A stretch of DNA of 64,000 nt, from positions 96,001 to 160,000 of IMG/VR virus record IMGVR_UViG_3300047312_000028. The stretch is one strand, 5' to 3'. Source of the stretch: a virus. Below the pieces are notes generated by a model. The model made no database searches and was not told the origin of the DNA. It saw nothing but the letters and a program-made list of their open reading frames with translations. The position numbers were made by a program, and so were the translations under genes. Positions within the stretch are counted from its first letter, which is position 1. The number at the start of each line of letters is the position of its first letter. Below, one piece after another: positions 1-64,000 of this stretch.

Positions 1-2
1 GC

Positions 3-332
3 AAAACATTACAGAAAGTGATTATGACTTCCGGCAGCGGGATCTTCAAAGAGGATGAAGTTGTTCGAGAACCCAACCGCGATCTTGTGGGTAAAGTATT
101 CTCATGGACCCCTAGCACGAACACTGCATACTTTAACAGCATGACAGGTGTTCTCAGAGCGAACGACGAAGTGTGGGGACTGGAAAGTGGTGCACATTGG
201 GTAGTACAGAGTGTTGAGGTCACCAATCAGAAAGATGCGCAGATACACATTTATCAGAATCCAATCACAGCAAACCAATATTCAGACTATGGATATTCAA
301 CAGTCATAACTGAATTCCCAGACACTTTATAG
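3..332 (+). CDS. gp15: Tail sheath stabilizer/completion protein gp15, C-terminal part (5' truncated by window edge)
   Basis: Frame is open from the window start. C-terminal NPITANQYSDYGY resembles gp15 ends, and the gene sits directly upstream of gp16-gp17. Confidence 0.6.
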   Translation, partial: KTLQKVIMTSGSGIFKEDEVVREPNRDLVGKVFSWTPSTNTAYFNSMTGVLRANDEVWGLESGAHWVVQSVEVTNQKDAQIHIYQNPITANQYSDYGYSTVITEFPDTL

Positions 333-339
333 GTGAAAC

Positions 340-861
340 GTGAAATTGAATCAAATTCTTGACCTAGATGTAACAGTGCCTTCAGCGTCGAATACCGGTA
401 ATGCCACGACCACTGTGGCGATTATGGTGCCTGTGAACCTCGTCCCAGATGTGAGCGGAAGCGCGAACAACACGATTGAACAGGACGCTGCCGAGACACG
501 AAAGAATGTCCGCACACTCATTGCTCAAGGTACACAAGCTGTTACAGAGTTGTTGGCACTTGCCCGCGATCTCAAAACACCACGCGCCTATGAAGTCGCA
601 AGTAACATGCTGAAAACCATGTCGGATCTCAGTCAGGATCTTCTAGTCGTTCGACAACAAGAGAAGACACTTGAAGAGACAGCAGACACAGGTGATATCA
701 CGATTCAACAAGCTGTGTTTGTGGGGTCGACGGCCGACCTAGCTGAGTTAGTGAAACTGAAGAGGGCTGAGAGAAAAAATGCAAACACCATCACGGTCAA
801 AGCCGAAAGCGTCACAGACGTTCAAGGTACGACCAGTCTCCAAGAAATTCTACCTCACTAA
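340..861 (+). CDS. gp16: Terminase small subunit
   Basis: PRAYEVA motif and C-terminal AVFVGSTADL typical of T4-like gp16; precedes gp17. Confidence 0.88.
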   Translation: MKLNQILDLDVTVPSASNTGNATTTVAIMVPVNLVPDVSGSANNTIEQDAAETRKNVRTLIAQGTQAVTELLALARDLKTPRAYEVASNMLKTMSDLSQDLLVVRQQEKTLEETADTGDITIQQAVFVGSTADLAELVKLKRAERKNANTITVKAESVTDVQGTTSLQEILPH

Positions 862-2512
862 TCCTAGGCTGAAGGCCGCAGGGGTTCAGGTACAATTCTC
901 ACAAGATCAAGTAAACGAATGGGTGAGGTGTTCACAGGACCCCGTCTACTTCGTCACAACCTATTGTAAAATCGTCCACGTAGATCGTGGTATCATTGCA
1001 TTCGATCTCTTTGACTTCCAGAAAGAGATTATCGAAACCTATTTCTGTGAACGTAAAGTTATTGTTAAACTTCCTCGACAGATGGGTAAGACCACCACGA
1101 CTGCCGCGTTCTTCTTATGGTACATTCTCTTTAACGACAACAAGGTCTGTGCGATCCTCGCTAACAAGGCACCTATCTCTCAAGAAATCTTGGGTCGTAT
1201 TAAAATGATGTACGAACACTTGCCCCTCTGGCTTCAGCAGGGGGTAGTTGAGTGGAACAAACGTTCGATCACTGTTGAAAACGGATCACGTATTCTCGCT
1301 GCCGCAACCAGTTCAAGTGCGATTCGAGGATTCTCCTTGTCTCTGGTGTTCATGGACGAATTTGCGCACGTACCAAACAACATTGCAGAAGAATTCTTCA
1401 CCTCCATCTATCCAACGATTACCTCTGGTAAGGAAACAAAGATCCTTATTGCAAGTACACCAAACGGCTTGAACCACTACTACAAGTTCTGGACTGAAGC
1501 GGAAAGCAAGAGTAACGACTTCGTTCCCCTCTATTACAAGTGGGATAAGATGCCAGGACGCGATCAGGCCTGGGCAGATGAACAGTTACGCGCTTTGAAG
1601 GAAATGAAGTATCGCCAGGAAGTGTTGTGTGAATTCTTGGGATCAAGTGACACACTTATCTCAGGAAGCAAACTCTCAACGATGGCGATTAAGCAACCAA
1701 TCGTGTCAGAAGAGGGATGGCAAGTCTACGAACACCCACAAGAGGGCCACACCTATATCATTTGCGTCGATCCCGCCCGTGGTATCAATCGGGATGCTTC
1801 AGCATATTGGGTCATTGACGTGACACAGATTCCATATCGTGGAGTCGCCAAGTACCACAGTCATACAATTGCCCCGATGATCTTCCCAAATCTTATCTTT
1901 AACGCAGCCGTGAAATACAACCATGCGTTCGTGCTGGTTGAAATCAACGATAACGGACAACAGATCGTTGATATGCTGCACTATGATCTAGAATATGAAA
2001 ACATCTTCAAGCTTGAATCATCCCAAAAGGGAGGATCGAAGATTGCCGCAGGTTACAAGAAATCTATGCGCTTGGGTCTTCGTATGACCGAATCTGTCAA
2101 ACGTATCGGTTGTTTGAACCTCAAGACGTTGATTGAACAGGATAAGCTCTTAATTGAAGACTTTGACACCATTTCAGAGTTTTCGACGTTCACCCAGCAA
2201 CTCCAGACATTCAAAGCCGAAGAAGATCACTATGACGATTTGGTCATGTGTCTTGTCAGCTTTTCGTGGTTAGTGACTCAGAAGTACTTCCGAGAAGCCC
2301 AGGGGCGTAAGGTAGATATCCGAAAATCGCTCGAAACAGACCAGACGGCGCTGGTCGAGGACGATATCGTTCCGTTTGGGGTTATCGATACCGGTCTGGA
2401 AGATCCTATAAGTTTCGAGGACGGGGAGCTTTGGATACAAACTCGCAGCATGGATCCCGAGGAATTACAGCAGGCCATGAAGCGTTACGTTGAACGAGCA
2501 CATGGTATTTAG
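779..2512 (+). CDS. gp17: Terminase large subunit
   Basis: Walker A PRQMGKTT, Walker B LVFMDEFAH, ASTPNG coupling motif, nuclease CVDPARG and HYDDLVM. Confidence 0.98.
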   Translation: MQTPSRSKPKASQTFKVRPVSKKFYLTNPRLKAAGVQVQFSQDQVNEWVRCSQDPVYFVTTYCKIVHVDRGIIAFDLFDFQKEIIETYFCERKVIVKLPRQMGKTTTTAAFFLWYILFNDNKVCAILANKAPISQEILGRIKMMYEHLPLWLQQGVVEWNKRSITVENGSRILAAATSSSAIRGFSLSLVFMDEFAHVPNNIAEEFFTSIYPTITSGKETKILIASTPNGLNHYYKFWTEAESKSNDFVPLYYKWDKMPGRDQAWADEQLRALKEMKYRQEVLCEFLGSSDTLISGSKLSTMAIKQPIVSEEGWQVYEHPQEGHTYIICVDPARGINRDASAYWVIDVTQIPYRGVAKYHSHTIAPMIFPNLIFNAAVKYNHAFVLVEINDNGQQIVDMLHYDLEYENIFKLESSQKGGSKIAAGYKKSMRLGLRMTESVKRIGCLNLKTLIEQDKLLIEDFDTISEFSTFTQQLQTFKAEEDHYDDLVMCLVSFSWLVTQKYFREAQGRKVDIRKSLETDQTALVEDDIVPFGVIDTGLEDPISFEDGELWIQTRSMDPEELQQAMKRYVERAHGI

Positions 2513-2525
2513 GAATCACTAGAAG

Positions 2526-2533
2526 TATAAATA
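2526..2533 (+). promoter_or_regulatory. T4-type late promoter TATAAATA upstream of gp18
   Basis: Exact TATAAATA in the intergenic region; the phage encodes gp55. Confidence 0.85.
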
Positions 2534-2606
2534 GACTTACGAAACCAGATTTTCGACAAATTATGACTTCCACTGTAGCACACTAATCCTATGTAAGGAG
2601 ATAACC

Positions 2607-4508
2607 ATGGCATTCCAGCTTAGCCCGGGCGTAAATGTTTCTGAAATTGATGCCACAACCATCGTTCCTACCGTTTCGACAACGACAGGCGCGGCAGTTG
2701 GGCAATTCAATTGGGGTCCTGTTGAGACTCGCCAACTTATCGACACAGAAGTAAAGCTGGTCACCTGGTTCGGTAAGCCAGACTCCAACACATTCGTTGC
2801 ATTCTTCTCAGCGGCAAACTTCCTTGCCTATGGCAATCAGCTACGTGTCACCCGTGCAGCAAACTCTGCCACGAAGAACGCGGTGGCAAACAATGCTACA
2901 GGCGCAGCATTACAGATCAAGAACGAAACCCTCTATGAAGCCAACTACTACGCAGGAGAAGGCGACTTCGGTTCCTTCGCGGCTCGCTACCCAGGCGCTC
3001 TTGGTAACAACTTGAAAGTGTCTGTTTGCGGTAGCTCGAATGTATTTGCTAGCAACGCTTCATTACAAACTGGCGCAACAGCGAACACAGGTAATGCAGG
3101 AGACTTAGTAATCAACACAACCGGTAACTCTGCTCCAGTCGTTCGCACAGGTGATTATGTGAAGGTTGGTACCAACCCTTACGTCCAAGTCGCTTCTGCA
3201 AACGCGACCGCGATTGTCATTGCCAGTGCATTGACTGTAGCGATCACAGGTCCTACATCGATCCTTCGCAAGTGGGAGTATGCCGATCAGTTCGACAGTG
3301 CTCCAGGCACCTCTGACTACGCAGCCGGCCACAACGGGGTGAACGATGAATTACATGTTATCGTCCTCGACGAAGACGGCGGAATCAGCGGAACAGTCGG
3401 TCAGGTTCTTGAGAAGTACCCATTTGTGTCAAAAGCATCCGATGCGAAGAGCAATGATGGATCAAGCATCTACTACCCAACCGTACTCTTCAACAAGTCG
3501 CGCTATATCTACTGGGGCGATCATGATGCCAACGGTACAAACTGGGGCAACACAGTCACCGGAACGACCTTTACTGATGTAACACAAGCACAGCGATTGA
3601 GTTTGGCGGGTGGTACAGATCAGACAGTCACAGACGGAGACTTGCAGAATGCCTGGGCTCTATACATTAACGCAGAAGTTGTGGACGTATCACTCTTAGT
3701 CTTGGGTGAAGCCGATGCAACAGTGCAGACTTATGTTCTCAATAACGTGGCCGAAGTGCGTAAGGATTGCGTAGCGTTCTTGTCACCAGCAAGAGCCAAC
3801 GTGGTTAACAACATTGGATTTGAAGCGGATGCTGTTGTGACCTATCGCAACTCACTCCCATCATCCAGCTACGCTGAAATCGATTGTAACTGGAAGTACC
3901 AGTATGATAAGTACAATGACACCTATCGTTACTTGCCATTGAACGGAGATATCGCAGGACTCTGTGTTCGCACAGATACGACCCGTGATGCTTGGTTCTC
4001 GCCAGCAGGTTACGACAGAGGGCAGATCAAGAACGTTGTCAAGCTTGCTTGGAACCCAACACTTGCAGAGCGCGACACTCTCTACAAGAACGGTATCAAC
4101 CCTGTGGTCACATTCCCAGGCGATGGTACGGTCCTTTACGGAGACAAGACAATGCAGAGCAAGCCAAGCGCATTCGACAGAATCAACGTGCGCAGACTCT
4201 TTATCGTCTTGGAAAAGGCAATCGCCCGTGCTTCAAAGTTCAGCTTGTTTGAATTCAACGATGAATTCACCAGAGCACAGTTTGTGGCAATGGTTGAGCC
4301 ATTCCTTCGTGATGTGCAGGGCCGCAGAGGTATCTTTGACTACCGCGTGGTAGCAGACACAACCAACAACACACCTGATGTGATTGATGCCAACAGCTTC
4401 GTAGGAGACATTTACGTTAAGCCAGCACGTTCGATCAACTTCATTCAATTGAACTTTGTGGCAGTGAGAACGGGTGTGAGCTTCGATGAAATCGTAGGGA
4501 AGTTCTAA
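2607..4508 (+). CDS. gp18: Tail sheath protein
   Basis: MAFQLSPGVNVSEID N-terminus, WFSPAG, SAFDRINVRRLF, KPARSINFIQLNFVA. Confidence 0.98.
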   Translation: MAFQLSPGVNVSEIDATTIVPTVSTTTGAAVGQFNWGPVETRQLIDTEVKLVTWFGKPDSNTFVAFFSAANFLAYGNQLRVTRAANSATKNAVANNATGAALQIKNETLYEANYYAGEGDFGSFAARYPGALGNNLKVSVCGSSNVFASNASLQTGATANTGNAGDLVINTTGNSAPVVRTGDYVKVGTNPYVQVASANATAIVIASALTVAITGPTSILRKWEYADQFDSAPGTSDYAAGHNGVNDELHVIVLDEDGGISGTVGQVLEKYPFVSKASDAKSNDGSSIYYPTVLFNKSRYIYWGDHDANGTNWGNTVTGTTFTDVTQAQRLSLAGGTDQTVTDGDLQNAWALYINAEVVDVSLLVLGEADATVQTYVLNNVAEVRKDCVAFLSPARANVVNNIGFEADAVVTYRNSLPSSSYAEIDCNWKYQYDKYNDTYRYLPLNGDIAGLCVRTDTTRDAWFSPAGYDRGQIKNVVKLAWNPTLAERDTLYKNGINPVVTFPGDGTVLYGDKTMQSKPSAFDRINVRRLFIVLEKAIARASKFSLFEFNDEFTRAQFVAMVEPFLRDVQGRRGIFDYRVVADTTNNTPDVIDANSFVGDIYVKPARSINFIQLNFVAVRTGVSFDEIVGKF

Positions 4509-4516
4509 ACCGTCGT

Positions 4517-4524
4517 CATAAATA
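4517..4524 (+). promoter_or_regulatory. Late promoter variant CATAAATA upstream of gp19
   Basis: Intergenic, one mismatch to TATAAATA; the same variant recurs before other late genes. Confidence 0.7.
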
Positions 4525-4551
4525 ACGATATCAAGAACAGAGGAGACGCAC

Positions 4552-5106
4552 ATGCCATTCAATTCGTATGAATTTAGAGCACAGATGCAAGGAGACGGCG
4601 CTAGACCAAATCTCTTTGAAGTTCAATTAGTGTTCCCTACGTTTATCAATCCAGGTAACGCAAATCGCAAATTGACCTTCATGGCGAAGACCGCTTCATT
4701 GCCAGGTTCGACTATCGGTCACGTACCGGTATTCTACTTTGGTCGTGAAACGAAGCTTGCAGGCAACCGTACATTCCCAGAATGGACGTTGTCCATCTTG
4801 AACGATGAAGACTTTGCAATAAAGAACGCATTCGAGAAGTGGATGAACGGTATGAATCGTCATGTCAGCAACGTGCGCGATCTTTGGGCTGGTAACTCAC
4901 TTGGATACTCAACACAAGCAACAGTCAAGCAATTCTCCAAGACCGGTGGTGTGTTGAAGACGTATACCTTCGAGGGTATGTTCCCAGTTGACCTCAGTCA
5001 AATCGACCTTGATTGGGGATCGAACGACACGATTGAAGAATTCAGCGTGACACTCGCCTATCAGTACTACACCGCTGTAGCCAAAGATAACACCGTTATC
5101 GCATAA
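4552..5106 (+). CDS. gp19: Tail tube protein
   Basis: GARPNLFEV, GRETKLAGNRTFPEWT, IEEFSVTLAYQY; follows gp18. Confidence 0.97.
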   Translation: MPFNSYEFRAQMQGDGARPNLFEVQLVFPTFINPGNANRKLTFMAKTASLPGSTIGHVPVFYFGRETKLAGNRTFPEWTLSILNDEDFAIKNAFEKWMNGMNRHVSNVRDLWAGNSLGYSTQATVKQFSKTGGVLKTYTFEGMFPVDLSQIDLDWGSNDTIEEFSVTLAYQYYTAVAKDNTVIA

Positions 5107-5112
5107 ATGGAA

Positions 5113-5139
5113 TGGGGGTACCTTCGGGGCCCCCGTTTT
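5113..5139 (+). terminator. Intrinsic terminator after gp19
   Basis: GGGGGTACC-TTCG-GGGCCCCC stem with UUCG tetraloop followed by a T-run. Confidence 0.85.
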
Positions 5140-5183
5140 CGTGAATTCATAATGCTCAACCCAAAAAAGAAGGTGGGAATATA

Positions 5184-6893
5184 ATGGCCTGGAATCTTTT
5201 TGGCTATCATCTCGGTAAGACTCCTGATGTTACAAAAGTTGAAAAACCTTCAGTACAGAACCTCGTCATTCCGCAAGCGCAGATTGATGACGGTGCAATC
5301 ACTATTACACAAGGCGCCTACTACGGCACCTATGTGGACCTCGAAGGTTCGGTTCGTAACGAACTCGAACTAATCACCCGCTACCGTGAAATGGCCCTTC
5401 ACCCAGAGTGTTCAGAAGCGATTGAAGAAATCGTAACTGAATCTGTCACGCAAGACGATGATGGTGAAGTGGTTGAAATCAACCTCGACAAACTACAAGT
5501 ACAAGCCACGATCAAGAAAAGCATCCAAGCTGGGTTCGATAAGATCAAGAACATGCTCAGTTTTCAAGACTTAGGTGAAGACTTGTTTAAGCGTTGGTAT
5601 GTCGATGGTCGTTTGTATTTTCAAGTAGTCGTGGATAAAGAAGATCCAAAGAAGGGTGTTCAAGAACTTCGCTACATCGATCCGCGCAAGATCCGCAAAG
5701 TACGAGAAATCATGAAAGAGCGCGACCCTAAGAGCGGGATTGAAGTTATCAAAGCAGTTAGTGAATACTACGTATATAATGACAGAGGATTAACAGCGCA
5801 ATCATACACAGCAAGCGTGAACCAGGGCACCAGAATCTCACCAGACAGTATCGTTTTCGTGCCGTCTGGCCTGCTTGACGCCAAATCTACGATGGTTATT
5901 GGTTGGTTGCATAAAGCGATCAAGCCTTTGAACCAGCTTCGCATGATCGAAGACGCTATCGTTATCTACCGACTCTCCCGTGCGCCAGAACGTCGCATAT
6001 TCTACATCGACGTGGGCACCCTCCCAAAGATGAAAGCTGAACAGTACTTGAAAGACGTAATGTCCAAGTACCGTAATAAGCTGGTCTATGATGCAAACAC
6101 TGGTGAACTCAGAGACGAACGCAAGCACTTATCAATGCTTGAAGACTTCTGGCTCCCACGGCGCGAAGGTAGCAAGGGAACAGAAATCACAACATTACCT
6201 GGTGGTGAAAACCTAGGCAAGATGGAAGACGTGGAGTACTTCCAGAAGAAGCTCTATAAGTCATTGAACGTGCCAATCGGTCGTCTTGATACACAGTCTG
6301 CCGGTGGTGGTCTTGTCGGTCTTGGCCGAGTCGCTGAAATCACCCGCGATGAAGTCAAGTTCAATAAGTTCATTCACAGACTCCGTAATAAATTTGCTCG
6401 CCTATTCGACGAAGCTCTCAAGCAACATATGGTTCTTACAGGCGTATGTTCACTTGAAGAGTGGGAAACGTTCCGTGAGAATATCGCTTACGACTTCAAG
6501 AGTGATAACAACTTTGCCGAACTGAGGGATGCTGAACTCGAACGTGAACGCTTAACGTTACTTCCAATGATTCTTCCTTATGTTGGGATCTATTACTCGA
6601 ACACCTGGGTCAAGCGTCATATCTTGCACCAGTCTGATGATCTCATTAAAGAGATGGCAGATGAAATCGACGAAGAAACAGAGCGTGGAGAACTTCCATT
6701 ACCTCCTCCACCAGGATCTGAAGTGCCAGGACAACCGGGTCAGCCAGGTGCACCAGGCGGCGGCGGAGCAGGCATGCCTCCAGCCGCTCCAGTCAACAAT
6801 GTAGCTGATGCGCAAGAGCAACCAAATGAGTCATTGACGCCTGGATTAGACAAATCGGTTGAGAAGAATCTGTTCCCAAAGAGCGGTCGCTAA
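5184..6893 (+). CDS. gp20: Portal vertex protein
   Basis: RAPERRIFYIDVG, MLEDFWLPRREG, EITTLPGG motifs; Pro/Gly-rich C-terminal tail. Confidence 0.98.
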   Translation: MAWNLFGYHLGKTPDVTKVEKPSVQNLVIPQAQIDDGAITITQGAYYGTYVDLEGSVRNELELITRYREMALHPECSEAIEEIVTESVTQDDDGEVVEINLDKLQVQATIKKSIQAGFDKIKNMLSFQDLGEDLFKRWYVDGRLYFQVVVDKEDPKKGVQELRYIDPRKIRKVREIMKERDPKSGIEVIKAVSEYYVYNDRGLTAQSYTASVNQGTRISPDSIVFVPSGLLDAKSTMVIGWLHKAIKPLNQLRMIEDAIVIYRLSRAPERRIFYIDVGTLPKMKAEQYLKDVMSKYRNKLVYDANTGELRDERKHLSMLEDFWLPRREGSKGTEITTLPGGENLGKMEDVEYFQKKLYKSLNVPIGRLDTQSAGGGLVGLGRVAEITRDEVKFNKFIHRLRNKFARLFDEALKQHMVLTGVCSLEEWETFRENIAYDFKSDNNFAELRDAELERERLTLLPMILPYVGIYYSNTWVKRHILHQSDDLIKEMADEIDEETERGELPLPPPPGSEVPGQPGQPGAPGGGGAGMPPAAPVNNVADAQEQPNESLTPGLDKSVEKNLFPKSGR

Positions 6894-6896
6894 ACG

Positions 6897-6904
6897 CATA
6901 AATA
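6897..6904 (+). promoter_or_regulatory. Late promoter variant CATAAATA
   Basis: Intergenic, upstream of the prohead core genes. Confidence 0.7.
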
Positions 6905-6938
6905 GTACCGAACAGTTGTCTTTATACGGAGAAAAGCT

Positions 6939-7646
6939 ATGCAAATTACCGAAGTGCATATCAGCACAAGACATTTTGAATTTGCGCATGGTAAAAAGCC
7001 CAGAGGCACAGGATCATGGGCCTTCGGTACACACCCTAATCAACCTGTAGATAAGTTATTCTGGCACAATGGTCCTTATGGTGAGGCCGCAAAGGCTGCC
7101 AAAGAACACGCCAAGAAGAACGGTCATGGAGAAATGCACGTCATGTCTGAATCAAAAGAAGACGATATCAGAGATAGATCCTTAAAAGTCAAACGAGAGT
7201 TGGATGCCGCAGCGCGTTCAAAAGTTGCAAAGAAAACCTTAGACGCGGCCGCAGCCGCAAAGAAGGCAAAAATGATGAAGGAAGATTTTGCTCCAATCGG
7301 TGATGTGATTACATTGGTGGCCAACGATCAGCGTTCTGAAGCGACCTCAATTGTCAATGACCTTTTGAGTGCCCGAGTACTCGACGCACTCCAGGGGCAT
7401 AAGCAAGACATTGCCAAGTCGTTGTTTGCACCAGGCACAGAAGCCTTGCAAGAAGAGACTGAACAACTTGACGAAAAGAATTGGATTGCAGGCGCCGTAA
7501 AGAACAAGGGTGGATTGCATCGTGCGTTAGGTGTCAAGGAAGGCGATAAGATTCCTGAAAGCAAGATCGACGCCGCAGCACACAAAAAGGGTAAGGTTGG
7601 TAAAGAAGCTCGCTTGGCAAAGACGCTCAAGGGATTCCACAAGTAA
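6939..7646 (+). CDS. Prohead core protein (gp67-like helix) with extra basic modules
   Basis: Position after the portal; gp67-like segment (IVNDLLSARVLDALQGHKQDIAKSLF) flanked by modules bounded by ITE, MSE, MKE, LQEE and LDE. Confidence 0.6.
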   Translation: MQITEVHISTRHFEFAHGKKPRGTGSWAFGTHPNQPVDKLFWHNGPYGEAAKAAKEHAKKNGHGEMHVMSESKEDDIRDRSLKVKRELDAAARSKVAKKTLDAAAAAKKAKMMKEDFAPIGDVITLVANDQRSEATSIVNDLLSARVLDALQGHKQDIAKSLFAPGTEALQEETEQLDEKNWIAGAVKNKGGLHRALGVKEGDKIPESKIDAAAHKKGKVGKEARLAKTLKGFHK

Positions 7647-7650
7647 TTCA

Positions 7651-8505
7651 ATGAAAGAATTTACAGACCTACGCAAGCAATTGTATGAAGGGGTGGAGGA
7701 CTTGGCGGAGCATATTGCAATCGCCACTAGTTCTATGCCTCCCAACATTCTGATTCTTCGTAGGAAGACTGTACGACAGTTCCCAAATCATACGATGGTT
7801 GCCTTGTATTACAATGATAAGCTCGACCAATATTTCAGCATTCCTTATGGCGGTGATGCTAGCGCAGTGGTCACTCCAGTCTCATTGAGAGAAGAAGAAC
7901 AGCTTCAAGAAGTTTCTGATAAGGTGGCTACCTCAGCATTCTATGCCCGTCTTGGTCGTTCTAAGTATGCGTCCAAGAAAGGTGACCGCGTTACGGCCGA
8001 TAAGCACATGACAAAAGCTATGCAGACGCATGAGCGCATTAAGAAAAAGCATTTGGAAGAAGACATAGAAGAACTCGACGAAGCCGGCTATCGTACAAAT
8101 CCAAAACGTGCCGCATGGATGTCCGAATTTGAAACTCATGTAGTCAAGCAGGCGCCTGAACACACTGGGAAGATCGATTGGGATTCCGCGCACCATATGC
8201 ACTTTTCTGGCAAGGGCGCAAAAGAATCAGCAGACCAGTATGTAAAGAGCCGACACCAGTTACCTGAATCAGTCGAACACAACGCGATTGATACACTACG
8301 ATCAATCAGAGACTTTCACGCGATTAAGCATATCAAACATGACGATGGAACAAAGACGCATGTAGACCCAACGACTGCCCATGCACTCTTAACGGTTCAT
8401 GATGCGTTGAAGCCAGAGCACCAAACAAAGTTTGCAGAGCATTTGAAAGCCTCAAAGCCAAAGTTTAACAAGATGCTTGATTTTACATGGAAGTCGGTGC
8501 ACTAA
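7651..8505 (+). CDS. Putative internal head/prohead core polyprotein
   Basis: Likely start ATG 7651 (MKEFTDLRKQLYE, capsid-targeting-like); several L-X-E boundaries; lies in the head cluster. Confidence 0.6.
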   Translation: MKEFTDLRKQLYEGVEDLAEHIAIATSSMPPNILILRRKTVRQFPNHTMVALYYNDKLDQYFSIPYGGDASAVVTPVSLREEEQLQEVSDKVATSAFYARLGRSKYASKKGDRVTADKHMTKAMQTHERIKKKHLEEDIEELDEAGYRTNPKRAAWMSEFETHVVKQAPEHTGKIDWDSAHHMHFSGKGAKESADQYVKSRHQLPESVEHNAIDTLRSIRDFHAIKHIKHDDGTKTHVDPTTAHALLTVHDALKPEHQTKFAEHLKASKPKFNKMLDFTWKSVH

Positions 8506-8909
8506 TGCACCCGATTACAGCAATCGTGACCGGGGAAGGCGCGATAGCTAAAAAGATTATTTCTGAAGCGTTAAATAGTATTGTGTTAGAGAAGATTGCC
8601 ATACTACGAAAGATCATGTCGAATCGAGTACATGGAACGCTTGCAGAAGCAAACAGAATGCGCCAGGGTCGTACAGTTTTAATTCGTCGCCGCATTCGTA
8701 AAGGGAAGTTACAGCGTAACATTCGACGATCCGCCGTCAAGGGATTCACATTGCGCCACGGTAAGATTACTCGTATCCCAGTGGCCAGACGTGTGCATAT
8801 GAGAATCGTGCAGAGGAGAGCCGCACGTAAACGTAAGGCACATATGCAGCAGACACTCCGTAAGAGAAAATTGAGTCTTAGAAAACGCAAAGCATATGGA
8901 ATCAAGTAA
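8505..8909 (+). CDS. gp68: Prohead core protein gp68-like
   Basis: Extremely Arg/Lys-rich C-terminus (RRAARKRKAH..RKRKLSLRKRKAYGIK); upstream of gp21. Confidence 0.75.
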   Translation: MHPITAIVTGEGAIAKKIISEALNSIVLEKIAILRKIMSNRVHGTLAEANRMRQGRTVLIRRRIRKGKLQRNIRRSAVKGFTLRHGKITRIPVARRVHMRIVQRRAARKRKAHMQQTLRKRKLSLRKRKAYGIK

Positions 8910-8917
8910 GGAGCACC

Positions 8918-9298
8918 ATGTCATACGAACTTCTCAATAAACTTCGTGGGCCATCGACAATCAAGTTAGTTGATAGCACAACCGTATCAATTAACTTGTC
9001 ACAATTGTCCGTCACTGTCTCAGGCAACACTCAGGTCGAAAACGTGTACTCTGCGGCAATCACCTCTATGAAATGGTCGTTGCACCCAACAACAGGATCG
9101 TTGCAAATTTCACGACAGAATGCAGGCAGCGCAGCAAACGTGGTGGCGAACGTATTTCAGACAGGATCTTGGAAACACGATGAAGTCAACATTGCAAACT
9201 CTGCAACCGGTAATATTATTTTCACGATGGTAGGTCCTGGTAGTGCGTTCATCACTCTTTCAAAGGTCGCCGATTACAACGTAAGTACACAATTCTAA
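8918..9298 (+). CDS. Hypothetical virion protein between gp68 and gp21
   Basis: AAGGAG SD, beta-rich composition, head-cluster position. Confidence 0.7.
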   Translation: MSYELLNKLRGPSTIKLVDSTTVSINLSQLSVTVSGNTQVENVYSAAITSMKWSLHPTTGSLQISRQNAGSAANVVANVFQTGSWKHDEVNIANSATGNIIFTMVGPGSAFITLSKVADYNVSTQF

Positions 9299-9305
9299 GG
9301 ACACC

Positions 9306-9959
9306 ATGAAACTAATAAGAGAAAGCGTCGAACAAGTCAAGGTGCTCACAGAATCCGATAAGATTTCGGGTAAGAAGCATTACTACATTGAAGGTATCTT
9401 CATGCAGTCTGACCGCCCGAATAAGAATCGCCGTCAATACCAGTTTGAATCACTCAATAAAGAAGCAGACCGGTATCGTTCTGTGTATATCGATAAGAGC
9501 CGCGCATTTGGCGAACTTGGTCATCCTGACTCTCCAACGATTAACTTGGAACGAGTTAGTCATATGATTAAGGAACTTCGTCCAGATGGCAAAGATTTCT
9601 ACGGCAAAGCGAAGATTCTAGAAACTCCATACGGCAAAATCGTGCAAAGTCTTCTTGATGAAGGTGCGATGATTGCAGTCAGCACCCGCGGATTGGGTTC
9701 ATTGGTCAAGGGTTCAGACGGTATTGATATCGTACAAGACGATTATCAGTTGGCTACAGCGGCCGACATTGTAGCAGACCCTTCTGCCCCTGATGCTTTT
9801 GTGCATGGCATCATGGAAGGCAAGGAGTGGATGTGCGTTGAGGGTAGATATGTGGAATGCGACATTGAACGCGCAAAAAAGGTCATCGAAGCGGCCCCAG
9901 GTCGTCGATTACAAGAAGTTGCCGTTCGCCTATTCTCAGAGTTTATGAGAAAACTGTAA
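9306..9959 (+). CDS. gp21: Prohead core scaffold protease
   Basis: MKLIRE, YIEGIFMQ, GELGHP, VSTRGLGS, DIVADPSAPDA. Confidence 0.97.
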   Translation: MKLIRESVEQVKVLTESDKISGKKHYYIEGIFMQSDRPNKNRRQYQFESLNKEADRYRSVYIDKSRAFGELGHPDSPTINLERVSHMIKELRPDGKDFYGKAKILETPYGKIVQSLLDEGAMIAVSTRGLGSLVKGSDGIDIVQDDYQLATAADIVADPSAPDAFVHGIMEGKEWMCVEGRYVECDIERAKKVIEAAPGRRLQEVAVRLFSEFMRKL

Positions 9960-9983
9960 TACGGTACTCAAAATACCGTGTTT

Positions 9984-9991
9984 TATAAATA
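9984..9991 (+). promoter_or_regulatory. Late promoter TATAAATA upstream of gp22-gp23
   Basis: Exact consensus, intergenic. Confidence 0.85.
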
Positions 9992-10022
9992 ACAATTACT
10001 TGTGTAGCCTAAGGAGAACCTC

Positions 10023-11120
10023 ATGAAAAATGCGTTGTTAGAAGCTGCCGCTGAAATCTTAAAAGCTAGCCATTCGAGTGCACCAAAAGAAGAAATGCAC
10101 AAGATGGCCGGTGAAGTTGAAGACCTCGGTGGAGATACTCCACAAGAGCACAGCGATAAGAAACTTGACGTACATGCCAAGGAAGCAACTCCTCCAGGCA
10201 AGCAACCAGATTCGAGCACAAAAGCCGCAATGCCAACCGTCGCAGGAAAGCCAGGCGAGGCCATCGATCCAACAGAGGCTGGTGAAAAGACAGCAGAAGA
10301 GTTGGAAAGAGAACGTCGCATTAACGCCGGGTTGGAAGCAGGCGATTTGAAAGAGGGTAAGGTAGTCAGTGATGAAACATGGAAGAAGAATCTCAAAGAA
10401 GACGTTGCCGCAATCTTGGCGTCTGAATCAGGACTCTCACAAGAGTTTTCAGCCAAAGTCGGTACCATCTACGAAGCCCGCGTTACCGATAAAGTTCAGA
10501 GCATTCAGGAACAGTTAGAGAAATCTTACGAGACGAAGTTTGCCGCTGCCGTTATCGAAGTCCGCGACAGCTTGACCGAGCAAGTCAATGACTATCTCGA
10601 TTATGTTGTTGAAGAGTGGATGAAGCAGAACGAATTGGCAATCGAAAAGGGTCTCCGCTCGGAGTTGACCGAAGAGTTTATTACATCACTTCGCAACGTA
10701 TTCTTGGAACACTATATCGACATTCCTGCCGAGAAGGTCAGCATCGTTGACGAACTCGCAACGAAGGTCGAAGAGTTGACCACTTCATTGAATGAAGAAG
10801 TTGCCAAGGGTGTTGAACTCAAGAAGCAACTCGGCGAATCGAAGAAGTCAGAAATTCTCAACAGCGTATGTGATGGATTGACACAGACGCAAGTTGAAAA
10901 AGTTCGTACACTCGCAGAGAGTGTCGAATTCACCGCAGAAGGTGATTACAAGGGTAAGGTTTCAACAATCCGAGAGAACTACTTCCCAGTGTCTACAGGT
11001 AAAAAGATCGACGCGAAAGTGTTGACCGAAGCATCTGAACCATTGGCGGAAGAGAAGCCAGCAATTGTTGATGCAGGCGTGGCAAGTGTCGCTGCCTCAC
11101 TCAGCAAAATTATGAAGTAA
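10023..11120 (+). CDS. gp22: Prohead core scaffold protein
   Basis: YLDYVVEEWMKQNELAIEKGLRSEL; acidic coiled coil; precedes the major capsid gene. Confidence 0.95.
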   Translation: MKNALLEAAAEILKASHSSAPKEEMHKMAGEVEDLGGDTPQEHSDKKLDVHAKEATPPGKQPDSSTKAAMPTVAGKPGEAIDPTEAGEKTAEELERERRINAGLEAGDLKEGKVVSDETWKKNLKEDVAAILASESGLSQEFSAKVGTIYEARVTDKVQSIQEQLEKSYETKFAAAVIEVRDSLTEQVNDYLDYVVEEWMKQNELAIEKGLRSELTEEFITSLRNVFLEHYIDIPAEKVSIVDELATKVEELTTSLNEEVAKGVELKKQLGESKKSEILNSVCDGLTQTQVEKVRTLAESVEFTAEGDYKGKVSTIRENYFPVSTGKKIDAKVLTEASEPLAEEKPAIVDAGVASVAASLSKIMK

Positions 11121-11152
11121 TCACCAATACCAAAGAACGAAGGAGCATACAC

Positions 11153-12502
11153 ATGTTTTTATCAGAGAATCTAGAGAAAAAGTGGGCAGCAGTGCTTGAC
11201 CACGAATCCCTCCCAAAGATCACCGACAAGTATCGTCGCGCGGTCACTGCGATTGTTCTTGAGAACCAAGAAACCGCATTGAAGAGCGAAGCGAGAATGT
11301 TGAACGAATCTGCCCCAACCAACTCCACAGGTGGTGGGTTGACAGGTGGATCCGCCGCAGCAGGTCCAATGGCTGGTTATGATCCAATTCTTATCAGCTT
11401 GGTCCGTCGTTCCCTTCCAAACTTGATTGCATACGACGTATGCGGAGTGCAGCCAATGACCGGTCCAACAGGATTGATCTTCGCAATGCGTTCCAATTAT
11501 GCCAATGCGACAGCGGGCCGCTTGGATGAATCCTTCTACAACGAAGCCAACACTGGTTGGTCTGGTAACTTGGTTGCACAAACTGCAATCAGCTTGGCAG
11601 CAGATACTTCCCTCGGTTCCCAGAACGTGTTTGCTAGCACCATGACAACAGGTGGTGGTATCAACACAGTCACAGCAGAAGGTTTGGGTTCAGGTGGTGG
11701 TATTCCTCCATTCCAGGAAATGGGCTTCAGCATTGAAAAAGTCACGGTTACTGCAAAGACCCGTGCTTTGAAGGCTGAATACTCACTCGAACTCGCTCAG
11801 GATTTGAAGGCAATCCACGGTTTGGATGCTGAGACAGAATTGTCCAACATTCTTTCCGCAGAAGTGCTTTCTGAAATCAACCGCGAAGTCATCCGCACAA
11901 TCTACACGGTTGCGAAGGTTGGCTGCCAGGTTGGTACAACGACACCAGGTACTTTCGACCTTGACACCGACTCAAACGGTCGTTGGATGGTTGAAAAGAT
12001 CAAGGGTCTTGTATTCCAGATCGAGCGTGAAGCCAACGTCATTGCAAAGCAAACCCGTCGCGGTAAGGGTAACGTGGTCATCTGCTCTTCAGATGTGGCC
12101 TCGGCATTCGCACTCGCCGGCGTGCTTGACTATGCAGGAGCGTTGAAGGACAATGTGAACTTGAGTGTGGACGACACAGGTAACACCTACGCAGGTACCT
12201 TGCTCGGACGCTACAAGGTCTACATTGACCCTTACTTCCCAGCAGCCCAGTCAGCAGAATTCGCAGTTGTGGGTTACAAGGGTACGAACGCATTTGATGC
12301 GGGACTCTTCTACTGCCCATACGTTCCTCTCCAGATGGTTCGTGCTATTGACACGAACACCTTCCAGCCAAAGATCGGCTTCAAGACCCGATACGGTTTG
12401 GTTGCGAACCCATTCGCAGAAGGTCTCGTACAGGGTCTTGGTGCATTGAACGCAAAGGCGAACATGTACTACAGAGCATTGAAGATTTCCAACATTGCAT
12501 AA
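11153..12502 (+). CDS. gp23: Major capsid protein
   Basis: GVQPMTGPTGLIFAMR, RALKAEYSLELAQDLKAIHGLDAE, FQPKIGFKTRYG; propeptide cleavage site LNE/S. Confidence 0.99.
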   Translation: MFLSENLEKKWAAVLDHESLPKITDKYRRAVTAIVLENQETALKSEARMLNESAPTNSTGGGLTGGSAAAGPMAGYDPILISLVRRSLPNLIAYDVCGVQPMTGPTGLIFAMRSNYANATAGRLDESFYNEANTGWSGNLVAQTAISLAADTSLGSQNVFASTMTTGGGINTVTAEGLGSGGGIPPFQEMGFSIEKVTVTAKTRALKAEYSLELAQDLKAIHGLDAETELSNILSAEVLSEINREVIRTIYTVAKVGCQVGTTTPGTFDLDTDSNGRWMVEKIKGLVFQIEREANVIAKQTRRGKGNVVICSSDVASAFALAGVLDYAGALKDNVNLSVDDTGNTYAGTLLGRYKVYIDPYFPAAQSAEFAVVGYKGTNAFDAGLFYCPYVPLQMVRAIDTNTFQPKIGFKTRYGLVANPFAEGLVQGLGALNAKANMYYRALKISNIA

Positions 12503-12531
12503 GCAATTTGGGACTTGAATCTCTCAAACAC

Positions 12532-12566
12532 AGGGGTGCTTCCGTAAGGGGCACCCCTTTTGTTTT
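12532..12566 (+). terminator. Intrinsic terminator after gp23
   Basis: AGGGGTGCTTCC-GTAA-GGGGCACCCCT stem followed by TTTGTTTT. Confidence 0.9.
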
Positions 12567-12578
12567 ATCCGAGGACCT

Positions 12579-12887
12579 ATGCAAATCAGTCTATATCTTC
12601 GCACGACAGAGACAGGACACCTGCACTGGTGCCCGGCCTGTGATTGGGCCCATGGCATCCCATATACTTGGAAGTTCGACGGAAATGTAGATAGCCCAAC
12701 ATTTGATCCCAGTGTCAAAATTCAATGGTGGGATCGTAAACTTCAAGGTATCAGAAACTACGAATGTTGTCACTACAATCTAATCGCTGGTAAGTTAATC
12801 TTTCACGAAGATTGCACACATGCAATGCGTAACAGTACTGTCCCCCTTCCATTACTCCCAAAACATCTGCTTGACAACCCCTCATAA
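12579..12887 (+). CDS. DUF6527-like small Cys/His protein
   Basis: HWCPAC..H, WKFDGNVDSPTFDPS, CH..G...FHEDCTH pattern. Confidence 0.65.
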   Translation: MQISLYLRTTETGHLHWCPACDWAHGIPYTWKFDGNVDSPTFDPSVKIQWWDRKLQGIRNYECCHYNLIAGKLIFHEDCTHAMRNSTVPLPLLPKHLLDNPS

Positions 12888-12899
12888 ATAGAGTACAAT
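12871..12899 (+). promoter_or_regulatory. Sigma70-type promoter TTGACA-17-TACAAT with nested late promoter CATAAATA (12883-12890)
   Basis: Hexamers and 17-bp spacing read directly from the sequence. Confidence 0.75.
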
Positions 12900-12916
12900 G
12901 ACCCACTGGAGAACCT

Positions 12917-13402
12917 ATGTCAGTAATTGTCTGGGCGCTCTTCTTCGTACTCACAAGCCCGGTAACGGGTCTTGACCGCACCACCCTTCTCAATAAATAC
13001 GAATCTGAAGAACAATGTGAGAAGAGCAAAGTGAAGGTCACGGAAGGCATGGAAGCCACGTATCCCAATGATACGTCTTTCAAACTTGTCTGCCGGGATA
13101 TTACACCAAGTCGGTATACAAGCTATCATGAACTGTTACTCACATGGGCAGATGAACAGCGCCCAGGTGAACGTTATACGATCTCGGTACGCAGAGTTGC
13201 AGAATTCTATACACCAGAAAACGATGGCGCGATTGCCATAGGTGTCACGATCAGATATAAAGATGGCAAACAAGACTATATGGTCATGTTCAGTGGCGGT
13301 GATGTAGTCAAAGTTCTCGGTGCAGTCGAAATGCAATTTGCTGATGAAGAAGATGAAGATAATGAAGGAGAAGGAGTATTCTCCGGTAAGGATCAAGCGT
13401 GA
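12917..13402 (+). CDS. Hypothetical exported/membrane protein
   Basis: Hydrophobic N-terminal signal-like segment, GGAG SD, acidic tail. Confidence 0.65.
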   Translation: MSVIVWALFFVLTSPVTGLDRTTLLNKYESEEQCEKSKVKVTEGMEATYPNDTSFKLVCRDITPSRYTSYHELLLTWADEQRPGERYTISVRRVAEFYTPENDGAIAIGVTIRYKDGKQDYMVMFSGGDVVKVLGAVEMQFADEEDEDNEGEGVFSGKDQA

Positions 13403-13917
13403 AAGTGATTAACTTGTTTGCGGGCCCGGGTTGCGGAAAGTCAACGACAGCAGCAGGCCTGTTTTTCTTAATGAAGCATGAAGGGTATCGTGTTGAATTA
13501 GTTACGGAATATGCCAAAGATATTACCTGGGCAGATCGTTGTAAAGAACTCAATGACCAACTCTACATTACTGCCAAACAGAACCATCGACAGTTCTTGC
13601 TTCGTGATAAAGTAGACTATTGCATCACTGATAGCCCACTGTTGATTTGTTTGGTCTATGCACGAATGATGCCAAGTAGCTTTGCTCCACTCGTGAAAGA
13701 TTTGTTTCAAGAATACGACAATCTGGCAGTCACACTGAAGCGCGTCAAGCCATATGTTGTGTTTGGTCGCACACAAACAGAAGAGCAAGCACGAGAACTC
13801 GACCGTCAAATAGGACACCTTGTAGATTCATGTGTCTCCCCCGATAAGATCATGGAGACTGATGGAGATTTCAGGGCCGCAGAGAATATATTTACCTGGA
13901 TCAAGGAGCGAGAATGA
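13399..13917 (+). CDS. NadR/Ttd14-like AAA_28 P-loop kinase/ATPase
   Basis: INLFAGPGCGKST Walker A, ELVTEYAK, ITDSPLL. Confidence 0.75.
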   Translation: MKVINLFAGPGCGKSTTAAGLFFLMKHEGYRVELVTEYAKDITWADRCKELNDQLYITAKQNHRQFLLRDKVDYCITDSPLLICLVYARMMPSSFAPLVKDLFQEYDNLAVTLKRVKPYVVFGRTQTEEQARELDRQIGHLVDSCVSPDKIMETDGDFRAAENIFTWIKERE

Positions 13918-14453
13918 GTATTCCATCGGTGCCGCATACCCCGCAAAATCCCAATGTCTTGCATCCAAATAAGTTCGTGGTCAGCTTTGCTGCTCTACCT
14001 GATGTAGAATACTGGTGTCAATCAGTAAACGTCCCAGGCCTTACTTTGGGAGAAGCTATACGAGCCACGCCATTCATTGACCTCTATTCACCAGGTGACA
14101 AGCTCATTATTAACCCATTCGCTATCACATTCACAGTAGATGAAGACTTACTTGGGTGGCTTGAAGTTTACAAATGGATGCGAGGTATTACATTCCCAAA
14201 AGAATTCAGCGAATACGCAAATCTCGACAAGCGATTCGCCGCATGGAAGACACCTATGCCACAATTCTCAGATGCCACATTGGTCATTCTTGACTCAAAA
14301 CAGAACGCAAGAATTCGCGTCAAGTTCCACAATTGTTTCCCTACCAGTCTGACGGATCTTCTCTTGTCAGCAACAAGCTCTCCAGAAAGTCCAGTTACCG
14401 CCGATGCAGTCTTCCGATTCGATTTGTATGAAATCGAGCGGCTAAGACCTTGA
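13914..14453 (+). CDS. gp3: Tail completion and sheath stabilizer protein
   Basis: NVLHPNKF, CQSVNVPG, FTVDEDL..W.E...W, SDATL, FPTSL; synteny gp23-gp3-uvsY. Confidence 0.9.
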   Translation: MSIPSVPHTPQNPNVLHPNKFVVSFAALPDVEYWCQSVNVPGLTLGEAIRATPFIDLYSPGDKLIINPFAITFTVDEDLLGWLEVYKWMRGITFPKEFSEYANLDKRFAAWKTPMPQFSDATLVILDSKQNARIRVKFHNCFPTSLTDLLLSATSSPESPVTADAVFRFDLYEIERLRP

Positions 14454-14478
14454 CTTTTAAGATAAAATCTGATATACT
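14450..14478 (+). promoter_or_regulatory. Sigma70-type promoter TTGACT-17-TATACT for uvsY
   Basis: Hexamers with 17-bp spacer; ATG 7 nt downstream. Confidence 0.75.
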
Positions 14479-14484
14479 GCTTCT

Positions 14485-14949
14485 ATGATACTTGACACCA
14501 AAAATCCATCCAGTGAGCAAGTGGATGCACTACTCGCTGAATGGGCGACAGATGCGAAAATGGACCGTATAGAAATCTCTTCTGAACTCAAGAAGATCGG
14601 TTCACTACACTCTAAATACCTCACGATTCTATCTGCCCATCGTCGCGCTCTCAAGGAGAAGGAGCGAATCTATCACAAACTCTACAGAGTCAAGTATGAG
14701 TATTATACAGGCCGCCTGGACCAAGACACACTCAAGAAAAATAACTGGCAGCCATTCCCCTATACATTGAAGTCTGATATCTCGACATATATGAACAGTG
14801 ACCCAGACATTCTTAATGCGAAACGGGTTCTAGGCATTCACGAAGAAGTGCTTGAAATCTGTCAGATGATCTTGAAAGAACTCGGATCGCGCACGTTCCA
14901 ACTCAAAGATATCAGTCAGTGGGAACGATTTATAGCTGGCGTACATTGA
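14485..14949 (+). CDS. uvsY: Recombination mediator UvsY
   Basis: LHSKYL, KYEYYTG, RTFQLKDISQWERFIAG. Confidence 0.92.
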   Translation: MILDTKNPSSEQVDALLAEWATDAKMDRIEISSELKKIGSLHSKYLTILSAHRRALKEKERIYHKLYRVKYEYYTGRLDQDTLKKNNWQPFPYTLKSDISTYMNSDPDILNAKRVLGIHEEVLEICQMILKELGSRTFQLKDISQWERFIAGVH

Positions 14950-15335
14950 TGTTTGGCAAATCTCTCGATGAAATCTTAGGATCCCAAGTAAGATTAACAG
15001 ATAAAGATAAGAATAAGTTTTTATCTGATTGTGGCACTCCGATTTCTAGTGTAGAAGCAAAAAGAAGAAATTTAGTCATAGTCGAATGCCCCAAGTGCCA
15101 TGTGTCTGGTAATGAACCGAACATGCGCCGATGGCACTTCGATAGATGCGCCCAGCCTTTACTCAATTGCAAACAATGTACAACAGTCATAAAGAGACAA
15201 GGAATTAAACCTTGGCTCTATAAGCAGAAAAAATACTGTAGCAAGAAGTGCTTCCAGGAAAGCAGCAGAGGGGTTAAAAGATCCCCATTATCAGAAGAAA
15301 CTAAAAAGAGAATAAGTATAGCCAAAAGAAGGTAA
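14949..15335 (+). mobile_element. Homing-endonuclease-derived ORF (Zn-binding CPKC..MRRWHFDRC and NUMOD3 motif), no catalytic domain seen
   Basis: LSEETKKRISIAK NUMOD3-like motif; AT-rich; inserted between uvsY and uvsW. Confidence 0.65.
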
Positions 15336-16805
15336 TTGCAGGTGTTCATTAGCACTATTTTTGTCTCAAAAAAAGATGAATCATTCATACAAATCAGCGC
15401 AGAAGACTCCGTTGGATATGAACTATCGGAGTACTTCTCTTTCTACGCGCCTGGCTATCAGTACACCCCTCTCTTCAAAAACGGCATGTGGGATGGTAAG
15501 GTACGTTTGTACAACCGTCGCTACAACACTCTTCCAGCAGGCCTCATAGGATATCTACAGAAGTTCGCTGCCGATCGCCAGTATAACATTACCATCGACG
15601 ATGCTGTTCTTATTACCACTAACTTCTCAATCGCTGAAGCGGATGCTTTTGCAAAAAGTTTAAGTCTTCCACACATTCCACACGATCACCAGATTGAAGC
15701 ATTTGCGAAGAGCATTCGTAATCGTCGAATTTTGGTGGTCAGCCCTACAGGATCTGGCAAGTCACTCTTGATGTATATGATTGTTCGGTATCTGCAATTG
15801 AGTTATAAACGCGGCTTGGTGATCGTTCCTACCACGTCATTAGTCGAACAACTATTTACAGACTTTATCTCCTATGGATGGAACTCAAACAAATATGTTC
15901 ACAGAATGTACGCTGGCAAGTCAAAGAAGATTGAGCATTTCTTAACGATCTCGACATGGCAGACATTGCATCTACAAGACCCAGAATACTTGAAGCAGTT
16001 CGACTTTGTACTTGGTGATGAAGCACATAACTTCAAAGCAAAGTCATTGACGGATATCATGGGTGGTCTCACCAATGCAGCGGTTAGAGTGGGTACGACC
16101 GGCACACTTGACGGTACCAAGGTGCATAAACTTGTACTTGAAGGTCACTTCGGACCTGTGTTCCAAGCCGCAACAACACGACAACTTATGGATGAAGGGA
16201 AGCTGGCGGATCTGAAGATCAAGTGCTTGATTCTGAAATATCCGGAAGAGACCTGTAAGAGTTTGAAGAAATCAACCTATGCCGAAGAGTATGAAGCTGT
16301 GATTCTCTCTGAATCACGCAAGAAGTTCATCCGCAATCTTGTCTTGTCACTCAAGGGGAATACGCTGATTCTGTTTCAGCTAGTGCGGAAGCACGGCGGA
16401 CCGATGTACGACGATATTGTGGCACACACCAAAGACCGTAACATCTTTTTCGTGCATGGTGGCGTTGATACGATGGACCGTGAAGACGTTCGACGAATCA
16501 CTGAAGAAAGCACTGATGCTGTGATTGTGGCATCATATGGAACATTCAGCACAGGCACGAATATCAAGAACATCGACAATGTAATTCTTGGTGCTCCATC
16601 GAAAGCGAGAATCAGAAACCTGCAATCAATCGGGCGAGGATTGAGAAAAACAGATACCAAAAATTCAGTCATGTTGTTTGATATCGTCGATGATCTACGA
16701 GTTGGTAAACATGTCAACTTCTTATTGAAGCATTTTGTCGAACGTGCCAACATCTATAACGAAGAAAAGTTTCCATTCAAGCAATACATGATAGACCTCA
16801 AATGA
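15336..16805 (+). CDS. uvsW: DNA helicase UvsW
   Basis: SPTGSGKS, GDEAH, GTTGT, LQSIGRGLR; exact start uncertain (TTG/GTG). Confidence 0.96.
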   Translation: MQVFISTIFVSKKDESFIQISAEDSVGYELSEYFSFYAPGYQYTPLFKNGMWDGKVRLYNRRYNTLPAGLIGYLQKFAADRQYNITIDDAVLITTNFSIAEADAFAKSLSLPHIPHDHQIEAFAKSIRNRRILVVSPTGSGKSLLMYMIVRYLQLSYKRGLVIVPTTSLVEQLFTDFISYGWNSNKYVHRMYAGKSKKIEHFLTISTWQTLHLQDPEYLKQFDFVLGDEAHNFKAKSLTDIMGGLTNAAVRVGTTGTLDGTKVHKLVLEGHFGPVFQAATTRQLMDEGKLADLKIKCLILKYPEETCKSLKKSTYAEEYEAVILSESRKKFIRNLVLSLKGNTLILFQLVRKHGGPMYDDIVAHTKDRNIFFVHGGVDTMDREDVRRITEESTDAVIVASYGTFSTGTNIKNIDNVILGAPSKARIRNLQSIGRGLRKTDTKNSVMLFDIVDDLRVGKHVNFLLKHFVERANIYNEEKFPFKQYMIDLK

Positions 16806-17182
16806 AAATGACCAAAGAAGAGGTGGCGTCTTACCATGCCAACTATTACCGCAACAACAAAGATAAATGGAAGCCCAACACAAGAACCAGTGCAGTAAGA
16901 AGAGCGGACGGTCAAAAACTAAAAAATCTAGTGTTCAGTCATTATGGAACAGTTTGTCAATGTTGTGGAGAATCTAGATTGGTGTTCTTAGCTTTGGACC
17001 ACATTCATAACAATGGAAAAGAAGACAGAAAAATTACTGGGCTGGGACAAAATCTCTATCGATGGCTGAAACTTAATAATTACCCAGACGGGTATCAAGT
17101 GTTATGTCATAATTGTAATTGGGCAAAAAGAGATGGAATATGTCCCCACAAGATAGAGAATGTCATTGATCTAAAAGGATAG
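16802..17182 (+). mobile_element. HNH endonuclease (free-standing homing endonuclease-like)
   Basis: CQCCGE..LALDHIHNNG...YQVLCHNCNWAK; AT-rich. Confidence 0.8.
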
Positions 17183-17194
17183 TTGTGCTATAAT
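17166..17194 (+). promoter_or_regulatory. Sigma70-type promoter TTGATC-17-TATAAT (extended -10)
   Basis: Read from sequence; TG at the extended -10 position. Confidence 0.65.
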
Positions 17195-17202
17195 TACTTT
17201 CA

Positions 17203-17754
17203 GTGAAACCTCTCACAAGAAAGATGGACATGGTTGAATCCAAAGCTGATAACGACATAGCAATGGTGATGCTTGAGAACAGAGATGTAATTCTAACTGA
17301 GGTACAATCAGAAGATACGACAGGACCGATAGGACAAACACGCATTCATATATTCATCACACCAGCTTTAGTCATTGCGCAGCGCGGCCTGCATGGAAGT
17401 TTGGGACTACAACTTACCCCGTGGCTCCCATATGAAATCATGTCTGGCTCACACATTGAATACAGAAAAGATAAGATTATCGGCATATTACAACCCAATC
17501 CCCATCTTGTGACATATTACAAATCGTGGGCGAAGATCGAACGAGACAAACAGGTAGAGTTTGGTAAAGACTTTGCCAGTCAGATCGGAGAACTTCAAGA
17601 GTACCACGATCAGAAATATGCACGAACAAAACAAATGCACCAAGAGGAGAATGCTGCATCGCCTGTACCAAATCAGCACTCCGCACTGACACCGATTATC
17701 TATCAAATGTTCGACGAGGACAAGGATTGGGGAGACTCAGGCACGACCCATTAA
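17203..17754 (+). CDS. Hypothetical protein upstream of gp55
   Basis: Long ORF in the conserved uvsW-gp55 interval. Confidence 0.7.
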   Translation: MKPLTRKMDMVESKADNDIAMVMLENRDVILTEVQSEDTTGPIGQTRIHIFITPALVIAQRGLHGSLGLQLTPWLPYEIMSGSHIEYRKDKIIGILQPNPHLVTYYKSWAKIERDKQVEFGKDFASQIGELQEYHDQKYARTKQMHQEENAASPVPNQHSALTPIIYQMFDEDKDWGDSGTTH

Positions 17755-17762
17755 GGAGATTC

Positions 17763-18317
17763 ATGGCCCAGGCTCATTATGTCAATAATCAAGATTTATT
17801 GAAAGCACTCATTGAACACAGACAAGCACTGAAAGAAGCAAAAAAGACCAAGCAAACTCCACCTGAATTGAGTGAGTATCTTGGTACCTGTTTTCTCAAG
17901 ATCGCCGAGCATCTTTCGCGCAAACCGAACTTCATGTCCTACACGTTTCGTGAGGATATGATTTCCGACGCGGTAGAGAACTGTATTCAGTATGTCAACA
18001 ACTTCAATCCAGCGAAGTCCAAGAACCCCTTCGCCTACTTCACCCAAATCATCTACTTCGCTTTTCTGAGACGAATCAGCAAAGAGAAGAAACAACTTTA
18101 CGTTAAATACAAAGCGACTGAACAGCTTGGTATCTTACAGAACACTGAAATGCACGACCTCGATGGGATAGGTCAAGGAGGCGGTAAAGCGTTCCAAGTA
18201 TATGAAAACATTACAGAATTCATTCAAACGTTCGAGCAGGGGCGTAAAAACAAGAAACGTACCAAGAAGTCAACGAAGACAGCAACGCGCGGAACACTTA
18301 AATTTATAGGTGACTAA
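17763..18317 (+). CDS. gp55: Late transcription sigma factor
   Basis: HYVNN, NFMSYTFREDMISDAVENC, NPFAYFTQIIYFAFLRRI; AAGGAG SD before ATG 17763. Confidence 0.97.
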   Translation: MAQAHYVNNQDLLKALIEHRQALKEAKKTKQTPPELSEYLGTCFLKIAEHLSRKPNFMSYTFREDMISDAVENCIQYVNNFNPAKSKNPFAYFTQIIYFAFLRRISKEKKQLYVKYKATEQLGILQNTEMHDLDGIGQGGGKAFQVYENITEFIQTFEQGRKNKKRTKKSTKTATRGTLKFIGD

Positions 18318-18559
18318 TGTCCAAAGGTAAATTTCAACCGCAACCACAACGTTCTCAGATCGATCAACTCGAACAGAGAATGGAAAAGCTTGAGAAACGA
18401 ATCGAAGCATTAGAACGACAGCAACAAAGCGACCACGGCAGACTCGGTCCAGCAGTCATGGGATCGGGCAAAGATAGTCCGTTCTTGGAAATGCAAGACC
18501 GCATTAAAGAACTCGAAGATCAGAATATCTTTGGTCTCAACCAACGAATAGGTTTTTAA
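18317..18559 (+). CDS. Small coiled-coil hypothetical protein
   Basis: Translationally coupled (TAATG) at both ends. Confidence 0.65.
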   Translation: MSKGKFQPQPQRSQIDQLEQRMEKLEKRIEALERQQQSDHGRLGPAVMGSGKDSPFLEMQDRIKELEDQNIFGLNQRIGF

Positions 18560-19641
18560 TGAAGCTGGCACTAATCAACGACACGCACGCCGGAGCGCGT
18601 AGTGATAACCCACAGGTGAATGAATATTTCTTTCGTTTCTGGAACGATATCTTCTTTCCTTCGCTCACCAAATATAATATCGACAAAATCATCCACTTGG
18701 GTGATGTAGTCGACCGTCGCAAGTTCATTAACTTCGCAATTTGGTATAAGTGGAAGAAGGATTTCTTTGATCGTATTCAGAACGAATTCAATCTTCCTAT
18801 AGACATGCTCTGTGGTAACCACGACGTATACTATAGAAATACCAATGATGTGAATGCGTTAGATGAATTGCTGGGTAACTATCCCAACATTCGTATCTTC
18901 AAAGAAGCGCAAGACATGCAATATGGTAGCTTGAACGTCGCCTTAATCCCGTGGATTAACTCAGGCAACCTTGAGCGCAGCATGACCTATATTAACGAGA
19001 CCAAGGCGCCTGTGATCTTCGGTCACTTAGAAATCTCAGGCTTTGAGATGGACAACGGCAACGTGTGCCTTACCGGTTTGACCAAAGATGTATTTGATCG
19101 ATTCGACATGGTTCTGTCAGGTCACTTTCATCACCGATCAAGCGACGGATCAATCTTCTATCTCGGTAACCAATATGAAATGACATGGGCCGACTACAAG
19201 GACCCGCGCGGCTTCCATATCTTCGATACCGAAACAAGAGACTTGACTTATATCGAAAATCCATATAGACTGTTCCATAAGATTACTTACGATGATAGTC
19301 TCCAGAGCTTTGAATTCTGGAAGAATCATGCGTTCAAAAAGTACACAAGTTCGTATGTGAAAGTCGTAGTCGTTCGCAAGCAGAATCCTTATCTATTCGA
19401 CACGTTCATGGACATGCTGTACAAGGCATCCCCTCTCGACGTGACTACAGTAGAAGATTACACAGAGACCGCACTAGATGCCGCACAAGGTGTAGTCAAT
19501 CAGGCAGAAGATACCGTGACCATCATTCGCAAGTGCGTCGATGGCATGAAGATGCCTGGTGGTGTGGATCCAGAAAAGCTCAAAGGTATTCTGCAAGAGA
19601 TTTATGTTGAAGCGGTAAATACGGAAACGGACGCGCAATAA
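18559..19641 (+). CDS. gp47: Recombination endonuclease subunit (Mre11/SbcD-like)
   Basis: DTHAG, HLGDVVD, GNHD, GHLE, SGHFH metallophosphoesterase motifs. Confidence 0.97.
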   Translation: MKLALINDTHAGARSDNPQVNEYFFRFWNDIFFPSLTKYNIDKIIHLGDVVDRRKFINFAIWYKWKKDFFDRIQNEFNLPIDMLCGNHDVYYRNTNDVNALDELLGNYPNIRIFKEAQDMQYGSLNVALIPWINSGNLERSMTYINETKAPVIFGHLEISGFEMDNGNVCLTGLTKDVFDRFDMVLSGHFHHRSSDGSIFYLGNQYEMTWADYKDPRGFHIFDTETRDLTYIENPYRLFHKITYDDSLQSFEFWKNHAFKKYTSSYVKVVVVRKQNPYLFDTFMDMLYKASPLDVTTVEDYTETALDAAQGVVNQAEDTVTIIRKCVDGMKMPGGVDPEKLKGILQEIYVEAVNTETDAQ

Positions 19642-21350
19642 TGCTGCATTTCAAAAAGTTGAAGTGGAAGAACTTTCTTAGCACTGGGAACTACTGGTCA
19701 GAAATCGTATTCGACCGCAGCCAGAACACACTGGTTGTAGGAGAGAACGGTTCTGGTAAGAGCACAATGCTGGATGCTCTCTGCTTTGCTCTCTATAATA
19801 CACCGTTTCGTAACGTCAACAAGGGAACTCTAGTCAACTCTATCAACCAACGCGATTGTTCGGTTGAAGCTGAATTCACTACCGATAACCATGAGTATCG
19901 AGTCGTTCGTGGAATCAAGCCTGATGTGTTTGAAATCTACAAGGACGGAGTCCTCGAGGACCAGACTCCTTCTGTGGACTATCAAGATCATCTAGAGAAG
20001 TTCATTCTTAAGCTGAACTATAAAAGCTTCACCCAGATCGTGATTCTTGGATCGGCTTCGTTCACTCCGTTCATGCAATTGAAAGCCAGTGATCGACGCG
20101 CCATCATTGAAGACTTGCTAGACATACAGATTTTCTCGTTGATGAACAAGATAGTCAAGACTAAGCTTTCAGAACTCTTGAACGGTAAGCTTTCAAATAA
20201 GCTCCTGATTGATGCCTGTGCAGATAAGATTACCATACAAGAACGATATATTGCTGAAGCGCAGCAGGATGTCCAGGCACGTATCTCAGAGCACAATGAA
20301 GAGCTACGAAAGAACATTGAAGAGATTACAAAACTCAATATGAATATCGCAGTCTCTAAACGTTCGCTCTCTGACATGAGCTCCAAGATTGCCGACAAAG
20401 CGAAAATTGAAGCGTCCTTAAGAAAAGTGACTCAATTGGAAGCTCAGATCGAAAACAACACAAGTAAACATAAAAAGAATATCAAGTTCTTTGAGACAGA
20501 AGATCAATGCCCAACCTGTACACAGGTGATCGATTCGACATTCAAGACAGCGCAAATCACAGGATTGACTGCTAAAGTATCTGAGTGTCAGACGGGTCTA
20601 ACCCAACTTGAACAGAAAGCAATCACCTATCAAAAGCAGTTGAGTGATATCGCCGTTATTGAACAGGAGATGAATCTACATGAAGTGGGTATCTCTGGCT
20701 ATGAAAATTCGATTGCGCAGATCGAACGATTCAACCAGGTCTTGACAAATAAACTGAACGAATTACAGAACAACCACCACTCGACAGTGCGTGAACAAGA
20801 TCGACTCAAAGAACACCAAGACGAACTCGCCAAGCTCATTGCTGAGAAACAGGTGCTGATTAGCACCGAAGCGTATTATGAAGCGTCTAGCACTCTTCTA
20901 AAGGACACCGGGATCAAGACAAAGATCATTCGACAGTATTTGCCAATTATCAATACATTCTCGAATAAATACCTTGCCAGTATGGACTTCTTCGTGAACT
21001 TCAACCTGGACGAGACATTCAAGGAAACAATCAAGTCTCGATTCCGTGATGAATTCACATATCATTCGTTCTCAGAAGGACAGAAGCAACGCATTGACAT
21101 GGCCCTGATGTTGACCTGGAGAGGAGTCGCTAAACTCAAGAACTCAGCAGACACCAATCTGTTAATCCTTGATGAAATATTCGATTCCAGTCTTGACAAT
21201 GCGGGCGCCGAAGAACTGATGAAGATTCTGTATTCCCTTGAAGGCACAAATGTCTTCGTCATTAGCCACAGAGGAGACATTTTACAAGACAAATTCAGAA
21301 CCGTCATTAAGTTCGAGACTCACCAAAACTTTTCACGTATTGCATCATAA
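19641..21350 (+). CDS. gp46: Recombination ATPase subunit (Rad50/SbcC-like)
   Basis: GENGSGKST, CPTC zinc hook, FSEGQ signature, LILDE. Confidence 0.97.
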   Translation: MLHFKKLKWKNFLSTGNYWSEIVFDRSQNTLVVGENGSGKSTMLDALCFALYNTPFRNVNKGTLVNSINQRDCSVEAEFTTDNHEYRVVRGIKPDVFEIYKDGVLEDQTPSVDYQDHLEKFILKLNYKSFTQIVILGSASFTPFMQLKASDRRAIIEDLLDIQIFSLMNKIVKTKLSELLNGKLSNKLLIDACADKITIQERYIAEAQQDVQARISEHNEELRKNIEEITKLNMNIAVSKRSLSDMSSKIADKAKIEASLRKVTQLEAQIENNTSKHKKNIKFFETEDQCPTCTQVIDSTFKTAQITGLTAKVSECQTGLTQLEQKAITYQKQLSDIAVIEQEMNLHEVGISGYENSIAQIERFNQVLTNKLNELQNNHHSTVREQDRLKEHQDELAKLIAEKQVLISTEAYYEASSTLLKDTGIKTKIIRQYLPIINTFSNKYLASMDFFVNFNLDETFKETIKSRFRDEFTYHSFSEGQKQRIDMALMLTWRGVAKLKNSADTNLLILDEIFDSSLDNAGAEELMKILYSLEGTNVFVISHRGDILQDKFRTVIKFETHQNFSRIAS

Positions 21351-21361
21351 AGGAGATTGCT

Positions 21362-22057
21362 ATGAATGATCTGACCGTCAATCAGCCAACCGCACCGAAG
21401 AGCTTTTCATATAATACAGAAGCCCCTCCTACGATTGCACCTAAGCAGCCACCTAAGTTGCTTCCGTTGTATAATGAAAATAATCCCATGTTGGCACTCA
21501 AGCAGCCAGAGTTTGATGTAAAGAACCCACCAGTCAATATTATAGACTTTGCTAATCAGCTTCTCTACACCATGAGTCATTACGGTGGAGTAGGTCTTGC
21601 GGCACCACAATGCGGATTCCCTTTCCGTATGTTTGTCATGACGGGCGGGATCGTCTGTATCAACCCAGTGATCGTAGAACGATCAAAAGAAACAATATAC
21701 ACAAAGGAAGGGTGTCTCAGCTTCCCAGGTCTCTATTTGCCTGTGACCCGTCCCGAAACAGTCTTGATTCGCTACACCAACGAGTATGGAAAAGAAGTTG
21801 AAGTGCGATGGACAGGCGCCACGGCTCGATGTGCGCAACATGAGTACGATCATTTGGAAGGGAAAGTCTACACTTCACTAGTTGGTAACCTGACTCTTCA
21901 GATGGCGAAGAAGAAGCGACAGAAGCTTTTCAAGAAGATCCAACGCGCTGTAGAAATCAAGCAACGCAACCTTCGTATCGCTGGAAAAGATAAAGCATAT
22001 GTCGCCAAGACAGTTGAAAATAGACCGGTAGAGATTGAAACACATAGGCAGGGATAA
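21362..22057 (+). CDS. def: Peptide deformylase
   Basis: GVGLAAPQ, EGCLS, QHEYDH motifs. Confidence 0.95.
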   Translation: MNDLTVNQPTAPKSFSYNTEAPPTIAPKQPPKLLPLYNENNPMLALKQPEFDVKNPPVNIIDFANQLLYTMSHYGGVGLAAPQCGFPFRMFVMTGGIVCINPVIVERSKETIYTKEGCLSFPGLYLPVTRPETVLIRYTNEYGKEVEVRWTGATARCAQHEYDHLEGKVYTSLVGNLTLQMAKKKRQKLFKKIQRAVEIKQRNLRIAGKDKAYVAKTVENRPVEIETHRQG

Positions 22058-23196
22058 TGAAAGACTGGCAACACGGTATTGAAATCGACTATCTCAAGGC
22101 GCAAGAACGATTCTATGAACCGTTCAACAAACATGCTTTGTCGGTCTTTGGTAAGTTCAAGAAAAACGACATTGCTGCCAAATTGTATGCTGGTGTGTGG
22201 AAGAGAATGCGCGACTGTGCTTATGTCGTAGAAGAAGCGAAGGTAGCTACCAAGATCAGTATGCACGGCAGCACGATCATCGGTCAGAAAGAAAAAGGAG
22301 ATTTGACATTTTCTAAGCTTGTAGGTGATCTGATAGAGTTGACTTTTGCATTTCACGCATTACACTATAAAGAACGAAACTGTTTCATCGTCGCGTATGC
22401 TGGTCAAGAAGATATCTGTGCATTTGCCGAATACCAGGGATTCAGAAAGCTTGGTTATAAAGTTACTTCGTTTGCAGAGATTCTAGCAGTCTACTATCGT
22501 GATTCAGATTTAAGTCTCGCTCCACGCGATCATCCTAGAGCGTCTACTGCCGATCTTGTCGGCATGGCACAAGTCGGAATAGCGAATCATAAACTCCTAT
22601 TAGCCATTCTAGGAAAACTTCAATCACTTGACCCTAAGTTCACGAACCACTATAGCAACTACAATGCGAAGAATGCGTGGTCCGCTCTTTCACTTCGTGG
22701 CTACTCAGCAGATCCGGGCTTCATTATCAAGCCCGCTGAGATGAATGATAAGTGGTTAGCTGAACACAAAACTGAGAACTACTTTCTACAAGATACACCT
22801 TTATATACCCAATTCCCCGAGGTCCGACAATTATTGTCGTTCTTAGATGGGGAAGTGCACCGGGTACGATTTATGCAATTAGCTCCTGGCGGGGGAGAGT
22901 TACAAAGACATACAGACCAGGTCGATCCTGATGCTGGCAACTCGTTAGGCGCCGTGGCTCGCTTGCACTTCCCTTTAGTCACAAATGAACGAGTGATCTT
23001 CAGTACATGGAATGAGTTTGACAAAGAAGAAAACTATCATTATGGATTCGGTGAAGTGTGGGTGATCGATACACGCAAACCACACAAAGCAGTCAACGGT
23101 GGCAAAGACAATCGTATACATCTTGTGGTTGATGTAGTTGTCACACCTAAGATTGAAAGGATAATTTGTGAAGGTACCTCAAGACGTATTGAATAA
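22057..23196 (+). CDS. Fusion: unknown (possibly GNAT-like) N-terminal domain + Asp/Asn beta-hydroxylase-like 2OG-Fe(II) oxygenase
   Basis: RVRFMQLAPGGGELQRHTD, RLHFPLVTN, DTRKPHKAVNGG..RIHLVVD. The N-terminal GFRKLG weakly resembles GNAT motif B. Confidence 0.75.
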   Translation: MKDWQHGIEIDYLKAQERFYEPFNKHALSVFGKFKKNDIAAKLYAGVWKRMRDCAYVVEEAKVATKISMHGSTIIGQKEKGDLTFSKLVGDLIELTFAFHALHYKERNCFIVAYAGQEDICAFAEYQGFRKLGYKVTSFAEILAVYYRDSDLSLAPRDHPRASTADLVGMAQVGIANHKLLLAILGKLQSLDPKFTNHYSNYNAKNAWSALSLRGYSADPGFIIKPAEMNDKWLAEHKTENYFLQDTPLYTQFPEVRQLLSFLDGEVHRVRFMQLAPGGGELQRHTDQVDPDAGNSLGAVARLHFPLVTNERVIFSTWNEFDKEENYHYGFGEVWVIDTRKPHKAVNGGKDNRIHLVVDVVVTPKIERIICEGTSRRIE

Positions 23197-23611
23197 GATG
23201 TTTGAGACGGCAGACCTCTCAAAGGATGAACTCTATGATGCTTTGAGAAAGATGGGTGCCAAAGCGATCAAGCCCAAGTTCCGATTTGGTTGGTCTGAAG
23301 AAGTGCCTACGTGGTGCACTTGCTACTTTGTCTCTGAGTTTGCCTACTTCTATCTTGCACCGAAGGGAACGAAACCCTATTCAGTAAAAGTGCCTGGTGA
23401 TCCTGGGACGCATAGATTCTTGATGTGGCCAGATTCCATCATTGTTGATTTAACAGCAGAACAATTCCCAGATTATGGACTGGTGAGAACAGCCTACTCA
23501 AAAGCTAGAGTTACAATGTTCATGCAAACAGGATGTGTCGGTCCATCACAGAGAGCGAAGGAGCTAGCCGGGATCCTTGGCTTTAATGAATCAGCCTGGT
23601 CAAAACCTTAA
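23168..23611 (+). CDS. Hypothetical protein (Cys-His-Asp, papain/transglutaminase-like pattern)
   Basis: CYFVSE...THRFL...IVDLTAEQF; fold assignment tentative. Confidence 0.5.
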   Translation: MKVPQDVLNKMFETADLSKDELYDALRKMGAKAIKPKFRFGWSEEVPTWCTCYFVSEFAYFYLAPKGTKPYSVKVPGDPGTHRFLMWPDSIIVDLTAEQFPDYGLVRTAYSKARVTMFMQTGCVGPSQRAKELAGILGFNESAWSKP

Positions 23612-23621
23612 AGGAGAAGCT

Positions 23622-24239
23622 ATGAAGCAGAATTACACACATATGATTTTGGTGCTCGACGAATCAGGTTCCATGGCATACACCGCGGCCGCGACACGAG
23701 AAGGCGTCAATGGATTGCTCGATACGCAGCAAGCGGTGCCTGGCGATCTCACGACAGCGTTGTATAAGTTCTCAAACTCAGTATCGGAAGTAGCGACCCT
23801 CTTGGCGCTCACGACAGACAACTATCGTCCAAGTGGTGGTACAGCATTGAATGATGCCGTATGCCAAGCGATTGACAAAGAAGGTGCGCGCCTTTCTGCA
23901 TTGCCAGAAGAACAACGACCGGATAAGGTTGTGGTAGCGATTGTGACTGACGGATTTGAAAATGCGTCAATCAAATTCAAGAAAGCAGATGTGAAGGATC
24001 GTATCACCCGCCAAGAAGCACAGTACCAGTGGCAATTTGTATTCTTGGGTGCCAACATGGATGCGTTCGCTGAAGCAGAATCCTACGGCATCTTGAAAAC
24101 GTCAGGTTATGCGTTCAATATGACAGCAGACAGCATTAAGACCTCTTATGATGTTACCTCGAAAGCGTTTGCTGATTACAGAGTGGGAACGAAAAAGACA
24201 GTCAACATGGCAGACGCCGCAAAGGACCTGGGTAAATAA
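23622..24239 (+). CDS. von Willebrand factor A domain protein
   Basis: MIDAS LDESGSM, GGTALNDA, VTDGFENAS, FVFLGAN. Confidence 0.9.
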   Translation: MKQNYTHMILVLDESGSMAYTAAATREGVNGLLDTQQAVPGDLTTALYKFSNSVSEVATLLALTTDNYRPSGGTALNDAVCQAIDKEGARLSALPEEQRPDKVVVAIVTDGFENASIKFKKADVKDRITRQEAQYQWQFVFLGANMDAFAEAESYGILKTSGYAFNMTADSIKTSYDVTSKAFADYRVGTKKTVNMADAAKDLGK

Positions 24240-24240
24240 T

Positions 24241-25068
24241 ATGTTTTACAAACCCCTCTCAGTTATGCCTGGTATGTTTGATTTTCTGCATGAATCGATT
24301 GCAGAGATAGAACATTCTGGATGGCAAGACCCAAACCCACCAATTCAAGTCATGGATCATGAGGGCTTCCTCGTGGTCCGTGATGACCTCCTCGGATACG
24401 GATCGAAAGCTCGATTCATCGATTATATGATTAAGACAGCACCACAACAGCAATTCGTATTCGGTGCCTGTCCTGCGACTGGTTACGCACAGATCAGTTT
24501 ACCCGCCGTCGCTACTCGGTATAATAAGCAGGTGCATTTGTTCATGGCACAACGAAACATGAACAAACTTCACGACTATCAGAAGCTAGGAGCGGACTTA
24601 GGATCGATCTATCACTGGGTGCCTTCTGGTATGCTGAACGTAACCAAAGCCAGAGCAATGGAGTATGCCGCAGAAGATCCAATCAATCGCGTCTTATTAC
24701 CTATCGGTCTTGAGAATCCCACAGTCATTGCCAGCATCGTCAAAGTGGCAAGAGACCAAATAGGATTCACACCAGATCATGTATGGACGGTTGGTTCTAG
24801 CGGTACGCTGAACAGAGGTCTGCAACTTGCCTGGCCGACTGCCGAAGTACATGTAGTCTCTGTGGGTCATAAAATGAGTGAACGAGAAATAGGCAGAGCA
24901 ATCATACATACCGTTCCGTATAAGTTCGACAAGAAGCTGAAGCCAATCGATGCACCACCGTTCCCAAGTGCGCCGACATACGATGCAAAGGGATGGCGTC
25001 CGATGGTTGATTGGTATAAGACACATGAACGACCTGAGAAGGTTCTCTTCTGGAACGTCGCCGCATAA
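24241..25068 (+). CDS. PLP-dependent fold-type II enzyme (ACC deaminase/D-cysteine desulfhydrase/cysteine synthase-like)
   Basis: VVRDDLLGYGSKAR (PLP lysine), VGSSGTL phosphate loop, YDAKGW, LFWNVA. Confidence 0.8.
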   Translation: MFYKPLSVMPGMFDFLHESIAEIEHSGWQDPNPPIQVMDHEGFLVVRDDLLGYGSKARFIDYMIKTAPQQQFVFGACPATGYAQISLPAVATRYNKQVHLFMAQRNMNKLHDYQKLGADLGSIYHWVPSGMLNVTKARAMEYAAEDPINRVLLPIGLENPTVIASIVKVARDQIGFTPDHVWTVGSSGTLNRGLQLAWPTAEVHVVSVGHKMSEREIGRAIIHTVPYKFDKKLKPIDAPPFPSAPTYDAKGWRPMVDWYKTHERPEKVLFWNVAA

Positions 25069-25072
25069 TTCC

Positions 25073-25101
25073 TTGACATTTCAATTCACTTGTGGTATAA
25101 T
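25073..25101 (+). promoter_or_regulatory. Consensus sigma70 promoter TTGACA-17-TATAAT with extended -10
   Basis: Perfect consensus read from sequence. Confidence 0.9.
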
Positions 25102-25109
25102 TCTCACTT

Positions 25110-25499
25110 ATGCGTCTACTTGTCTGCGGCGACCGTGAATGGTCAGACTACATTATGATCGAACGTGAAATCAAAAATCTCAAGCCCGCCATCGTGATTG
25201 AAGGTGAAGCTAGAGGCGCAGACAGTCTTGCCCGCAAAGCTGCCGAAACTCTCGGCATTCCAGTTCTCCCCTTCCCCGCTGATTGGGACCAGTATGGTCG
25301 ATCAGCGGGGCCCATTCGCAATCGCTTGATGTTAAGTAAAGGTATGCCTACACTTGTACTTGCGTTCCATGATAATCTAGCGAAGTCAAAAGGCACTCTT
25401 GATATGGTGAATGCTGCACGAAAGTACGGCGTAGAAGTGAGAGTGATTGGACATGGCTCAACCGTAACCTACCCCGCAACAGGAAGACTTGATCTATGA
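25110..25499 (+). CDS. SLOG superfamily protein (YspA/DUF2493-like)
   Basis: LLVCGDR, IEGEARGAD, PADWDQYGRSAGPIRN, SKGT. Confidence 0.85.
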   Translation: MRLLVCGDREWSDYIMIEREIKNLKPAIVIEGEARGADSLARKAAETLGIPVLPFPADWDQYGRSAGPIRNRLMLSKGMPTLVLAFHDNLAKSKGTLDMVNAARKYGVEVRVIGHGSTVTYPATGRLDL

Positions 25500-27172
25500 A
25501 TTGGTTTTATGAAAAGAACAACGAACTCTTAGAGTCACCCGTCAACAAGACGTTTGAAGAACTCTTGTGGATGACGAAAGATGAATTCAGACAATGGGTG
25601 ATTGATCTCCGCAAGACGGTGGTATACCTATGGGATGAGAAAGGCCAGCCACCTCGTGTTGGATATAACGAGAATGAAATTATCGAACAGTTCAACGATC
25701 TTGAGCCATTCATGGTCGATAGCTTCTTGAAACTTGATGAATACACAGGCGACAAGAATATCATTCGCAACACATCCAATCTTGGTAACGCGGTCAATCA
25801 GTTCTTCCCTACTATGATGAAGACTCGTATCAACTACACAAAAGACCCAAGTGCAGGTAAGTCCATCTATGACTTCTTCGCAAAGCCAGAGCTACTTGAT
25901 ACATTCATCACGTATGCTTCGCGGCACTTTAAGCGCGACAGCTTCTATCATTACTCTGTACCAATCAAGACGTTTGATCGAACGCGCATGGGATTGCTGC
26001 CAGTGACACAGACTGGTATTGAGTGGATCAAAGAGTTTGAAGCTGGTGTATTCAGAAAGAAGAACTGGGACTACTGGCTGGCGCCACGAGAAATTGAATC
26101 AGAATACACAGGTTACAACGAAGACCTGAAAGGCCAGTCCTACCTTCGTGTAACCAAACAAGAACTCGACACACTCACTGTACCCGACAAATGCAAGACT
26201 AATGTTCGAGAACTCAAAGACAATGAATCATTCTTGATCCGTGTGTTTGAGAAGGGACAGAAAGTATTCCCTATCGGTCTCAAAGCGTTTCGTGTCTCGT
26301 TCTGTCAATACGCTGTGAACTTCCCACCGTTGACTGCAAAGTTCATTTATGAGAAGTATACCCAAGAGTGGAAAGATGAATCGATGATCTATGTCTGGGA
26401 CCCATCGTCTGGTTGGGGTGGTCGTTTGCTCGGTGCATTGTCTGTTGCCGATACTTTGCGACTCACCTACCTAGGCAACGATCCTAATACCGATCATAAC
26501 ATCGGTCACGGGAAGACGAAGTATCACGCTATTGCCGACTTCTATCATGAACATGTGCAGAAGGGCGGCGGGACCATGATGAAGTATGCAGAAAGTCCAC
26601 GACCGCATAACAAGTTCGTCTTCTGGCAGAAGGGTTCTGAGGAGATGCAGTATGAACTTGAGTTTCTGAAGTATAAAGGAAAGTTGAGTCTGGTATTCAC
26701 AAGTCCTCCGTACTTTGCCAAAGAAGCGTATTCAGAAGACAAAGAGCAATCTTATAAGAAGTTTTCACAGTATGATCTGTGGCGCGATGGTTTTTTACAA
26801 GAAACACTCAAGACCGCAGTTGAATGGTTGCGCCCAGGCGGATATCTCGCGTGGAACATTGCCGATGCAGACTTTGGTGGGCAGACACTTCCACTAGAAG
26901 GAGATTCGCGTAAGTTCCTTGAAGATGCCGGTATGATCTACGTTGAGACTATGAAAATGTCACTCGCACAGATGCCTGGCGGTAATCGACTTGACACTGT
27001 TACCGGTTTGCCGAAAGCTAAGAACTTCTGCAAAGTCGATGGATTGTGGCTGAAGTACGAACCCATCTTTATCTATCGCAAACCCGGCACATCCGGCGCA
27101 CAACGGCGCAAAGAGACAACACCCGACAGACAGATCATAGTCAGACCTCCGGCAGGGAAGCTAGACTTTTGA
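25496..27172 (+). CDS. Large amino-methyltransferase-fold protein (N4-C/N6-A DNA MTase-like)
   Basis: SAM-binding WDPSSGWGGRL, catalytic FTSPPY, YEPIFIY; long N-terminal region. Confidence 0.8.
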   Translation: MNWFYEKNNELLESPVNKTFEELLWMTKDEFRQWVIDLRKTVVYLWDEKGQPPRVGYNENEIIEQFNDLEPFMVDSFLKLDEYTGDKNIIRNTSNLGNAVNQFFPTMMKTRINYTKDPSAGKSIYDFFAKPELLDTFITYASRHFKRDSFYHYSVPIKTFDRTRMGLLPVTQTGIEWIKEFEAGVFRKKNWDYWLAPREIESEYTGYNEDLKGQSYLRVTKQELDTLTVPDKCKTNVRELKDNESFLIRVFEKGQKVFPIGLKAFRVSFCQYAVNFPPLTAKFIYEKYTQEWKDESMIYVWDPSSGWGGRLLGALSVADTLRLTYLGNDPNTDHNIGHGKTKYHAIADFYHEHVQKGGGTMMKYAESPRPHNKFVFWQKGSEEMQYELEFLKYKGKLSLVFTSPPYFAKEAYSEDKEQSYKKFSQYDLWRDGFLQETLKTAVEWLRPGGYLAWNIADADFGGQTLPLEGDSRKFLEDAGMIYVETMKMSLAQMPGGNRLDTVTGLPKAKNFCKVDGLWLKYEPIFIYRKPGTSGAQRRKETTPDRQIIVRPPAGKLDF

Positions 27173-27228
27173 GCAATATCAATGACTTACCCTCCAACAT
27201 TATAATCCTCTAATCTTCACACAATTTC

Positions 27229-27257
27229 TTGACTAACCCCCTATGCTCTGATATTCT
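27229..27257 (+). promoter_or_regulatory. Sigma70-type promoter TTGACT-17-TATTCT
   Basis: Hexamers, 17-bp spacer, TG extended -10. Confidence 0.6.
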
Positions 27258-27266
27258 CTAACCATA

Positions 27267-29774
27267 ATGAGCAACAAAATAGGGGAGACAAAAAGCATGT
27301 TCACAGTCGAAACAAAAAGCATGTTGGCAAAGTTGATGGCGACTGAGAATATCAAGGTCGAACATCGAAACTGCAAGACAGCGGGATTCAATCTGAAGAC
27401 CCGCACCTTGATTTGCCCAATCTGGAAAGACATGTCAGGTGATCTGTATGACATGTTGATGGGTCATGAAATCTCACATGCTCTTCGTACCCCTGTTGAT
27501 GGTTGGCACGATTCAGTTGTCTACGCTGGCGGCGACAAGAAAGCGAGCCCGGAAGCTCAACGCGCATTCAAGCATTTCCTGAACGTTGCTGAAGATGCAC
27601 GAATTGAAAAGCTTGTGAAGCGCCAGTATCCCGGCATTCGTCGACCCATGGTCAATGCGTACAAAGAACTGCTAGCAAAAGACTTCTTCGGTCTTTCTGC
27701 CATCACAAATTTCAATGAACTCTATTTGATCGATAAGCTGAATCTTGCCGCGAAGTGTGGAACTCTTGTAAACATTCGCTTCTACGGCAAAGAAAAAGCA
27801 CTCTATGATGAAATGATGGGCACAGAGACATGGGATGAAGTGGTCGCGTTCACGCGCAAAGTGTACGAATATAGCAAAGAAGAACAGCAACAAGGCGAAC
27901 AGAAGCGCAAAGAGCTTGCCGATCATTTGAAAGAAATGTATGAGCAGGAGCAAGCTGAAGAGGACGAACAATGCGACGATGACGAAGATTCTTATTCTTT
28001 TGAGGGTGAAGGCGACGATGAAGACGGCGAAGAAGGTGAGGATGGCGACAGCGACGGAGAGAGTGATGAAGATGAAGACGGCGAAGATGGCGACGGAAAA
28101 GGTGAAGATGGGGAAGACGGAGAAGAAGGCGATGGTAAGAAAAGTAAGTCAAAGGGTGAAAATGCCAAAGATGACAAAGAAAAGAAAGCTGATGACAAAG
28201 CAGTAGACAAAAAGAAAGATGACGGCAAGGGAAATCGAAGCAAGAAGTCTGATTCGACAAAACCGGCTCAGGTTGGCGAAGATAAGGGTCAAGAGAACTC
28301 GAACGAGAAAGGCGACTTTGTTCCTAAAGCAAAGACAGATGAAGCGTTCCGTGCTCGTGAGGAACGATTGATCGAAAAGACCAAGACTGAATCATATTAT
28401 GTAAATATTCCTCTAGTCACGTTGAAGGATGTTGTAGCTCCTGCGGAGATCGTGAATCGTGGGCTCACGTACTACTACGCGGCGCGAAAAGAAGAAGGAT
28501 ACAAGCTCTTCAACGAATTCAAGAAGAAGAATGAGGACTATATCTCATTGCTGGCAAAAGAATTTGAAATGAAGAAAGCTGCACGATCATATGCGAAAGC
28601 GAAGATTTCAGATTCGGGCGATATCAATATCAACAAGCTGGCAAACTATCGCATGGAAGATAACATCTTCAAGAAGATGATTCAGGTTCATAAAGGTAAG
28701 TCTCACGGTCTAGTCTTGATTCTCGACAAATCTGGTTCGATGCACCAGCACATTGAAGGGGCAATGGAACAGATTCTTGTCATGGCGCTCTTCTGTCGTA
28801 AGGTCAATATCCCGTTCGTTGCGTATAGCTTCACAAGCAGTGGGTGTGGTTCGATGGAACATGACTTTCCAGGACGTGGACATGGATCAAAGAATCCTTT
28901 AAGACCATTCAGCAAGCGCCCCCTCGACATGATAATGGGCAATCTTGAACTTCGTGAAATGTTCAACTCAAAGATGCCCGCTAGCGAGTTTACACAATCA
29001 ATTATGAACCACTTGATGGTAGCGAAAGCGTTATCAAGTCGCCAAGGGTATTCAGCACCCAATCATGAACGCATGGGCGGCACCCCGCTGAACGAAGCGT
29101 TGGTAGCCTTGCGTGATCTGATTCGCCAGTTCAAAGGTCAACATCGATTAGATATCGTGAATGCTGTAGTCGTGCATGACGGCGATTCTGATGGTAACAG
29201 CAGAGCCTTTGCTGAGAATAGCAATACCAAGGGCAACGAGGGCGACCATTCGTATTCATACAACACAATCCATTTTCATCCAGAAATCAATCGTCTGACT
29301 CTTGTGGACACGAAAGAGAAGATCCAGATTGATGTGCCGAAAGAAAGCCGGGGCCTCACGATTGCATTGATGAAGTGGATTCAGATGACCGCCGATTGTG
29401 GAGTCTTCGGATTCTACATCACAGGCGCTACAGCATCGACGGCACGTGGTGGGATCATGAATCTCTTTCAGAATGAGCAGGGAATTAAATTAGAGCATGT
29501 GCGCAAGCATAATACAAATGAAGCGGGGATGTTGATTGACAAGCTCTGCCGCGAAGTGATCGAAAAGAAGTTCCTTGAATCATGGACTTCAGGCTACACG
29601 CGGTTCTATTTCATTCCCGGTTCAGTTGAGTTGAAGACCGAGAATCTTCAGATGGTTGAGAACGGCAAGGGTTGGACCCCTTCGCGTCTTCTGACGGCGT
29701 TTAAGCGGGTCAATCGACGTAAACAAGTGTCTCGCGTTCTCGTGAACAAGTTTATTGAGCTAATCGCCGTCTAA
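27267..29774 (+). CDS. CobT-like protein: HExxH metallopeptidase-like N-terminus, acidic linker, C-terminal vWA domain
   Basis: GHEISHAL, NVAEDARIE, D/E/G-rich linker, LDKSGSM MIDAS, GGTPLNEAL; start may be ATG 27297. Confidence 0.85.
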   Translation: MSNKIGETKSMFTVETKSMLAKLMATENIKVEHRNCKTAGFNLKTRTLICPIWKDMSGDLYDMLMGHEISHALRTPVDGWHDSVVYAGGDKKASPEAQRAFKHFLNVAEDARIEKLVKRQYPGIRRPMVNAYKELLAKDFFGLSAITNFNELYLIDKLNLAAKCGTLVNIRFYGKEKALYDEMMGTETWDEVVAFTRKVYEYSKEEQQQGEQKRKELADHLKEMYEQEQAEEDEQCDDDEDSYSFEGEGDDEDGEEGEDGDSDGESDEDEDGEDGDGKGEDGEDGEEGDGKKSKSKGENAKDDKEKKADDKAVDKKKDDGKGNRSKKSDSTKPAQVGEDKGQENSNEKGDFVPKAKTDEAFRAREERLIEKTKTESYYVNIPLVTLKDVVAPAEIVNRGLTYYYAARKEEGYKLFNEFKKKNEDYISLLAKEFEMKKAARSYAKAKISDSGDININKLANYRMEDNIFKKMIQVHKGKSHGLVLILDKSGSMHQHIEGAMEQILVMALFCRKVNIPFVAYSFTSSGCGSMEHDFPGRGHGSKNPLRPFSKRPLDMIMGNLELREMFNSKMPASEFTQSIMNHLMVAKALSSRQGYSAPNHERMGGTPLNEALVALRDLIRQFKGQHRLDIVNAVVVHDGDSDGNSRAFAENSNTKGNEGDHSYSYNTIHFHPEINRLTLVDTKEKIQIDVPKESRGLTIALMKWIQMTADCGVFGFYITGATASTARGGIMNLFQNEQGIKLEHVRKHNTNEAGMLIDKLCREVIEKKFLESWTSGYTRFYFIPGSVELKTENLQMVENGKGWTPSRLLTAFKRVNRRKQVSRVLVNKFIELIAV
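27950..28260 (+). repeat. Low-complexity acidic then Lys-rich linker (GAA/GAC/GGC-rich) within the CobT-like gene
   Basis: EGEGDDEDGEEGEDGD... imperfect codon repeats. Confidence 0.7.
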
Positions 29775-29812
29775 GTGTACAAAAATGTACAGAAAATACG
29801 TGGTATTTGAGC

Positions 29813-29841
29813 TTGACTTTGTGGTGTGTCTTTGTTAGACT
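29813..29841 (+). promoter_or_regulatory. Sigma70-type promoter TTGACT-17-TAGACT
   Basis: Hexamers, 17-bp spacer, TG extended -10. Confidence 0.65.
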
Positions 29842-29880
29842 TCTACCAGATTGACACACATATCAACAAAAGGAGCGAAT

Positions 29881-31116
29881 ATGACAGAGCGAATTGAATC
29901 CCGTGACAAGTTTCTGGCTCTCTTAGTCTCGACTGGCAAGAGTGTCATTACGAAACAAGAGATACGGGACTTGTGTGAAGCGAATGATATGAAGGTCCCT
30001 CAGTGGTTCACGAAAGACGATGTGAACCGCGCGGGTCGCGGGATGTTCAGAGTGCCAGGTGTCCCAGTGTCAATCACAGCAGATAATCACGTATCAACTC
30101 AAGAAGAGAAAGAGGAGGAGATTGTGGAACAAGTTGCTATGCAGCCGTTGGCATTGGCGCCTGTGACAAAGAAACTCAAGATTGCGACGATTGCAACCGA
30201 TCTTGAAGAGCAGGGGATTATCCCGCTCAAGTATAAGAACTATGTTCCCTTCGGCAACTTTGATGATCTGAAGGCGATCATTCTTTCTCGACAGTTCTAC
30301 CCCGTGTTCATCACAGGCCCGTCTGGTAACGGCAAGAGCTTGTCAGTTGAGCAGGTCTGTGCAATGCTCGGGCGTGAATATGTGTGTGTTAGTATGACGC
30401 CTGAGACTGATGAAGGTGACTTGCTCGGCAACTACATCTTGCTTGACAATCAGATGATTTGGCGAGACGGTGCAGTGACTACAGCGGCTCGACGTGGCGC
30501 GGTTCTTTGTATCGATGAAATTGACTACGGCGCACAGAATCTTTCGTGTCTGCAACGAGTGCTTGAAGGAAAGCCGTTCTTGCTTAAGAAGAAAGGCGAA
30601 CTTGTGACCCCGGCTCCTGGGTTCCAGATCATTGCGACTGCGAACACAAAGGGGAAGGGATCTGAAGACGGACGCTACATGTTCACGAACGTCTTGAATG
30701 AATCGTTCCTTGAGCGATTCCCTATCACGTTCGAGCAAGAATGGGCGCCGAACAATGTTGAGCGACGTATTATCAAGAAAGAACTCGAAACGTCTGGTCG
30801 TGAGGATGATGACTTTGCGATGAACTTGGTCACCTGGGCTAGCACGATTCGCAAGGCCTACGAAGAAGAAGGTGCTTCAAGTGAAGTAGTCTCGACTCGT
30901 AGACTGGTGCACATTGCCCGTGCGTATCCGATATTCAACGGAGATCGTATCAAGGCCATCACGTATTGTTTGAACCGATTCGATGAAGAAACCAAGAAGT
31001 CATTCATCGATTTGTACACGAAGGTGGATGCCAGCGTGACTGTGAACAATACAGTGAACTCTACCGATCCGAGTGCGATACCAGACCCTGATGCGGCGAC
31101 TATAGTGGTAACATAA
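29881..31116 (+). CDS. CobS-like/MoxR AAA+ ATPase
   Basis: GPSGNGKS, LCIDEID, ATANTKGKGS, NESFLERF, STRRLVHI; AAGGAG SD. Confidence 0.92.
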   Translation: MTERIESRDKFLALLVSTGKSVITKQEIRDLCEANDMKVPQWFTKDDVNRAGRGMFRVPGVPVSITADNHVSTQEEKEEEIVEQVAMQPLALAPVTKKLKIATIATDLEEQGIIPLKYKNYVPFGNFDDLKAIILSRQFYPVFITGPSGNGKSLSVEQVCAMLGREYVCVSMTPETDEGDLLGNYILLDNQMIWRDGAVTTAARRGAVLCIDEIDYGAQNLSCLQRVLEGKPFLLKKKGELVTPAPGFQIIATANTKGKGSEDGRYMFTNVLNESFLERFPITFEQEWAPNNVERRIIKKELETSGREDDDFAMNLVTWASTIRKAYEEEGASSEVVSTRRLVHIARAYPIFNGDRIKAITYCLNRFDEETKKSFIDLYTKVDASVTVNNTVNSTDPSAIPDPDAATIVVT

Positions 31117-31123
31117 AAAGTTC

Positions 31124-31152
31124 TTGACAGTTCGTCCGAGTTGTGTTATCAT
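31124..31152 (+). promoter_or_regulatory. Sigma70-type promoter TTGACA-17-TATCAT
   Basis: Hexamers, 17-bp spacer, TG extended -10. Confidence 0.8.
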
Positions 31153-31168
31153 GCGTCATTGAATGTAC

Positions 31169-31250
31169 ATGCTGCCGCCTGAAAGAGTGCAGCATTAAAC
31201 AAATTGAGGGTGGATCGACCTCCTTTTCGATCCGTTAAACAATGAGGTGT
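31169..31250 (+). ncRNA. Structured 5' leader/sRNA: two hairpins, the second with an anti-SD loop CCTCCTTT
   Basis: ATGCTGC/GCAGCAT and GGATCGA/TCGATCC stems, each followed by TTAAACAA(AT)TGAGG. Confidence 0.55.
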
Positions 31251-31254
31251 TTTG

Positions 31255-31539
31255 ATGGCGAAGGTAGCAAAGGTTTCTGGCAAGTCACGCATTTTGGCAT
31301 TCTTGCAGAAGACTGAGGGTTACAACACTCTCAGCGTCCGTCAGGCTCAAGCCCGCTTTAGAGTTGCAAACGTGTCAGCAACGATTGCGAAGCTCAGAGC
31401 AGAAGGATATTCCATCTACACAAACACGCGCAAGCGTGGCGATGGAAGTGCAGTGGCAGTGTATCGCTTGGGTCGTCCGTCTGCGTCCTTTATTGCGCAG
31501 TGTGAATTGCGGAACGTCACCCCGAAGGGCACGAACTAA
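31255..31539 (+). CDS. Small basic HTH-like DNA-binding protein
   Basis: QARFRVANVSATIAKLRAEGYSIYTN...YRLGRPS; own promoter and terminator. Confidence 0.75.
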   Translation: MAKVAKVSGKSRILAFLQKTEGYNTLSVRQAQARFRVANVSATIAKLRAEGYSIYTNTRKRGDGSAVAVYRLGRPSASFIAQCELRNVTPKGTN

Positions 31540-31569
31540 TCCAAGTTCGTTTCTGTCCTTCTAGTAGTC

Positions 31570-31605
31570 GGCGGAGGTCTCCAATCGGGGGCCTCCGCTT
31601 TGTTT
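31570..31605 (+). terminator. Intrinsic terminator
   Basis: GCGGAGGTCTCC-AATC-GGGGGCCTCCGC followed by TTTGTTT. Confidence 0.88.
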
Positions 31606-31625
31606 CGTCTTCTGGAGAACCCACC

Positions 31626-32087
31626 ATGACTCAATCATTTAGAAAATGGGACCTGCGTTTCATCGAACTCGCCAAACATATTTCCACATGGTCAAAAGAT
31701 CCCAGCACTCAGCTAGGTTCAGTGATCGTTGACAAGCGCAATCGAGTTATCTCTATGGGGTACAACGGTTTCCCTCGTGGCGTGAAAGACACACCTGAAC
31801 GACTGAATACCAGAGAAGTCAAATATAAGATGATCGTTCATGGTGAAATGAATGCCCTAGTGTTCGCAACGCAACCCCTCAAGGGAACCACCATGTACAT
31901 CTGGCCGTTTATTTCATGCTCTACATGCACAGCGGTTATTATCAATGCGGGTATACAACGAGTCGTAGCACCTGTGAATGACAACCCACGATGGAAAGAA
32001 TCGTTCGATCTAAGTAAGCAACTCTACCATGAAGCTGGCGTACAAGTTGTCCTTCTTGATGGATTATTGGGGGAGGAGTTATGCTGA
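31626..32087 (+). CDS. cd: dCMP deaminase
   Basis: SKDPSTQLG, GYNGFPRG, HGEMNA, CSTC. Confidence 0.92.
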   Translation: MTQSFRKWDLRFIELAKHISTWSKDPSTQLGSVIVDKRNRVISMGYNGFPRGVKDTPERLNTREVKYKMIVHGEMNALVFATQPLKGTTMYIWPFISCSTCTAVIINAGIQRVVAPVNDNPRWKESFDLSKQLYHEAGVQVVLLDGLLGEELC

Positions 32088-32161
32088 TTTTTATTACTAT
32101 AATTGCAGTACTGCTTTTCTTGATCTTCGTTCATGAAATTACAACCCCAAAAGGACAATAG
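32081..32161 (+). CDS. 26-aa single-pass membrane peptide (not in the ORF track)
   Basis: GGAGGAG SD; MLIFITIIAVLLFLIFVHEITTPKGQ; fills the gap between neighbours. Confidence 0.6.
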   Translation: MLIFITIIAVLLFLIFVHEITTPKGQ

Positions 32162-32162
32162 G

Positions 32163-32477
32163 ATGATACCAGAATATATAAAACAAGAAGCAGGTAAAAT
32201 ACTTTACTCATACGCGGGGGAGGTAAATGATGAAGTCACAAGGTCGCGTATTACCCTTCAGCTTGCTGGATTATTTCGTTCGCTCAAAGAGGCTGATATG
32301 ATAGAACGATTCTCTGTGTACTGCAATAAAGAGAACAACACACCGGATGTGATCGACGAACATGCCGTTGTGGTTGATATCAGAATACAGTTTCCTGAAT
32401 CCCCAGATCATATAGATTTCCAAGCTAAATTTGAAGTGAAAGGAGTAGATTTCTCTGAGTTAACCTCCGGAGAATGA
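32163..32477 (+). CDS. Stand-alone tail-sheath C-terminal-domain paralog
   Basis: EVNDEVTR..NNTPDVID..GVDFSEL aligns to gp18 EFNDEFTR..NNTPDVID..GVSFDEI. Confidence 0.8.
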   Translation: MIPEYIKQEAGKILYSYAGEVNDEVTRSRITLQLAGLFRSLKEADMIERFSVYCNKENNTPDVIDEHAVVVDIRIQFPESPDHIDFQAKFEVKGVDFSELTSGE

Positions 32478-32523
32478 CGCATATATAGTATGATGATATT
32501 TATTTCTCCCACGGAGGTGAACT

Positions 32524-33318
32524 TTGGAAATCAAGATTGACCTAGATAAACTGCGCCAACATCGAATCTTCATTGCCACTCCAATGTACGGCGGTATGTG
32601 TTGTGGTATGTACATGAAGAGTTGCTTGGATCTGCAAACGATCTTTCAACAATATGGCATTCCTTCTCGCTTCAGTTTCATCTTCAACGAATCACTAATC
32701 ACCAGGGCCCGTAACTACTTGGTGGATGAATTCTTGCGTACCGATTTCACACACTTACTCTTCCTCGATGCCGACATTCATTTCAACCCGCAAGATATCG
32801 TGGCCATGTTGGCATTAGACAAAGACGTGATCGGTGCACCTTATCCTAAGAAAGCATTGAACTGGGGAAACATTGCTGATGCCGCGCGTAAACACCCAGA
32901 GCTTGATCCTAAAGAACTCGAAAACGTAGTCGGTGATTATGTGTTCAACGTGGTCAAGGGTACTGAACGTTTCCAAGTGTCTGAACCCCTTGAAGTCATG
33001 GAGATCGGCACAGGCTACATGCTCATTAAGCGTGATGTGTTTATGAAGTGGGCAGAAGCGTATCCACATAAGAAGTATCGTCCTGACCATGTCGGTCAAA
33101 AGAACTTCGACGGTTCGCGCTATATTCATGCGTACTTTGACACCGAGATCGATCCAGACTCAGAGCGTTACTTATCAGAAGACTATGCGTTCTGCCAGTG
33201 GTATCGTAAGATTGGTGGTCATATCTGGCTCTGTCCTTGGGTGCAGACTCAACACGTTGGTACCTATGCGTTCACAGGCAACATGGCGAAGATTGCAGAC
33301 TTGACGGGGAAACTCTAA
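32524..33318 (+). CDS. GT-A fold glycosyltransferase-like conserved phage protein
   Basis: IATPMYGG, ESLITRARN, LLFLDAD (DxD), GTGYMLI, YLSEDYAFC. Confidence 0.75.
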   Translation: MEIKIDLDKLRQHRIFIATPMYGGMCCGMYMKSCLDLQTIFQQYGIPSRFSFIFNESLITRARNYLVDEFLRTDFTHLLFLDADIHFNPQDIVAMLALDKDVIGAPYPKKALNWGNIADAARKHPELDPKELENVVGDYVFNVVKGTERFQVSEPLEVMEIGTGYMLIKRDVFMKWAEAYPHKKYRPDHVGQKNFDGSRYIHAYFDTEIDPDSERYLSEDYAFCQWYRKIGGHIWLCPWVQTQHVGTYAFTGNMAKIADLTGKL

Positions 33319-33467
33319 TGGAAGAACTTCTTTGGAAAATCTCTGTGGAAGGTGTAGAGCACAAAAAACTCTACACTACCAAAGAGCGTGATGAAATGTT
33401 CGGCAGATTGACAATGATACAATTTGCCACAGTAACGGCCATTCAAGTAGGAGTGAATTATACATGA
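33318..33467 (+). CDS. Small hypothetical protein
   Basis: Coupled start (TAATG) and stop (ATGA) with neighbours. Confidence 0.55.
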   Translation: MEELLWKISVEGVEHKKLYTTKERDEMFGRLTMIQFATVTAIQVGVNYT

Positions 33468-34102
33468 TTATTGGACTTGTGGGATTCATCGGCTCTGGGA
33501 AAGGCACTGTTGGCGACCTACTACACACTCAATATGGTTATGCGACTGATTCATTTGCTCGACCATTGAAAGATGCTGTAGCTGCGATCTTTGGTTGGGA
33601 CCGTGACATGCTAGAAGGCAACACGGTACAATCACGCGCCTGGCGCGAAGTGCCAGATGCTTTCTGGTCTGAGAAGTTTGGATATCCTTTCACTCCTCGA
33701 CAAGCTCTCCAATTGATGGGTACCGAAGCGGGCCGAAACGTATTTCACAAACAAGTCTGGGTGATTTCTCTCCTACAGCGAAACCAGGGTCGTGATGTGG
33801 TGGTCACTGATGTTCGATTCAAGAACGAAGTGCAGGCCCTTCATGATGCAGGTGGTATTATCGTGCGAGTGCGACGTGGTCCAGAACCAGAATGGTACGA
33901 GACCGCATTGAATGCCAATCAAGGTGATCCGGTCGCGTTAGCGAGTATGATGTTTTCATCCCCACTTATTCATTCTTCAGAATGGGACTGGATCGGTTCC
34001 AATATCAATCACACAATCTATAATGATGGTAGACTTGCCGACCTTCAAGATAATGTTCGGCATTTAGTTGAAAATCGAAATGTGTTCTTGACTTCGTTGT
34101 AA
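33464..34102 (+). CDS. gp1: Deoxynucleoside monophosphate kinase
   Basis: IIGLVGFIGSGKGT, SFARPLKD, TPRQALQLMGTE, VTDVRFKNE. Confidence 0.93.
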   Translation: MIIGLVGFIGSGKGTVGDLLHTQYGYATDSFARPLKDAVAAIFGWDRDMLEGNTVQSRAWREVPDAFWSEKFGYPFTPRQALQLMGTEAGRNVFHKQVWVISLLQRNQGRDVVVTDVRFKNEVQALHDAGGIIVRVRRGPEPEWYETALNANQGDPVALASMMFSSPLIHSSEWDWIGSNINHTIYNDGRLADLQDNVRHLVENRNVFLTSL

Positions 34103-34116
34103 GTTCCGAGTATAAT
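34088..34116 (+). promoter_or_regulatory. Sigma70-type promoter TTGACT-17-TATAAT for gp45
   Basis: Read from sequence. Confidence 0.8.
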
Positions 34117-34144
34117 TCATTTATTATTAACCTGTGAGGTCCCT

Positions 34145-34813
34145 ATGAAACTATCAGAGAACACCCTATCCGTCATTAAGAACTTCGCCGCAATCAACGA
34201 TTCTTTGTTTTTCAAAACAGGAAACGTTCAACGCACAGTCTCTACACACAAGACGATTCTTGTGGAAGCTGTACTCGACGAAGTGTTCCCGGTTGACTTC
34301 GGTATTCACCAGTTGAACCAACTTCTATCAATCATGTCTCTCTCAAAAGATGGTGTTGAATTAGAAGTAAACGGACCGAATGCAATGTTGACTACACAAG
34401 TAGGTCGCAGTAAATTCACCTACCGTTGCTGTGATGAAACGATGATTAAGAATCCACCACCAAAGAACGTCGCGCTGCCTTCTCAAGATTGTTCGTTCCT
34501 GTTAACGGAATCGGACATGGAGTACATTCTCAAGGCCGCTAGTGTATTGAGCAGTCCAAACATTGCTGTGGTGAGAGAAGCTGATAAGCTTTTCATTAAG
34601 ACCATGGACGCGCAAGACGATGCAGCACATATCCAAACGCTTGACATGGGTCCTGCAATTGGTCCTGCACAGACCTTCCTCTTTAAGACTGAGAACTGGA
34701 AAATGATGCCAGGTGATTATACCGTCACACTCTCAAGTAAAGGTGTGTCTCATTTCCAGAATAACGCCCGCAAAATCCAGTACTGGGTCGCTCTTGAACA
34801 GCGTTCCAGCTAA
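34145..34813 (+). CDS. gp45: Sliding clamp
   Basis: MKLSENTLSVIKNFAAIN, FGIHQL, PGDYTV, YWVALE. Confidence 0.95.
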   Translation: MKLSENTLSVIKNFAAINDSLFFKTGNVQRTVSTHKTILVEAVLDEVFPVDFGIHQLNQLLSIMSLSKDGVELEVNGPNAMLTTQVGRSKFTYRCCDETMIKNPPPKNVALPSQDCSFLLTESDMEYILKAASVLSSPNIAVVREADKLFIKTMDAQDDAAHIQTLDMGPAIGPAQTFLFKTENWKMMPGDYTVTLSSKGVSHFQNNARKIQYWVALEQRSS

Positions 34814-34837
34814 CTGACAGTAGATATTCTAACAATA

Positions 34838-34958
34838 CCGATTTGCACCCCGCTCTAGTAGCGGGGATTGCCAGGCGATTTCCCTGTTTCCCGGCGGTTC
34901 CACCCATTCCCGACACAAGATACAGTTTTTGATTGGAACCGCCGTTCTCCCGCCGTTT
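34838..34958. ncRNA. Putative structured RNA between gp45 and gp44 (probably minus strand)
   Basis: GC-rich stems CCCCGC/GCGGGG, CAGG/CCTG and the 11-bp CGGCGGTTCCA/TGGAACCGCCG in a 170-bp gap. Confidence 0.5.
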
Positions 34959-34982
34959 TATCGTCTTTATTATGAGGTCATT

Positions 34983-35918
34983 ATGTTGCAGCATATGCTA
35001 TGGACAGAGAAGTATCGTCCGCACAAAGTTGAAGATTGTATCCTTCCAGATCGACTCAAACAACCATTCGCCGAATACGTCAAACTGAAGATGATTCCCA
35101 ATCTTCTGTTGTCTGGTGGTGCAGGCACCGGAAAGACCACTATCGCCAAAGCGATGTGTCAAGAGATCGGGTGCGACTATTTGGTCATTAACGGATCAGA
35201 TGAATCTGGCATCGACACGTTCAGAACCAAGATCAAGAATTATGCCTCCTCTATGAGTCTGTCAGGTGGTCGTAAAGTCATTATCATCGACGAAGCAGAT
35301 TACCTGAATCCAAACTCTACTCAGCCCGCCTTGCGTAATGCGATGGAAGAGTATGCAGGTAATTGTTCGTTCGTCTTCACCTGTAACTTTAAGAGTCGAA
35401 TCATCGAACCATTACATTCACGATGCGCCGGGGTGGACTTCACCCTCAAAGCAAGTGAGAAGAAGCAGATGGCCGGGACGTTCTTTAAGCGAATCTGCGG
35501 CATCTTGAGAACTGAGAACGTTGAATATGATGAAAAAGTAGTGGCCGAACTGCTTAAGAAATACTTCCCAGACTTTCGACGTGTGGTGAACGAACTTCAG
35601 CGATACTCGAAGTTCGGAAAGATCGATGTAGGCCTTCTGGCGCACATTGGTGATATTGAAATCACCGAAGTGGTGAAGTATCTCAAAGAGAAAGATTTCA
35701 ACTCACTGCGTAAGTGGGTCGCCTCACGCGATGTGGAGCCTGCGGTGTTGTATCGCAAGCTGTATGACAACCTCTACGAAGTCCTGAAGAAGGAATCAAT
35801 CCCACAGGTTGTATTATTGTTGGCAGACTACCAATACAAAGGTGCGTTCTGCGCGGACCAAGAGATCAACACCATGGCCTGTTTGACAGAGATCATGGTC
35901 AGTTGTGAATTTCTATAA
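34983..35918 (+). CDS. gp44: Clamp loader large subunit
   Basis: WTEKYRP, GGAGTGKTT, IIDEAD, PLHSRC, FPDFRR. Confidence 0.97.
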   Translation: MLQHMLWTEKYRPHKVEDCILPDRLKQPFAEYVKLKMIPNLLLSGGAGTGKTTIAKAMCQEIGCDYLVINGSDESGIDTFRTKIKNYASSMSLSGGRKVIIIDEADYLNPNSTQPALRNAMEEYAGNCSFVFTCNFKSRIIEPLHSRCAGVDFTLKASEKKQMAGTFFKRICGILRTENVEYDEKVVAELLKKYFPDFRRVVNELQRYSKFGKIDVGLLAHIGDIEITEVVKYLKEKDFNSLRKWVASRDVEPAVLYRKLYDNLYEVLKKESIPQVVLLLADYQYKGAFCADQEINTMACLTEIMVSCEFL

Positions 35919-35927
35919 GGAGTGTTC

Positions 35928-36623
35928 ATGGTATATGATAAGATGTTAGAAGCTTTGCAGTCGTGTTATAACCAACATGTGATGCCCACACACCCTGATT
36001 TCAAAACTGACCATGAAGAGGGGGTATTGGAACGATTCACCCGAGTTGGGTTCTCGATTGTCACACGAGAAAAATATCCACCTAAATTTCAAGACTACGA
36101 AGAGTGGTTATATGCAGGCAGTCGATTTATGCCTAATATGACAATCATGAGGCATCCTTTCGGTAAGAACCGTCCAACGGATCTTATTGTGGTAGAGCAT
36201 GATAGGAGTTTTCTAATCGAGTGTAAGGGAACAAAGGAACGCTCCATACAGAGTGTACAATTTAACAGTTCGCTGCCTCATGAGGCCATCATTTATATCA
36301 TGTCAACGATGGATCAAACTATGATTATGAGAGGCGATCATATCATCACTCCGGCACAACGAGCACCTTGGTTAGAATATGAGAAAAAAGTGTTTGCGGT
36401 GGAGCCACCCAACCATGATATATTAGGCGGCCGACCGCGCCTGTTTTATTTTATCAAGCCAAATGAAGAATTTCTTGCCGAAGCTGCAAGCGCAGGATCA
36501 AAGAAAGTGTTTGACGAACTTCGTGGCATCACAGAACAAGCGCCTGCAACAATGTGCTATTATCAACCTCCATTCTCAATTGTAGATTTTTGCATGAGCT
36601 CCCAAGAACCAGATGATAACTGA
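35928..36623 (+). CDS. Putative PD-(D/E)XK nuclease
   Basis: PTDLIV....FLIECKG motif; E in an upstream helix (HEEGV). Confidence 0.55.
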   Translation: MVYDKMLEALQSCYNQHVMPTHPDFKTDHEEGVLERFTRVGFSIVTREKYPPKFQDYEEWLYAGSRFMPNMTIMRHPFGKNRPTDLIVVEHDRSFLIECKGTKERSIQSVQFNSSLPHEAIIYIMSTMDQTMIMRGDHIITPAQRAPWLEYEKKVFAVEPPNHDILGGRPRLFYFIKPNEEFLAEAASAGSKKVFDELRGITEQAPATMCYYQPPFSIVDFCMSSQEPDDN

Positions 36624-37110
36624 TGCCGTCATAGATCAAACGAGAAAGTACCGATACAGACTCTCCAGAGAGTGGGGAGTGATACGGGATTGGCAAGACG
36701 AAGCACATCCACATACAATTACATGGATCATGCTGAATCCGTCGACCGCTGATGCCGATAAAGATGACCCCACTATTCGACGTTGTATTACGTTCTCAGA
36801 GCGTTGGGGATACTCGAAACTCATTGTCGTGAATCTCTATGCTATGAGAGCGACGAATCCCCAACACTTACTCAAAGATCATGATCCTATTGGTCGTGAG
36901 AATAGAGGATATATACAAGAAGCAATTCAATATAGTAGCACGGTTATGGCGGCCTGGGGTGCATTCAAGATGGGTGTGCCACAAGAACTCGTCCGGCTTT
37001 TACAAGACTGCAACCTGTGGTGTTTAGGAACAACCAAGAACGGGTCTCCAAAACATCCCCTCTATGTAAGTTCGATCACCGACCGCGAACGCTTTCAATT
37101 AACATTATGA
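36613..37110 (+). CDS. DUF1643 family protein
   Basis: YRYRLSR, IMLNPSTAD..DDPTIRRC, NLYAMRATNP, AAWG, PKHPLY. Confidence 0.9.
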   Translation: MITDAVIDQTRKYRYRLSREWGVIRDWQDEAHPHTITWIMLNPSTADADKDDPTIRRCITFSERWGYSKLIVVNLYAMRATNPQHLLKDHDPIGRENRGYIQEAIQYSSTVMAAWGAFKMGVPQELVRLLQDCNLWCLGTTKNGSPKHPLYVSSITDRERFQLTL

Positions 37111-37724
37111 AACCAAAAAGAAGTTCTATTTCAGTGACAAAGGATGAAATCATCATTCATTGGGGTGAATTTCTAATGAATCACAAAGGGAGAAGGGATG
37201 ATTTGTTTGGTAGATGTTTCGCTTGTGATTTCAAAACAGAACATCTAGATAGAGCGCACATCATGCCAGTTATGGAAGGCGGTAGTAACAAGGTCGATAA
37301 TCTTCACTGTTTGTGTAAAATATGTCATCTTGAAAGTGAATTACTATACGGGGATCAGTATTTTAGATGGTTCAAATCCATGAGTCCGGAGAAACGAAGA
37401 GCTATAGAGTTTTTGAAATATGGAGATGACTCTATCAATAGTAAGTTTATTTCAATGATTAAAAAACCACATCATATAGATGTGGCAGAAGCTTCTCACC
37501 AAAGATCCTTAAGTAGAAAATTAAACATCACAAAAAATATGCAATCTTCTGACAATATGGGAAGGCCTTCCCGAGATTTTACTCCAGAAGAAATACAAAC
37601 CATATTAACTGAAAGAAAGAATGGTATTGGGATAAAGGTTCTAGCAAAGAAATATAGCATAGGAATAGGTACCATATATAGAATTTTAACCCAACCAATT
37701 CAATCAACACATGAACCCCTTTGA
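37107..37724 (+). mobile_element. HNH endonuclease with C-terminal HTH
   Basis: CFAC, RAHIMP..GGSNKVDNLHCLCKICH; C-terminal LAKKYSIGIGTIYRIL; AT-rich. Confidence 0.8.
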
Positions 37725-38094
37725 TTACGTCAAAAACATCCAACACACCAAAGAAAATCTCATGGCTGACCCTCAGTCAGAGAAAGAGTATCAGCCGTTC
37801 CTTATCAACAAGACACTCTCCTATGAGATGGATTGTTTGATGCAGGCGAACGAGATGAACCAGCGGCATCACCTCGACAAAAAGCTTCAATACCACTATC
37901 TTATAAATATCATTCGCGCACGTAAGCGACCTTTTCATAAGTGGATTAAGCCTGAGACCAGTGAAGTGATAGACGCAATCAAGCTCTTTTTTGATTGCTC
38001 GGACCAAAAAGCGCAGGAAGCTCTCAGAATACTTTCCACCGAAGAGATCGAACTCATTCAACAGAAGACGATTAAAGGTGGTATTGTAAAATGA
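37711..38094 (+). CDS. gp62: Clamp loader small subunit
   Basis: MNPFDYVK, YQPFLINKTLS, ANEMN, QYHYLINIIR.RKR. Confidence 0.93.
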   Translation: MNPFDYVKNIQHTKENLMADPQSEKEYQPFLINKTLSYEMDCLMQANEMNQRHHLDKKLQYHYLINIIRARKRPFHKWIKPETSEVIDAIKLFFDCSDQKAQEALRILSTEEIELIQQKTIKGGIVK

Positions 38095-38501
38095 TTGATC
38101 TATCTACATTCGCTGAGGTATCCCTCAAATCACCAGATGACTTCTTGAAAGTACGCGAAACGCTTAGCCGCATTGGTGTAGCGTCACGCAAAGACAAGAT
38201 TCTCTACCAGTCTTGTCATATTCTACACAAGCGCGGCAAGTATTATATTTGCCACTTCAAAGAACTCTTCGCCCTCGATGGAAAACTCACCGATATCTCT
38301 TCAAACGACTATGCACGCCGAAATGCGATTGCACGATTGTTGGAAGAATGGGGCCTGGTGACCATTATCAATCCAAGTGTACTTGGTGAAGTTGCACCAT
38401 TACACCAAATCAAAATCATTACCCATAAAGAAAAACACGAATGGCAATTGATTACTAAATACACAATTGGAAAGAAAAGAATCGAAGAACAAAAACAGTA
38501 A
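38091..38501 (+). CDS. regA: Translational repressor RegA
   Basis: DDFLKVRETLSRIGVAS, LYQSCHILHKRGKYYICHFKELFALDG. Confidence 0.97.
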   Translation: MIDLSTFAEVSLKSPDDFLKVRETLSRIGVASRKDKILYQSCHILHKRGKYYICHFKELFALDGKLTDISSNDYARRNAIARLLEEWGLVTIINPSVLGEVAPLHQIKIITHKEKHEWQLITKYTIGKKRIEEQKQ

Positions 38502-38671
38502 CGAATTGGTAATGAAAAATAAATTTCCTAAAAGGTTCAGATTTGGGAAAATGATGACATATATACTCTTATCCGGACCTCTTAAGAATCCTAAATCATT
38601 CCTAATGAGTCTTACGACGAACGAGCAGAGCGAGTGAGGAGTAAACGCCGAAGGCGTCAATAAGGAACCTA

Positions 38672-38947
38672 TTGCCTCTTCATCATATCATTCCAAAACA
38701 CGAGTGGATGGAACGATTTGGAACTCTTCAGGGAGTAAATGCACCTGACAATACCGTTATTCTCACTCTCCACCAACACGCTGAAGTGCATTTGTTATTG
38801 TATGAATTGAATCATAATGAAAACGATTTCATTGCTCATAAAGCAATTGTCGGAATGCTCTTGAAAAGATATCGAGCACAAAAGCGTCACAAACCTCGAC
38901 CCAAGAAACGCAAACCCCGCAATCGATATAGAAGATGGTCACTATGA
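38672..38947 (+). CDS. Short HNH-type protein (homing endonuclease fragment)
   Basis: HHIIPKH...DNTVILTLHQHAEVHLLLY; lacks long DNA-binding extensions. Confidence 0.6.
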   Translation: MPLHHIIPKHEWMERFGTLQGVNAPDNTVILTLHQHAEVHLLLYELNHNENDFIAHKAIVGMLLKRYRAQKRHKPRPKKRKPRNRYRRWSL

Positions 38948-39246
38948 ACAATCATATTCACACCTCAGGTTACATGAGAATTATTTGTGGCACCTGTGGC
39001 GAACCTATGAACTACACCATTGGTTATATTAACGGCATGGGTGTATGTCTGTATTGTTACGATCTTCATAGGATTAGCAAAAACACCATGGAGCTTCCTA
39101 TCAAAAATCTTCGCAGTCGTAAACTACCAGAGAAGCCACAACCAATCAAATGTGAATTGAGCACAGGCGTTATAGGATTAACTAACCCAAATGCGAACAC
39201 TTTTACGGTTCCTACCTTACATTCACAATGGCTGGGTAAACCCTAG
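38944..39246 (+). CDS. Hypothetical Zn-finger protein
   Basis: CGTC...CLYC. Confidence 0.5.
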   Translation: MNNHIHTSGYMRIICGTCGEPMNYTIGYINGMGVCLYCYDLHRISKNTMELPIKNLRSRKLPEKPQPIKCELSTGVIGLTNPNANTFTVPTLHSQWLGKP

Positions 39247-39781
39247 TCACCTCGTTATCATTAAGCATCCTGAATATGGATTCGGACGCTATCATGATGC
39301 CGATACCACCATGCTGTTCGCTATGTTTCAGATATTGGTAGACTTCGTGGAGATTGAGTGTGGTTCGATCTGTGGTCCATATCGATTTGAAACTCGTCTG
39401 CAAAAGATTCACCGAGTCATTACCAATCTACCATTGCTGCATTGGTTGCTTCCTCCGGTGAGAAATAAGCGCCGTGGATTGCATCATTTGCGTTGGGCGA
39501 TGAAGTTGCAAGACTCACCGAGCCAAGCCGCGCACGCCAAGGATGTGTTCGCGTTATATAGATTCTGGACGAAGCAACGACCGAATCGTAAGGGTCCTTG
39601 GGATTGGGCAGAGACATTTGAAGAGATCAAGCGCATACCAAATACTGAAGGCCTTCTTAGTTTCTCACCTGAGTATAGTGCTCGACTTGATGAAGCAAAT
39701 GAACTAGAAGAACTCTACCACCAAGAAGACGAAGCGGCGCTTCTGCTTCTAGTTAAGATAAGGAGAGGATTATGGACCTAA
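39191..39781 (+). CDS. Hypothetical protein
   Basis: 196-aa ORF ending LVKIRRGLWT, coupled to the next gene. Confidence 0.7.
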   Translation: MRTLLRFLPYIHNGWVNPSHLVIIKHPEYGFGRYHDADTTMLFAMFQILVDFVEIECGSICGPYRFETRLQKIHRVITNLPLLHWLLPPVRNKRRGLHHLRWAMKLQDSPSQAAHAKDVFALYRFWTKQRPNRKGPWDWAETFEEIKRIPNTEGLLSFSPEYSARLDEANELEELYHQEDEAALLLLVKIRRGLWT

Positions 39782-40263
39782 ATCAACAGCTTACACCTCA
39801 TTTCACACTACGAGAACTCACACGTTCCGATACAGCGGTTCGATTGGGAATTGACAACACTCCTAACGAAGTGTATTTGAAGAATTTGATTATCGTATGT
39901 GAGAACGTCTTAGAACCAGTTCGAGCACACTTCGGTCCTGTTCGAGTGAATTCTGGATTTAGGGCCCTTGCAGTCAATATGGCAGTCAATCCTATGACGG
40001 CGACTGTCACGACGGTAAGTAAACATTGCACAGGTCAAGCGGCAGACTTTGAAGTAATTGGTGTGTCAAATGTTACACTCGCTGAGTGGTGCCGAGATAA
40101 CCTACCAGACTACGATCAGATCATTCTTGAATTCTATACACCAGGCGATCCAAACTCTGGTTGGGTACATGTTAGTTTTGTTGCAGGTGTCAATCGAAAA
40201 CAATTACTTACGGCCGTGACAGAGAACAAGAAGACGGTCTACAAGCAAGGATTGATAGCATGA
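39772..40263 (+). CDS. Peptidase M15 family endolysin-like Zn peptidase
   Basis: HFTLRELTRS, NSGFR, SKHCTGQAAD, WVHVS. Confidence 0.9.
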   Translation: MDLNQQLTPHFTLRELTRSDTAVRLGIDNTPNEVYLKNLIIVCENVLEPVRAHFGPVRVNSGFRALAVNMAVNPMTATVTTVSKHCTGQAADFEVIGVSNVTLAEWCRDNLPDYDQIILEFYTPGDPNSGWVHVSFVAGVNRKQLLTAVTENKKTVYKQGLIA

Positions 40264-40637
40264 ATCGTGAACAAGCGATGGTACAGGGATTTCATGAAAC
40301 ATTCGACATTGCCCGTGGTGTACGGCCCGACCACGTTAATGACGAAACGAAGACGCTTCGCATTCGATTGATTCAAGAAGAGTTTGATGAAGTTAAAGAA
40401 GCGATGGGTCTTGAAAGTCTTGCTGATATCGCTAAAGAGATGGCAGATTTGTTGTATGTGATTTATGGTACGGCTATCTCCTATGGCATCGATATGGAGC
40501 CTGTGTTTCTTGAAGTGCACCGCTCGAATATGAGCAAAGTGGGTGGTCATAAACGTGAAGATGGAAAGTGGGTGAAACCGGCGACCTACTCTCCGGCAAA
40601 CATTACGCCGATCATTGTGAGTCAACAGTCCATATAG
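40260..40637 (+). CDS. MazG-like/PRA-PH NTP pyrophosphohydrolase
   Basis: LIQEEFDE, KEMADLLYVIYG, EVHRSNMSK, DGKWVKP. Confidence 0.88.
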   Translation: MNREQAMVQGFHETFDIARGVRPDHVNDETKTLRIRLIQEEFDEVKEAMGLESLADIAKEMADLLYVIYGTAISYGIDMEPVFLEVHRSNMSKVGGHKREDGKWVKPATYSPANITPIIVSQQSI

Positions 40638-40648
40638 GAGGTTTTATT

Positions 40649-40978
40649 ATGTCAGATGTTCGTTTAGTGGTTTTGAACAACGGGTTACAGTTAGTCGGTG
40701 TGTTTGAAGGAAAGGACGAGGAGAGTCATTCGATTAAGTTGAGCAGTCCGGTACAGCTTATCATCATCCCTCAGGGACAGGATGCAGCAGGAAAAGGTAA
40801 CCAAGTTGGTATGGCATTCGCTCCGTTTTTGCAATACACTGAAGAATGGAAATCTGGTTTGAAGTTTGTGGTCAGTGATGTACTCACAGTCGCTACTCCG
40901 GTACGCGATCTTGTGAACTCCTATCAGCAATCGTTCGGTACAGGTCTCGTGTTGCCACCTGGCGTTGGGTCGTTATAA
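40649..40978 (+). CDS. Conserved hypothetical (Sm-like) protein upstream of gp43
   Basis: GGAGG SD; VRLVVLNNG, MAFAPF, YQQSFGTGLVLP. Confidence 0.75.
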   Translation: MSDVRLVVLNNGLQLVGVFEGKDEESHSIKLSSPVQLIIIPQGQDAAGKGNQVGMAFAPFLQYTEEWKSGLKFVVSDVLTVATPVRDLVNSYQQSFGTGLVLPPGVGSL

Positions 40979-40981
40979 TCC

Positions 40982-41010
40982 TTTACTTTTGTGATGTGAA
41001 CTGATATAAT
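40982..41010 (+). promoter_or_regulatory. Sigma70-type promoter TTTACT-17-TATAAT for gp43
   Basis: TG extended -10; ATG 6 nt downstream. Confidence 0.7.
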
Positions 41011-41015
41011 ACACA

Positions 41016-43640
41016 ATGAGATTTTACACCAACGTTGCCTGCCAAGGTAACTATATTTACTATCGTGGTATCGATGAAGGACGGAGAGTACGCCTGAAGA
41101 TGGAGTACTCTCCGACTTTGTTTATGCCTTCAAACGCTCCAACTATTAAGGGTCGTGAATACTGGAAAAACTTACAAGGTGAGATTGTTGATGCAAAAGA
41201 ATTCAACAGTATCACTGAGGCGCGTGAGTTTATCAAGTCGTATGAAGATGTTGAAGGGTTTACGATCTACGGTAACTCAAAGTTTGAATACTCATTCATA
41301 GCTGACCAGCATCCAGAAGAATTGATGGAGTGGCAAGCGGAACAAATTGTGACCGCATTCATCGATATCGAAGTCGGCACAGAACATGGCATGCCCGATA
41401 TCAACCTCTGCAACAATCCCATCACGGCTATTACTGTCAAGCTCTCCAACGATCCAAAGTATTATGCGTTTGGGTGTAAAGATTACACACCCCACCGCCC
41501 AGATATACATTGGAACAGAGCGATCAACGAAGTGGATCTATTGAACTCTTTCTTGAGTTTCTGGAATGACAAAGCGCCTGATGTGGTCACAGGATGGAAC
41601 GTCAAGACGTTCGATATTCCATACCTTGTGGGACGTATGGTAGGCCTACCTGAGTTTGGTGAAGATAAAGCACGATGGTTGTCACCGTGGGGACGAGTCA
41701 ATCGACGTGAAGAGACCTTCTATAACAAGCCACAATCAGTCTACCAGTTGCTTGGTATCTCTATTCTCGACTACATGCAGTTATTCAGAAAGTATGCTCC
41801 GAATGCCGCACAGGAAAGCTATAAGCTCGACCATATCGCTCACGTTGAACTGAAAGAGCGCAAGACCGACTACTCTGAATATGAGACACTCCACAACCTC
41901 TATCGTGATAACTACCAGAAGTTTATTGAGTACAACATTCATGACGTAGAACTGGTACAGAAGTTAGATGATAAGGGTAAGTTGATTTCTATGGCGTTCA
42001 CACTCGCCTATGACAACAAGACAAACTATGAAGATTGTTTCTCTCAGGTGCGCATGTGGGACGCGATCTGCTACAATCATTTGAGACGTAAGGGTATCGT
42101 TATACCTCCCAAGAAGCATACCAGTAAAGATCAAGCGTATGAAGGCGCGTATGTGAAAGACCCGCAGCTTGGGTTGCATGAATACATTTGTTCACTCGAC
42201 TTGAACAGTTTGTATCCTCACCTCATGATGCAATACAACATGTCACCCGAGACGATCATTGATCCGAAGCATTACACAGATGCGCATAGAAAGATTCTTC
42301 AAGATGGCGTCAACGTCAACAATCTCTTGTATAAAAAGATCGACCTGAGTTTTCTTGGCGATTCGACTATCACACCTAATGGACAGTTCTTCACCAAGAT
42401 GCAATATGGTTTCTTACCAGAGATCATGCAGAAGATGTACAACGACCGAGTGGTCTACAAGAAGAAGCAGATTGCAGCACAAAAAGAAAAAGAGCAATGC
42501 ACCGATCCTGTGCGCAAGAAAGAGCTTGAAGCGATTATCTCACGATATAAAAATCTTCAGCTTGCAAAGAAGGTCGGTCTGAACTCTGCATATGGTGCCA
42601 TGGGGAATGAGTACTTCAGGTTCTTTGATGTTCGAGTCGCAGAAGGTATCACGCTTGCCGGTCAATTGAGTATTCGTTGGATTGAAAACAAACTCAACGA
42701 ATTTATGAATAAGCTGTTGTCAAGCACCAACGTTGATTATGTGCTGGCAAGCGATACCGACTCGGTCTATCTGAATCTAGGACCTCTGGTCAAGAAGGTG
42801 TACAAAGATACCAGCAACACGGCAAAGATCATCGAATTCATGGATAAGGTATGCCAACAGAAGTTGCAACCATTCATTGATACGAGTTACCAAGAACTCG
42901 CTGATTACACAAATGCCTATGAACAGAAGATGCAGATGAAGCGAGAATCTTTGGTGGATAAAGCGATCTGGACAGCCAAGAAACGCTATATACTGAATGT
43001 CTGGGATCTTGAAGGTGTGAGATACAAAGAACCTGAATTGAAGATCCAGGGGTTGGAAGCAATCAAGTCTTCAACACCGAGCGCCTGCCGAGATAAGATC
43101 AAAGAGGCGATCAAAATTATCATCACAGGCACTGAAGATCAGTTGATAGCATACATCGGTAAGTTCAGAGAAGAATTCAAAGCATTACCGATTTCTGATA
43201 TCGCATTCCCACGAGGGATGAACGGGCTAGGCAAATATACAAACAAAGATGGCAAGCAGAAGTGGGAGACCTCTACGTTTATGTCGTTCGATGCCGGTGC
43301 GCCGAAACTCAGCAGTGCCATCTATATTAGCGGCACTCCCATTCATGTGAAGGGTGCATTGGTATACAATCACTTCTTGAAAGAGATGAAGCTTGATAAG
43401 AATTATGAGACGATTCGAGAGGGTGAAAAAATCAAGTTCGTACATCTGAAACCCCATAACCAGTTTGGTGAATCGGTCATGTCCTTCATTGGACGTATAC
43501 CGAAAGAATTTAAGCTCGAAACGTGTGTGGATTATGATATGCAGTTTGAAAAGAGCTTTGTTGAGCCGCTAAATATCATATTATCTTGCATAGGATGGCA
43601 CTCAGAAAAAACATCTACATTGGAGGATTTCTTCGGATGA
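41016..43640 (+). CDS. gp43: Family B DNA polymerase
   Basis: Exo DIE, DLNSLYP, KVGLNSAYG, SDTDS, KKRY; no intein. Confidence 0.99.
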   Translation: MRFYTNVACQGNYIYYRGIDEGRRVRLKMEYSPTLFMPSNAPTIKGREYWKNLQGEIVDAKEFNSITEAREFIKSYEDVEGFTIYGNSKFEYSFIADQHPEELMEWQAEQIVTAFIDIEVGTEHGMPDINLCNNPITAITVKLSNDPKYYAFGCKDYTPHRPDIHWNRAINEVDLLNSFLSFWNDKAPDVVTGWNVKTFDIPYLVGRMVGLPEFGEDKARWLSPWGRVNRREETFYNKPQSVYQLLGISILDYMQLFRKYAPNAAQESYKLDHIAHVELKERKTDYSEYETLHNLYRDNYQKFIEYNIHDVELVQKLDDKGKLISMAFTLAYDNKTNYEDCFSQVRMWDAICYNHLRRKGIVIPPKKHTSKDQAYEGAYVKDPQLGLHEYICSLDLNSLYPHLMMQYNMSPETIIDPKHYTDAHRKILQDGVNVNNLLYKKIDLSFLGDSTITPNGQFFTKMQYGFLPEIMQKMYNDRVVYKKKQIAAQKEKEQCTDPVRKKELEAIISRYKNLQLAKKVGLNSAYGAMGNEYFRFFDVRVAEGITLAGQLSIRWIENKLNEFMNKLLSSTNVDYVLASDTDSVYLNLGPLVKKVYKDTSNTAKIIEFMDKVCQQKLQPFIDTSYQELADYTNAYEQKMQMKRESLVDKAIWTAKKRYILNVWDLEGVRYKEPELKIQGLEAIKSSTPSACRDKIKEAIKIIITGTEDQLIAYIGKFREEFKALPISDIAFPRGMNGLGKYTNKDGKQKWETSTFMSFDAGAPKLSSAIYISGTPIHVKGALVYNHFLKEMKLDKNYETIREGEKIKFVHLKPHNQFGESVMSFIGRIPKEFKLETCVDYDMQFEKSFVEPLNIILSCIGWHSEKTSTLEDFFG

Positions 43641-43933
43641 CACGCAATGAAGCATTATTAACACAACTCGCTGAAGAAGCTTCCGAAGTCGCACAGGCGG
43701 CAAGTAAGTGCAATCGTTTCGGTGTTGAACATACATGGCACACACATGTCGGTACCGCTGAACGTAGACTCTTCCAAGAGTATGTTGAGGTTGTTGCCGT
43801 AATGGAAATGTGCATCGATGCTGGATTAGTCACACCATACTCAACCGAAGAATACTTTGCTGCCATTAAAGCTAAGAGAGAAAAAGTAGAGAAGTATTTG
43901 AAAGTCTCTATGGAACTAGGGTGTGTACAATGA
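43637..43933 (+). CDS. MazG-like small helical protein
   Basis: QLAEEASEVAQAASKCNRFG. Confidence 0.65.
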   Translation: MTRNEALLTQLAEEASEVAQAASKCNRFGVEHTWHTHVGTAERRLFQEYVEVVAVMEMCIDAGLVTPYSTEEYFAAIKAKREKVEKYLKVSMELGCVQ

Positions 43934-44145
43934 AGCCAGGCTTTCGTGTTGTAGATATGCCTAAACTCAACCACAAAGATAGAGTGGTATGTAAACGATG
44001 CAACACAGAGTATCATGCCGATGAACTCTTGTATGCCTGTCCGCTCAAAGGTCCCAATAACACTCACCTAAGCTGGTATTGTCCTACCCATAATTGTCTC
44101 GGTCGCTTAAACTACGGAGTCTACTACCTCCAAGTATCATGTTGA
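43930..44145 (+). CDS. Small Zn-ribbon hypothetical protein
   Basis: CKRC ... CPTHNC; ATGA coupling. Confidence 0.5.
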   Translation: MKPGFRVVDMPKLNHKDRVVCKRCNTEYHADELLYACPLKGPNNTHLSWYCPTHNCLGRLNYGVYYLQVSC

Positions 44146-44170
44146 TTCATACGTAAAATTCTGCTATAAT
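44142..44170 (+). promoter_or_regulatory. Sigma70-type promoter TTGATT-17-TATAAT
   Basis: TG extended -10; upstream of the RyR gene and uvsX. Confidence 0.7.
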
Positions 44171-44185
44171 GAAAGGATTAGAATA

Positions 44186-44545
44186 ATGTCAAAAATGTTG
44201 CTCACTCACGAACAAATTGCCGAAATGGCGCACGAAAATAACAGAGCGTATTGTCATGCGTTAGGAGATTACTCACAAGCACCTTGGAGACTTCTTTCGG
44301 ATGAACTAAAGACTTCTGCTATTCATGGTGTGGGATTTCATATTGCCAATCCTGATGCAACACCAGAACAGTCGCATGAGAGTTGGATGAAAGAGAAGAC
44401 AGAGAACGGCTGGAAATTTGGTCCAGTGAAAGATTTAGTCAAGAAGGAACATCCGTGTTTTGTTCCGTACGGTCAGTTGCCGCTCGAACAACGAGTTAAA
44501 GATTATCTCTTTACCGCAATAGTAGATACTCTTAAAACTTTCTAA
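44186..44545 (+). CDS. RyR-domain protein
   Basis: HESWMKEKTENGWKFGPVKDLVKKEHPCFVPYGQLP...KD. Confidence 0.88.
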   Translation: MSKMLLTHEQIAEMAHENNRAYCHALGDYSQAPWRLLSDELKTSAIHGVGFHIANPDATPEQSHESWMKEKTENGWKFGPVKDLVKKEHPCFVPYGQLPLEQRVKDYLFTAIVDTLKTF

Positions 44546-44572
44546 GATATCCTCCAGAAAGGTATAATCATA

Positions 44573-45613
44573 ATGAGTCTCATGGATCGAATGAAGAAGA
44601 ACAGCAGCATTAGTATTGCTAGTGTTTTGGACGAGTCAGAAGTCTTCGGTGAACGACAAACAATCCCTACCGAAGTGCCGATTATCAATATTGCATTATC
44701 AGGCTCACTGAAGGGCGGATTGACTTCTGGTGTCACGCAAATTGCAGGTCCCTCAAAACATTTCAAGACTGGTATCGCCCTCTTGCTTATGAGATCGTTC
44801 TTGAATCTCTATCCTAAAGAAGGTGTGATTCTATTCTATGATGCCGAATTCGGAACTCCTCAGTCGTACTTTAAGACGTTTGGCATCGATATGAGCAAAG
44901 TGTTCCACACCCCTATTACAGATGTGGAGCAACTTAAGCACGATATCATGAAGCAACTTGCTGAATTTAAGCGCGGCGAACGAGTCATGATCGTGCTCGA
45001 TTCGGTAGGACAGCTTGCATCATTGAAAGAAGTCGAAGATGCGCTTGAAGGGAAACAAGTCGCAGACATGACCCGCGCCAAGGCGCTGAAGTCATTGTTT
45101 CGCATGATTACTCCTCATTTGCGTATCAAGGATATCCCTTTCGTGGTCGTGAATCATACATACAAAGAAATCGGGATGTTCCCAAAAGACATTCCTGGTG
45201 GTGGTACAGGTAGCTACTTCGCTGCCGATAACATCTGGATCGTTGGTCGCCAGCAAGAGAAAGTTGAAGGGGCGATCACAGGCTTCCACTTTGTCATAAA
45301 CATCGAAAAGTCACGTTATGTGAGAGAGAAATCTAAGCTTTCGTTGTCCGTCATGTTTGGAGAAGGAATTGAACAGTACTCAGGTTTGCTCGAACTGGGA
45401 TTGGAGAGTGGATTTGTTGAGAAGCCCGCACCAGGATGGTATCTCAAGAAGGGTGAAAAGACACGAGTCCGAGAAGCAGACACTAAGACCGCAGCGTTTT
45501 GGAATGATATTCTAAAGGATGAGGCCTTCAATGAATTTGTTAAGAAGAAGTTTGAAGTGGCTTACGGAGAGATTCTGGAAGACTCCAACGAGACCACTAC
45601 AAAAACTAAATGA
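44573..45613 (+). CDS. uvsX: RecA-like recombinase UvsX
   Basis: AGPSKHFKT, FYDAEFG, DSVGQLAS, DMTRAK, VNHTY. Confidence 0.97.
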   Translation: MSLMDRMKKNSSISIASVLDESEVFGERQTIPTEVPIINIALSGSLKGGLTSGVTQIAGPSKHFKTGIALLLMRSFLNLYPKEGVILFYDAEFGTPQSYFKTFGIDMSKVFHTPITDVEQLKHDIMKQLAEFKRGERVMIVLDSVGQLASLKEVEDALEGKQVADMTRAKALKSLFRMITPHLRIKDIPFVVVNHTYKEIGMFPKDIPGGGTGSYFAADNIWIVGRQQEKVEGAITGFHFVINIEKSRYVREKSKLSLSVMFGEGIEQYSGLLELGLESGFVEKPAPGWYLKKGEKTRVREADTKTAAFWNDILKDEAFNEFVKKKFEVAYGEILEDSNETTTKTK

Positions 45614-45923
45614 GGATTATGAGTTTTACGATATCACGGTAGAAGAAGAGTTGGTGAGTGCTGTACGATTATTGACAGAACCATACTCTAAAGTAATTTA
45701 CTACTATGGATATGTAAAGGTAGTCCCAGAAGGTAATCTCAACAAACTCGCCTATCAATATACGCTGTGGGACACAGCCTGTTTCACAAAAGGTCAACTC
45801 ACAGGTTCAGCAGCATTTAATACCCGTATTGGTGATGTGTTGGTATCGATCATTGCGGATGAGCACGGGAAGGGGGAATATGTATCGCCTAGAGTCAACG
45901 ATCCTGAAGAACTTAGTCTATAA
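45519..45923 (+). CDS. gp40: Head vertex assembly chaperone gp40-like
   Basis: Position between uvsX and gp41; YYYGYVKV..L.YQY..IGDVLVSII; start uncertain. Confidence 0.6.
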   Translation: MRPSMNLLRRSLKWLTERFWKTPTRPLQKLNEDYEFYDITVEEELVSAVRLLTEPYSKVIYYYGYVKVVPEGNLNKLAYQYTLWDTACFTKGQLTGSAAFNTRIGDVLVSIIADEHGKGEYVSPRVNDPEELSL

Positions 45924-47277
45924 CGAAACGTACATGAGGAAGGTGATTCCCTTCCTGAAATCAGAATACTTCAAAGAACGCACCGAACGAACGGTGTTCG
46001 ACCAGATTGCCTCTTTCATTGATAAGTATAAAAACCTCCCAACACATGAAGCGTTAGTTATCAACATCACAGAATCGATAGAGTTGAAAGAAGAGCAGGT
46101 AAAAGACGCCATCGATCTACTCAAGCAGATTCATGTGGACCGCAGTGAAGCGACGGACCTAAAGTGGTTGACTGAAGCGACAGAGAAGTTCTGTCAAGAG
46201 TCGGCATTGTATAATGCAGTGCTTGAAGCGGTACAGATCATGGACGACAAAGGCGACAAGAAGAAGCCCAAAGAGTCGATCCCTGATATTCTCACAAGGG
46301 CCCTTGCAGTCACATTTGATCCACATGTCGGGCATGATTACATGCAAGACTCAGAAGCACGATTTGCGTTCTATCACAGTAAAGAAAGAAAGATTCCATT
46401 TGATCTTGAGATGTTCAACAAGATCACCGGTGGTGGGTTCTCAGTTAAAACATTGAACATCTTCTTGGCAGGCACCGGCGTCGGTAAGACGTTGTTGATG
46501 TGTCACTTAGCCGCGGCAGCCCTCACAATGGGGTTCAACGTCCTCTACATTACGCTTGAGATGGCGGAAGAGCGAATAGCTGAACGTATCGATGCAAACC
46601 TCTTAAATGTTGATATTAACACGCTTGAGCAGATCCCAAAAGCGGAATACGATAAGCGATTTGCAGGCTTTCGTAGTAAGACACAAGGCAAGCTGATTAT
46701 CAAGGAGTATGCGACAGCTTCAGCCTCGACGTTACACTTCAAAGCGTTGTTGAATGAATTGTTGCTGAAGAAGACCTTCAAGCCTGATATCATTTTTATT
46801 GACTATATAAACATCTGTGCTAGTTCGCGCATTCGCCAAGGCGGCAATGTCAACAGCTACACATACATAAAAGCTATTGCTGAAGAGCTTCGTGGGTTGG
46901 GTGTTGAATTTGTAGTGCCTGTAGTGTCGGCGACACAGACGACCAGATCGGGGATGGATTCAAGCGATCTTGAAATGACTGACACCTCAGAGTCAATTGG
47001 ATTGCCAGCCACAGCAGACTTCATGGCAGCGATTATCAATAACGAAGAGTTAGAGCAATTGAATCAGTTGATGATAAAACAGTTAAAGAGTCGCTATCAA
47101 GACAAATCTACACGAAAGAAGTTTGTGGTTGGTATCGATAAGAAGAAGATGCGATTATATGATGTGGCGCCGAGTGCGCAAGTGAATATCAGCGATGCAG
47201 GGCCTAAAGAAGAAATGATGCAGAAGCCATTTGAAAAGTCGCGCACCACCAGAGACTTCACTAAGTTTAAGGTATAA
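45880..47277 (+). CDS. gp41: Replicative DNA helicase
   Basis: LAGTGVGKT, ITLEMAEE, LIIKEY, IDYINIC, SATQTTRSG, TSESIGLPATAD. Confidence 0.97.
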   Translation: MYRLESTILKNLVYNETYMRKVIPFLKSEYFKERTERTVFDQIASFIDKYKNLPTHEALVINITESIELKEEQVKDAIDLLKQIHVDRSEATDLKWLTEATEKFCQESALYNAVLEAVQIMDDKGDKKKPKESIPDILTRALAVTFDPHVGHDYMQDSEARFAFYHSKERKIPFDLEMFNKITGGGFSVKTLNIFLAGTGVGKTLLMCHLAAAALTMGFNVLYITLEMAEERIAERIDANLLNVDINTLEQIPKAEYDKRFAGFRSKTQGKLIIKEYATASASTLHFKALLNELLLKKTFKPDIIFIDYINICASSRIRQGGNVNSYTYIKAIAEELRGLGVEFVVPVVSATQTTRSGMDSSDLEMTDTSESIGLPATADFMAAIINNEELEQLNQLMIKQLKSRYQDKSTRKKFVVGIDKKKMRLYDVAPSAQVNISDAGPKEEMMQKPFEKSRTTRDFTKFKV

Positions 47278-47278
47278 C

Positions 47279-47875
47279 ATGCAAATCAGTGAATTACAAT
47301 TACCAGAACAACCATTCTTCCCCTACGTGACCGTGTTTGATGGTGCGTTGCCACGAGCATTTTGCGAACGAATGATTGGTAAGTTTGAAGCCAACGAAGG
47401 GGACGTTCAGCGTCAAACATATCTACGAGGGGTGAGAAACTTCACAGAAATCAATGTGTCTGAGAACTGGCACGATGAACATGAAATCATGGTGCGTTGT
47501 ATTCAATCAGCAACAGCGGCGTATGTGGCCTACCATGGTATCATATACGATGCACAAATTCCTAGACAGTTTGGGTATGAACAGTTCAGAATGAAGCGAT
47601 ATCTCCCCAATGGCATCGATGTATTCAACCAGCACGCCGATGTGGGTAACTATGGTTCAGCACGACGCTTTGTGGCATTTCAATGGTATTTGAATACTGT
47701 AAAAGAAGGTGGAGAGACGGGGTTTGGTAGAAAGGCTGATGAAGCAGTCTTAAAGATTCCAGCAGTAGAAGGACGTTTGCTTGTGTTTCCTCCATTATGG
47801 ACCCATTTACATTGGGGATCAAAAGTAGTCAGCGGACCTAAGTACATTCTAACTGGATATTTACATTACATCTAA
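47279..47875 (+). CDS. 2OG-Fe(II) oxygenase (prolyl-4-hydroxylase-like)
   Basis: HAD, WYLNTVKEGGET, FPPLWTHLH, KY. Confidence 0.9.
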   Translation: MQISELQLPEQPFFPYVTVFDGALPRAFCERMIGKFEANEGDVQRQTYLRGVRNFTEINVSENWHDEHEIMVRCIQSATAAYVAYHGIIYDAQIPRQFGYEQFRMKRYLPNGIDVFNQHADVGNYGSARRFVAFQWYLNTVKEGGETGFGRKADEAVLKIPAVEGRLLVFPPLWTHLHWGSKVVSGPKYILTGYLHYI

Positions 47876-48507
47876 TGAAACTACAACACATTCATGACTT
47901 GGTTGTGAAGGTGCCAGAGGGTAGTCTCACTCCCAAGCAGATCATTCAGCCATTGAGAAAAGCGTTCAAACCCTATCCTTGGATACGGTTTGAGAAAAGA
48001 ATTATGTCTATTTCAAACGCAAAGGGTCTTGCTGATGGAATGCTTATCACTGGAAAGTTTGAGCATGATTGGGTTGATCGGCCAGTCTGCTTTGTGACAC
48101 TGTGGTTTCACTCTGGCAAAGAAGATAAGAGTATATGGTTCTCTGGTAAACTAAGAGATCGTATCTTGTTTGATATCTTTGCCACGATTGCTCATGAGCG
48201 CGTTCATATGTTGCAGGCGAAGAAAGCCAAAGCCTGCCCTCGAAACTTTCATGTGAATATAACGCATGATTGGATGTTGAAGCGCGATATTCAATATTAC
48301 GGATCGAAGATTGAGATTGATGCGTTCGGTCTTACTTCCGTGCTTGAAGATCGATTCGGTATGTCCGGTGAAATCATAGAACGTTATAGAAAGCTATTCA
48401 CACCTTATAGTCTTCTCTATAAGCGATTCTTAAAGAAAAAGTATGAGTACAACTTGAAAACTCCTCACATAAATAGTTCATTATGCAACCATTCAAAACT
48501 CACATAA
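47875..48507 (+). CDS. Hypothetical HExxH metalloprotease-like protein
   Basis: IAHERVHMLQ ... YYGSKIEIDAF. Confidence 0.6.
   Translation: MKLQHIHDLVVKVPEGSLTPKQIIQPLRKAFKPYPWIRFEKRIMSISNAKGLADGMLITGKFEHDWVDRPVCFVTLWFHSGKEDKSIWFSGKLRDRILFDIFATIAHERVHMLQAKKAKACPRNFHVNITHDWMLKRDIQYYGSKIEIDAFGLTSVLEDRFGMSGEIIERYRKLFTPYSLLYKRFLKKKYEYNLKTPHINSSLCNHSKLT
48468..48475 (+). promoter_or_regulatory. Late promoter variant CATAAATA
   Basis: 8 nt upstream of ATG 48483. Confidence 0.65.
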
Positions 48508-49700
48508 CAACAGAGAAGAATATACACCTAGAGCACATTGAAGACCAGGTGCTCAATCGTGGCGCCTATGGTGCGACAGAATCACTCAACTTCCTATTTG
48601 CGTTGCGTGATATGCTTGCCGGCCATGCGACTGCACCAATCAATCTTACCACTAAGTGGGACGGAGCACCGGCAGTTGTATGCGGAGTCAATCCAGAAAA
48701 CGATCAGTTCTTTGTTGGAACAAAATCAGTGCTCAACAAAACACCAAAGTTGAACTATACTGAGAGAGATATTAACGTCAATCACCCTAACGATGAACTT
48801 AATCAGAAGTTGAAGGCCTGTCTTCGATATCTTCCTAAGCTCGGTATCAAAGGTATCTTGCAAGGGGATCTGATGTTCACGAAAGGTGATGTGAAGGATC
48901 AAACCATCGACGGCCGAGAGTATGTGACGTTCACACCCAACACACTCACCTATGCGTTTCAGAAGGGTACTACACTTGCTGAGAGGATCAAAGAGGCACA
49001 ACTCGGTATCGTGTTTCATACATCATATCACGGCACGAAGATGGATAACCTAATCGCGTCTTACAACGTCGATATCGGGTACTTGAATCACCCCAAAGAA
49101 GTCTGGTATCGTGATGCTAGTTATGTGGATGAAACAGGCACGGTCACATTCACGCAAGAAGAACTGACATACTTGAATACACTCTTGAATAGTGCAGTCA
49201 AGTCATTTTCGGCGATCAATGACAAGGTACTCAACCAGATTGCGCTGAACGGTATCTATCGTGACAACATAAAGATTTTCAACAACACAAAGGTCCGCGC
49301 TGGCGAATCAATCTTAGATACGACACTATATACCAATCAGTTGATCCACTGGCTTGAAACTCGTATGACAGCAGCTATCGGTGAAGCGAAGTTACCAGAG
49401 ACAAAACGCAAGCGTACACAAGAGCGAACCAACGTCCTAGGGTTCTTAAGAGCCCATGCTCCTGAACTCAGATCGATTTTTGACTTGCAGAATCAACTTG
49501 TCTATGCTAAAATGTTTATCTTAAATAAGCTTCACCAAGTCAGCAACACACATACATTCCTACGAACAGAGACGGGATACAAAGCGACGAACCCAGAGGG
49601 GTTTGTGGCCGTCGATCATTTTGGCAATGCTGTTAAGCTTGTCGATAGACTCAGCTTTTCCCATGCGAACTTCACCGCCGCAAAGGATTGGTCAAAGTAA
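48483..49700 (+). CDS. DUF6267-like protein with ligase/nucleotidyltransferase-like motifs
   Basis: HLEHIED, TTKWDGAPA (KxDG), QGDLMF, PEGFV, VKLVDR; capsid-targeting-like N-terminus MQPFKTHITTE. Confidence 0.75.
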   Translation: MQPFKTHITTEKNIHLEHIEDQVLNRGAYGATESLNFLFALRDMLAGHATAPINLTTKWDGAPAVVCGVNPENDQFFVGTKSVLNKTPKLNYTERDINVNHPNDELNQKLKACLRYLPKLGIKGILQGDLMFTKGDVKDQTIDGREYVTFTPNTLTYAFQKGTTLAERIKEAQLGIVFHTSYHGTKMDNLIASYNVDIGYLNHPKEVWYRDASYVDETGTVTFTQEELTYLNTLLNSAVKSFSAINDKVLNQIALNGIYRDNIKIFNNTKVRAGESILDTTLYTNQLIHWLETRMTAAIGEAKLPETKRKRTQERTNVLGFLRAHAPELRSIFDLQNQLVYAKMFILNKLHQVSNTHTFLRTETGYKATNPEGFVAVDHFGNAVKLVDRLSFSHANFTAAKDWSK

Positions 49701-49716
49701 TAAAAATGGAGTGATT

Positions 49717-50598
49717 ATGAGCAAGCGTGATTTGGTAATCGGTGCAGTAACAGGCTACAAGTTCAATCAACTTCTCCCTTGGGTCAATAGTCTAGATCGA
49801 TCAGGCTTTGAAGGTATCAAGGCCTTGATTATGTACAACACAGACTTTGACACTGTGCGCGAACTCAACAACCGCGGATACGCGACGATTCTTCTTGGTA
49901 AAGATGATACAAAAGGAAACTTCGTTTATCATAAACAAGACTTTGCCATTGTAGTCGAACGGTTCCTCCATTACTATCTCTTCCTTGGTAACAACGACAA
50001 TGCTAACATCGTCCGAAATGTCATTGCAACCGATGTGAAGGATGTAATCTTCCAACATAACCCATCTACTTACCTCGATACACTAGAAGCCCGTAAGAAG
50101 AAGCTGGTAGCTTCCTCTGAAGCGATTGCTTATGAACATGAGCCGTGGGGCGCCAACAATCTATTACAGTCATTTGGTATCGAGATGTACGAACGACACA
50201 AGTCCAATATCGTTGTAAACTGCGGAGTCATTGCAGGTGAATTTTCAACGTTCATGGGATTGTGTAAGACGATCTATTTGGCATGTGCTGGCACGGTGCA
50301 ACATGTGCCTGGAGGTGGCGGTCCCGATCAAGCAGCATTGAACTTGATGATGGAGACTCCCGCCTATCAAGATATCACCGACTTTGCGACACATGAGTAT
50401 CCTTGGGCTGCACAATTGGGTACGACAATGGATCCCAATAAGATCAATGCGTATCTTCCCAACATTCACGAAGCATTGCCGGTCTTCAACCCAACTACAA
50501 ATATGGTGGAAACGCCATCTGGTATGCCGTATGCGATTGTACACCAGTGGGATCGTGTCCCTGAAGTCAAGCAAGCTGTGGAGAAACTTTATCTATGA
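49717..50598 (+). CDS. GT-A-like glycosyltransferase
   Basis: ATDVKDVIFQHNP, NCGVIAG, DQAALN, IVHQWDR. Confidence 0.7.
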   Translation: MSKRDLVIGAVTGYKFNQLLPWVNSLDRSGFEGIKALIMYNTDFDTVRELNNRGYATILLGKDDTKGNFVYHKQDFAIVVERFLHYYLFLGNNDNANIVRNVIATDVKDVIFQHNPSTYLDTLEARKKKLVASSEAIAYEHEPWGANNLLQSFGIEMYERHKSNIVVNCGVIAGEFSTFMGLCKTIYLACAGTVQHVPGGGGPDQAALNLMMETPAYQDITDFATHEYPWAAQLGTTMDPNKINAYLPNIHEALPVFNPTTNMVETPSGMPYAIVHQWDRVPEVKQAVEKLYL

Positions 50599-51617
50599 GC
50601 ACTGTAGAAGAATCCCCTGAGAATCGGAAAGTACCAGTCGTTCAAGAACCAGAACGACTGAGACGTATATGTTATGTGGTACATCGTTATGCGCCATATC
50701 CGGGTGGCTCTGAGAACTATGTACGCGACATGGCAGAAGAAACTGCTATGAGAGGTCACCATGTGGCGGTGTTCGCAGGTGAGCACATGGGTAATCAACG
50801 AGGCATTCGTGTGACTTCAGACCCAGCGATTCTGATGGAACGTTGGGATTTGATTGTCGTACATGGTGGTGATGTAGCGGTACAGAACTTCGTCTTGAAC
50901 AATGCACACCGACTTGGTGGTCCTGTGCTCTATATGCTCATTATGCCCTCCCACTCTGTTGAATGCGTAGGAGCACTCCATAAAGCTGCATACATAGGAT
51001 GCTCGACATATGCAGACTGGCGACATGTAACATCATATAATGCTCAAAATCGTTCGGTCAGAATTCGTCATGGAATCAACCTTGACTCTTCTGTGGGCAC
51101 TCCAGGCTTCCGTAAGAAGTACAATATTAAAACTAGGTACATGTTCTTATCATCTGGAGGATATTGGGCCAACAAAGCATTTAATGAATTGGTTGAGACC
51201 TTCAATAAGGTCAATCGCCATGATGTTACGTTAGTTCTAACTGGCTATGACAATCGATCAAACTTGATGCCCAAAGCGAGTGAATTTGTGAAACCGTTCT
51301 TGTTAGATGATCGTGGGGAGATGTTATCGGCCCTTATGGATTCCGATCTATATATCCTCAATAGTCACAGTGAGGGGTTTGGATTGGTGTTGCTTGAATC
51401 GATGTTGAATCTAACCCCGTGGGTGGGGCGACACATTGCAGGCGCAGAACTCATGAGAGAATTTGGGAAGACATATACCACGCAAAATGAACTAGCTCGA
51501 TATCTGAATGACTTTGTGGGGCAGACTGCGGCGCATTTACTCGAATCACAGAAGTATGTTATGTCCACGCACCTTATTAGACATACGGTCTCTGATATCT
51601 TAAGGGTATTTAAGTGA
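50595..51617 (+). CDS. GT4 (GT-B) glycosyltransferase
   Basis: PGGSENYV, HGIN, SHSEGFGLVLLESM. Confidence 0.88.
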   Translation: MSTVEESPENRKVPVVQEPERLRRICYVVHRYAPYPGGSENYVRDMAEETAMRGHHVAVFAGEHMGNQRGIRVTSDPAILMERWDLIVVHGGDVAVQNFVLNNAHRLGGPVLYMLIMPSHSVECVGALHKAAYIGCSTYADWRHVTSYNAQNRSVRIRHGINLDSSVGTPGFRKKYNIKTRYMFLSSGGYWANKAFNELVETFNKVNRHDVTLVLTGYDNRSNLMPKASEFVKPFLLDDRGEMLSALMDSDLYILNSHSEGFGLVLLESMLNLTPWVGRHIAGAELMREFGKTYTTQNELARYLNDFVGQTAAHLLESQKYVMSTHLIRHTVSDILRVFK

Positions 51618-52240
51618 ACCTAACGTTTGGTGTCTTGACAGCATACGAAGATCACACACGGCTGAACGCGGTGATTCAGTCGATCAAAGATTTGAATGTA
51701 CCAAACTCTGAGGTGATTGTTGCGGGGTCTTATAGTCCAAATAAGCTTCCTACAACAGGCGCCTTTGAAGGAGTTGGACATATTCTCACTGACGGTTGGA
51801 TCACTCGTAAGAAGAACTTAATTGCCAATCTAGCCCTCGGTGAAGTGTTAGTGCTTGTTCATGACTATTATCTCTTTGATAAAGGGTGGTATCGATCATA
51901 TGAGAAGTTTGGGTATGATTGGGATATTTGCAGCAATCCGCAGTTTCTACAGAATGGGCGGAGACATTTTACTGATTGGGTGGTGTGGGATTCCCCGACC
52001 TATCCAAGGTATCATTCGTTGTGTTATGACGATTTGAGTCAAACTAAATATCAGTATATTTCAGGTGGTTATTTTCTTGTGAAGAGAGATTTCTTACAAG
52101 CGTACCCCCTTAACGAAGAGATGCAACCTGGGTCACCAGAAGACGTTGAGTGGAGTCTACGAGTCAGAGACGTAGCAACAATCAAATGCAACCCGTGGGC
52201 AATCGTTCGCCACAATAAGAGGCACCGTGACTGCAAATAA
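51614..52240 (+). CDS. GT2-like glycosyltransferase
   Basis: WITRKKNL, VHDY, SGGYFLVK, EDVEWS. Confidence 0.7.
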   Translation: MNLTFGVLTAYEDHTRLNAVIQSIKDLNVPNSEVIVAGSYSPNKLPTTGAFEGVGHILTDGWITRKKNLIANLALGEVLVLVHDYYLFDKGWYRSYEKFGYDWDICSNPQFLQNGRRHFTDWVVWDSPTYPRYHSLCYDDLSQTKYQYISGGYFLVKRDFLQAYPLNEEMQPGSPEDVEWSLRVRDVATIKCNPWAIVRHNKRHRDCK

Positions 52241-53600
52241 ACTTGTGATATTTGATTTAGATGGTGTATTAGTTAAGAGTCGAGAGATTCACTTTGAGGC
52301 GCTGAATAAGGCCTTAGCTGAAGTGCATCCTAATTGGGAGATCGGTTGGGAGGAACACCTCGCTAAGTATGATGGTCTCCCTACAACAAAGAAACTTCAA
52401 TTACTCACGGAAGAGAAAGCATTTCCAGAACACTACTACGATCAAATTTGGAAAGCCAAACAAAAATATACAGTCGAACTCTATCAACAGATACAACCTA
52501 GTATCAAGCTGCAAGGACTATTAAAACATTTAAAGGATTGTAATATCAGAATCGCCGTAGCATCTAATAGCATACGTGAGACCATGGAAACGGCGTTGAT
52601 TCGTTTGGGTATAAGAAGTATGGTAGGATGCACAGTGTCTAATGAAGATGTGCAGTATCCTAAGCCGTATCCGGAAATGTACTGGAACTGTATGTCGTTC
52701 TTTAAGGCGCTACCAGAGAACACTGTGATTATCGAAGACTCTCATATCGGTAGGGAGGCTGCACTTGCAAGTAGAGCACATTTAGTTCCTGTGAGTGACC
52801 CTGAAGACCTCACATGGAAGACGATCAGCCATACCATCGACATATTAAATGGTGTAGGCAAGACCAACGTGCCATGGCGCAATAAGAAGATGAATGTGGT
52901 CATTCCTATGGCAGGTCATGGTTCACGCTTTGCACAAGCAGGCTACACATTCCCAAAGCCACTCATTGAAGTGAACGGCAAGCCGATGATTCAGCTTGTC
53001 GTAGAGAACCTAAACATCGACGCTCACTACATTTTCATTGTGCAGAAAGAGCATCATGATAAGTACCAACTCAAGTATATGCTCAATCTGATTGCACCTG
53101 GTTGTGATATCGTACAAGTAGAAGGAGTAACAGAAGGCGCGGCATGCACCACGCTTCTTGCTTCGCACCTTTATGGTAATGGAGATCCTCTCTTGATTGC
53201 CAACTCCGATCAATTTATTAAATGGAACTCCAATGAATGTTTGTATGCGTTCACCGCAGACGGCATTGATGCTGGGTTGTTAACCTTTAAGTCGATACAT
53301 CCTAAGTGGTCATTTGCTCGATTAGGACCTGATGGATTTGTTGCTGAAGTGGCAGAGAAGCGTCCTATCTCAGACTTAGCATCTGTGGGTATATACTACT
53401 GGAAGCAGGGGCTTGATTATGTGCTGTACGCAGATAGAATGCTCCGAAAAAACATTCGCGTCAACAATGAATTCTATGTGTGTCCTGTGCTCAACGAAGC
53501 AATCGCCGATGGGAAGAAAGTTCGCGTCAAGAGTGTGGAAGAGATGTGGGGTCTGGGTACACCTGAAGATTTGAAAACATATTTGGAGCATCATCCATGA
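52227..53600 (+). CDS. HAD phosphatase fused to sugar-phosphate nucleotidyltransferase
   Basis: FDLDGVL, KPYPEMY, IEDS; IPMAGHGSRF..PKPLI, EGAACT, NSDQ, GLGTPEDL. Confidence 0.9.
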   Translation: MTANKLVIFDLDGVLVKSREIHFEALNKALAEVHPNWEIGWEEHLAKYDGLPTTKKLQLLTEEKAFPEHYYDQIWKAKQKYTVELYQQIQPSIKLQGLLKHLKDCNIRIAVASNSIRETMETALIRLGIRSMVGCTVSNEDVQYPKPYPEMYWNCMSFFKALPENTVIIEDSHIGREAALASRAHLVPVSDPEDLTWKTISHTIDILNGVGKTNVPWRNKKMNVVIPMAGHGSRFAQAGYTFPKPLIEVNGKPMIQLVVENLNIDAHYIFIVQKEHHDKYQLKYMLNLIAPGCDIVQVEGVTEGAACTTLLASHLYGNGDPLLIANSDQFIKWNSNECLYAFTADGIDAGLLTFKSIHPKWSFARLGPDGFVAEVAEKRPISDLASVGIYYWKQGLDYVLYADRMLRKNIRVNNEFYVCPVLNEAIADGKKVRVKSVEEMWGLGTPEDLKTYLEHHP

Positions 53601-54127
53601 GTGTTATAGTAGAAGTAGGCGCCCATTTAGGTGCTGAGACATTTAATTTTCTAGGCGATGCTGAGGCACTGGTCTATGCGTTTGAGCCAGAACAACGAAG
53701 CTTTGCAGAACTCTATCGTAAAGCACAATCCTACCCACGACTCACGGTCCTTCCATTCGCTGTTGATATCGGGGACAATCAAGAACCATTGTTTCATAGA
53801 GAATCGGGATTCAGCACACTTGATCCTCCAGCATTCGGTTCGCAGAGTGCTCAATTTACGATGACATGGACCATTCGTCTAGACACGTTCATGACGCTCT
53901 ATAACATCGAAAAGATTGATTATCTACGAATCGACGCTCCACTACGGGAAGAGATGTGCTTGGAGAGTATCGACACCCGTATAAAAGACGTACAGAGAGG
54001 ACGCATTCGACGCTACGGCCCTCGATCCGTGGTTCCTGCATGGTTACTTGACCACGGCTTCCATCTTGAACTAGACACAACTTCTGATAATGTGACAGAT
54101 CCTGATATTCGATTCTGGAGGACATAA
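53597..54127 (+). CDS. FkbM-family methyltransferase
   Basis: VEVGAHLG, YAFEP, IRLDTF, IDYLRID. Confidence 0.8.
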   Translation: MSVIVEVGAHLGAETFNFLGDAEALVYAFEPEQRSFAELYRKAQSYPRLTVLPFAVDIGDNQEPLFHRESGFSTLDPPAFGSQSAQFTMTWTIRLDTFMTLYNIEKIDYLRIDAPLREEMCLESIDTRIKDVQRGRIRRYGPRSVVPAWLLDHGFHLELDTTSDNVTDPDIRFWRT

Positions 54128-54906
54128 TGAATACGTGGATTTTGACATTTAACAGGCCAGCAGCACTTAATAGACAAATTTCTTCATTCAAAACATGGAC
54201 AGGTGTGAATATTTTCACCAACCACCCCTATGTGCAACTCAATCAGGAACACCATGATTCTCACTCCGCAGGGAATTTGCCAGTACTTTATAATTCACTC
54301 TCAGACCAAGAAGCAACTTCCTATTGTGCTAGAAGTTGGAACAACATATTCTTAAAGGGGTTTAAGTATGTCGATGAAATGATCTGTGTTCAAGATGATA
54401 CCTTTATCACTGACCCAGAACGATTCAAGGACCTGATTCTCAGCAACAAAGACAAGTATGATTTGATATGGGGACCTGCTGGTGACCAGTTCTTCTACCT
54501 CAAAAAGAAAGTCCTACAGACGGTAGGATGGTTCGATGAACGCTACCTTGGTTGCTACTGTGGAGATGCTGATTGGCTCAAACGTGTGTGGAATAACTAC
54601 GACCGTAACCGTTTGTCAATCTCCGAATCCCACGACTGGGGATTCAAACACAACAACATTGGGTTGGAGAATATCATCCCTACCCATATCAATTCTAAGC
54701 GAATTGACGCCACATATATAAATCAGCATGAGGAGATAGAACAGGCTGTAGGCGCCAAAACGAATCGTGTTCTTGAGCACTCTCAGTTATTCTATGAGGA
54801 GAAGTGGGGGCACCCACTCAATGGCAATCCATTGAATTCACGAGTGGAACCTCTTATCGAAGAGATTGATTGGTATCCGTGGTTCACAGAGAAGTATCTA
54901 AAGTAA
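54127..54906 (+). CDS. GT2-like glycosyltransferase
   Basis: LTFNRP, ARSWN, QDD, VGWFDERY, DADW. Confidence 0.75.
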   Translation: MNTWILTFNRPAALNRQISSFKTWTGVNIFTNHPYVQLNQEHHDSHSAGNLPVLYNSLSDQEATSYCARSWNNIFLKGFKYVDEMICVQDDTFITDPERFKDLILSNKDKYDLIWGPAGDQFFYLKKKVLQTVGWFDERYLGCYCGDADWLKRVWNNYDRNRLSISESHDWGFKHNNIGLENIIPTHINSKRIDATYINQHEEIEQAVGAKTNRVLEHSQLFYEEKWGHPLNGNPLNSRVEPLIEEIDWYPWFTEKYLK

Positions 54907-54928
54907 TTTATTTTAACTAGGAGGTATC

Positions 54929-55384
54929 ATGAAAAAGTTACTAAGTTTTATTGTGTTGGCATTTATGTTGGTGTTTGGATCAACATCCTATGCTGATACC
55001 ACAACAAGTGCACCTATCAATATTGACGGAAACGCATTCTATAATGCCACTTTCACACCGGCCGGTGGAACTTGTGTACTCTCTAACCAGATTCATATTG
55101 ACGGTCTCAACCACGTCATGATCTACTCTAAGGTTGATAATAACGCATTCGCTGAGGCTGGTGGTTATATGATCGTTGAATTCAGCCCAAATGGAGTGGT
55201 CTGGTATGATCTACAAGGAACGGGTTGGTCTTTTGCGTCAGGTTGGTTGGTGCCATTCCCACCTGCCAATGGGGTATATAATTACACATTTTCCTATCCT
55301 ACAGGTTCTGTTGTGGCTACAGATATTAGATTTAAGGTGTGTTTCGCTGTTGTTAATTTGACAGTCTCGGTATTTGGGAGGTAA
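54929..55384 (+). CDS. Secreted beta-rich protein with signal peptide
   Basis: MKKLLSFIVLAFMLVFGSTSYA signal; GGAGG SD. Confidence 0.75.
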   Translation: MKKLLSFIVLAFMLVFGSTSYADTTTSAPINIDGNAFYNATFTPAGGTCVLSNQIHIDGLNHVMIYSKVDNNAFAEAGGYMIVEFSPNGVVWYDLQGTGWSFASGWLVPFPPANGVYNYTFSYPTGSVVATDIRFKVCFAVVNLTVSVFGR

Positions 55385-55385
55385 T

Positions 55386-56066
55386 ATGTCAGAACATTTG
55401 AAGCCTTTTTGGAACGAAGAAGCCTCCCGATGGTCCTTGACAAACAAGAACCCTCTTGTCGGTTGGTATGATGAACACATGAATGACACTCAAGAGGGGG
55501 AGATATTATTCCGAGGCATTCCAACGAAGGTAGGCTCGCTGGCCTTAGAGTTTGGGTGTGGGCCGGGACGTAACTTCATTAAGTTCCGTGATTGGTTCAG
55601 CCGTATTGATGGAGTAGATATCTCTGATGAAATATTAAGAAAACTTCCTCTCAACTTAGCAGAGTCGAATACGCCAGTCCCAAATACATGGTTGATCGAT
55701 GGTCACTCTCTACCCGAGGTGCCATCCAACACCTATGATGTGGTATTCTCTATTATCTGTATGCAGCATATCTCTTGCCGATCCTGGCGCTTGGAGTTGT
55801 ACAGAGAATTTATGAGAGTACTCAAGCCAGGTGGCTTCTTCACATTTCAGATGGGATTCGGCCCAGGCCATCCTATCTCACGGGATTACTTCCATGAATA
55901 CGGGCCCGAAGACTTGATACATCGTGATACGAGGGTAGAAGATCCTGATGCACTTAAGAAGGATCTGATGGACCAAGGATTTGAGGGATTTGATTACAAA
56001 CTTACTGTACCTTGTCATGACCAGCATCCATCGTGGATTTGGGCGCGAGTGCAGAAGCCTTTATAA
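55386..56066 (+). CDS. Class I SAM-dependent methyltransferase
   Basis: LEFGCGPGRN, DGVDIS, YDVVFS, LKPGG. Confidence 0.9.
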   Translation: MSEHLKPFWNEEASRWSLTNKNPLVGWYDEHMNDTQEGEILFRGIPTKVGSLALEFGCGPGRNFIKFRDWFSRIDGVDISDEILRKLPLNLAESNTPVPNTWLIDGHSLPEVPSNTYDVVFSIICMQHISCRSWRLELYREFMRVLKPGGFFTFQMGFGPGHPISRDYFHEYGPEDLIHRDTRVEDPDALKKDLMDQGFEGFDYKLTVPCHDQHPSWIWARVQKPL

Positions 56067-56082
56067 TATTTAAGAGGTTATT

Positions 56083-56829
56083 ATGAGCGTTGGAGAAAGC
56101 AGCTTTCTACAGAGACAACAGAGATTTTGGGGCGACATTGCGAAGACCTGGAGTCTTCAGAATAAGAATCCTATCGTCGGTTGGTACAATGAGCACCAGA
56201 ACTTTCCAGAGTACGATACGGTCCTGTTCAGAGATATTGCTATCACAGGGCAAGAGGTCGTACTTGAGTATGGTTGTGGGCCTGCACGAAACATCATTCG
56301 ATGGTATGGAAAGTTCAAGCGTATTGATGGTGTAGACATTGCGCCTGAGTGCATCGAAAAAGCCAAGATCAACCTTGCCGCTTCGCGTCTTCCAGAACCC
56401 AATCTCTGGTCGAACGATGGTCGCTCACTTAATATGATCGACTCAGCAGGAAAAGATCCTAATAACCCAGGCCCAAGTGAGTGGCAGGGTTATGATATTG
56501 TGTTCATGGTGATTAGTCACCAGCATATCACGTCCCGCGCTGTGCGTTTGCATTTGTATAGAGAATTCTTACGTGTCTTGAAGCCGGGCGGACACTTATG
56601 TTTCCAAACAGGCTTCGGTCCTGGACATCCACGTTCTGTTGATTACTTTGCCGAAGACTTTAACACTGAAGCAGACTTCGTGGATAAAGACGTGCGAGTA
56701 GAGAACGTAGAGATTATCAAGGCCGACTTGGTCAACCAGGGATTCACTTGGCTCGATCATGCAATCACGAGGACCTGTAAGGATGAACACCCAGCTTGGT
56801 TGTGGGTGCGTTGTCAAAAACCATTATGA
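56083..56829 (+). CDS. Class I SAM-dependent methyltransferase (paralog of the upstream gene)
   Basis: LEYGCGPARN, DGVDIA, LKPGG; shares NKNP.VGWY, GFGPGHP and HP.W.W.R.QKPL with its neighbour. Confidence 0.9.
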   Translation: MSVGESSFLQRQQRFWGDIAKTWSLQNKNPIVGWYNEHQNFPEYDTVLFRDIAITGQEVVLEYGCGPARNIIRWYGKFKRIDGVDIAPECIEKAKINLAASRLPEPNLWSNDGRSLNMIDSAGKDPNNPGPSEWQGYDIVFMVISHQHITSRAVRLHLYREFLRVLKPGGHLCFQTGFGPGHPRSVDYFAEDFNTEADFVDKDVRVENVEIIKADLVNQGFTWLDHAITRTCKDEHPAWLWVRCQKPL

Positions 56830-57299
56830 TCTATATTGCGCACAGAGGTAATATCAAAGGTTCGGATCCTCAACGAGAAAATGCGCCTGGATACATCGAC
56901 GAGGCTTTGAACCTGGGGTATAAAGCTGAGGTTGATCTGTGGGCAGAGGGTGACCAATTGTGGCTCGGCCACGATGCTCCCCTTTACCCAATCTACATTG
57001 ATTTCATTCGATGTAGACAACGAGAACTCTTTGTTCACTGCAAGAATACAGATGCACTAGATGCCGTAAGATCAGGTAAAGTTGATGCCCATTACTTCTT
57101 TCACCAACATGATGACTACACATTGACCAGTGAAGGCCTTGTATGGGTCTATCCTGGTCGCATGATGTGTGATAAGTCAATCCTCGTCCTTCCTGAGTCG
57201 TGGCTTAACAACGATCAGTATGTTGATTACATAGAGCGATGGCAAGGTAAGATCGTTGGTGTGTGTTCAGATTTTGTTGACACACTCAAGACTTTATAA
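56826..57299 (+). CDS. Glycerophosphodiester phosphodiesterase-like protein
   Basis: IAHRGN, EN, EVDLW, LGHD, HCKN, GVCSD. Confidence 0.8.
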   Translation: MIYIAHRGNIKGSDPQRENAPGYIDEALNLGYKAEVDLWAEGDQLWLGHDAPLYPIYIDFIRCRQRELFVHCKNTDALDAVRSGKVDAHYFFHQHDDYTLTSEGLVWVYPGRMMCDKSILVLPESWLNNDQYVDYIERWQGKIVGVCSDFVDTLKTL

Positions 57300-57302
57300 A
57301 TA
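57295..57302 (+). promoter_or_regulatory. Late promoter TATAAATA
   Basis: Exact consensus upstream of the 57339-62910 block. Confidence 0.8.
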
Positions 57303-57338
57303 CACCACAATCTAATATTCCTGTAGAGGGGATAGTCC

Positions 57339-59765
57339 TTGTATCTACCAAAAGACGGCCTTAATATCTCCAGAGAACTTCTCCCCCAGGTCGCCAACGC
57401 GGACCTCCCCGATTACTTCAATTGGCTTAAAACTAACAAGCAAATCTCCTGCATTACTACCGAATTGCCTGTTTCTTCGCTTCATCCATCACAAGGTGAC
57501 TTCAATGAAGAGAAGATTGCCGAATTGATGACGCATAGACTGGAAGAACTCAAAAAGCCAATCATTGTGTCTTCTGACTTCTTCGTGCTCGATGGTCACC
57601 ATCGTTGGCTAGCGTTGCTCAATATGGACCAGAACGACACTATACCGGTAGTCATGACGAATGTGAAGATCATGGATCTGCTTGCAGCCACGAAAGAGTA
57701 TCCTAAGTCATTCACTAGAACTGTGGTCGAATCATTCAAGAGTATGATCGGTAGCAAACATGCGGTTATGTCTTATGCCCGCATGAATCCTCCAACGAAG
57801 GGTCATGAGAAGCTGATTCATACGGTGCATCATGTAGCGAATGAGTTTGCCGCTCACCATGAGATCGTATTAAGTCATAAACACGACAACACAAAGAACC
57901 CATTGAGCCAGGAGACCAAGCACAGCTACCTGAAGCAGATGTTTCCAGATACAAATTTTGTGAACGCAACAGATGAACATCCAAGTATATTTCACCACGC
58001 GACACGTTTGAATCGCGCAGGATACAAGCATTTACATGTGGTCGCTGGTGATGATCGTGCCAAAGAGTTTGAGGAGAAATTACATAAATACAACGGGCAC
58101 TATGATGACGCAGGCAACGGCTATAAATTCGACTCGATAACTCTTCACTCCGCTGGTTCGAGAAACCCAGAAGGAAAAGGACTTGAGGGGTTATCGGGTA
58201 CGAAATTGCGTGATTATGCAGCAAATGGGAACTATCCAGAATTTGCAAAAGGTGTGCCAGGATCAACAGAAGTCGCCAAAAGACTCTACAACGATGTGCG
58301 ACAAGGATTAAAACCGATGAACGAGAGTGCAGAACTTCTAGAAGAAGGCGTCCATGACGCTGCTATTTTCAAGGCCGTGTTTCTTGCTGGTGCACCAGGC
58401 TCCGGTAAAGACTATGTTCTTAAGCATGCCTTAGATGGCCACGGTCTTACAGAGATCAGTTCAGATCCGATGTTGACCCATTTGATCGATAAGAACCAAA
58501 TGGATCGAAAGATGCCAGAGCATGAGCAAGAGAAGCGTGGCCTGTTGAGAAAGAAAGCTCAATCACTCACCGACCTGCGCCAGAAGCTTGCATTACATGG
58601 TCGCAACGGTATCATAGTCAACGGTTCAGGTGCTAGTTTTGACCAGGTTAAGAAAATCAAAGGTATGCTTGATGAACTAGGCTATGCCTGCAAGATGATC
58701 TTTGTAGATACCAGCGACAATGTAAGCCGCAATCGCAATATCGAACGTGGTCAGAAGGGCGGTCGCACTGTTCCTGAGAAAGCACGAGCAGAGAAGTGGA
58801 GAGCCGCGCAGGATTCTCGTGTCAATTTCTCTAAACTCTTTGGTTCTGAGAACTATCACGAATTCAACAACGACGAAGACCTCCGCAATAACACTGACGG
58901 TGAAGTACATAAGCAGAAGACGAAAGAACTTGAAGACCTCTTCAAGACAGTCAAGAAGTTTACGCAGCAACCACCGGAGCATCCATCTGCACAAGAATGG
59001 GTTCATAAGAATCTTGGTAAGCTTGCAAAGCAACCACTTGGCAACAAGACTCAGCAAAAGAAGCAAATCCCGGCTTCACCCGATGCACAAGCGACAGAAG
59101 ACGCCCGCAAACTTGGGCTTCAGTACTATGGGTATGGTCGCTATGGTAAAGCAGGACGTGTCACGCATTTCTCATTGAACGGCAAACTGGTAGAGAAGAA
59201 GAAAGCATTGACTCCACCTAAGTCGTTAGAACCAGCAAAAACAACAAAGAAGCTTGATGAAGCTTTTGAAGAACTATTTACGGAGGATAATGATGAACGT
59301 ATACGATTGGAAAATCACATGGCTTCTTCTTTTGTGGTGGGAGGATTGGAAGTGGTTCCTTTACATGTACAATACCTCTCCGACACCATGCGAGGACACA
59401 GAGAAAGAGTTGATAAAAACAGTCAAGACAGATTCAGTAACCTCCGTGAATACGTTTGTGAAACCAGCAGGAGTGAAGTTCGAGTGGGAACCGACAAAAG
59501 TGACACCAAAGCGCAAGGTAACCAAGAAGAGAAACCCCAAGAAACAACTTCTTCTTTCCGAGGGCTCATGGAACGATTGGGGTCTAGAAGAACAGAAGTC
59601 AAAAAAGAAATCCTCAAAGAAGGCGAGCCGACGCAAGACGTAGGAGGTGACGGTGGTCCTATTCTTGGTACTGGAACCGCCGAGACTGTTGATAGTACAA
59701 ACGGTGGCATTGCCACGAACGGTCCAAAGAAGACATTGAAGAAGTTCAAGGGAGATATCAAGTAA
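57339..59765 (+). CDS. Multidomain protein: ParB/Srx-like + HIGH-type cytidylyltransferase-like + zeta-toxin/AAA_33-like P-loop kinase + C-terminal modules
   Basis: LHPSQ..PIIVS..LDGHHRW; RMNPPTKGHEKL, NPLS, VAGDDR, SGTKLR; LAGAPGSGKDY, RNIERG. Confidence 0.82.
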   Translation: MYLPKDGLNISRELLPQVANADLPDYFNWLKTNKQISCITTELPVSSLHPSQGDFNEEKIAELMTHRLEELKKPIIVSSDFFVLDGHHRWLALLNMDQNDTIPVVMTNVKIMDLLAATKEYPKSFTRTVVESFKSMIGSKHAVMSYARMNPPTKGHEKLIHTVHHVANEFAAHHEIVLSHKHDNTKNPLSQETKHSYLKQMFPDTNFVNATDEHPSIFHHATRLNRAGYKHLHVVAGDDRAKEFEEKLHKYNGHYDDAGNGYKFDSITLHSAGSRNPEGKGLEGLSGTKLRDYAANGNYPEFAKGVPGSTEVAKRLYNDVRQGLKPMNESAELLEEGVHDAAIFKAVFLAGAPGSGKDYVLKHALDGHGLTEISSDPMLTHLIDKNQMDRKMPEHEQEKRGLLRKKAQSLTDLRQKLALHGRNGIIVNGSGASFDQVKKIKGMLDELGYACKMIFVDTSDNVSRNRNIERGQKGGRTVPEKARAEKWRAAQDSRVNFSKLFGSENYHEFNNDEDLRNNTDGEVHKQKTKELEDLFKTVKKFTQQPPEHPSAQEWVHKNLGKLAKQPLGNKTQQKKQIPASPDAQATEDARKLGLQYYGYGRYGKAGRVTHFSLNGKLVEKKKALTPPKSLEPAKTTKKLDEAFEELFTEDNDERIRLENHMASSFVVGGLEVVPLHVQYLSDTMRGHRERVDKNSQDRFSNLREYVCETSRSEVRVGTDKSDTKAQGNQEEKPQETTSSFRGLMERLGSRRTEVKKEILKEGEPTQDVGGDGGPILGTGTAETVDSTNGGIATNGPKKTLKKFKGDIK
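59290..59643 (+). CDS. Possible overprinted gene (+1 frame) inside the 57339 gene
   Basis: GGAGG SD just before ATG 59290; 117 codons; Trp-rich N-terminus and Lys-rich tail. Confidence 0.4.
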   Translation: MMNVYDWKITWLLLLWWEDWKWFLYMYNTSPTPCEDTEKELIKTVKTDSVTSVNTFVKPAGVKFEWEPTKVTPKRKVTKKRNPKKQLLLSEGSWNDWGLEEQKSKKKSSKKASRRKT

Positions 59766-61606
59766 TGGATACCTCAACGAAGTGGACGCCAGCCGTAAAG
59801 ACTGCCCATCATTATCAGGGGCAGATCAACGGTAAGACATATGTGGTACCTCATGCGTCTTTGAATATCTATCACAAAGGTGGATATGCAGAGCCGATGC
59901 GTCATTCGATTGTCACTTCGTTGCATCATGTGCAGCATAACAATCCAGACTTGACGCCTGAAGAACATACACGAGTGCATGAACATATCAAGGCAATTCA
60001 TGGGGGACAAGCGCCTGCCAAGCTGAAGGAAGAAATCAAAATCACCACGACGCCTGCAACACGAAAAGAGTTGAAGGCGGCACGACCAATGCGTAAAGGA
60101 GCCGCGGAGAGATTTATGAAAAGATTTGCTGCCAAAACAGAACTAGAAAAAAAAGAACAACTCAGTGAATCAAAACAAAAGCTCTACAATCCCGATGGGT
60201 CGTTTCGAGCCGGCGTCAAAGTGACCGTCGATGGAAAGCACGGAGAGATCAGTCATGTTCATCACAGTCAAGAACACCCAACCTATCCACACTCCTATAA
60301 AGTCACTGACTTGGGCGCGAATGATCCCTACAAACAAACTCGTTTACGCGGCAACACATTCATTTCACATAGAGACATAAAGCCATTAGAAGAACGAGCA
60401 TTAACTGCCGCCGAGACGGACAAGAAAGAGGATATGGTGCATTCCATGAAGAAGAACCTTCAGAGCTTCAAAGATCGATACGGCGCGGACGCCAAGAGTG
60501 TGATGTACGCGACGGCGACGAAGAAAGCAAAAGAGTTGGCAGAACGAAGTGAGAACTTCATGTTTACCCATCACCCTGGCGACCCAGAGAGCGAAGATAA
60601 GTTGAAACGCGCTAAACAAATGCTACAGGGTACCGGTAAGAAGCTGCACGTTCGCGCCCGTTTAGGAAAAGACAATCCTAACGCCCATGAATATAAGAAC
60701 AACACGCGCCATGGGCATCCTGCTTCAAATAGATATCAGACGATCTTGAAGCAAGACGCCAAGCATTTTGACGTATACAAGCGTCCAAGCATTCATGAAG
60801 AATCGCATGGTAGTAACTTCCTTGATAAGGACCGTACAGACGCCAAGATCAATCGACGTAAAAGTTTTGCGGCTCATGCGAAAGAGAAGAGAGAGAATGA
60901 AGCCCATAAGGATAATCATCATGAGGGTCCTTTGAATGAAAGTCTCTCTGCCTTTATGAAGACCTATAAGAAAAACGAAGCACGAAACGAACACCAAGCT
61001 AATATGGTGCATCTTGCAAAACACTTCGGTAATGAAGCCGATCAAAAAGAAGCACAGTTTTACTATGATGAACAGAAGAAGCACGGAGAGAATAGACACT
61101 CCGAAGCTCAATCTAAGTTACACAGAAAGTTATGGCCGAGAGCAGTAGCCAAACACACCTATAGCAATTACAACGAAGAGGTAGACGCCATGAGTCAACT
61201 TAACGAAACATTACATGCGTACCAGGTACATCACAACGGCAAGCATATCGACACTGTATTCTATGGTAGTCACGAAGACCCAGCCGATGTGAAGAAGTCG
61301 TTGGTCAACCATGATGGTTATGACCCAGGCATCACAATCAAGAAAGAAAAGTTCCATCACCTTCCAGTGAGAAAGAACCTGAAGGAAGAAACACCATCCA
61401 AGCTTCCATTGATTCGATCTGTGTTGAAAGAAATGTCCACCCGTAAACACTTTCAACAAGTGGCCGATTTGATTAAGGCGAACCCAGATGCGAAGAAGCG
61501 CCAGGAGTTTGCGAATCATCATGCTACAGTGTTTGCGGCGCAGAACCCACGTTTCAACCATGAGTTATTTCATAAGGCCGCGGGCACCACATATACGAAA
61601 TCATAA
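59765..61606 (+). CDS. Putative internal head polyprotein (His/Lys-rich modules separated by gp21-type sites)
   Basis: LKEE, LSE, LEE, LAE, IHEE, LNE, YNEE, LNE, LKEE, LKE spaced roughly 10-90 aa apart. Confidence 0.65.
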   Translation: MDTSTKWTPAVKTAHHYQGQINGKTYVVPHASLNIYHKGGYAEPMRHSIVTSLHHVQHNNPDLTPEEHTRVHEHIKAIHGGQAPAKLKEEIKITTTPATRKELKAARPMRKGAAERFMKRFAAKTELEKKEQLSESKQKLYNPDGSFRAGVKVTVDGKHGEISHVHHSQEHPTYPHSYKVTDLGANDPYKQTRLRGNTFISHRDIKPLEERALTAAETDKKEDMVHSMKKNLQSFKDRYGADAKSVMYATATKKAKELAERSENFMFTHHPGDPESEDKLKRAKQMLQGTGKKLHVRARLGKDNPNAHEYKNNTRHGHPASNRYQTILKQDAKHFDVYKRPSIHEESHGSNFLDKDRTDAKINRRKSFAAHAKEKRENEAHKDNHHEGPLNESLSAFMKTYKKNEARNEHQANMVHLAKHFGNEADQKEAQFYYDEQKKHGENRHSEAQSKLHRKLWPRAVAKHTYSNYNEEVDAMSQLNETLHAYQVHHNGKHIDTVFYGSHEDPADVKKSLVNHDGYDPGITIKKEKFHHLPVRKNLKEETPSKLPLIRSVLKEMSTRKHFQQVADLIKANPDAKKRQEFANHHATVFAAQNPRFNHELFHKAAGTTYTKS

Positions 61607-61614
61607 GGACTGAT

Positions 61615-62910
61615 ATGAAGAAGTTCACTGAGTTAAAAGAAAACACACCGACAGTGCATACCTACAGAGGGTACTCTATCAAGGAGTATGAGGGAAAGTT
61701 CCATGTGCAGAAGACGCCTGGGACTACTCTATCCCATCATGCCAGCAAGAAGGATGCCAAGAGTCGTATCGATTACTACCACAGGCTCCCAGATAAGAGC
61801 ATGTCGCATGGTGATATGGTCTCGTTGGTCAATGAAACAAAGTGGCATGTTAAAGAAGAGAAAGAAGTACCGAAGAGCACACTACCTAGCGACGAACCAA
61901 AGAAGAATGAGGAGTCTATCAAGAACATATCTGCGCATGATAAAAGGACTCTATCACTCATGAAGTCAATGTTTGGTCGCCGCCCTATGAAGGAAGAGAC
62001 AGAGCGAGAACGTAAGTCTCATGCTGTGCGTATGGCACCTGCACCTACTAATGACCAATTAGAAAAGCGGGATGAGTCAGATGATCTTATCAAGAAGAAT
62101 TTTGAGACTGCACAAAAGAAAACGGCTGATGCACTTGCCTCTAAGGAAATCACGAAAGTCATGAAAGAGTCAGTCGGTAGTGTACCGGGTGGCGGTGTGC
62201 TCGACGAAAGCGGACCTGATACATACAAAGTCGGAGATCATGTCATTGCAAAGATCGGTCCTCACGCTGGTCAGGTGCATAGAGTCATTCATGTGCATCC
62301 TACAGGGCATCTGAATATTACACCAATCGGGCACAGCAACCGATATAAGTTAGGGGCAGCGAAAGCGAACCCAGAAGATGTGACGCGACAGCTTGAAGAA
62401 GCGAAGAAGAAACCTAAAAAGAAGTTCGTACCAGATCCAAAGATTTGGAAAAAACTGCCCGTACTATCAAAGCTCCTAGGTGTCAAATTAGAAGAATCGA
62501 TCATATCACGCACGACAGTCCAAGAGGTCTTTCAGGCAGCGAAAGCGAAGAAGAAAGAAGCGGGTAAAGACAAGAAAGAGATCAAGACTGACCCAAAGAA
62601 AGATCCAAAGAAAGAGAAAGTGTCAGCACAAGACTTTGACAAACCGAAGGAGTTTCAGGACCCTGGGCAAGCTGAACCAGATCAGACCGAAGTCCAGGCA
62701 AAACCCCCTCAGTTCGGCGGCAAAGACGGTGACGATGCAAAGCCCAAGGAGAAGAAGAACAACACTCCAGAGCCAGAAAAGAAGGGCACAAAGCTTGTAG
62801 TCAAGGGCCCTGGTGCTGATGACAAGTTCCAGACCGATCCTATCGTAACCCCTGTGACAACGTTGCCGGACACGGCATCCGCACGAACCGGTAGCCAAGG
62901 GGTCAGGTAA
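61615..62910 (+). CDS. Putative internal head polyprotein with capsid-targeting-like N-terminus
   Basis: MKKFTELKE start; VNE, VKEE, MKEE, MKE, LDE, LEE, LEE boundaries. Confidence 0.65.
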   Translation: MKKFTELKENTPTVHTYRGYSIKEYEGKFHVQKTPGTTLSHHASKKDAKSRIDYYHRLPDKSMSHGDMVSLVNETKWHVKEEKEVPKSTLPSDEPKKNEESIKNISAHDKRTLSLMKSMFGRRPMKEETERERKSHAVRMAPAPTNDQLEKRDESDDLIKKNFETAQKKTADALASKEITKVMKESVGSVPGGGVLDESGPDTYKVGDHVIAKIGPHAGQVHRVIHVHPTGHLNITPIGHSNRYKLGAAKANPEDVTRQLEEAKKKPKKKFVPDPKIWKKLPVLSKLLGVKLEESIISRTTVQEVFQAAKAKKKEAGKDKKEIKTDPKKDPKKEKVSAQDFDKPKEFQDPGQAEPDQTEVQAKPPQFGGKDGDDAKPKEKKNNTPEPEKKGTKLVVKGPGADDKFQTDPIVTPVTTLPDTASARTGSQGVR

Positions 62911-62912
62911 CA

Positions 62913-62920
62913 TATAAATA
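62913..62920 (+). promoter_or_regulatory. Late promoter TATAAATA
   Basis: Exact consensus, intergenic. Confidence 0.8.
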
Positions 62921-62933
62921 GAGTGACAATATT

Positions 62934-63446
62934 ATGAGAGATCCAAATATGATTATTTACTGCGATAGTGACGGTGTTATCTGTGACTTCTACGGTGGTG
63001 CCGAGAAGCTCCTGGGGCATCCTTGGGGTGAACGGCACGGGGTAAGACAAAAAGCACTCGAACAAGGTTTACTACTCAACAAGCACGAAACTTTCTGGTC
63101 GACACTCCCAGAGATACCAGATTGGAAAGTTTTGTGGAGCTTTATTGAAAAGTACGATCCTCATATTCTGACAGCAGTTCCGGCTTGGGATCATGATTTT
63201 GCTGTAGTTGAAGAAGGTAAGTGGGAGTGGTATCAGAAACACATTCCTTTGCTTCCGAGAGACCGCTTTCATGTTGTGTATCGTGACGAAAAGGCACAAT
63301 TCGCACGAAATGGTGACGTGCCTAACATTCTGATTGATGACCATCCAGGTAACATAAAAGACTTTGAAGCGGCCGGCGGTATTGGAATCTATCATGTCAG
63401 TGCGAAAGTTACGATTTTGAAACTTAAGGAACTCGGGTATCACTAA
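62934..63446 (+). CDS. HAD-family 5'(3')-deoxyribonucleotidase-like protein
   Basis: YCDSDGVICDF, ILTA, K..W, ILIDDH..N..F.AAGGIGI. Confidence 0.85.
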   Translation: MRDPNMIIYCDSDGVICDFYGGAEKLLGHPWGERHGVRQKALEQGLLLNKHETFWSTLPEIPDWKVLWSFIEKYDPHILTAVPAWDHDFAVVEEGKWEWYQKHIPLLPRDRFHVVYRDEKAQFARNGDVPNILIDDHPGNIKDFEAAGGIGIYHVSAKVTILKLKELGYH

Positions 63447-63463
63447 CAAAAGGGAGAAGTAAC

Positions 63464-64000
63464 ATGAGTCTATGGACAATGACCGATTTAGCTAACGGGG
63501 CACCAAAATTCGCTGTGGCAGGAGGCCTCGGTGTTGCGGCGAATGGCAGTGTCCTATTCGACAACGTGCAAGTTGGCGCTTTTGTCACAAATTCCGCAAT
63601 TGGAATCTTTGGCGTCGATGCGAATGAAACATCCAATCTGTTAGGGACCGCGGTTGAGTCCAACAGAGGGTATCACGCAGGATGGGTCAATCGTAAGGTT
63701 GGTACGGGCCCGGTTACAGGAATCACTCTTGTAACAGGTGGTCTTGGATACTCAAACGGCTTCATCGATTTCACAGGTGCAGGTGGCCAGGGGGCTGGTG
63801 CCAATGCAGCATTCACAGTGAACGCAAATGGAGCAGTGGTATCTGTTACGTTAGCGAGTGGTGGTGGAGATTATATTTCTGCACCAACTGCAACAGCGAA
63901 CGGGGCCAATAACTCTGCCGCTGTATTCACTACAACGGTAGGTGGTCGTGCAAATCGTATTCAATATGAAACTATCGTAGCCGCTGGATCAATATCAACA
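63464..64000 (+). CDS. Virion structural protein (3' truncated by window edge; not in the ORF track)
   Basis: GGGAG SD; MSLWTMTD..HAGWV..Gly/Thr-rich..GGRANRIQYETIVA; open to the window end. Confidence 0.75.
   Translation, partial: MSLWTMTDLANGAPKFAVAGGLGVAANGSVLFDNVQVGAFVTNSAIGIFGVDANETSNLLGTAVESNRGYHAGWVNRKVGTGPVTGITLVTGGLGYSNGFIDFTGAGGQGAGANAAFTVNANGAVVSVTLASGGGDYISAPTATANGANNSAAVFTTTVGGRANRIQYETIVAAGSIST

Follow-up and report, generated by a model that had tools for sequence, protein, structure and literature searches.

In the thymidine hypermodifications of the phages M6, ViI and PaMx11 (Lee et al., NAR 2021, PMC8989533), a base of the replicated DNA bears an amino-acid-like group that is then tailored, and gp52 of Pseudomonas phage M6 is a proven decarboxylase of DNA-tethered amino acids (PMC8989533). 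In phage Mu, the GNAT-fold protein Mom transfers glycine from Gly-tRNA onto adenine N6 in DNA (PMC13219725). A chemical precedent is found in microcin C, where the methyltransferase-like 3-amino-3-carboxypropyl (acp) transferase MccD acts together with MccE, a PLP decarboxylase plus GNAT (PMC10491745). The locus presented here shares the logic of the M6/ViI/PaMx11 systems and one of their enzyme families. No published description of its gene module was found in the literature, and the mark that it probably builds would be undescribed.

The source genome is a complete 176-kb T4-like phage from IMG/VR (uncultured), of which a window of 64,000 nt was analysed. All genes listed between 22057 and 27172 by the first-pass annotation are present at their places on the plus strand (Table 1); the VWA-like gene had been overlooked. 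The open reading frames were trimmed at three genes to ATG starts at 23198, 23622 and 24241. A module that recurs elsewhere is made up of four of the seven genes: MT558, the PLP protein, the AspH fusion and, as an optional member, the YunG-like protein. The VWA-like gene is a local bystander outside the module, and the SLOG gene probably is one too. A peptide deformylase gene is located upstream of the cluster, and cobS-like, ThyX and cytidylyltransferase genes are also encoded in the window. We consider it fairly probable that the four genes constitute a post-replicative DNA modification module with a product larger than methyl.

Table 1 Features of the locus (positions refer to the window)
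Feature	Position	Strand	Family or motif; assignment
AspH-type Fe(II)/2OG oxygenase fusion, 379 aa	22057..23196	+	PF05118; module component
YunG-like protein, 137 aa	23198..23611	+	PF24585 weak; optional module component
VWA-like protein, 205 aa	23622..24239	+	phrog_7371; bystander
Fold-type II PLP protein, 275 aa	24241..25068	+	phrog_7093; module component
Sigma-70-type promoter	25073..25101	+	consensus match, between PLP and SLOG genes
SLOG/YspA-family protein, 129 aa	25110..25499	+	PF10686; probably bystander
MT558, methyltransferase-like, 558 aa	25496..27172	+	PF01555; proposed initiating enzyme

Linkage was counted at those PLP-centred IMG/VR loci that are flanked by no less than 3 kb on both sides (n = 49), which fall into 27 clusters after dereplication at 90% identity. 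An MT558 homologue is encoded at most 6 kb from the PLP gene at 41/49 loci (20/27 dereplicated clusters), and AspH is found near the PLP gene at 28/49 loci (14/27 clusters). The gene order varies (AspH-p137-PLP-MT, MT-AspH-p137-PLP and MT-PLP, where p137 is the YunG-like gene), with or without an SbcCD neighbourhood. MT-AspH-PLP fusions of 994-1191 aa fall into several clusters that are independent of each other, and one of these fusions is an nr entry from Nitrosomonas nitrosa; in the proteins P0001-P0013, AspH is fused to MT and PLP domains. Further fusions are of the MT-PLP type (~680 aa), and one protein joins AspH, p137 and PLP (P0021). In Erythrobacter phage R6L, gp1 unites PF01555 and PALP in one protein; the two are encoded by neighbouring genes in Microcystis phage Mae-JY30, and in bacterial prophage-like loci a PF01555 protein is encoded directly upstream of the PLP gene in 9/9 cases. 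The co-occurrence of PLP, AspH and MTase genes across phages, which had been proposed for follow-up, is thus observed on many contigs, in shuffled orders and in fused form elsewhere, and a functional linkage of the three genes is supported. The recurrent independent fusions and the adjacency in unrelated phage types argue for a shared substrate. Co-occurrence and fusions also outweigh the earlier doubt that the promoter might split the cluster. The promoter itself is real (TTGACA-17-TATAAT with TG upstream, a 12/12 match and the best between 17000 and 32000), and no terminator-like site was found between the PLP and SLOG genes.

The assignment of the PLP protein to fold-type II agrees with its AF2 model (pLDDT 91.8), for which the best Foldseek matches are D-cysteine desulfhydrase and ACC deaminase (E 7e-11), together with 1j0a. 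The protein matches phrog_7093 (E 4e-35), as does M6 gp52 (2e-159). Aligned with hhalign, the two proteins reach a probability of 98.1 (E 8e-14), and K56 pairs with K36, the Schiff-base lysine of gp52. Homologues of the PLP protein attain the Pfam PALP cut-off. Judged by these matches, it is a member of the M6 gp52/ViI gp226 family. The catalytic residues of all three enzymes (MT558, PLP and AspH) are kept across homologues.

MT558 is, as first described, a large SPPY protein of the amino-methyltransferase fold. Its class I SAM-binding domain carries motif I (DPSSGWGG) near residue 302, followed by motif IV (TSPPYF) at 402-407. Full-length relatives in IMG/VR number 62 (36-74% identity), and D302, G306, G309, D329 and T402-F407 are invariant in the alignment. 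The AF2 model has a pLDDT of 85; residues 534-558 form a low-confidence tail that is missing from orthologues, and the N-terminal domain (~1-270) is conserved, without a recognised fold. The protein passes the Pfam cut-off for PF01555 (31.3 bits, cut-off 26.7) and matches phrog_12517 and phrog_498. It shares this cut-off and motifs I, II and IV with the PF01555 (N6_N4_Mtase) methyltransferases of phages and prophages, which are often ParB-fused; the PLP-linked prophage enzymes belong to the same PHROGs (12517, 498), some with ParB-like N-termini. Differences are the motif order (I to IV in MT558, IV to I in the PF01555 model), the first residue of motif IV (S in the MT558 type, C in the prophage type), the conserved 270-aa N-terminal domain and the obligate-looking PLP and AspH partners.

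With such a match and canonical motifs I, II and IV, MT558 could be an ordinary DNA N4-cytosine/N6-adenine methyltransferase, while PLP and AspH either help otherwise (SAH/MTA destruction, SAM decarboxylation) or are unrelated accessory genes in a variable slot. SPPY is the classical N4-C motif, and the PLP enzyme could bind SAH and SAM, both of which are alpha-amino acids. Complete genomes with MT558 and without PLP or AspH also exist: in two related ones with terminal repeats (contigs of L013 and L035), MT558 is kept and a PLP homologue is absent genome-wide, suggesting that MT558 is useful alone and may simply methylate. On the L016 and L123 contigs, the PLP gene is located ~38 kb away from MT558. 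Prior decarboxylation of SAM would have a parallel in route b of microcin C (PMC10491745). We nevertheless regard plain methylation as rather unlikely, in view of the independent MT/AspH/PLP fusions and adjacency in unrelated phages, and of the sole characterised members of the PLP family, which act on DNA-tethered amino acids. The tie of an AspH homologue to an amino-acid:DNA transferase (AADT) in mycobacteriophage LilMcDreamy and the glycosyltransferases that follow the MT-PLP pair in another clade likewise speak against it. The MT558 sequence itself has no feature that separates acp from methyl transfer.

For the favoured reading, a modification larger than methyl, the enzymes missing from the genome are informative. 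The reported absence of an hmU kinase and an amino-acid:DNA transferase holds for the whole 176-kb genome: with a positive control run, no ThyA-type dUMP hydroxymethylase, 5-hmdU DNA kinase or AADT was found. In contrast to M6/ViI/PaMx11, the partner of the PLP enzyme is a methyltransferase-like protein, so that C or A, at its exocyclic amine, is the probable target, and not C5 of thymidine. The AspH-type oxygenase would be an additional tailoring step, absent from the description of those phages. Without the thymidine-pathway enzymes, acp from SAM is favoured as the transferred group; two-domain MT-PLP proteins, moreover, must supply the tethered alpha-amino acid themselves, which points to acp as well.

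In the proposed pathway, MT558 would flip out C or A and move the acp group of SAM onto the exocyclic amine with release of MTA, instead of, or besides, transferring methyl. The free alpha-amine of the tethered acp would be captured as a Schiff base by the gp52-family enzyme, and decarboxylation would leave 3-aminopropyl. The oxygenase would hydroxylate a side-chain carbon before or after this step. Another group may be attached or remodelled by the YunG-like protein and by the domain that precedes the oxygenase in the AspH fusion. That an MTase-fold enzyme installs a SAM-derived group, which the PLP enzyme and the hydroxylase then tailor, had been suggested from the DNA letters and is the most economical reading, given the gp52 family and the lack of any other encoded amino-acid installer; the acyltransferase role suggested along with it is unproven. 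The specific acp-to-aminopropyl chemistry, drawn by analogy, is a tentative proposal, possible but somewhat short of probable. Microcin C shows the same succession of acp transfer and decarboxylation as proposed here, a likeness of mechanism only, as its acceptor is a peptide-nucleotide phosphoramidate (PMC10491745) and not a DNA base.

The AspH fusion matches PF05118 (Asp_Arg_Hydrox) at residues 191-361 (E 3e-12), with the oxygenase spanning ~190-365. Its best PDB sequence match is L-proline cis-4-hydroxylase (4p7w, E 5e-6), and H285, D287, H343 and R353 are invariant across 17 orthologues. An extra conserved N-terminal domain of ~185 aa is present, as had been noticed. This domain appears GNAT-like by its ESM Atlas model alone (TM 0.43-0.45); Pfam and PDB profile searches found no GNAT in it, nor did it resemble in sequence any GNAT of solved structure, including Mom, and its initial reading as a possible acyltransferase is not upheld. 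A likeness to Mom would lie in the amino-acid-derived group on an exocyclic amine of a phage purine and in the GNAT-like domain that the fusion may hold; unlike the module, Mom works without a methyltransferase, PLP enzyme or oxygenase. The neighbouring gene, initially taken to encode a Cys-His-Asp protein, is real, and its product reads as YunG-like, with a weak Pfam match to PF24585 (E 0.011) and an ESM Atlas feature score of 0.96 to YunG/Phage_YunG-like clusters. In several genome contexts its gene is flanked by AspH and PLP, and it occurs in 4/27 dereplicated clusters.

DNA as the substrate is suggested by the placement of the PLP protein in the gp52 family and by the genomic context of relatives. 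In LilMcDreamy, the gene for the AspH homologue comes immediately after that for the amino-acid:DNA transferase (PF18724, 47 bits); ParB and a DpdA-like gene precede the two, and the terminase genes lie downstream. TET-associated DNA glycosyltransferases (TAGT, PF20691) follow MT-PLP in a distant phage clade, an MT-PLP fusion in a Bauldia MAG adjoins an Mrr-helicase restriction-type protein, and some relatives have ParB-like N-termini or terminase genes nearby. Structure comparison gives DNA no specific support: TrmN, Trm11 and Trm14 are the top VIA matches of the MT domain (Z 15.9), METTL5 and PrmC are also near, and unrelated class I methyltransferases score only ~1-3 Z units lower than the tRNA m2G/m6A methyltransferases. 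These neighbours would suit a module that modifies RNA (tRNA/rRNA) or protein, e.g. by placing acp or aminopropyl on a tRNA base or on a glutamine or lysine of a translation factor. Some fusions are named TrmN6 by JGI, acp modifications occur in tRNA and rRNA (PMC10491745), proteins or free amino acids are the usual substrates of AspH-family enzymes, and a peptide deformylase gene lies upstream. However, by Z score RNA methyltransferases hardly stand out against generic class I folds, and the ParB-like N-termini, the terminase neighbours and partners from DNA-acting families (gp52, AADT, TAGT, Mrr restriction protein) make such a target quite improbable.

Spermidine synthases, for which decarboxylated SAM is a substrate, are built on the class I methyltransferase fold. 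The genes could accordingly make a small, e.g. polyamine-like, molecule in an auxiliary metabolic pathway composed of an MT-fold aminopropyl transferase, a PLP decarboxylase and a hydroxylase. T4-like phages that infect aquatic bacteria are rich in auxiliary metabolic genes, and the cobS-like, ThyX and cytidylyltransferase genes of the window would fit. We hold this to be highly improbable, since the invariant TSPPYF and the PF01555/Eco57I matches typify nucleic-acid/protein amino-methyltransferases rather than aminopropyl transferases, fusions to ParB and neighbouring restriction enzymes speak for DNA, and the known substrates of the PLP family are DNA-bound.

The VWA-like protein matches phrog_7371 (E 3e-44), with weak VWA Pfam matches under the cut-off; its gene adjoins the module in 1/27 dereplicated PLP-centred clusters, in close relatives only, and no fusions to module proteins were seen. 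The SLOG protein, formerly counted as part of the cluster, is a genuine SLOG/YspA-family member (PF10686, E 1.5e-12; phrog_289, E 7e-27), but its link to the module is confined to close relatives (2/27 dereplicated clusters). In this genome, the stop codon of the SLOG gene overlaps the MT558 start, an arrangement of translational coupling.

The window covers bases 96001-160000 of its source record, which comprises 176,325 bases, is rated 100% complete by IMG/VR and belongs to a T4-like myovirus. Encoded on its plus strand are a terminase, sheath, portal, scaffold and major head protein together with a B-family DNA polymerase, a DnaB-like helicase and SbcCD (gp46/47-type) genes. Its major capsid protein shares 62-63% identity with its counterparts in Synechococcus myophages and Methylophilales phage Melnitz. 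For the 5-kb region analyzed here, no DNA-level match to cultured phages was found by megablast. Open reading frames and inspection of the sequence gave seven tightly packed plus-strand genes in 22057-27172, located 3' of a peptide deformylase gene whose product extends beyond the Pfam domain by ~40 residues at the N-terminus and by a basic tail at the C-terminus. Apart from start codons and one overlooked gene, the gene set of the first-pass annotation is confirmed by the reading frames, the sequence and Pfam. The SLOG protein scores 47.6 bits against PF10686 (cut-off 28.2).

Genes and signals in the window and module-related loci elsewhere. Positions without prefix refer to the window, those with an L number to the respective contig or phage genome.
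Feature	Position	Strand	Remarks
Peptide deformylase, 231 aa	21362-22057		Pfam domain at residues 45-172
AspH fusion, 379 aa	22057-23196	+	PF05118 at residues 191-361 (Pfam)
YunG-like protein (p137), 137 aa	23198-23611	+	
VWA-like protein, 205 aa	23622-24239	+	absent from the first-pass annotation
PLP protein, 275 aa	24241-25068	+	
Promoter, TTGACA-17-TATAAT with TG	25073-25101		12/12 consensus match
SLOG/YspA protein, 129 aa	25110-25499	+	PF10686 (Pfam)
MT558, 558 aa	25496-27172	+	start overlaps SLOG stop; PF01555 at residues 398-533 (Pfam)
phrog_459 'peptidase' (835 aa) and cobS-like AAA+ protein (phrog_249, 421 aa)	27267-31116		3' of MT558 in most related contigs
Second near-consensus sigma-70-type promoter, TTGACA-17-TATCAT with TG	31124-31152		11/12 match; 3' of the cobS-like gene
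Strong terminator-like hairpin	31570-31599		
808-aa protein	57339-59765		PHROG matches: cytidylyltransferase-like and ATPase-like
MT-PLP followed by PF20691	L048:8233-13968, L052:169-6521, L058:135-5813		IMG/VR contigs, distant MT558 clade
gp1 to gp4 of mycobacteriophage LilMcDreamy	L106:1-4333		terminase genes next
MT-PLP fusion and Mrr-nuclease/helicase protein of a Bauldia litoralis MAG	L069:4136-10720		

Three independent lines of evidence link the genes of MT558 (a methyltransferase-like protein), the PLP protein (of fold-type II), the AspH fusion (an Fe/2OG oxygenase with an additional N-terminal domain) and, less often, p137. Around MT558, PLP and AspH genes are present in most of the loci that extend far enough; in the most distant MT558 clade (36-39% identity), the PLP gene directly follows MT558 instead of preceding it. 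Of 49 loci in which the PLP gene is flanked by 3 kb or more in both directions, 41 have MT558 within 6 kb. Dereplication at 90% identity leaves 27 PLP-centred clusters, which contain MT558 (20), AspH (14), p137 (4), SLOG (2) and VWA (1). The gene orders AspH-p137-PLP-MT and MT-AspH-p137-PLP both occur outside the SbcCD neighborhood. The second line comes from fusions: among longer proteins related to the PLP protein, several independent clusters consist of MT-AspH-PLP proteins (994-1191 aa), including an nr protein of Nitrosomonas nitrosa, and MT-PLP proteins of ~680 aa and one AspH-p137-PLP protein were also found. Two relatives of 1051-1065 aa (P0028 and P0029) combine PF01358, a poxvirus VP39-type domain, with an MT558-like core and a PLP domain.

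As a third line, a similar pairing is found in cultured phages and bacterial genomes. Gp1 of Erythrobacter phage R6L is a PF01555-PALP fusion, the PF01555 and PALP genes of Microcystis phage Mae-JY30 overlap as neighbors beside the terminase, and in bacterial prophage-like loci, as read from genome contigs, a PF01555 protein is encoded directly 5' of the PLP gene in all nine cases. The prophage-type methyltransferases share the motif order of MT558 but carry CPPY in motif IV, and some have a ParB-like N-terminus. The first-pass annotation had proposed a single cluster that might be split by the promoter at 25073. For MT558, PLP, AspH and p137, co-occurrence and fusions support a link, and the promoter, although genuine, leaves it intact; a functional tie of SLOG, found in two of 27 clusters, is not supported. 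VWA and SLOG were rejected as parts of the module: they are confined to close relatives and do not occur in fusions, and are therefore treated as bystanders.

The PLP protein is not recognized directly, as Pfam and PDB sequence/profile searches returned nothing significant, and its fold was therefore established with AlphaFold2 and Foldseek. The model, built from 23 orthologues (pLDDT 91.8), retrieves PLP enzymes of fold-type II, with D-cysteine desulfhydrase, ACC deaminase and 1j0a, a homologue of ACC deaminase, at the top (E ~1e-10, TM ~0.69). The homologues of phages R6L and Mae-JY30 pass the Pfam cut-off for PALP. Among phage protein families, the PLP protein matches phrog_7093 (E 4e-35), of which M6 gp52 is the full-length archetype (E 2e-159). 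Alignment of the window PLP family profile with M6 gp52 by hhalign spans 224 columns (probability 98.1, E 8e-14) and places the invariant K56 of the PLP protein on K36 of gp52, the Schiff-base lysine named in PMC8989533. Both also have the C-terminal signature PPFPS..YD.KAW...FWNV in common. Purified M6 gp52 and ViI gp226 use PLP to decarboxylate amino acids carried on thymidine in DNA, and gp226 was modelled on 1j0a (Lee et al., PMC8989533). Judged by sequence, the PLP protein is a member of this gp52/gp226 family and a predicted decarboxylase of DNA-tethered amino acids.

The AspH fusion scores 46.9 bits against PF05118 (cut-off 22.6), and its best PDB match is proline cis-4-hydroxylase (4p7w). 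H285-x-D287, H343 and R353 are invariant across 17 orthologues and, if 4p7w is taken as the guide, fit the pattern expected of residues that bind the metal and 2OG. Conservation extends to the N-terminal 185 aa, which stay attached to the cupin domain, also within the fusions. This domain had been annotated as possibly GNAT-like, and it may be so: its ESM Atlas structure neighbors are GNATs at TM 0.43-0.45, obtained with a low-confidence model (pLDDT 0.60), whereas no Pfam GNAT match was obtained in 14 orthologues at E values up to 1 and a PDB profile search with the domain gave no match. p137 is YunG-like.

Full-length relatives of MT558 are encoded in 62 IMG/VR loci (36-74% identity); tblastn against cultured phages found none, the best match having 55% coverage and 22% identity. 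MT558 scores 31.3 bits against PF01555 (N6_N4_Mtase, cut-off 26.7) and contains the (S/D/N)PP(Y/F) motif. Its motif I (DPSSGWGG, around residue 302) precedes motif IV (402), whereas the PF01555 model has IV before I; hence only profile positions 2-110 of 221 are matched. Invariant in 36 orthologues are D302, S304, G306, W307 and G309 of motif I, the motif II acid D329, motif IV from T402 to F407 (TSPPYF) and, following it, E410, Y412 and D415. TSPPYF is also kept in every MT558-like part of the fusion proteins. The N-terminal 270 aa contain a block of residues invariant in the same orthologues, e.g. N101-Q-F-F-P105, and the C-terminal tail of 25 residues is disordered and unique to the source phage.

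The AlphaFold2 model of MT558 (pLDDT 85) has a class I methyltransferase core. The tRNA m2G enzymes TrmN, Trm11 and Trm14 lead its structural neighbors (Z 15.9) but exceed many unrelated methyltransferases by just ~1-3 Z units, so the fold leaves the substrate undecided. A fold search with the whole model was discarded as a functional clue: it returned generic class I methyltransferases and did not inform on the N-terminal 270 aa. The nocardicin enzyme NAT (8zhv) ranked 22nd, among many class I folds. In sequence/profile searches of the PDB, only a weak match to 2zie was obtained (E 0.27).

Several partners of the module point to DNA as the substrate, beginning with gp52 and gp226, the characterized relatives of the PLP protein, which act on DNA. 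The sole cultured-phage homologue of the AspH oxygenase is gp4 of mycobacteriophage LilMcDreamy (NC_051582). Its gene overlaps the end of gp3, an amino-acid:DNA transferase (AADT) by Pfam (PF18724, 47 bits), and stands in a row with those of ParB-like gp1, DpdA-like gp2 and gp3. LilMcDreamy is cultured and tractable, and the oxygenase could be studied there. The distant MT-PLP clade encodes TET-associated DNA glycosyltransferases (PF20691, 38-53 bits) within one or two genes 3' of the pair, which suggests that the mark is glycosylated in this clade; no TET/JBP gene was found in the scanned parts of the three contigs. In one of them (L048), a GT1-like protein also follows MT-PLP, a PNP_UDP_1 (MTA/SAH-nucleosidase-family) gene lies directly upstream of the MT gene, and a NodU-type carbamoyltransferase and a PF13640 2OG oxygenase are encoded nearby. 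In a Bauldia litoralis MAG, a 702-aa MT-PLP fusion is found 860 bp after a 1203-aa Mrr-nuclease/helicase protein, and this locus may be a restriction-modification-like island employing the hypermodification. The 1203-aa protein comprises an Mrr-type nuclease, a ResIII helicase and eight HA domains, and an integrase-like gene is close by.

The absence of an hmU kinase and an amino-acid:DNA transferase, initially noted for the window, holds genome-wide. The complete source genome contains no ThyA-family dUMP hydroxymethylase (PF00303; control positive in 10 of 14 genomes), its thymidylate synthase being ThyX only. The M6 5-hmdU DNA kinase gp54 and the M6 transferase gp51 (AADT, aGPT-Pplase2) had no match in the source genome, nor did PF18724, for which the positive control was found in M6 and LilMcDreamy. 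The known route for attaching an amino acid to DNA is thus absent. The module shares a gp52-type tailoring enzyme with the thymidine pathway but lacks the enzymes that define the latter; it is therefore not placed in that pathway and is classed as a probable phage DNA hypermodification system whose tailoring enzyme is of the gp52 type.

The two-domain MT-PLP enzymes would themselves have to provide the substrate of the decarboxylase, and such a tethered alpha-amino acid would be drawn most economically from the 3-amino-3-carboxypropyl (acp) part of SAM. Decarboxylation of acp would leave an aminopropyl group, whose side chain the AspH-type enzyme could hydroxylate. The same two-step chemistry is known from microcin C, with the methyltransferase-like MccD and the PLP decarboxylase MccE, for which the reverse order via decarboxylated SAM is also possible (PMC10491745). 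Decarboxylated SAM may be an intermediate in the present module, too. An MTA-nucleosidase-like gene, which would hint at MTA release, is absent from the source genome. Our tentative proposal, held with somewhat less than even confidence, is that MT558 would be the first SAM acp (or aminopropyl) transferase directed at DNA and that its joint action with the decarboxylase of gp52 type and the hydroxylase of AspH type would yield N-(3-aminopropyl) or N-(hydroxy-aminopropyl) cytosine or adenine in phage DNA. MT558 is, however, kept without any PLP gene in two complete genomes with terminal repeats, and in one contig 38 kb separate the two genes; for these phages at least, MT558 could thus be a plain methyltransferase.

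A literature search turned up the thymidine pathways, carboxymethylcytosine (CmoX) and the tRNA-dependent Mom reaction, and no description of a methyltransferase-PLP-oxygenase DNA modification module or of acp on DNA was found. If acp transfer by MT558 is correct, the module would constitute a new class of DNA hypermodification, starting post-replication from an unmodified base, with new base chemistry probably on C or A. To our knowledge, all amino-acid-derived DNA hypermodifications described so far begin from 5-hydroxymethyl pyrimidines made before replication; the entry point here would be different, namely ordinary bases of already replicated DNA, on which a methyltransferase-like enzyme would act. 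The class would be widespread in environmental T4-like phages, single-chain in some bacteria and further glycosylated in some clades, and would account for a gene set that is very common among uncultured T4-like phages of soil, freshwater and marine origin. It would bear on phage escape from restriction and on which defences (type IV enzymes, Mrr-like proteins) recognize such marks. The compact MT-PLP and MT-AspH-PLP enzymes could be usable for site-defined DNA tagging.

Downstream of MT558, the phrog_459 'peptidase' and the cobS-like AAA+ protein look like conserved neighbors rather than parts of the module.

What the first reader, a model, noticed from the sequence alone, without database searches (positions are those of the whole stretch)
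59765..62910. Late polyproteins of short basic modules joined by prohead-protease-type sites: candidate capsid cargo-delivery system
Seen: two large ORFs (613 and 431 aa) downstream of a TATAAATA promoter have no single recognisable fold. They are strings of His/Lys-rich segments, mostly ~40-90 aa, each ending in (L/I/M/V/Y)-X-E (LKEE, LSE, LEE, LAE, IHEE, LNE, YNEE, LNE, LKEE, LKE; LKE, VNE, MKEE, MKE, LDE, LEE, LEE). The second begins MKKFTELKE. The same motif sits at this phage's own gp23 propeptide end (MLNE/S). Known: T4 gp21 cleaves after (L/I)-X-E, T4 internal proteins use a ~10-aa capsid-targeting sequence (MKTYQEFIAE-like), and the processed protein IPI* is injected and inhibits the GmrSD nuclease. 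Inference: these genes are expandable cassettes that gp21 cuts into roughly 15-20 small proteins, packaged and possibly ejected as an anti-defence or host-takeover payload.
Basis: partly seen in the sequence, partly recalled or inferred. Interest (0 to 1): 0.85.

Follow-up and report, generated by a model that had tools for sequence, protein, structure and literature searches.

The report
Protease-jointed phage head cargo polyproteins
An uncultured T4-like phage encodes two late proteins that are chains of small, swappable basic modules joined at the cutting motif of its own head protease; they are probably loaded into the capsid and cut into about 15 small proteins, but no cutting or packaging has been measured.

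Summary
ORF A (59765-61606, 613 aa) and ORF B (61615-62910, 431 aa) are real, conserved, His/Lys-rich genes with no Pfam family. They follow ORF C in a tight run behind a TATAAATA at 57295.

In this one sequence the motif is only weakly enriched: [LI]xE 9 vs 4.1 expected in A, not significant in B or with M/V/Y allowed. Across about 100 non-redundant relatives the signal is strong and specific. L-x-E is 2.35x enriched (z about 21), while L-x-D, L-x-Q and M/V/Y-x-E are not, and other ORFs of this genome give 1.13x.

- Homology blocks end exactly at the motif.
- 7 of 9 sites in A lie in low-confidence linkers of a beads-on-a-string model.
- Syntenic genes in related phages carry different module sets.
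- B-type proteins share only a 9-residue T4-CTS-like leader (MKKFKELKE). ORF A lacks one.
- The commonest module (2,932 clusters) is a stand-alone 61-aa gene with the leader MKTFKQFQDLIE in cultured cyanophages.
- Modules are shared with ORFs between portal and protease, and one relative starts with the gp22 N-terminal region.

Cleavage by gp21 is well supported by inference. Packaging, ejection and any anti-defence role are untested. It is a new variant of the T4 internal-protein system. This scan has flagged the same kind of thing in other T4-like genomes.

The parts
57295..57302 (+). TATAAATA, T4 late-promoter consensus, 37 nt upstream of ORF C; likely promoter of the C-A-B run
   Evidence: 5 copies in the window against 1.07 expected, all on the + strand. 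Others sit before the sheath gene (2526) and gp22 (9984); no terminator-like site between C, A and B.
57339..59765 (+). ORF C, 808 aa: ParB-like N-terminus, cytidylyltransferase, Zeta/AAA_33-type P-loop kinase and a basic tail ending KKTLKKFKGDIK. First gene of the run; overlaps A by TAATG
   Evidence: Pfam and PHROG hits; junction; same gene order in 8 related loci.
59765..61606 (+). ORF A, 613 aa, pI 9.6, chain of modules; no CTS-like leader
59765..60031 (+). A module M1 (aa 1-89, ends LKE). Constant N-terminal anchor of all A-like genes, with invariant His30, His55, His74 and His79; pLDDT 85-95
   Evidence: E89 is conserved in at least 90% of relatives whatever module follows.
60032..60169 (+). 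A module M2 (aa 90-135, ends LSE), helical, low confidence
60170..60394 (+). A module M3 (aa 136-210, ends LEE), small beta barrel (weak SH3/Tudor-like)
60395..60544 (+). A module M5 (aa 211-260, ends LAE), basic helical hairpin with the core FKDRYG..AKSVMYATATK; the most widespread module
   Evidence: over 110 proteins; 2,932 clusters at 50% identity; 131 of 133 copies have hydrophobic-x-E immediately before the module; stand-alone 61-aa gene in cyanophages S-8S55 and S-PRM1.
60545..60940 (+). A modules M6 and M7 (aa 261-345 ending IHE; aa 346-392 ending LNE), rare, mostly disordered
60941..61207 (+). A module M8 (aa 393-481, ends LNE), helical bundle, pLDDT 80-92; 0-2 copies in relatives
61208..61387 (+). 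A module M9 (aa 482-541, ends LKE; phrog_6353). A stand-alone 47-aa gene in Pseudomonas PAK_P1-like phages
61388..61603 (+). Short linker piece (aa 542-556, ends LKE) and C-terminal module M11 (aa 557-613), helical, pLDDT 85-94; frequent C-terminal cap of A-like genes
61615..61641 (+). ORF B leader MKKFTELKE (aa 1-9): T4-CTS-like, with F4, L7 and L-K-E at 7-9
   Evidence: 29 of 37 B-like proteins match the leader pattern against 1 of 289 ORFs of this genome. Pairwise identity is 0.61 in residues 1-9 and 0.12 in residues 10-39; in T4, targeting depends on residues 4 and 7 and processing on residues 8 and 10.
61642..62208 (+). ORF B variable N-terminal half (aa 10-198, ends LDE): almost unique to this phage, mostly disordered, one long helix at 146-186
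62209..62907 (+). ORF B conserved C-terminal anchor: SH3-like domain (aa 199-262, ends LEE), Lys-rich piece (263-294, ends LEE), and a Lys-rich tail with a conserved end (295-431)
   Evidence: The site before the SH3-like domain has Glu in 28 of 37 relatives and a hydrophobic P3 in 34 of 37.
62913..63446 (+). TATAAATA (62913-62920) and the NT5C-type 5'-deoxyribonucleotidase gene (62934-63446). In other phages NT5C is fused behind an M5 module in one protein
   Evidence: (760-aa proteins with PF06941).
9306..9959 (+). gp21 prohead protease (Peptidase_S77), the presumed processing enzyme; His, Ser and Asp motifs align with T4 gp21
6939..8505 (+). Two ORFs between portal and protease (6939-7646; 7651-8505, the latter starting MKEFTDLRKQLYE) that share modules with the A family
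10023..12502 (+). gp22 scaffold (19 [LI]xE sites) and gp23 major capsid protein (propeptide ends MLNE, aa 52, nt 11308): in-genome reference substrates

Best explanation
ORFs A and B, probably together with ORF C and the NT5C gene, form a late 'head cargo' locus. Each protein is a chain of small, independently folding, mostly basic modules joined by short acidic linkers that end in L/I-x-E. The family consensus is E-Q-L-D/N/E-E followed by S, E or G.

Proposed mechanism:
1. The precursors are made late and enter the assembling prohead core. B enters through a 9-residue T4-type capsid-targeting leader. A presumably enters through its constant M1 module or by binding other core proteins.
2. The S77 prohead protease gp21 cuts after each junction Glu. 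This removes the leader and releases about 10 (A) plus 5 (B) polypeptides of 1.7-20 kDa, pI 7-10.
3. The basic pieces probably stay with the packaged DNA, as T4 internal proteins and internal peptides do. Some may leave with it at infection.

Because the joints are generic, modules can be added, lost, duplicated or exchanged between genes and phages without disturbing loading or release.

Shown here: modularity, motif specificity, conservation of the leader, module exchange, and a conserved protease. Inferred: late expression, entry into the head, cleavage, and the fate and function of the pieces.
For: 1. Motif specificity. In 102 non-redundant relatives (51 kaa), L-x-E occurs 563 times against 239 expected (2.35x, z about 21) and I-x-E is 1.38x. 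L-x-D is 0.87, L-x-Q is 0.81 and M/V/Y-x-E is about 1.0. In 202 other ORFs of the same genome L-x-E is 1.13x.
2. Position of the motif. Internal ends of homology blocks carry the motif within -2 to +8 residues in 32% of cases against 16% for random positions (z about 26), peaking exactly at the Glu; control motifs are flat. The junction residues E89, E210, L258, A259 and E260 are among the few invariant or near-invariant columns of alignment A1.
3. Structure. The AlphaFold model of A is beads on a string, and 7 of 9 sites lie in linkers with pLDDT below 50, which cover 31% of residues (p=0.005).
4. Same specificity in known substrates of this genome. gp23 MLNE|S aligns with the T4 site LTE|A, gp22 has 19 sites, and the gp21 catalytic motifs are kept.
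5. Leader. 29 of 37 B-like proteins start MK(K/T/R)F(K/R)(E/D)L(K/T/R)E while the sequence after it is unrelated. Many A-like proteins start MKSFKQVAEE. The ORF at 7651, in the portal-protease gap, starts MKEFTDLRKQLYE.
6. Stand-alone modules. M5 is a 61-aa gene that starts MKTFKQFQDLIE|K in cyanophages S-8S55 and S-PRM1, at the syntenic place. M9 is a 47-aa gene in PAK_P1.
7. Link to the head core. Modules are shared with the ORFs at 6939 and 7651 next to gp21. Relative P0338 joins the gp22 N-terminal region (E=3e-13) to a module chain that ends in M5.
8. Cassette behaviour. Syntenic A-like genes range from 352 to 1168 aa and B-like genes from 222 to 850 aa, with different module sets.
9. A late-promoter consensus lies upstream of the run.
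Against: - There is no physical evidence: no virion proteome, no observed cleavage and no cultured host.
- ORF A and about half of the relatives that begin with M1 have no leader, and no upstream start or frameshift supplies one.
- In this single sequence the enrichment is modest.
- For M5 the preceding hydrophobic-x-E sits at a fixed offset in 131 of 133 copies. There it could be part of the domain rather than a cleavage site.
- The family counts come from homologous sequences and are not fully independent.
- The locus lies about 48 kb from the head genes.
- B is mostly disordered, with few strict sites in its N-terminal half.
Confidence: 0.6

Rival explanations
1. Accessory scaffold or core proteins. 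A and B enter the prohead and are cut by gp21, but serve assembly (core building, head-size control, charge balance during packaging). Their fragments are mostly expelled like gp22 peptides, so nothing functional is delivered to the host.
For: - Site density and linker style resemble gp22.
- P0338 starts with the gp22 N-terminal region.
- Modules are shared with ORFs beside gp68-like and gp21 genes.
- M5 is extremely conserved, which suits a structural role better than an effector role.
Against: - The fragments are basic (pI 7-10), unlike the acidic gp22 peptides, so they should bind DNA and be retained.
- Gene content at the locus is highly variable, which is odd for an assembly factor.
- M9 exists as a stand-alone gene in phages with a different head system.
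Confidence: 0.2
2. Uncut multidomain proteins. A and B work as intact beads-on-a-string proteins. They could be packaged like polyvalent proteins, or act in the cytoplasm as DNA- or nucleoid-binding late proteins. Under this reading L-x-E is simply a favoured helix-capping linker motif.
For: - Polyvalent phage proteins with many domains are known (PMC5512222).
- ORF A has no leader.
- The motif before M5 may belong to the domain.
- The single-sequence statistics are weak.
Against: - A linker preference does not explain the strict need for Glu (L-x-D and L-x-Q are depleted).
- It does not explain the identity with the gp23 and gp22 sites of the same phage.
- It does not explain why stand-alone modules carry a leader that ends in the motif exactly at the module boundary.
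Confidence: 0.15
3. Chance or annotation artefact: long ORFs of biased composition that are not functional genes.
For: No Pfam family, and large disordered parts.
Against: - 133 and 37 homologues were found, with conserved synteny in 8 loci.
- Several modules fold with high confidence.
- Both starts have ribosome-binding sites.
Confidence: 0.01

Closest known systems
Phage T4 internal proteins IPI, IPII, IPIII (and Alt): capsid-targeting sequence plus gp21 processing
   Same: The setting is a T4-like phage with an S77 prohead protease. A roughly 10-residue N-terminal leader has an aromatic residue at position 4, a hydrophobic residue at 7 and ends in L/I-x-E. Only the leader is conserved, and the mature parts are diverse and basic.
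   Different: - T4 IPs are single small proteins cut once. Here many modules are strung together and would be released by 5-9 internal cuts.
- ORF A has no leader.
- The locus lies beside enzymes (cytidylyltransferase/kinase, NT5C).
- No sequence similarity to IPI-III was looked for or seen.
- Packaging and injection are unproven.
T4 prohead core proteins gp22, gp67 (precursor of internal peptides) and gp68
   Same: These are cut at many L/I-x-E sites into small peptides, some of which stay in the head. This phage keeps gp22 and a gp68-like gene. A-family modules occur in the ORFs next to them, and one relative carries the gp22 N-terminal region.
   Different: A and B are basic rather than acidic. 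They consist of folded modules that also exist as stand-alone genes, vary in content between close relatives, and lie outside the head gene cluster.
Inner-body and ejection proteins of giant phages phiKZ, 201phi2-1 and SPN3US, processed by a gp21-like protease
   Same: Many head-internal proteins are cleaved after Glu at a short motif (A/S/G-x-E), sometimes at several sites. The propeptides act in targeting (PMC5694885).
   Different: The P3 preference differs, the propeptides are long rather than a 9-10-residue leader, and no shuffled small-module chains have been described there.
Polyvalent proteins of phages and conjugative elements (Iyer et al. 2017, PMC5512222)
   Same: These are multi-module proteins thought to travel with the DNA. 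Their module content is shuffled between elements. ORF C has typical polyvalent domains (ParB-like, Zeta-type kinase).
   Different: In those proteins release, where proposed, uses an embedded peptidase and the modules are mostly enzymes. Here the modules are small and non-enzymatic, and the joints match the separate prohead protease.

Membership tests
T4-type internal proteins (CTS-led, gp21-processed head cargo) | N-terminal leader of about 10 residues: hydrophobic or aromatic at positions 4 and 7, ending in L/I-x-E | tested here: met
   Met for ORF B only: MKKFTELKE, conserved in 29 of 37 relatives against 1 of 289 genome ORFs; T4 rule. NOT met for ORF A (MDTSTKW), although 9 or more of 21 M1-first relatives have MKSFKQVAEE-type leaders.
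T4-type internal proteins (CTS-led, gp21-processed head cargo) | The phage encodes a gp21/S77 prohead protease with an intact catalytic triad and L/I-x-E specificity | tested here: met
   PF03420, E=3.8e-31. The His, Ser and Asp motifs align with T4 gp21. Specificity is inferred from the gp23 MLNE|S site and the 19 gp22 sites.
T4-type internal proteins (CTS-led, gp21-processed head cargo) | Late expression | tested here: inconclusive
   TATAAATA at 57295 upstream of ORF C, tight C-A-B spacing and no terminator. No transcript data.
T4-type internal proteins (CTS-led, gp21-processed head cargo) | Present in the mature head in processed form and ejected with the DNA | not testable with these tools
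   The phage is uncultured, and no virion proteome was found for any relative carrying these modules.
T4 prohead core / scaffold proteins (gp22, gp67, gp68) | Sequence membership (T4_CASP or homologues) and position in the portal-protease-scaffold cluster | tested here: not met
   A and B have no T4_CASP or other Pfam hit and lie about 48 kb away. They share modules with ORFs 6939 and 7651 inside that cluster.
T4 prohead core / scaffold proteins (gp22, gp67, gp68) | Multiple conserved gp21 sites along the chain | tested here: met
   There are 9 strict sites in A and 5 in B. The junction Glu residues are conserved, and the family enrichment has z about 21.
Polyvalent proteins (Iyer et al. 2017) | Two to 15 mostly enzymatic conflict domains in one chain, often with an embedded releasing peptidase | tested here: not met
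   No enzymatic domain or peptidase was detected in A or B. ORF C does fit.

The most novel reading that the evidence does not exclude
T4-like phages of aquatic environments share a general 'plug-in' grammar for loading the capsid. A short leader, or a constant anchor module, takes a chain into the prohead core. Generic E-Q-L-D-E-type joints let the head protease release whatever is strung between them. Small proteins that other phages express as early genes (for example M9 in PAK_P1) can thus be delivered ready-made. The 50-residue M5 hairpin (2,932 clusters, also fused to NT5C, cytidylyltransferase and kinase proteins) would be a universal retained DNA- or core-binding adaptor of this system.
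Probability: 0.4. Interest if true: 0.75.

Novelty: new variant of a known kind. Interest (0 to 1): 0.6.

Why it matters
T4 internal proteins are the textbook case of phage proteins injected with the DNA, and one of them (IPI*) is a known anti-restriction factor. Outside the T-even phages this cargo is almost uncharted.

If these chains are loaded and cut as predicted, thousands of 'hypothetical' proteins of marine and freshwater T4-like phages become readable with a simple rule: leader or anchor, L/I-x-E joints, interchangeable modules. That rule would define a large pool of candidate pre-packaged host-takeover, DNA-condensing or anti-defence proteins. It would explain how such cargo evolves by module swapping. 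It would also offer natural leaders and linkers for loading foreign proteins into T4-type capsids.

The prediction can be tested directly by virion mass spectrometry on cultured cyanophages that carry the M5 gene.

Tried and rejected
- I looked for a hidden leader for ORF A. There is no earlier start codon in frame. The CTS-like KKTLKKFKGDIK at the end of ORF C is in another frame and is a conserved C-terminal motif of C-like proteins, not a displaced leader.
- tblastn against cultured phages found nothing for whole A, for M1 or for the B C-terminal half. blastn found only a 125-nt M5 match.
- Foldseek against the PDB gave no significant fold for any module, only weak SH3/Tudor-like rows. The ESM Atlas search gave no usable lead for M1.
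- The search for related loci with ORF C alone found nothing.
- DNA repeats at the joints amount to only a 15-16-nt match between two LKEE-coding joints, too short to count as a recombination signal.
- Sigma-70 promoter and terminator scans were at chance level.
- Literature searches found no virion proteome covering these genes and no paper describing CTS-led module chains.
- No sequencing-run look-up was made.


Full report
**Context**

The window is part of a 176-kb contig of an uncultured T4-like myovirus. It carries:
- large terminase (779-2512)
- sheath (2607-4508)
- portal (5184-6893)
- S77 prohead protease gp21 (9306-9959)
- scaffold gp22 (10023-11120)
- major capsid protein gp23 (11153-12502)

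gp23 is about 62% identical to those of Kyanoviridae cyanophages and of the Methylophilales phage Melnitz.

**The observation**

ORF A (59765-61606, 613 aa) and ORF B (61615-62910, 431 aa) are present as described and hit no Pfam family. A contains 8.6% His and 11.9% Lys. B contains 16.2% Lys. The genome means are 2.4% His and 6.1% Lys.

All listed motif positions are correct, and B starts MKKFTELKE. The nearest TATAAATA is at 57295, before ORF C (57339-59765). ORF C is a protein with a ParB-like domain, a cytidylyltransferase, a Zeta-type kinase and a basic tail.

C and A overlap by TAATG, and A and B are 8 nt apart, each with a Shine-Dalgarno sequence. No terminator-like site lies between them. 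TATAAATA occurs 5 times in the window against 1.07 expected, including before the sheath and gp22 genes. A late C-A-B operon is therefore a reasonable inference.

In this one sequence the motif count is only mildly high.

**Homologues and modularity**

A has 133 relatives of similar length and 81 shorter ones. B has 37. None covers A fully.

The coverage map falls into sharp blocks whose edges are the motif sites:
- aa 6-88
- aa 91-134
- aa 136-207
- aa 208-257
- aa 395-470
- aa 483-528
- aa 557-607

An AlphaFold model built on 15 relatives shows beads on a string. Folded modules have pLDDT 75-95 (M1, M3, M5, M8, M9, M11) and are separated by segments below 50. Seven of the nine strict sites lie in those segments, which make up 31% of the chain (binomial p=0.005).

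B is mostly disordered. It has one long helix (146-186) and an SH3-like domain (201-240). Only its C-terminal 230 residues are conserved.

No module has a significant PDB fold match.

**Is the joint motif real?**

In 102 non-redundant family members:

| Pattern | Family | Control (202 other ORFs of this genome) |
|---|---|---|
| L-x-E | 563 observed vs 239 expected, 2.35x, z about 21 | 1.13x |
| I-x-E | 1.38x | 1.06x |
| L-x-D | 0.87x | 1.16x |
| L-x-Q | 0.81x | 0.91x |
| M/V/Y-x-E | about 1.0x | not computed |

The extended consensus is (V/F)-E-Q-L-(D/N/E)-E followed by S, E or G. The median spacing between sites is 56 residues.

Internal ends of pairwise homology blocks carry the motif in 32% of cases against 16% for random positions (z about 26). 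The peak is exactly at the Glu, and control motifs show no such peak.

In alignment A1 the junction residues E89, E210, L258, A259 and E260 are invariant or nearly so, although the neighbouring modules differ.

The same motif marks this phage's accepted protease substrates. gp23 MLNE|S aligns with the T4 maturation site LTE|A. gp22 carries 19 sites. gp21 keeps the His, Ser and Asp motifs of T4 gp21.

**The leader**

Twenty-nine of 37 B-like proteins begin MK(K/T/R)F(K/R)(E/D)L(K/T/R)E. Residues 1-9 are 61% identical pairwise, and the next 30 residues are 12% identical. Only B among the 289 ORFs of this genome fits the pattern.

This is the behaviour described for T4 internal proteins, where only the capsid-targeting sequence is conserved. 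In T4, positions 4 and 7 serve targeting and positions 8 and 10 serve processing.

Many A-like proteins begin MKSFKQVAEE or MRSFKTFMET before module M1. ORF A itself, and about half of the M1-first relatives, have no leader. No alternative start or frameshift supplies one. This is the main gap in the packaging argument for A.

**Modules as independent units**

M5 (core FKDRYG..AKSVMYATATK) occurs in 2,932 clusters at 50% identity, 1,804 of them at E below 1e-10. In the 133 copies examined from the best 150 hits:
- 111 are the C-terminal module of proteins of 67-687 aa.
- 131 are directly preceded by hydrophobic-x-E.

In the cultured cyanophages S-8S55 and S-PRM1, M5 is a stand-alone 61-aa gene. 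It starts MKTFKQFQDLIE and is followed at once by the module. It lies two genes downstream of the cytidylyltransferase gene, which is the syntenic place. Other stand-alone forms start MKSFKDMLSE or MKASDFAE.

M9 is a 47-aa stand-alone gene in PAK_P1-like Pseudomonas phages.

M5 is also fused, at sequence level, in front of NT5C enzymes. In this window NT5C is the next gene (62934-63446) and has its own TATAAATA. Structural look-alikes of the M5 hairpin sit on viral cytidylyltransferase, Zeta-kinase and SodC proteins. That lead is weak, because the hairpin is short.

**Link to the head core**

Between the portal and protease genes, where T4 has genes 67 and 68, this phage has:
- ORF 6939-7646
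- ORF 7651-8505, which starts MKEFTDLRKQLYE
- a gp68-like Arg-rich ORF at 8487-8909

The first two share modules with A-family proteins. One M5-bearing relative (P0338) begins with the N-terminal 120 residues of gp22 (40% identity to this phage's gp22, E=3e-13; phrog_237) and continues as a module chain.

**Cassette behaviour**

In eight IMG/VR loci the gene order is kept: glycosyltransferase island, C-like gene, A-like gene, B-like gene, NT5C. Within that order:
- A-like genes range from 352 to 1168 aa. They keep M1 at the front and often M11 at the end, with 0-2 copies of M5, M8 or M9 and unrelated inserts.
- B-like genes range from 222 to 850 aa. They have a leader, a variable N-terminal part and a constant SH3-like plus C-terminal anchor.

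**Interpretation**

The best reading is that A and B are precursors of head-internal proteins that the prohead protease cuts at L/I-x-E joints. Strict sites predict:
- ten pieces from A (15-89 aa, pI 7.2-10.2)
- a 9-residue leader plus five pieces from B

The basic charge and the Lys-rich stretches suggest that the pieces stay with the DNA, as T4 internal proteins do.

Two other points remain open:
- Whether any piece acts in the host is unknown. The extreme conservation of M5 argues for a structural or DNA-binding role for that module rather than an arms-race effector. The rare, lineage-specific modules (M6, M7, the B N-terminal half) fit variable cargo better.
- For M5 the flanking motif could be part of the domain itself.

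Everything about loading, cutting and ejection is inference.

**Comparison and novelty**

The closest known systems are:
- the T4 internal proteins with their CTS
- the T4 core proteins gp22, gp67 and gp68
- the processed inner-body proteins of phiKZ-like phages
- polyvalent proteins

The differences here are many small modules strung behind one leader or anchor, and generic joints that match a separate protease.

I found no paper describing this.

Earlier notes of this scan describe the same kind of chain in other uncultured T4-like genomes. Those are unchecked AI notes, not independent evidence, but they mean that this instance is one more member of a recurring pattern rather than a first sighting.

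I class it as a new variant of a known kind, with moderate to high interest.

Noticed in passing
window 59724-59762 (end of ORF C); also G000:C1:160889-161506, just past the window end; L003-L012: ORF C and every syntenic C-like protein end in K-K-T-L-K-x-F-x(3-5)-K (for example KKTLKKFKGDIK, PKKTLKQFREKK). A second protein (starting MQFLIE...) ends similarly (KRKTLKQLKEELKG). The motif resembles the N-terminal leader and could be a C-terminal targeting peptide or propeptide.
   Followed up: partly
window 6939-7646, 7651-8505, 8487-8909: There are three ORFs between portal and protease. The first two carry [LI]xE-jointed modules shared with the A family, and the second starts MKEFTDLRKQLYE. 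The third has an Arg/Lys-rich C-terminus like T4 gp68. The ORF listing extends the second ORF to a GTG at 7531, but the ATG at 7651 right after the previous stop is the likelier start.
   Followed up: partly
G000:C1:160039-160473 (39 nt past the window end): A 144-aa acidic protein starts MKAFDLFLKE. Its syntenic homologues start MQPFKQYMQE, MQPFREYLEE or MNGFRKHIQE. This is another candidate leader-bearing head protein.
   Followed up: no
window 48483-49700: A DUF6267 protein (E=1.8e-108) starts MQPFKTHITTE, close to the leader MRSLKTHITE of some A-like proteins. It may also be head cargo.
   Followed up: no
window 62913-63446: The NT5C-type deoxyribonucleotidase gene has its own TATAAATA. 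In other phages NT5C sits in 600-790-aa proteins behind an M5 module and an acidic joint, which suggests that the enzyme can be part of such chains.
   Followed up: partly
L014:4238-4381 (Pseudomonas phage PAK_P1): Module M9 of ORF A is a 47-aa stand-alone gene among small hypothetical genes in 124 PAK_P1-like Pseudomonas phage records. There it has no leader and no flanking joint.
   Followed up: partly
P0338 (metagenomic protein): This 255-aa protein joins the N-terminal 120 residues of the gp22 scaffold to a module chain that ends in M5.
   Followed up: partly
window 37902-37909: A fifth TATAAATA lies inside or next to ORF 37711-38094, far from known late genes.
   Followed up: no
L005 (IMGVR_UViG_3300036766_000416): In this relative the C-, A-, B- and NT5C-like genes are separated by several paralogous ORFs of roughly 150-230 aa that are absent from the other syntenic loci. 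From their recurring N-terminal motifs (recalled, not tested with any tool) they look like GIY-YIG-type homing endonucleases, a possible driver of recombination at this locus.
   Followed up: no
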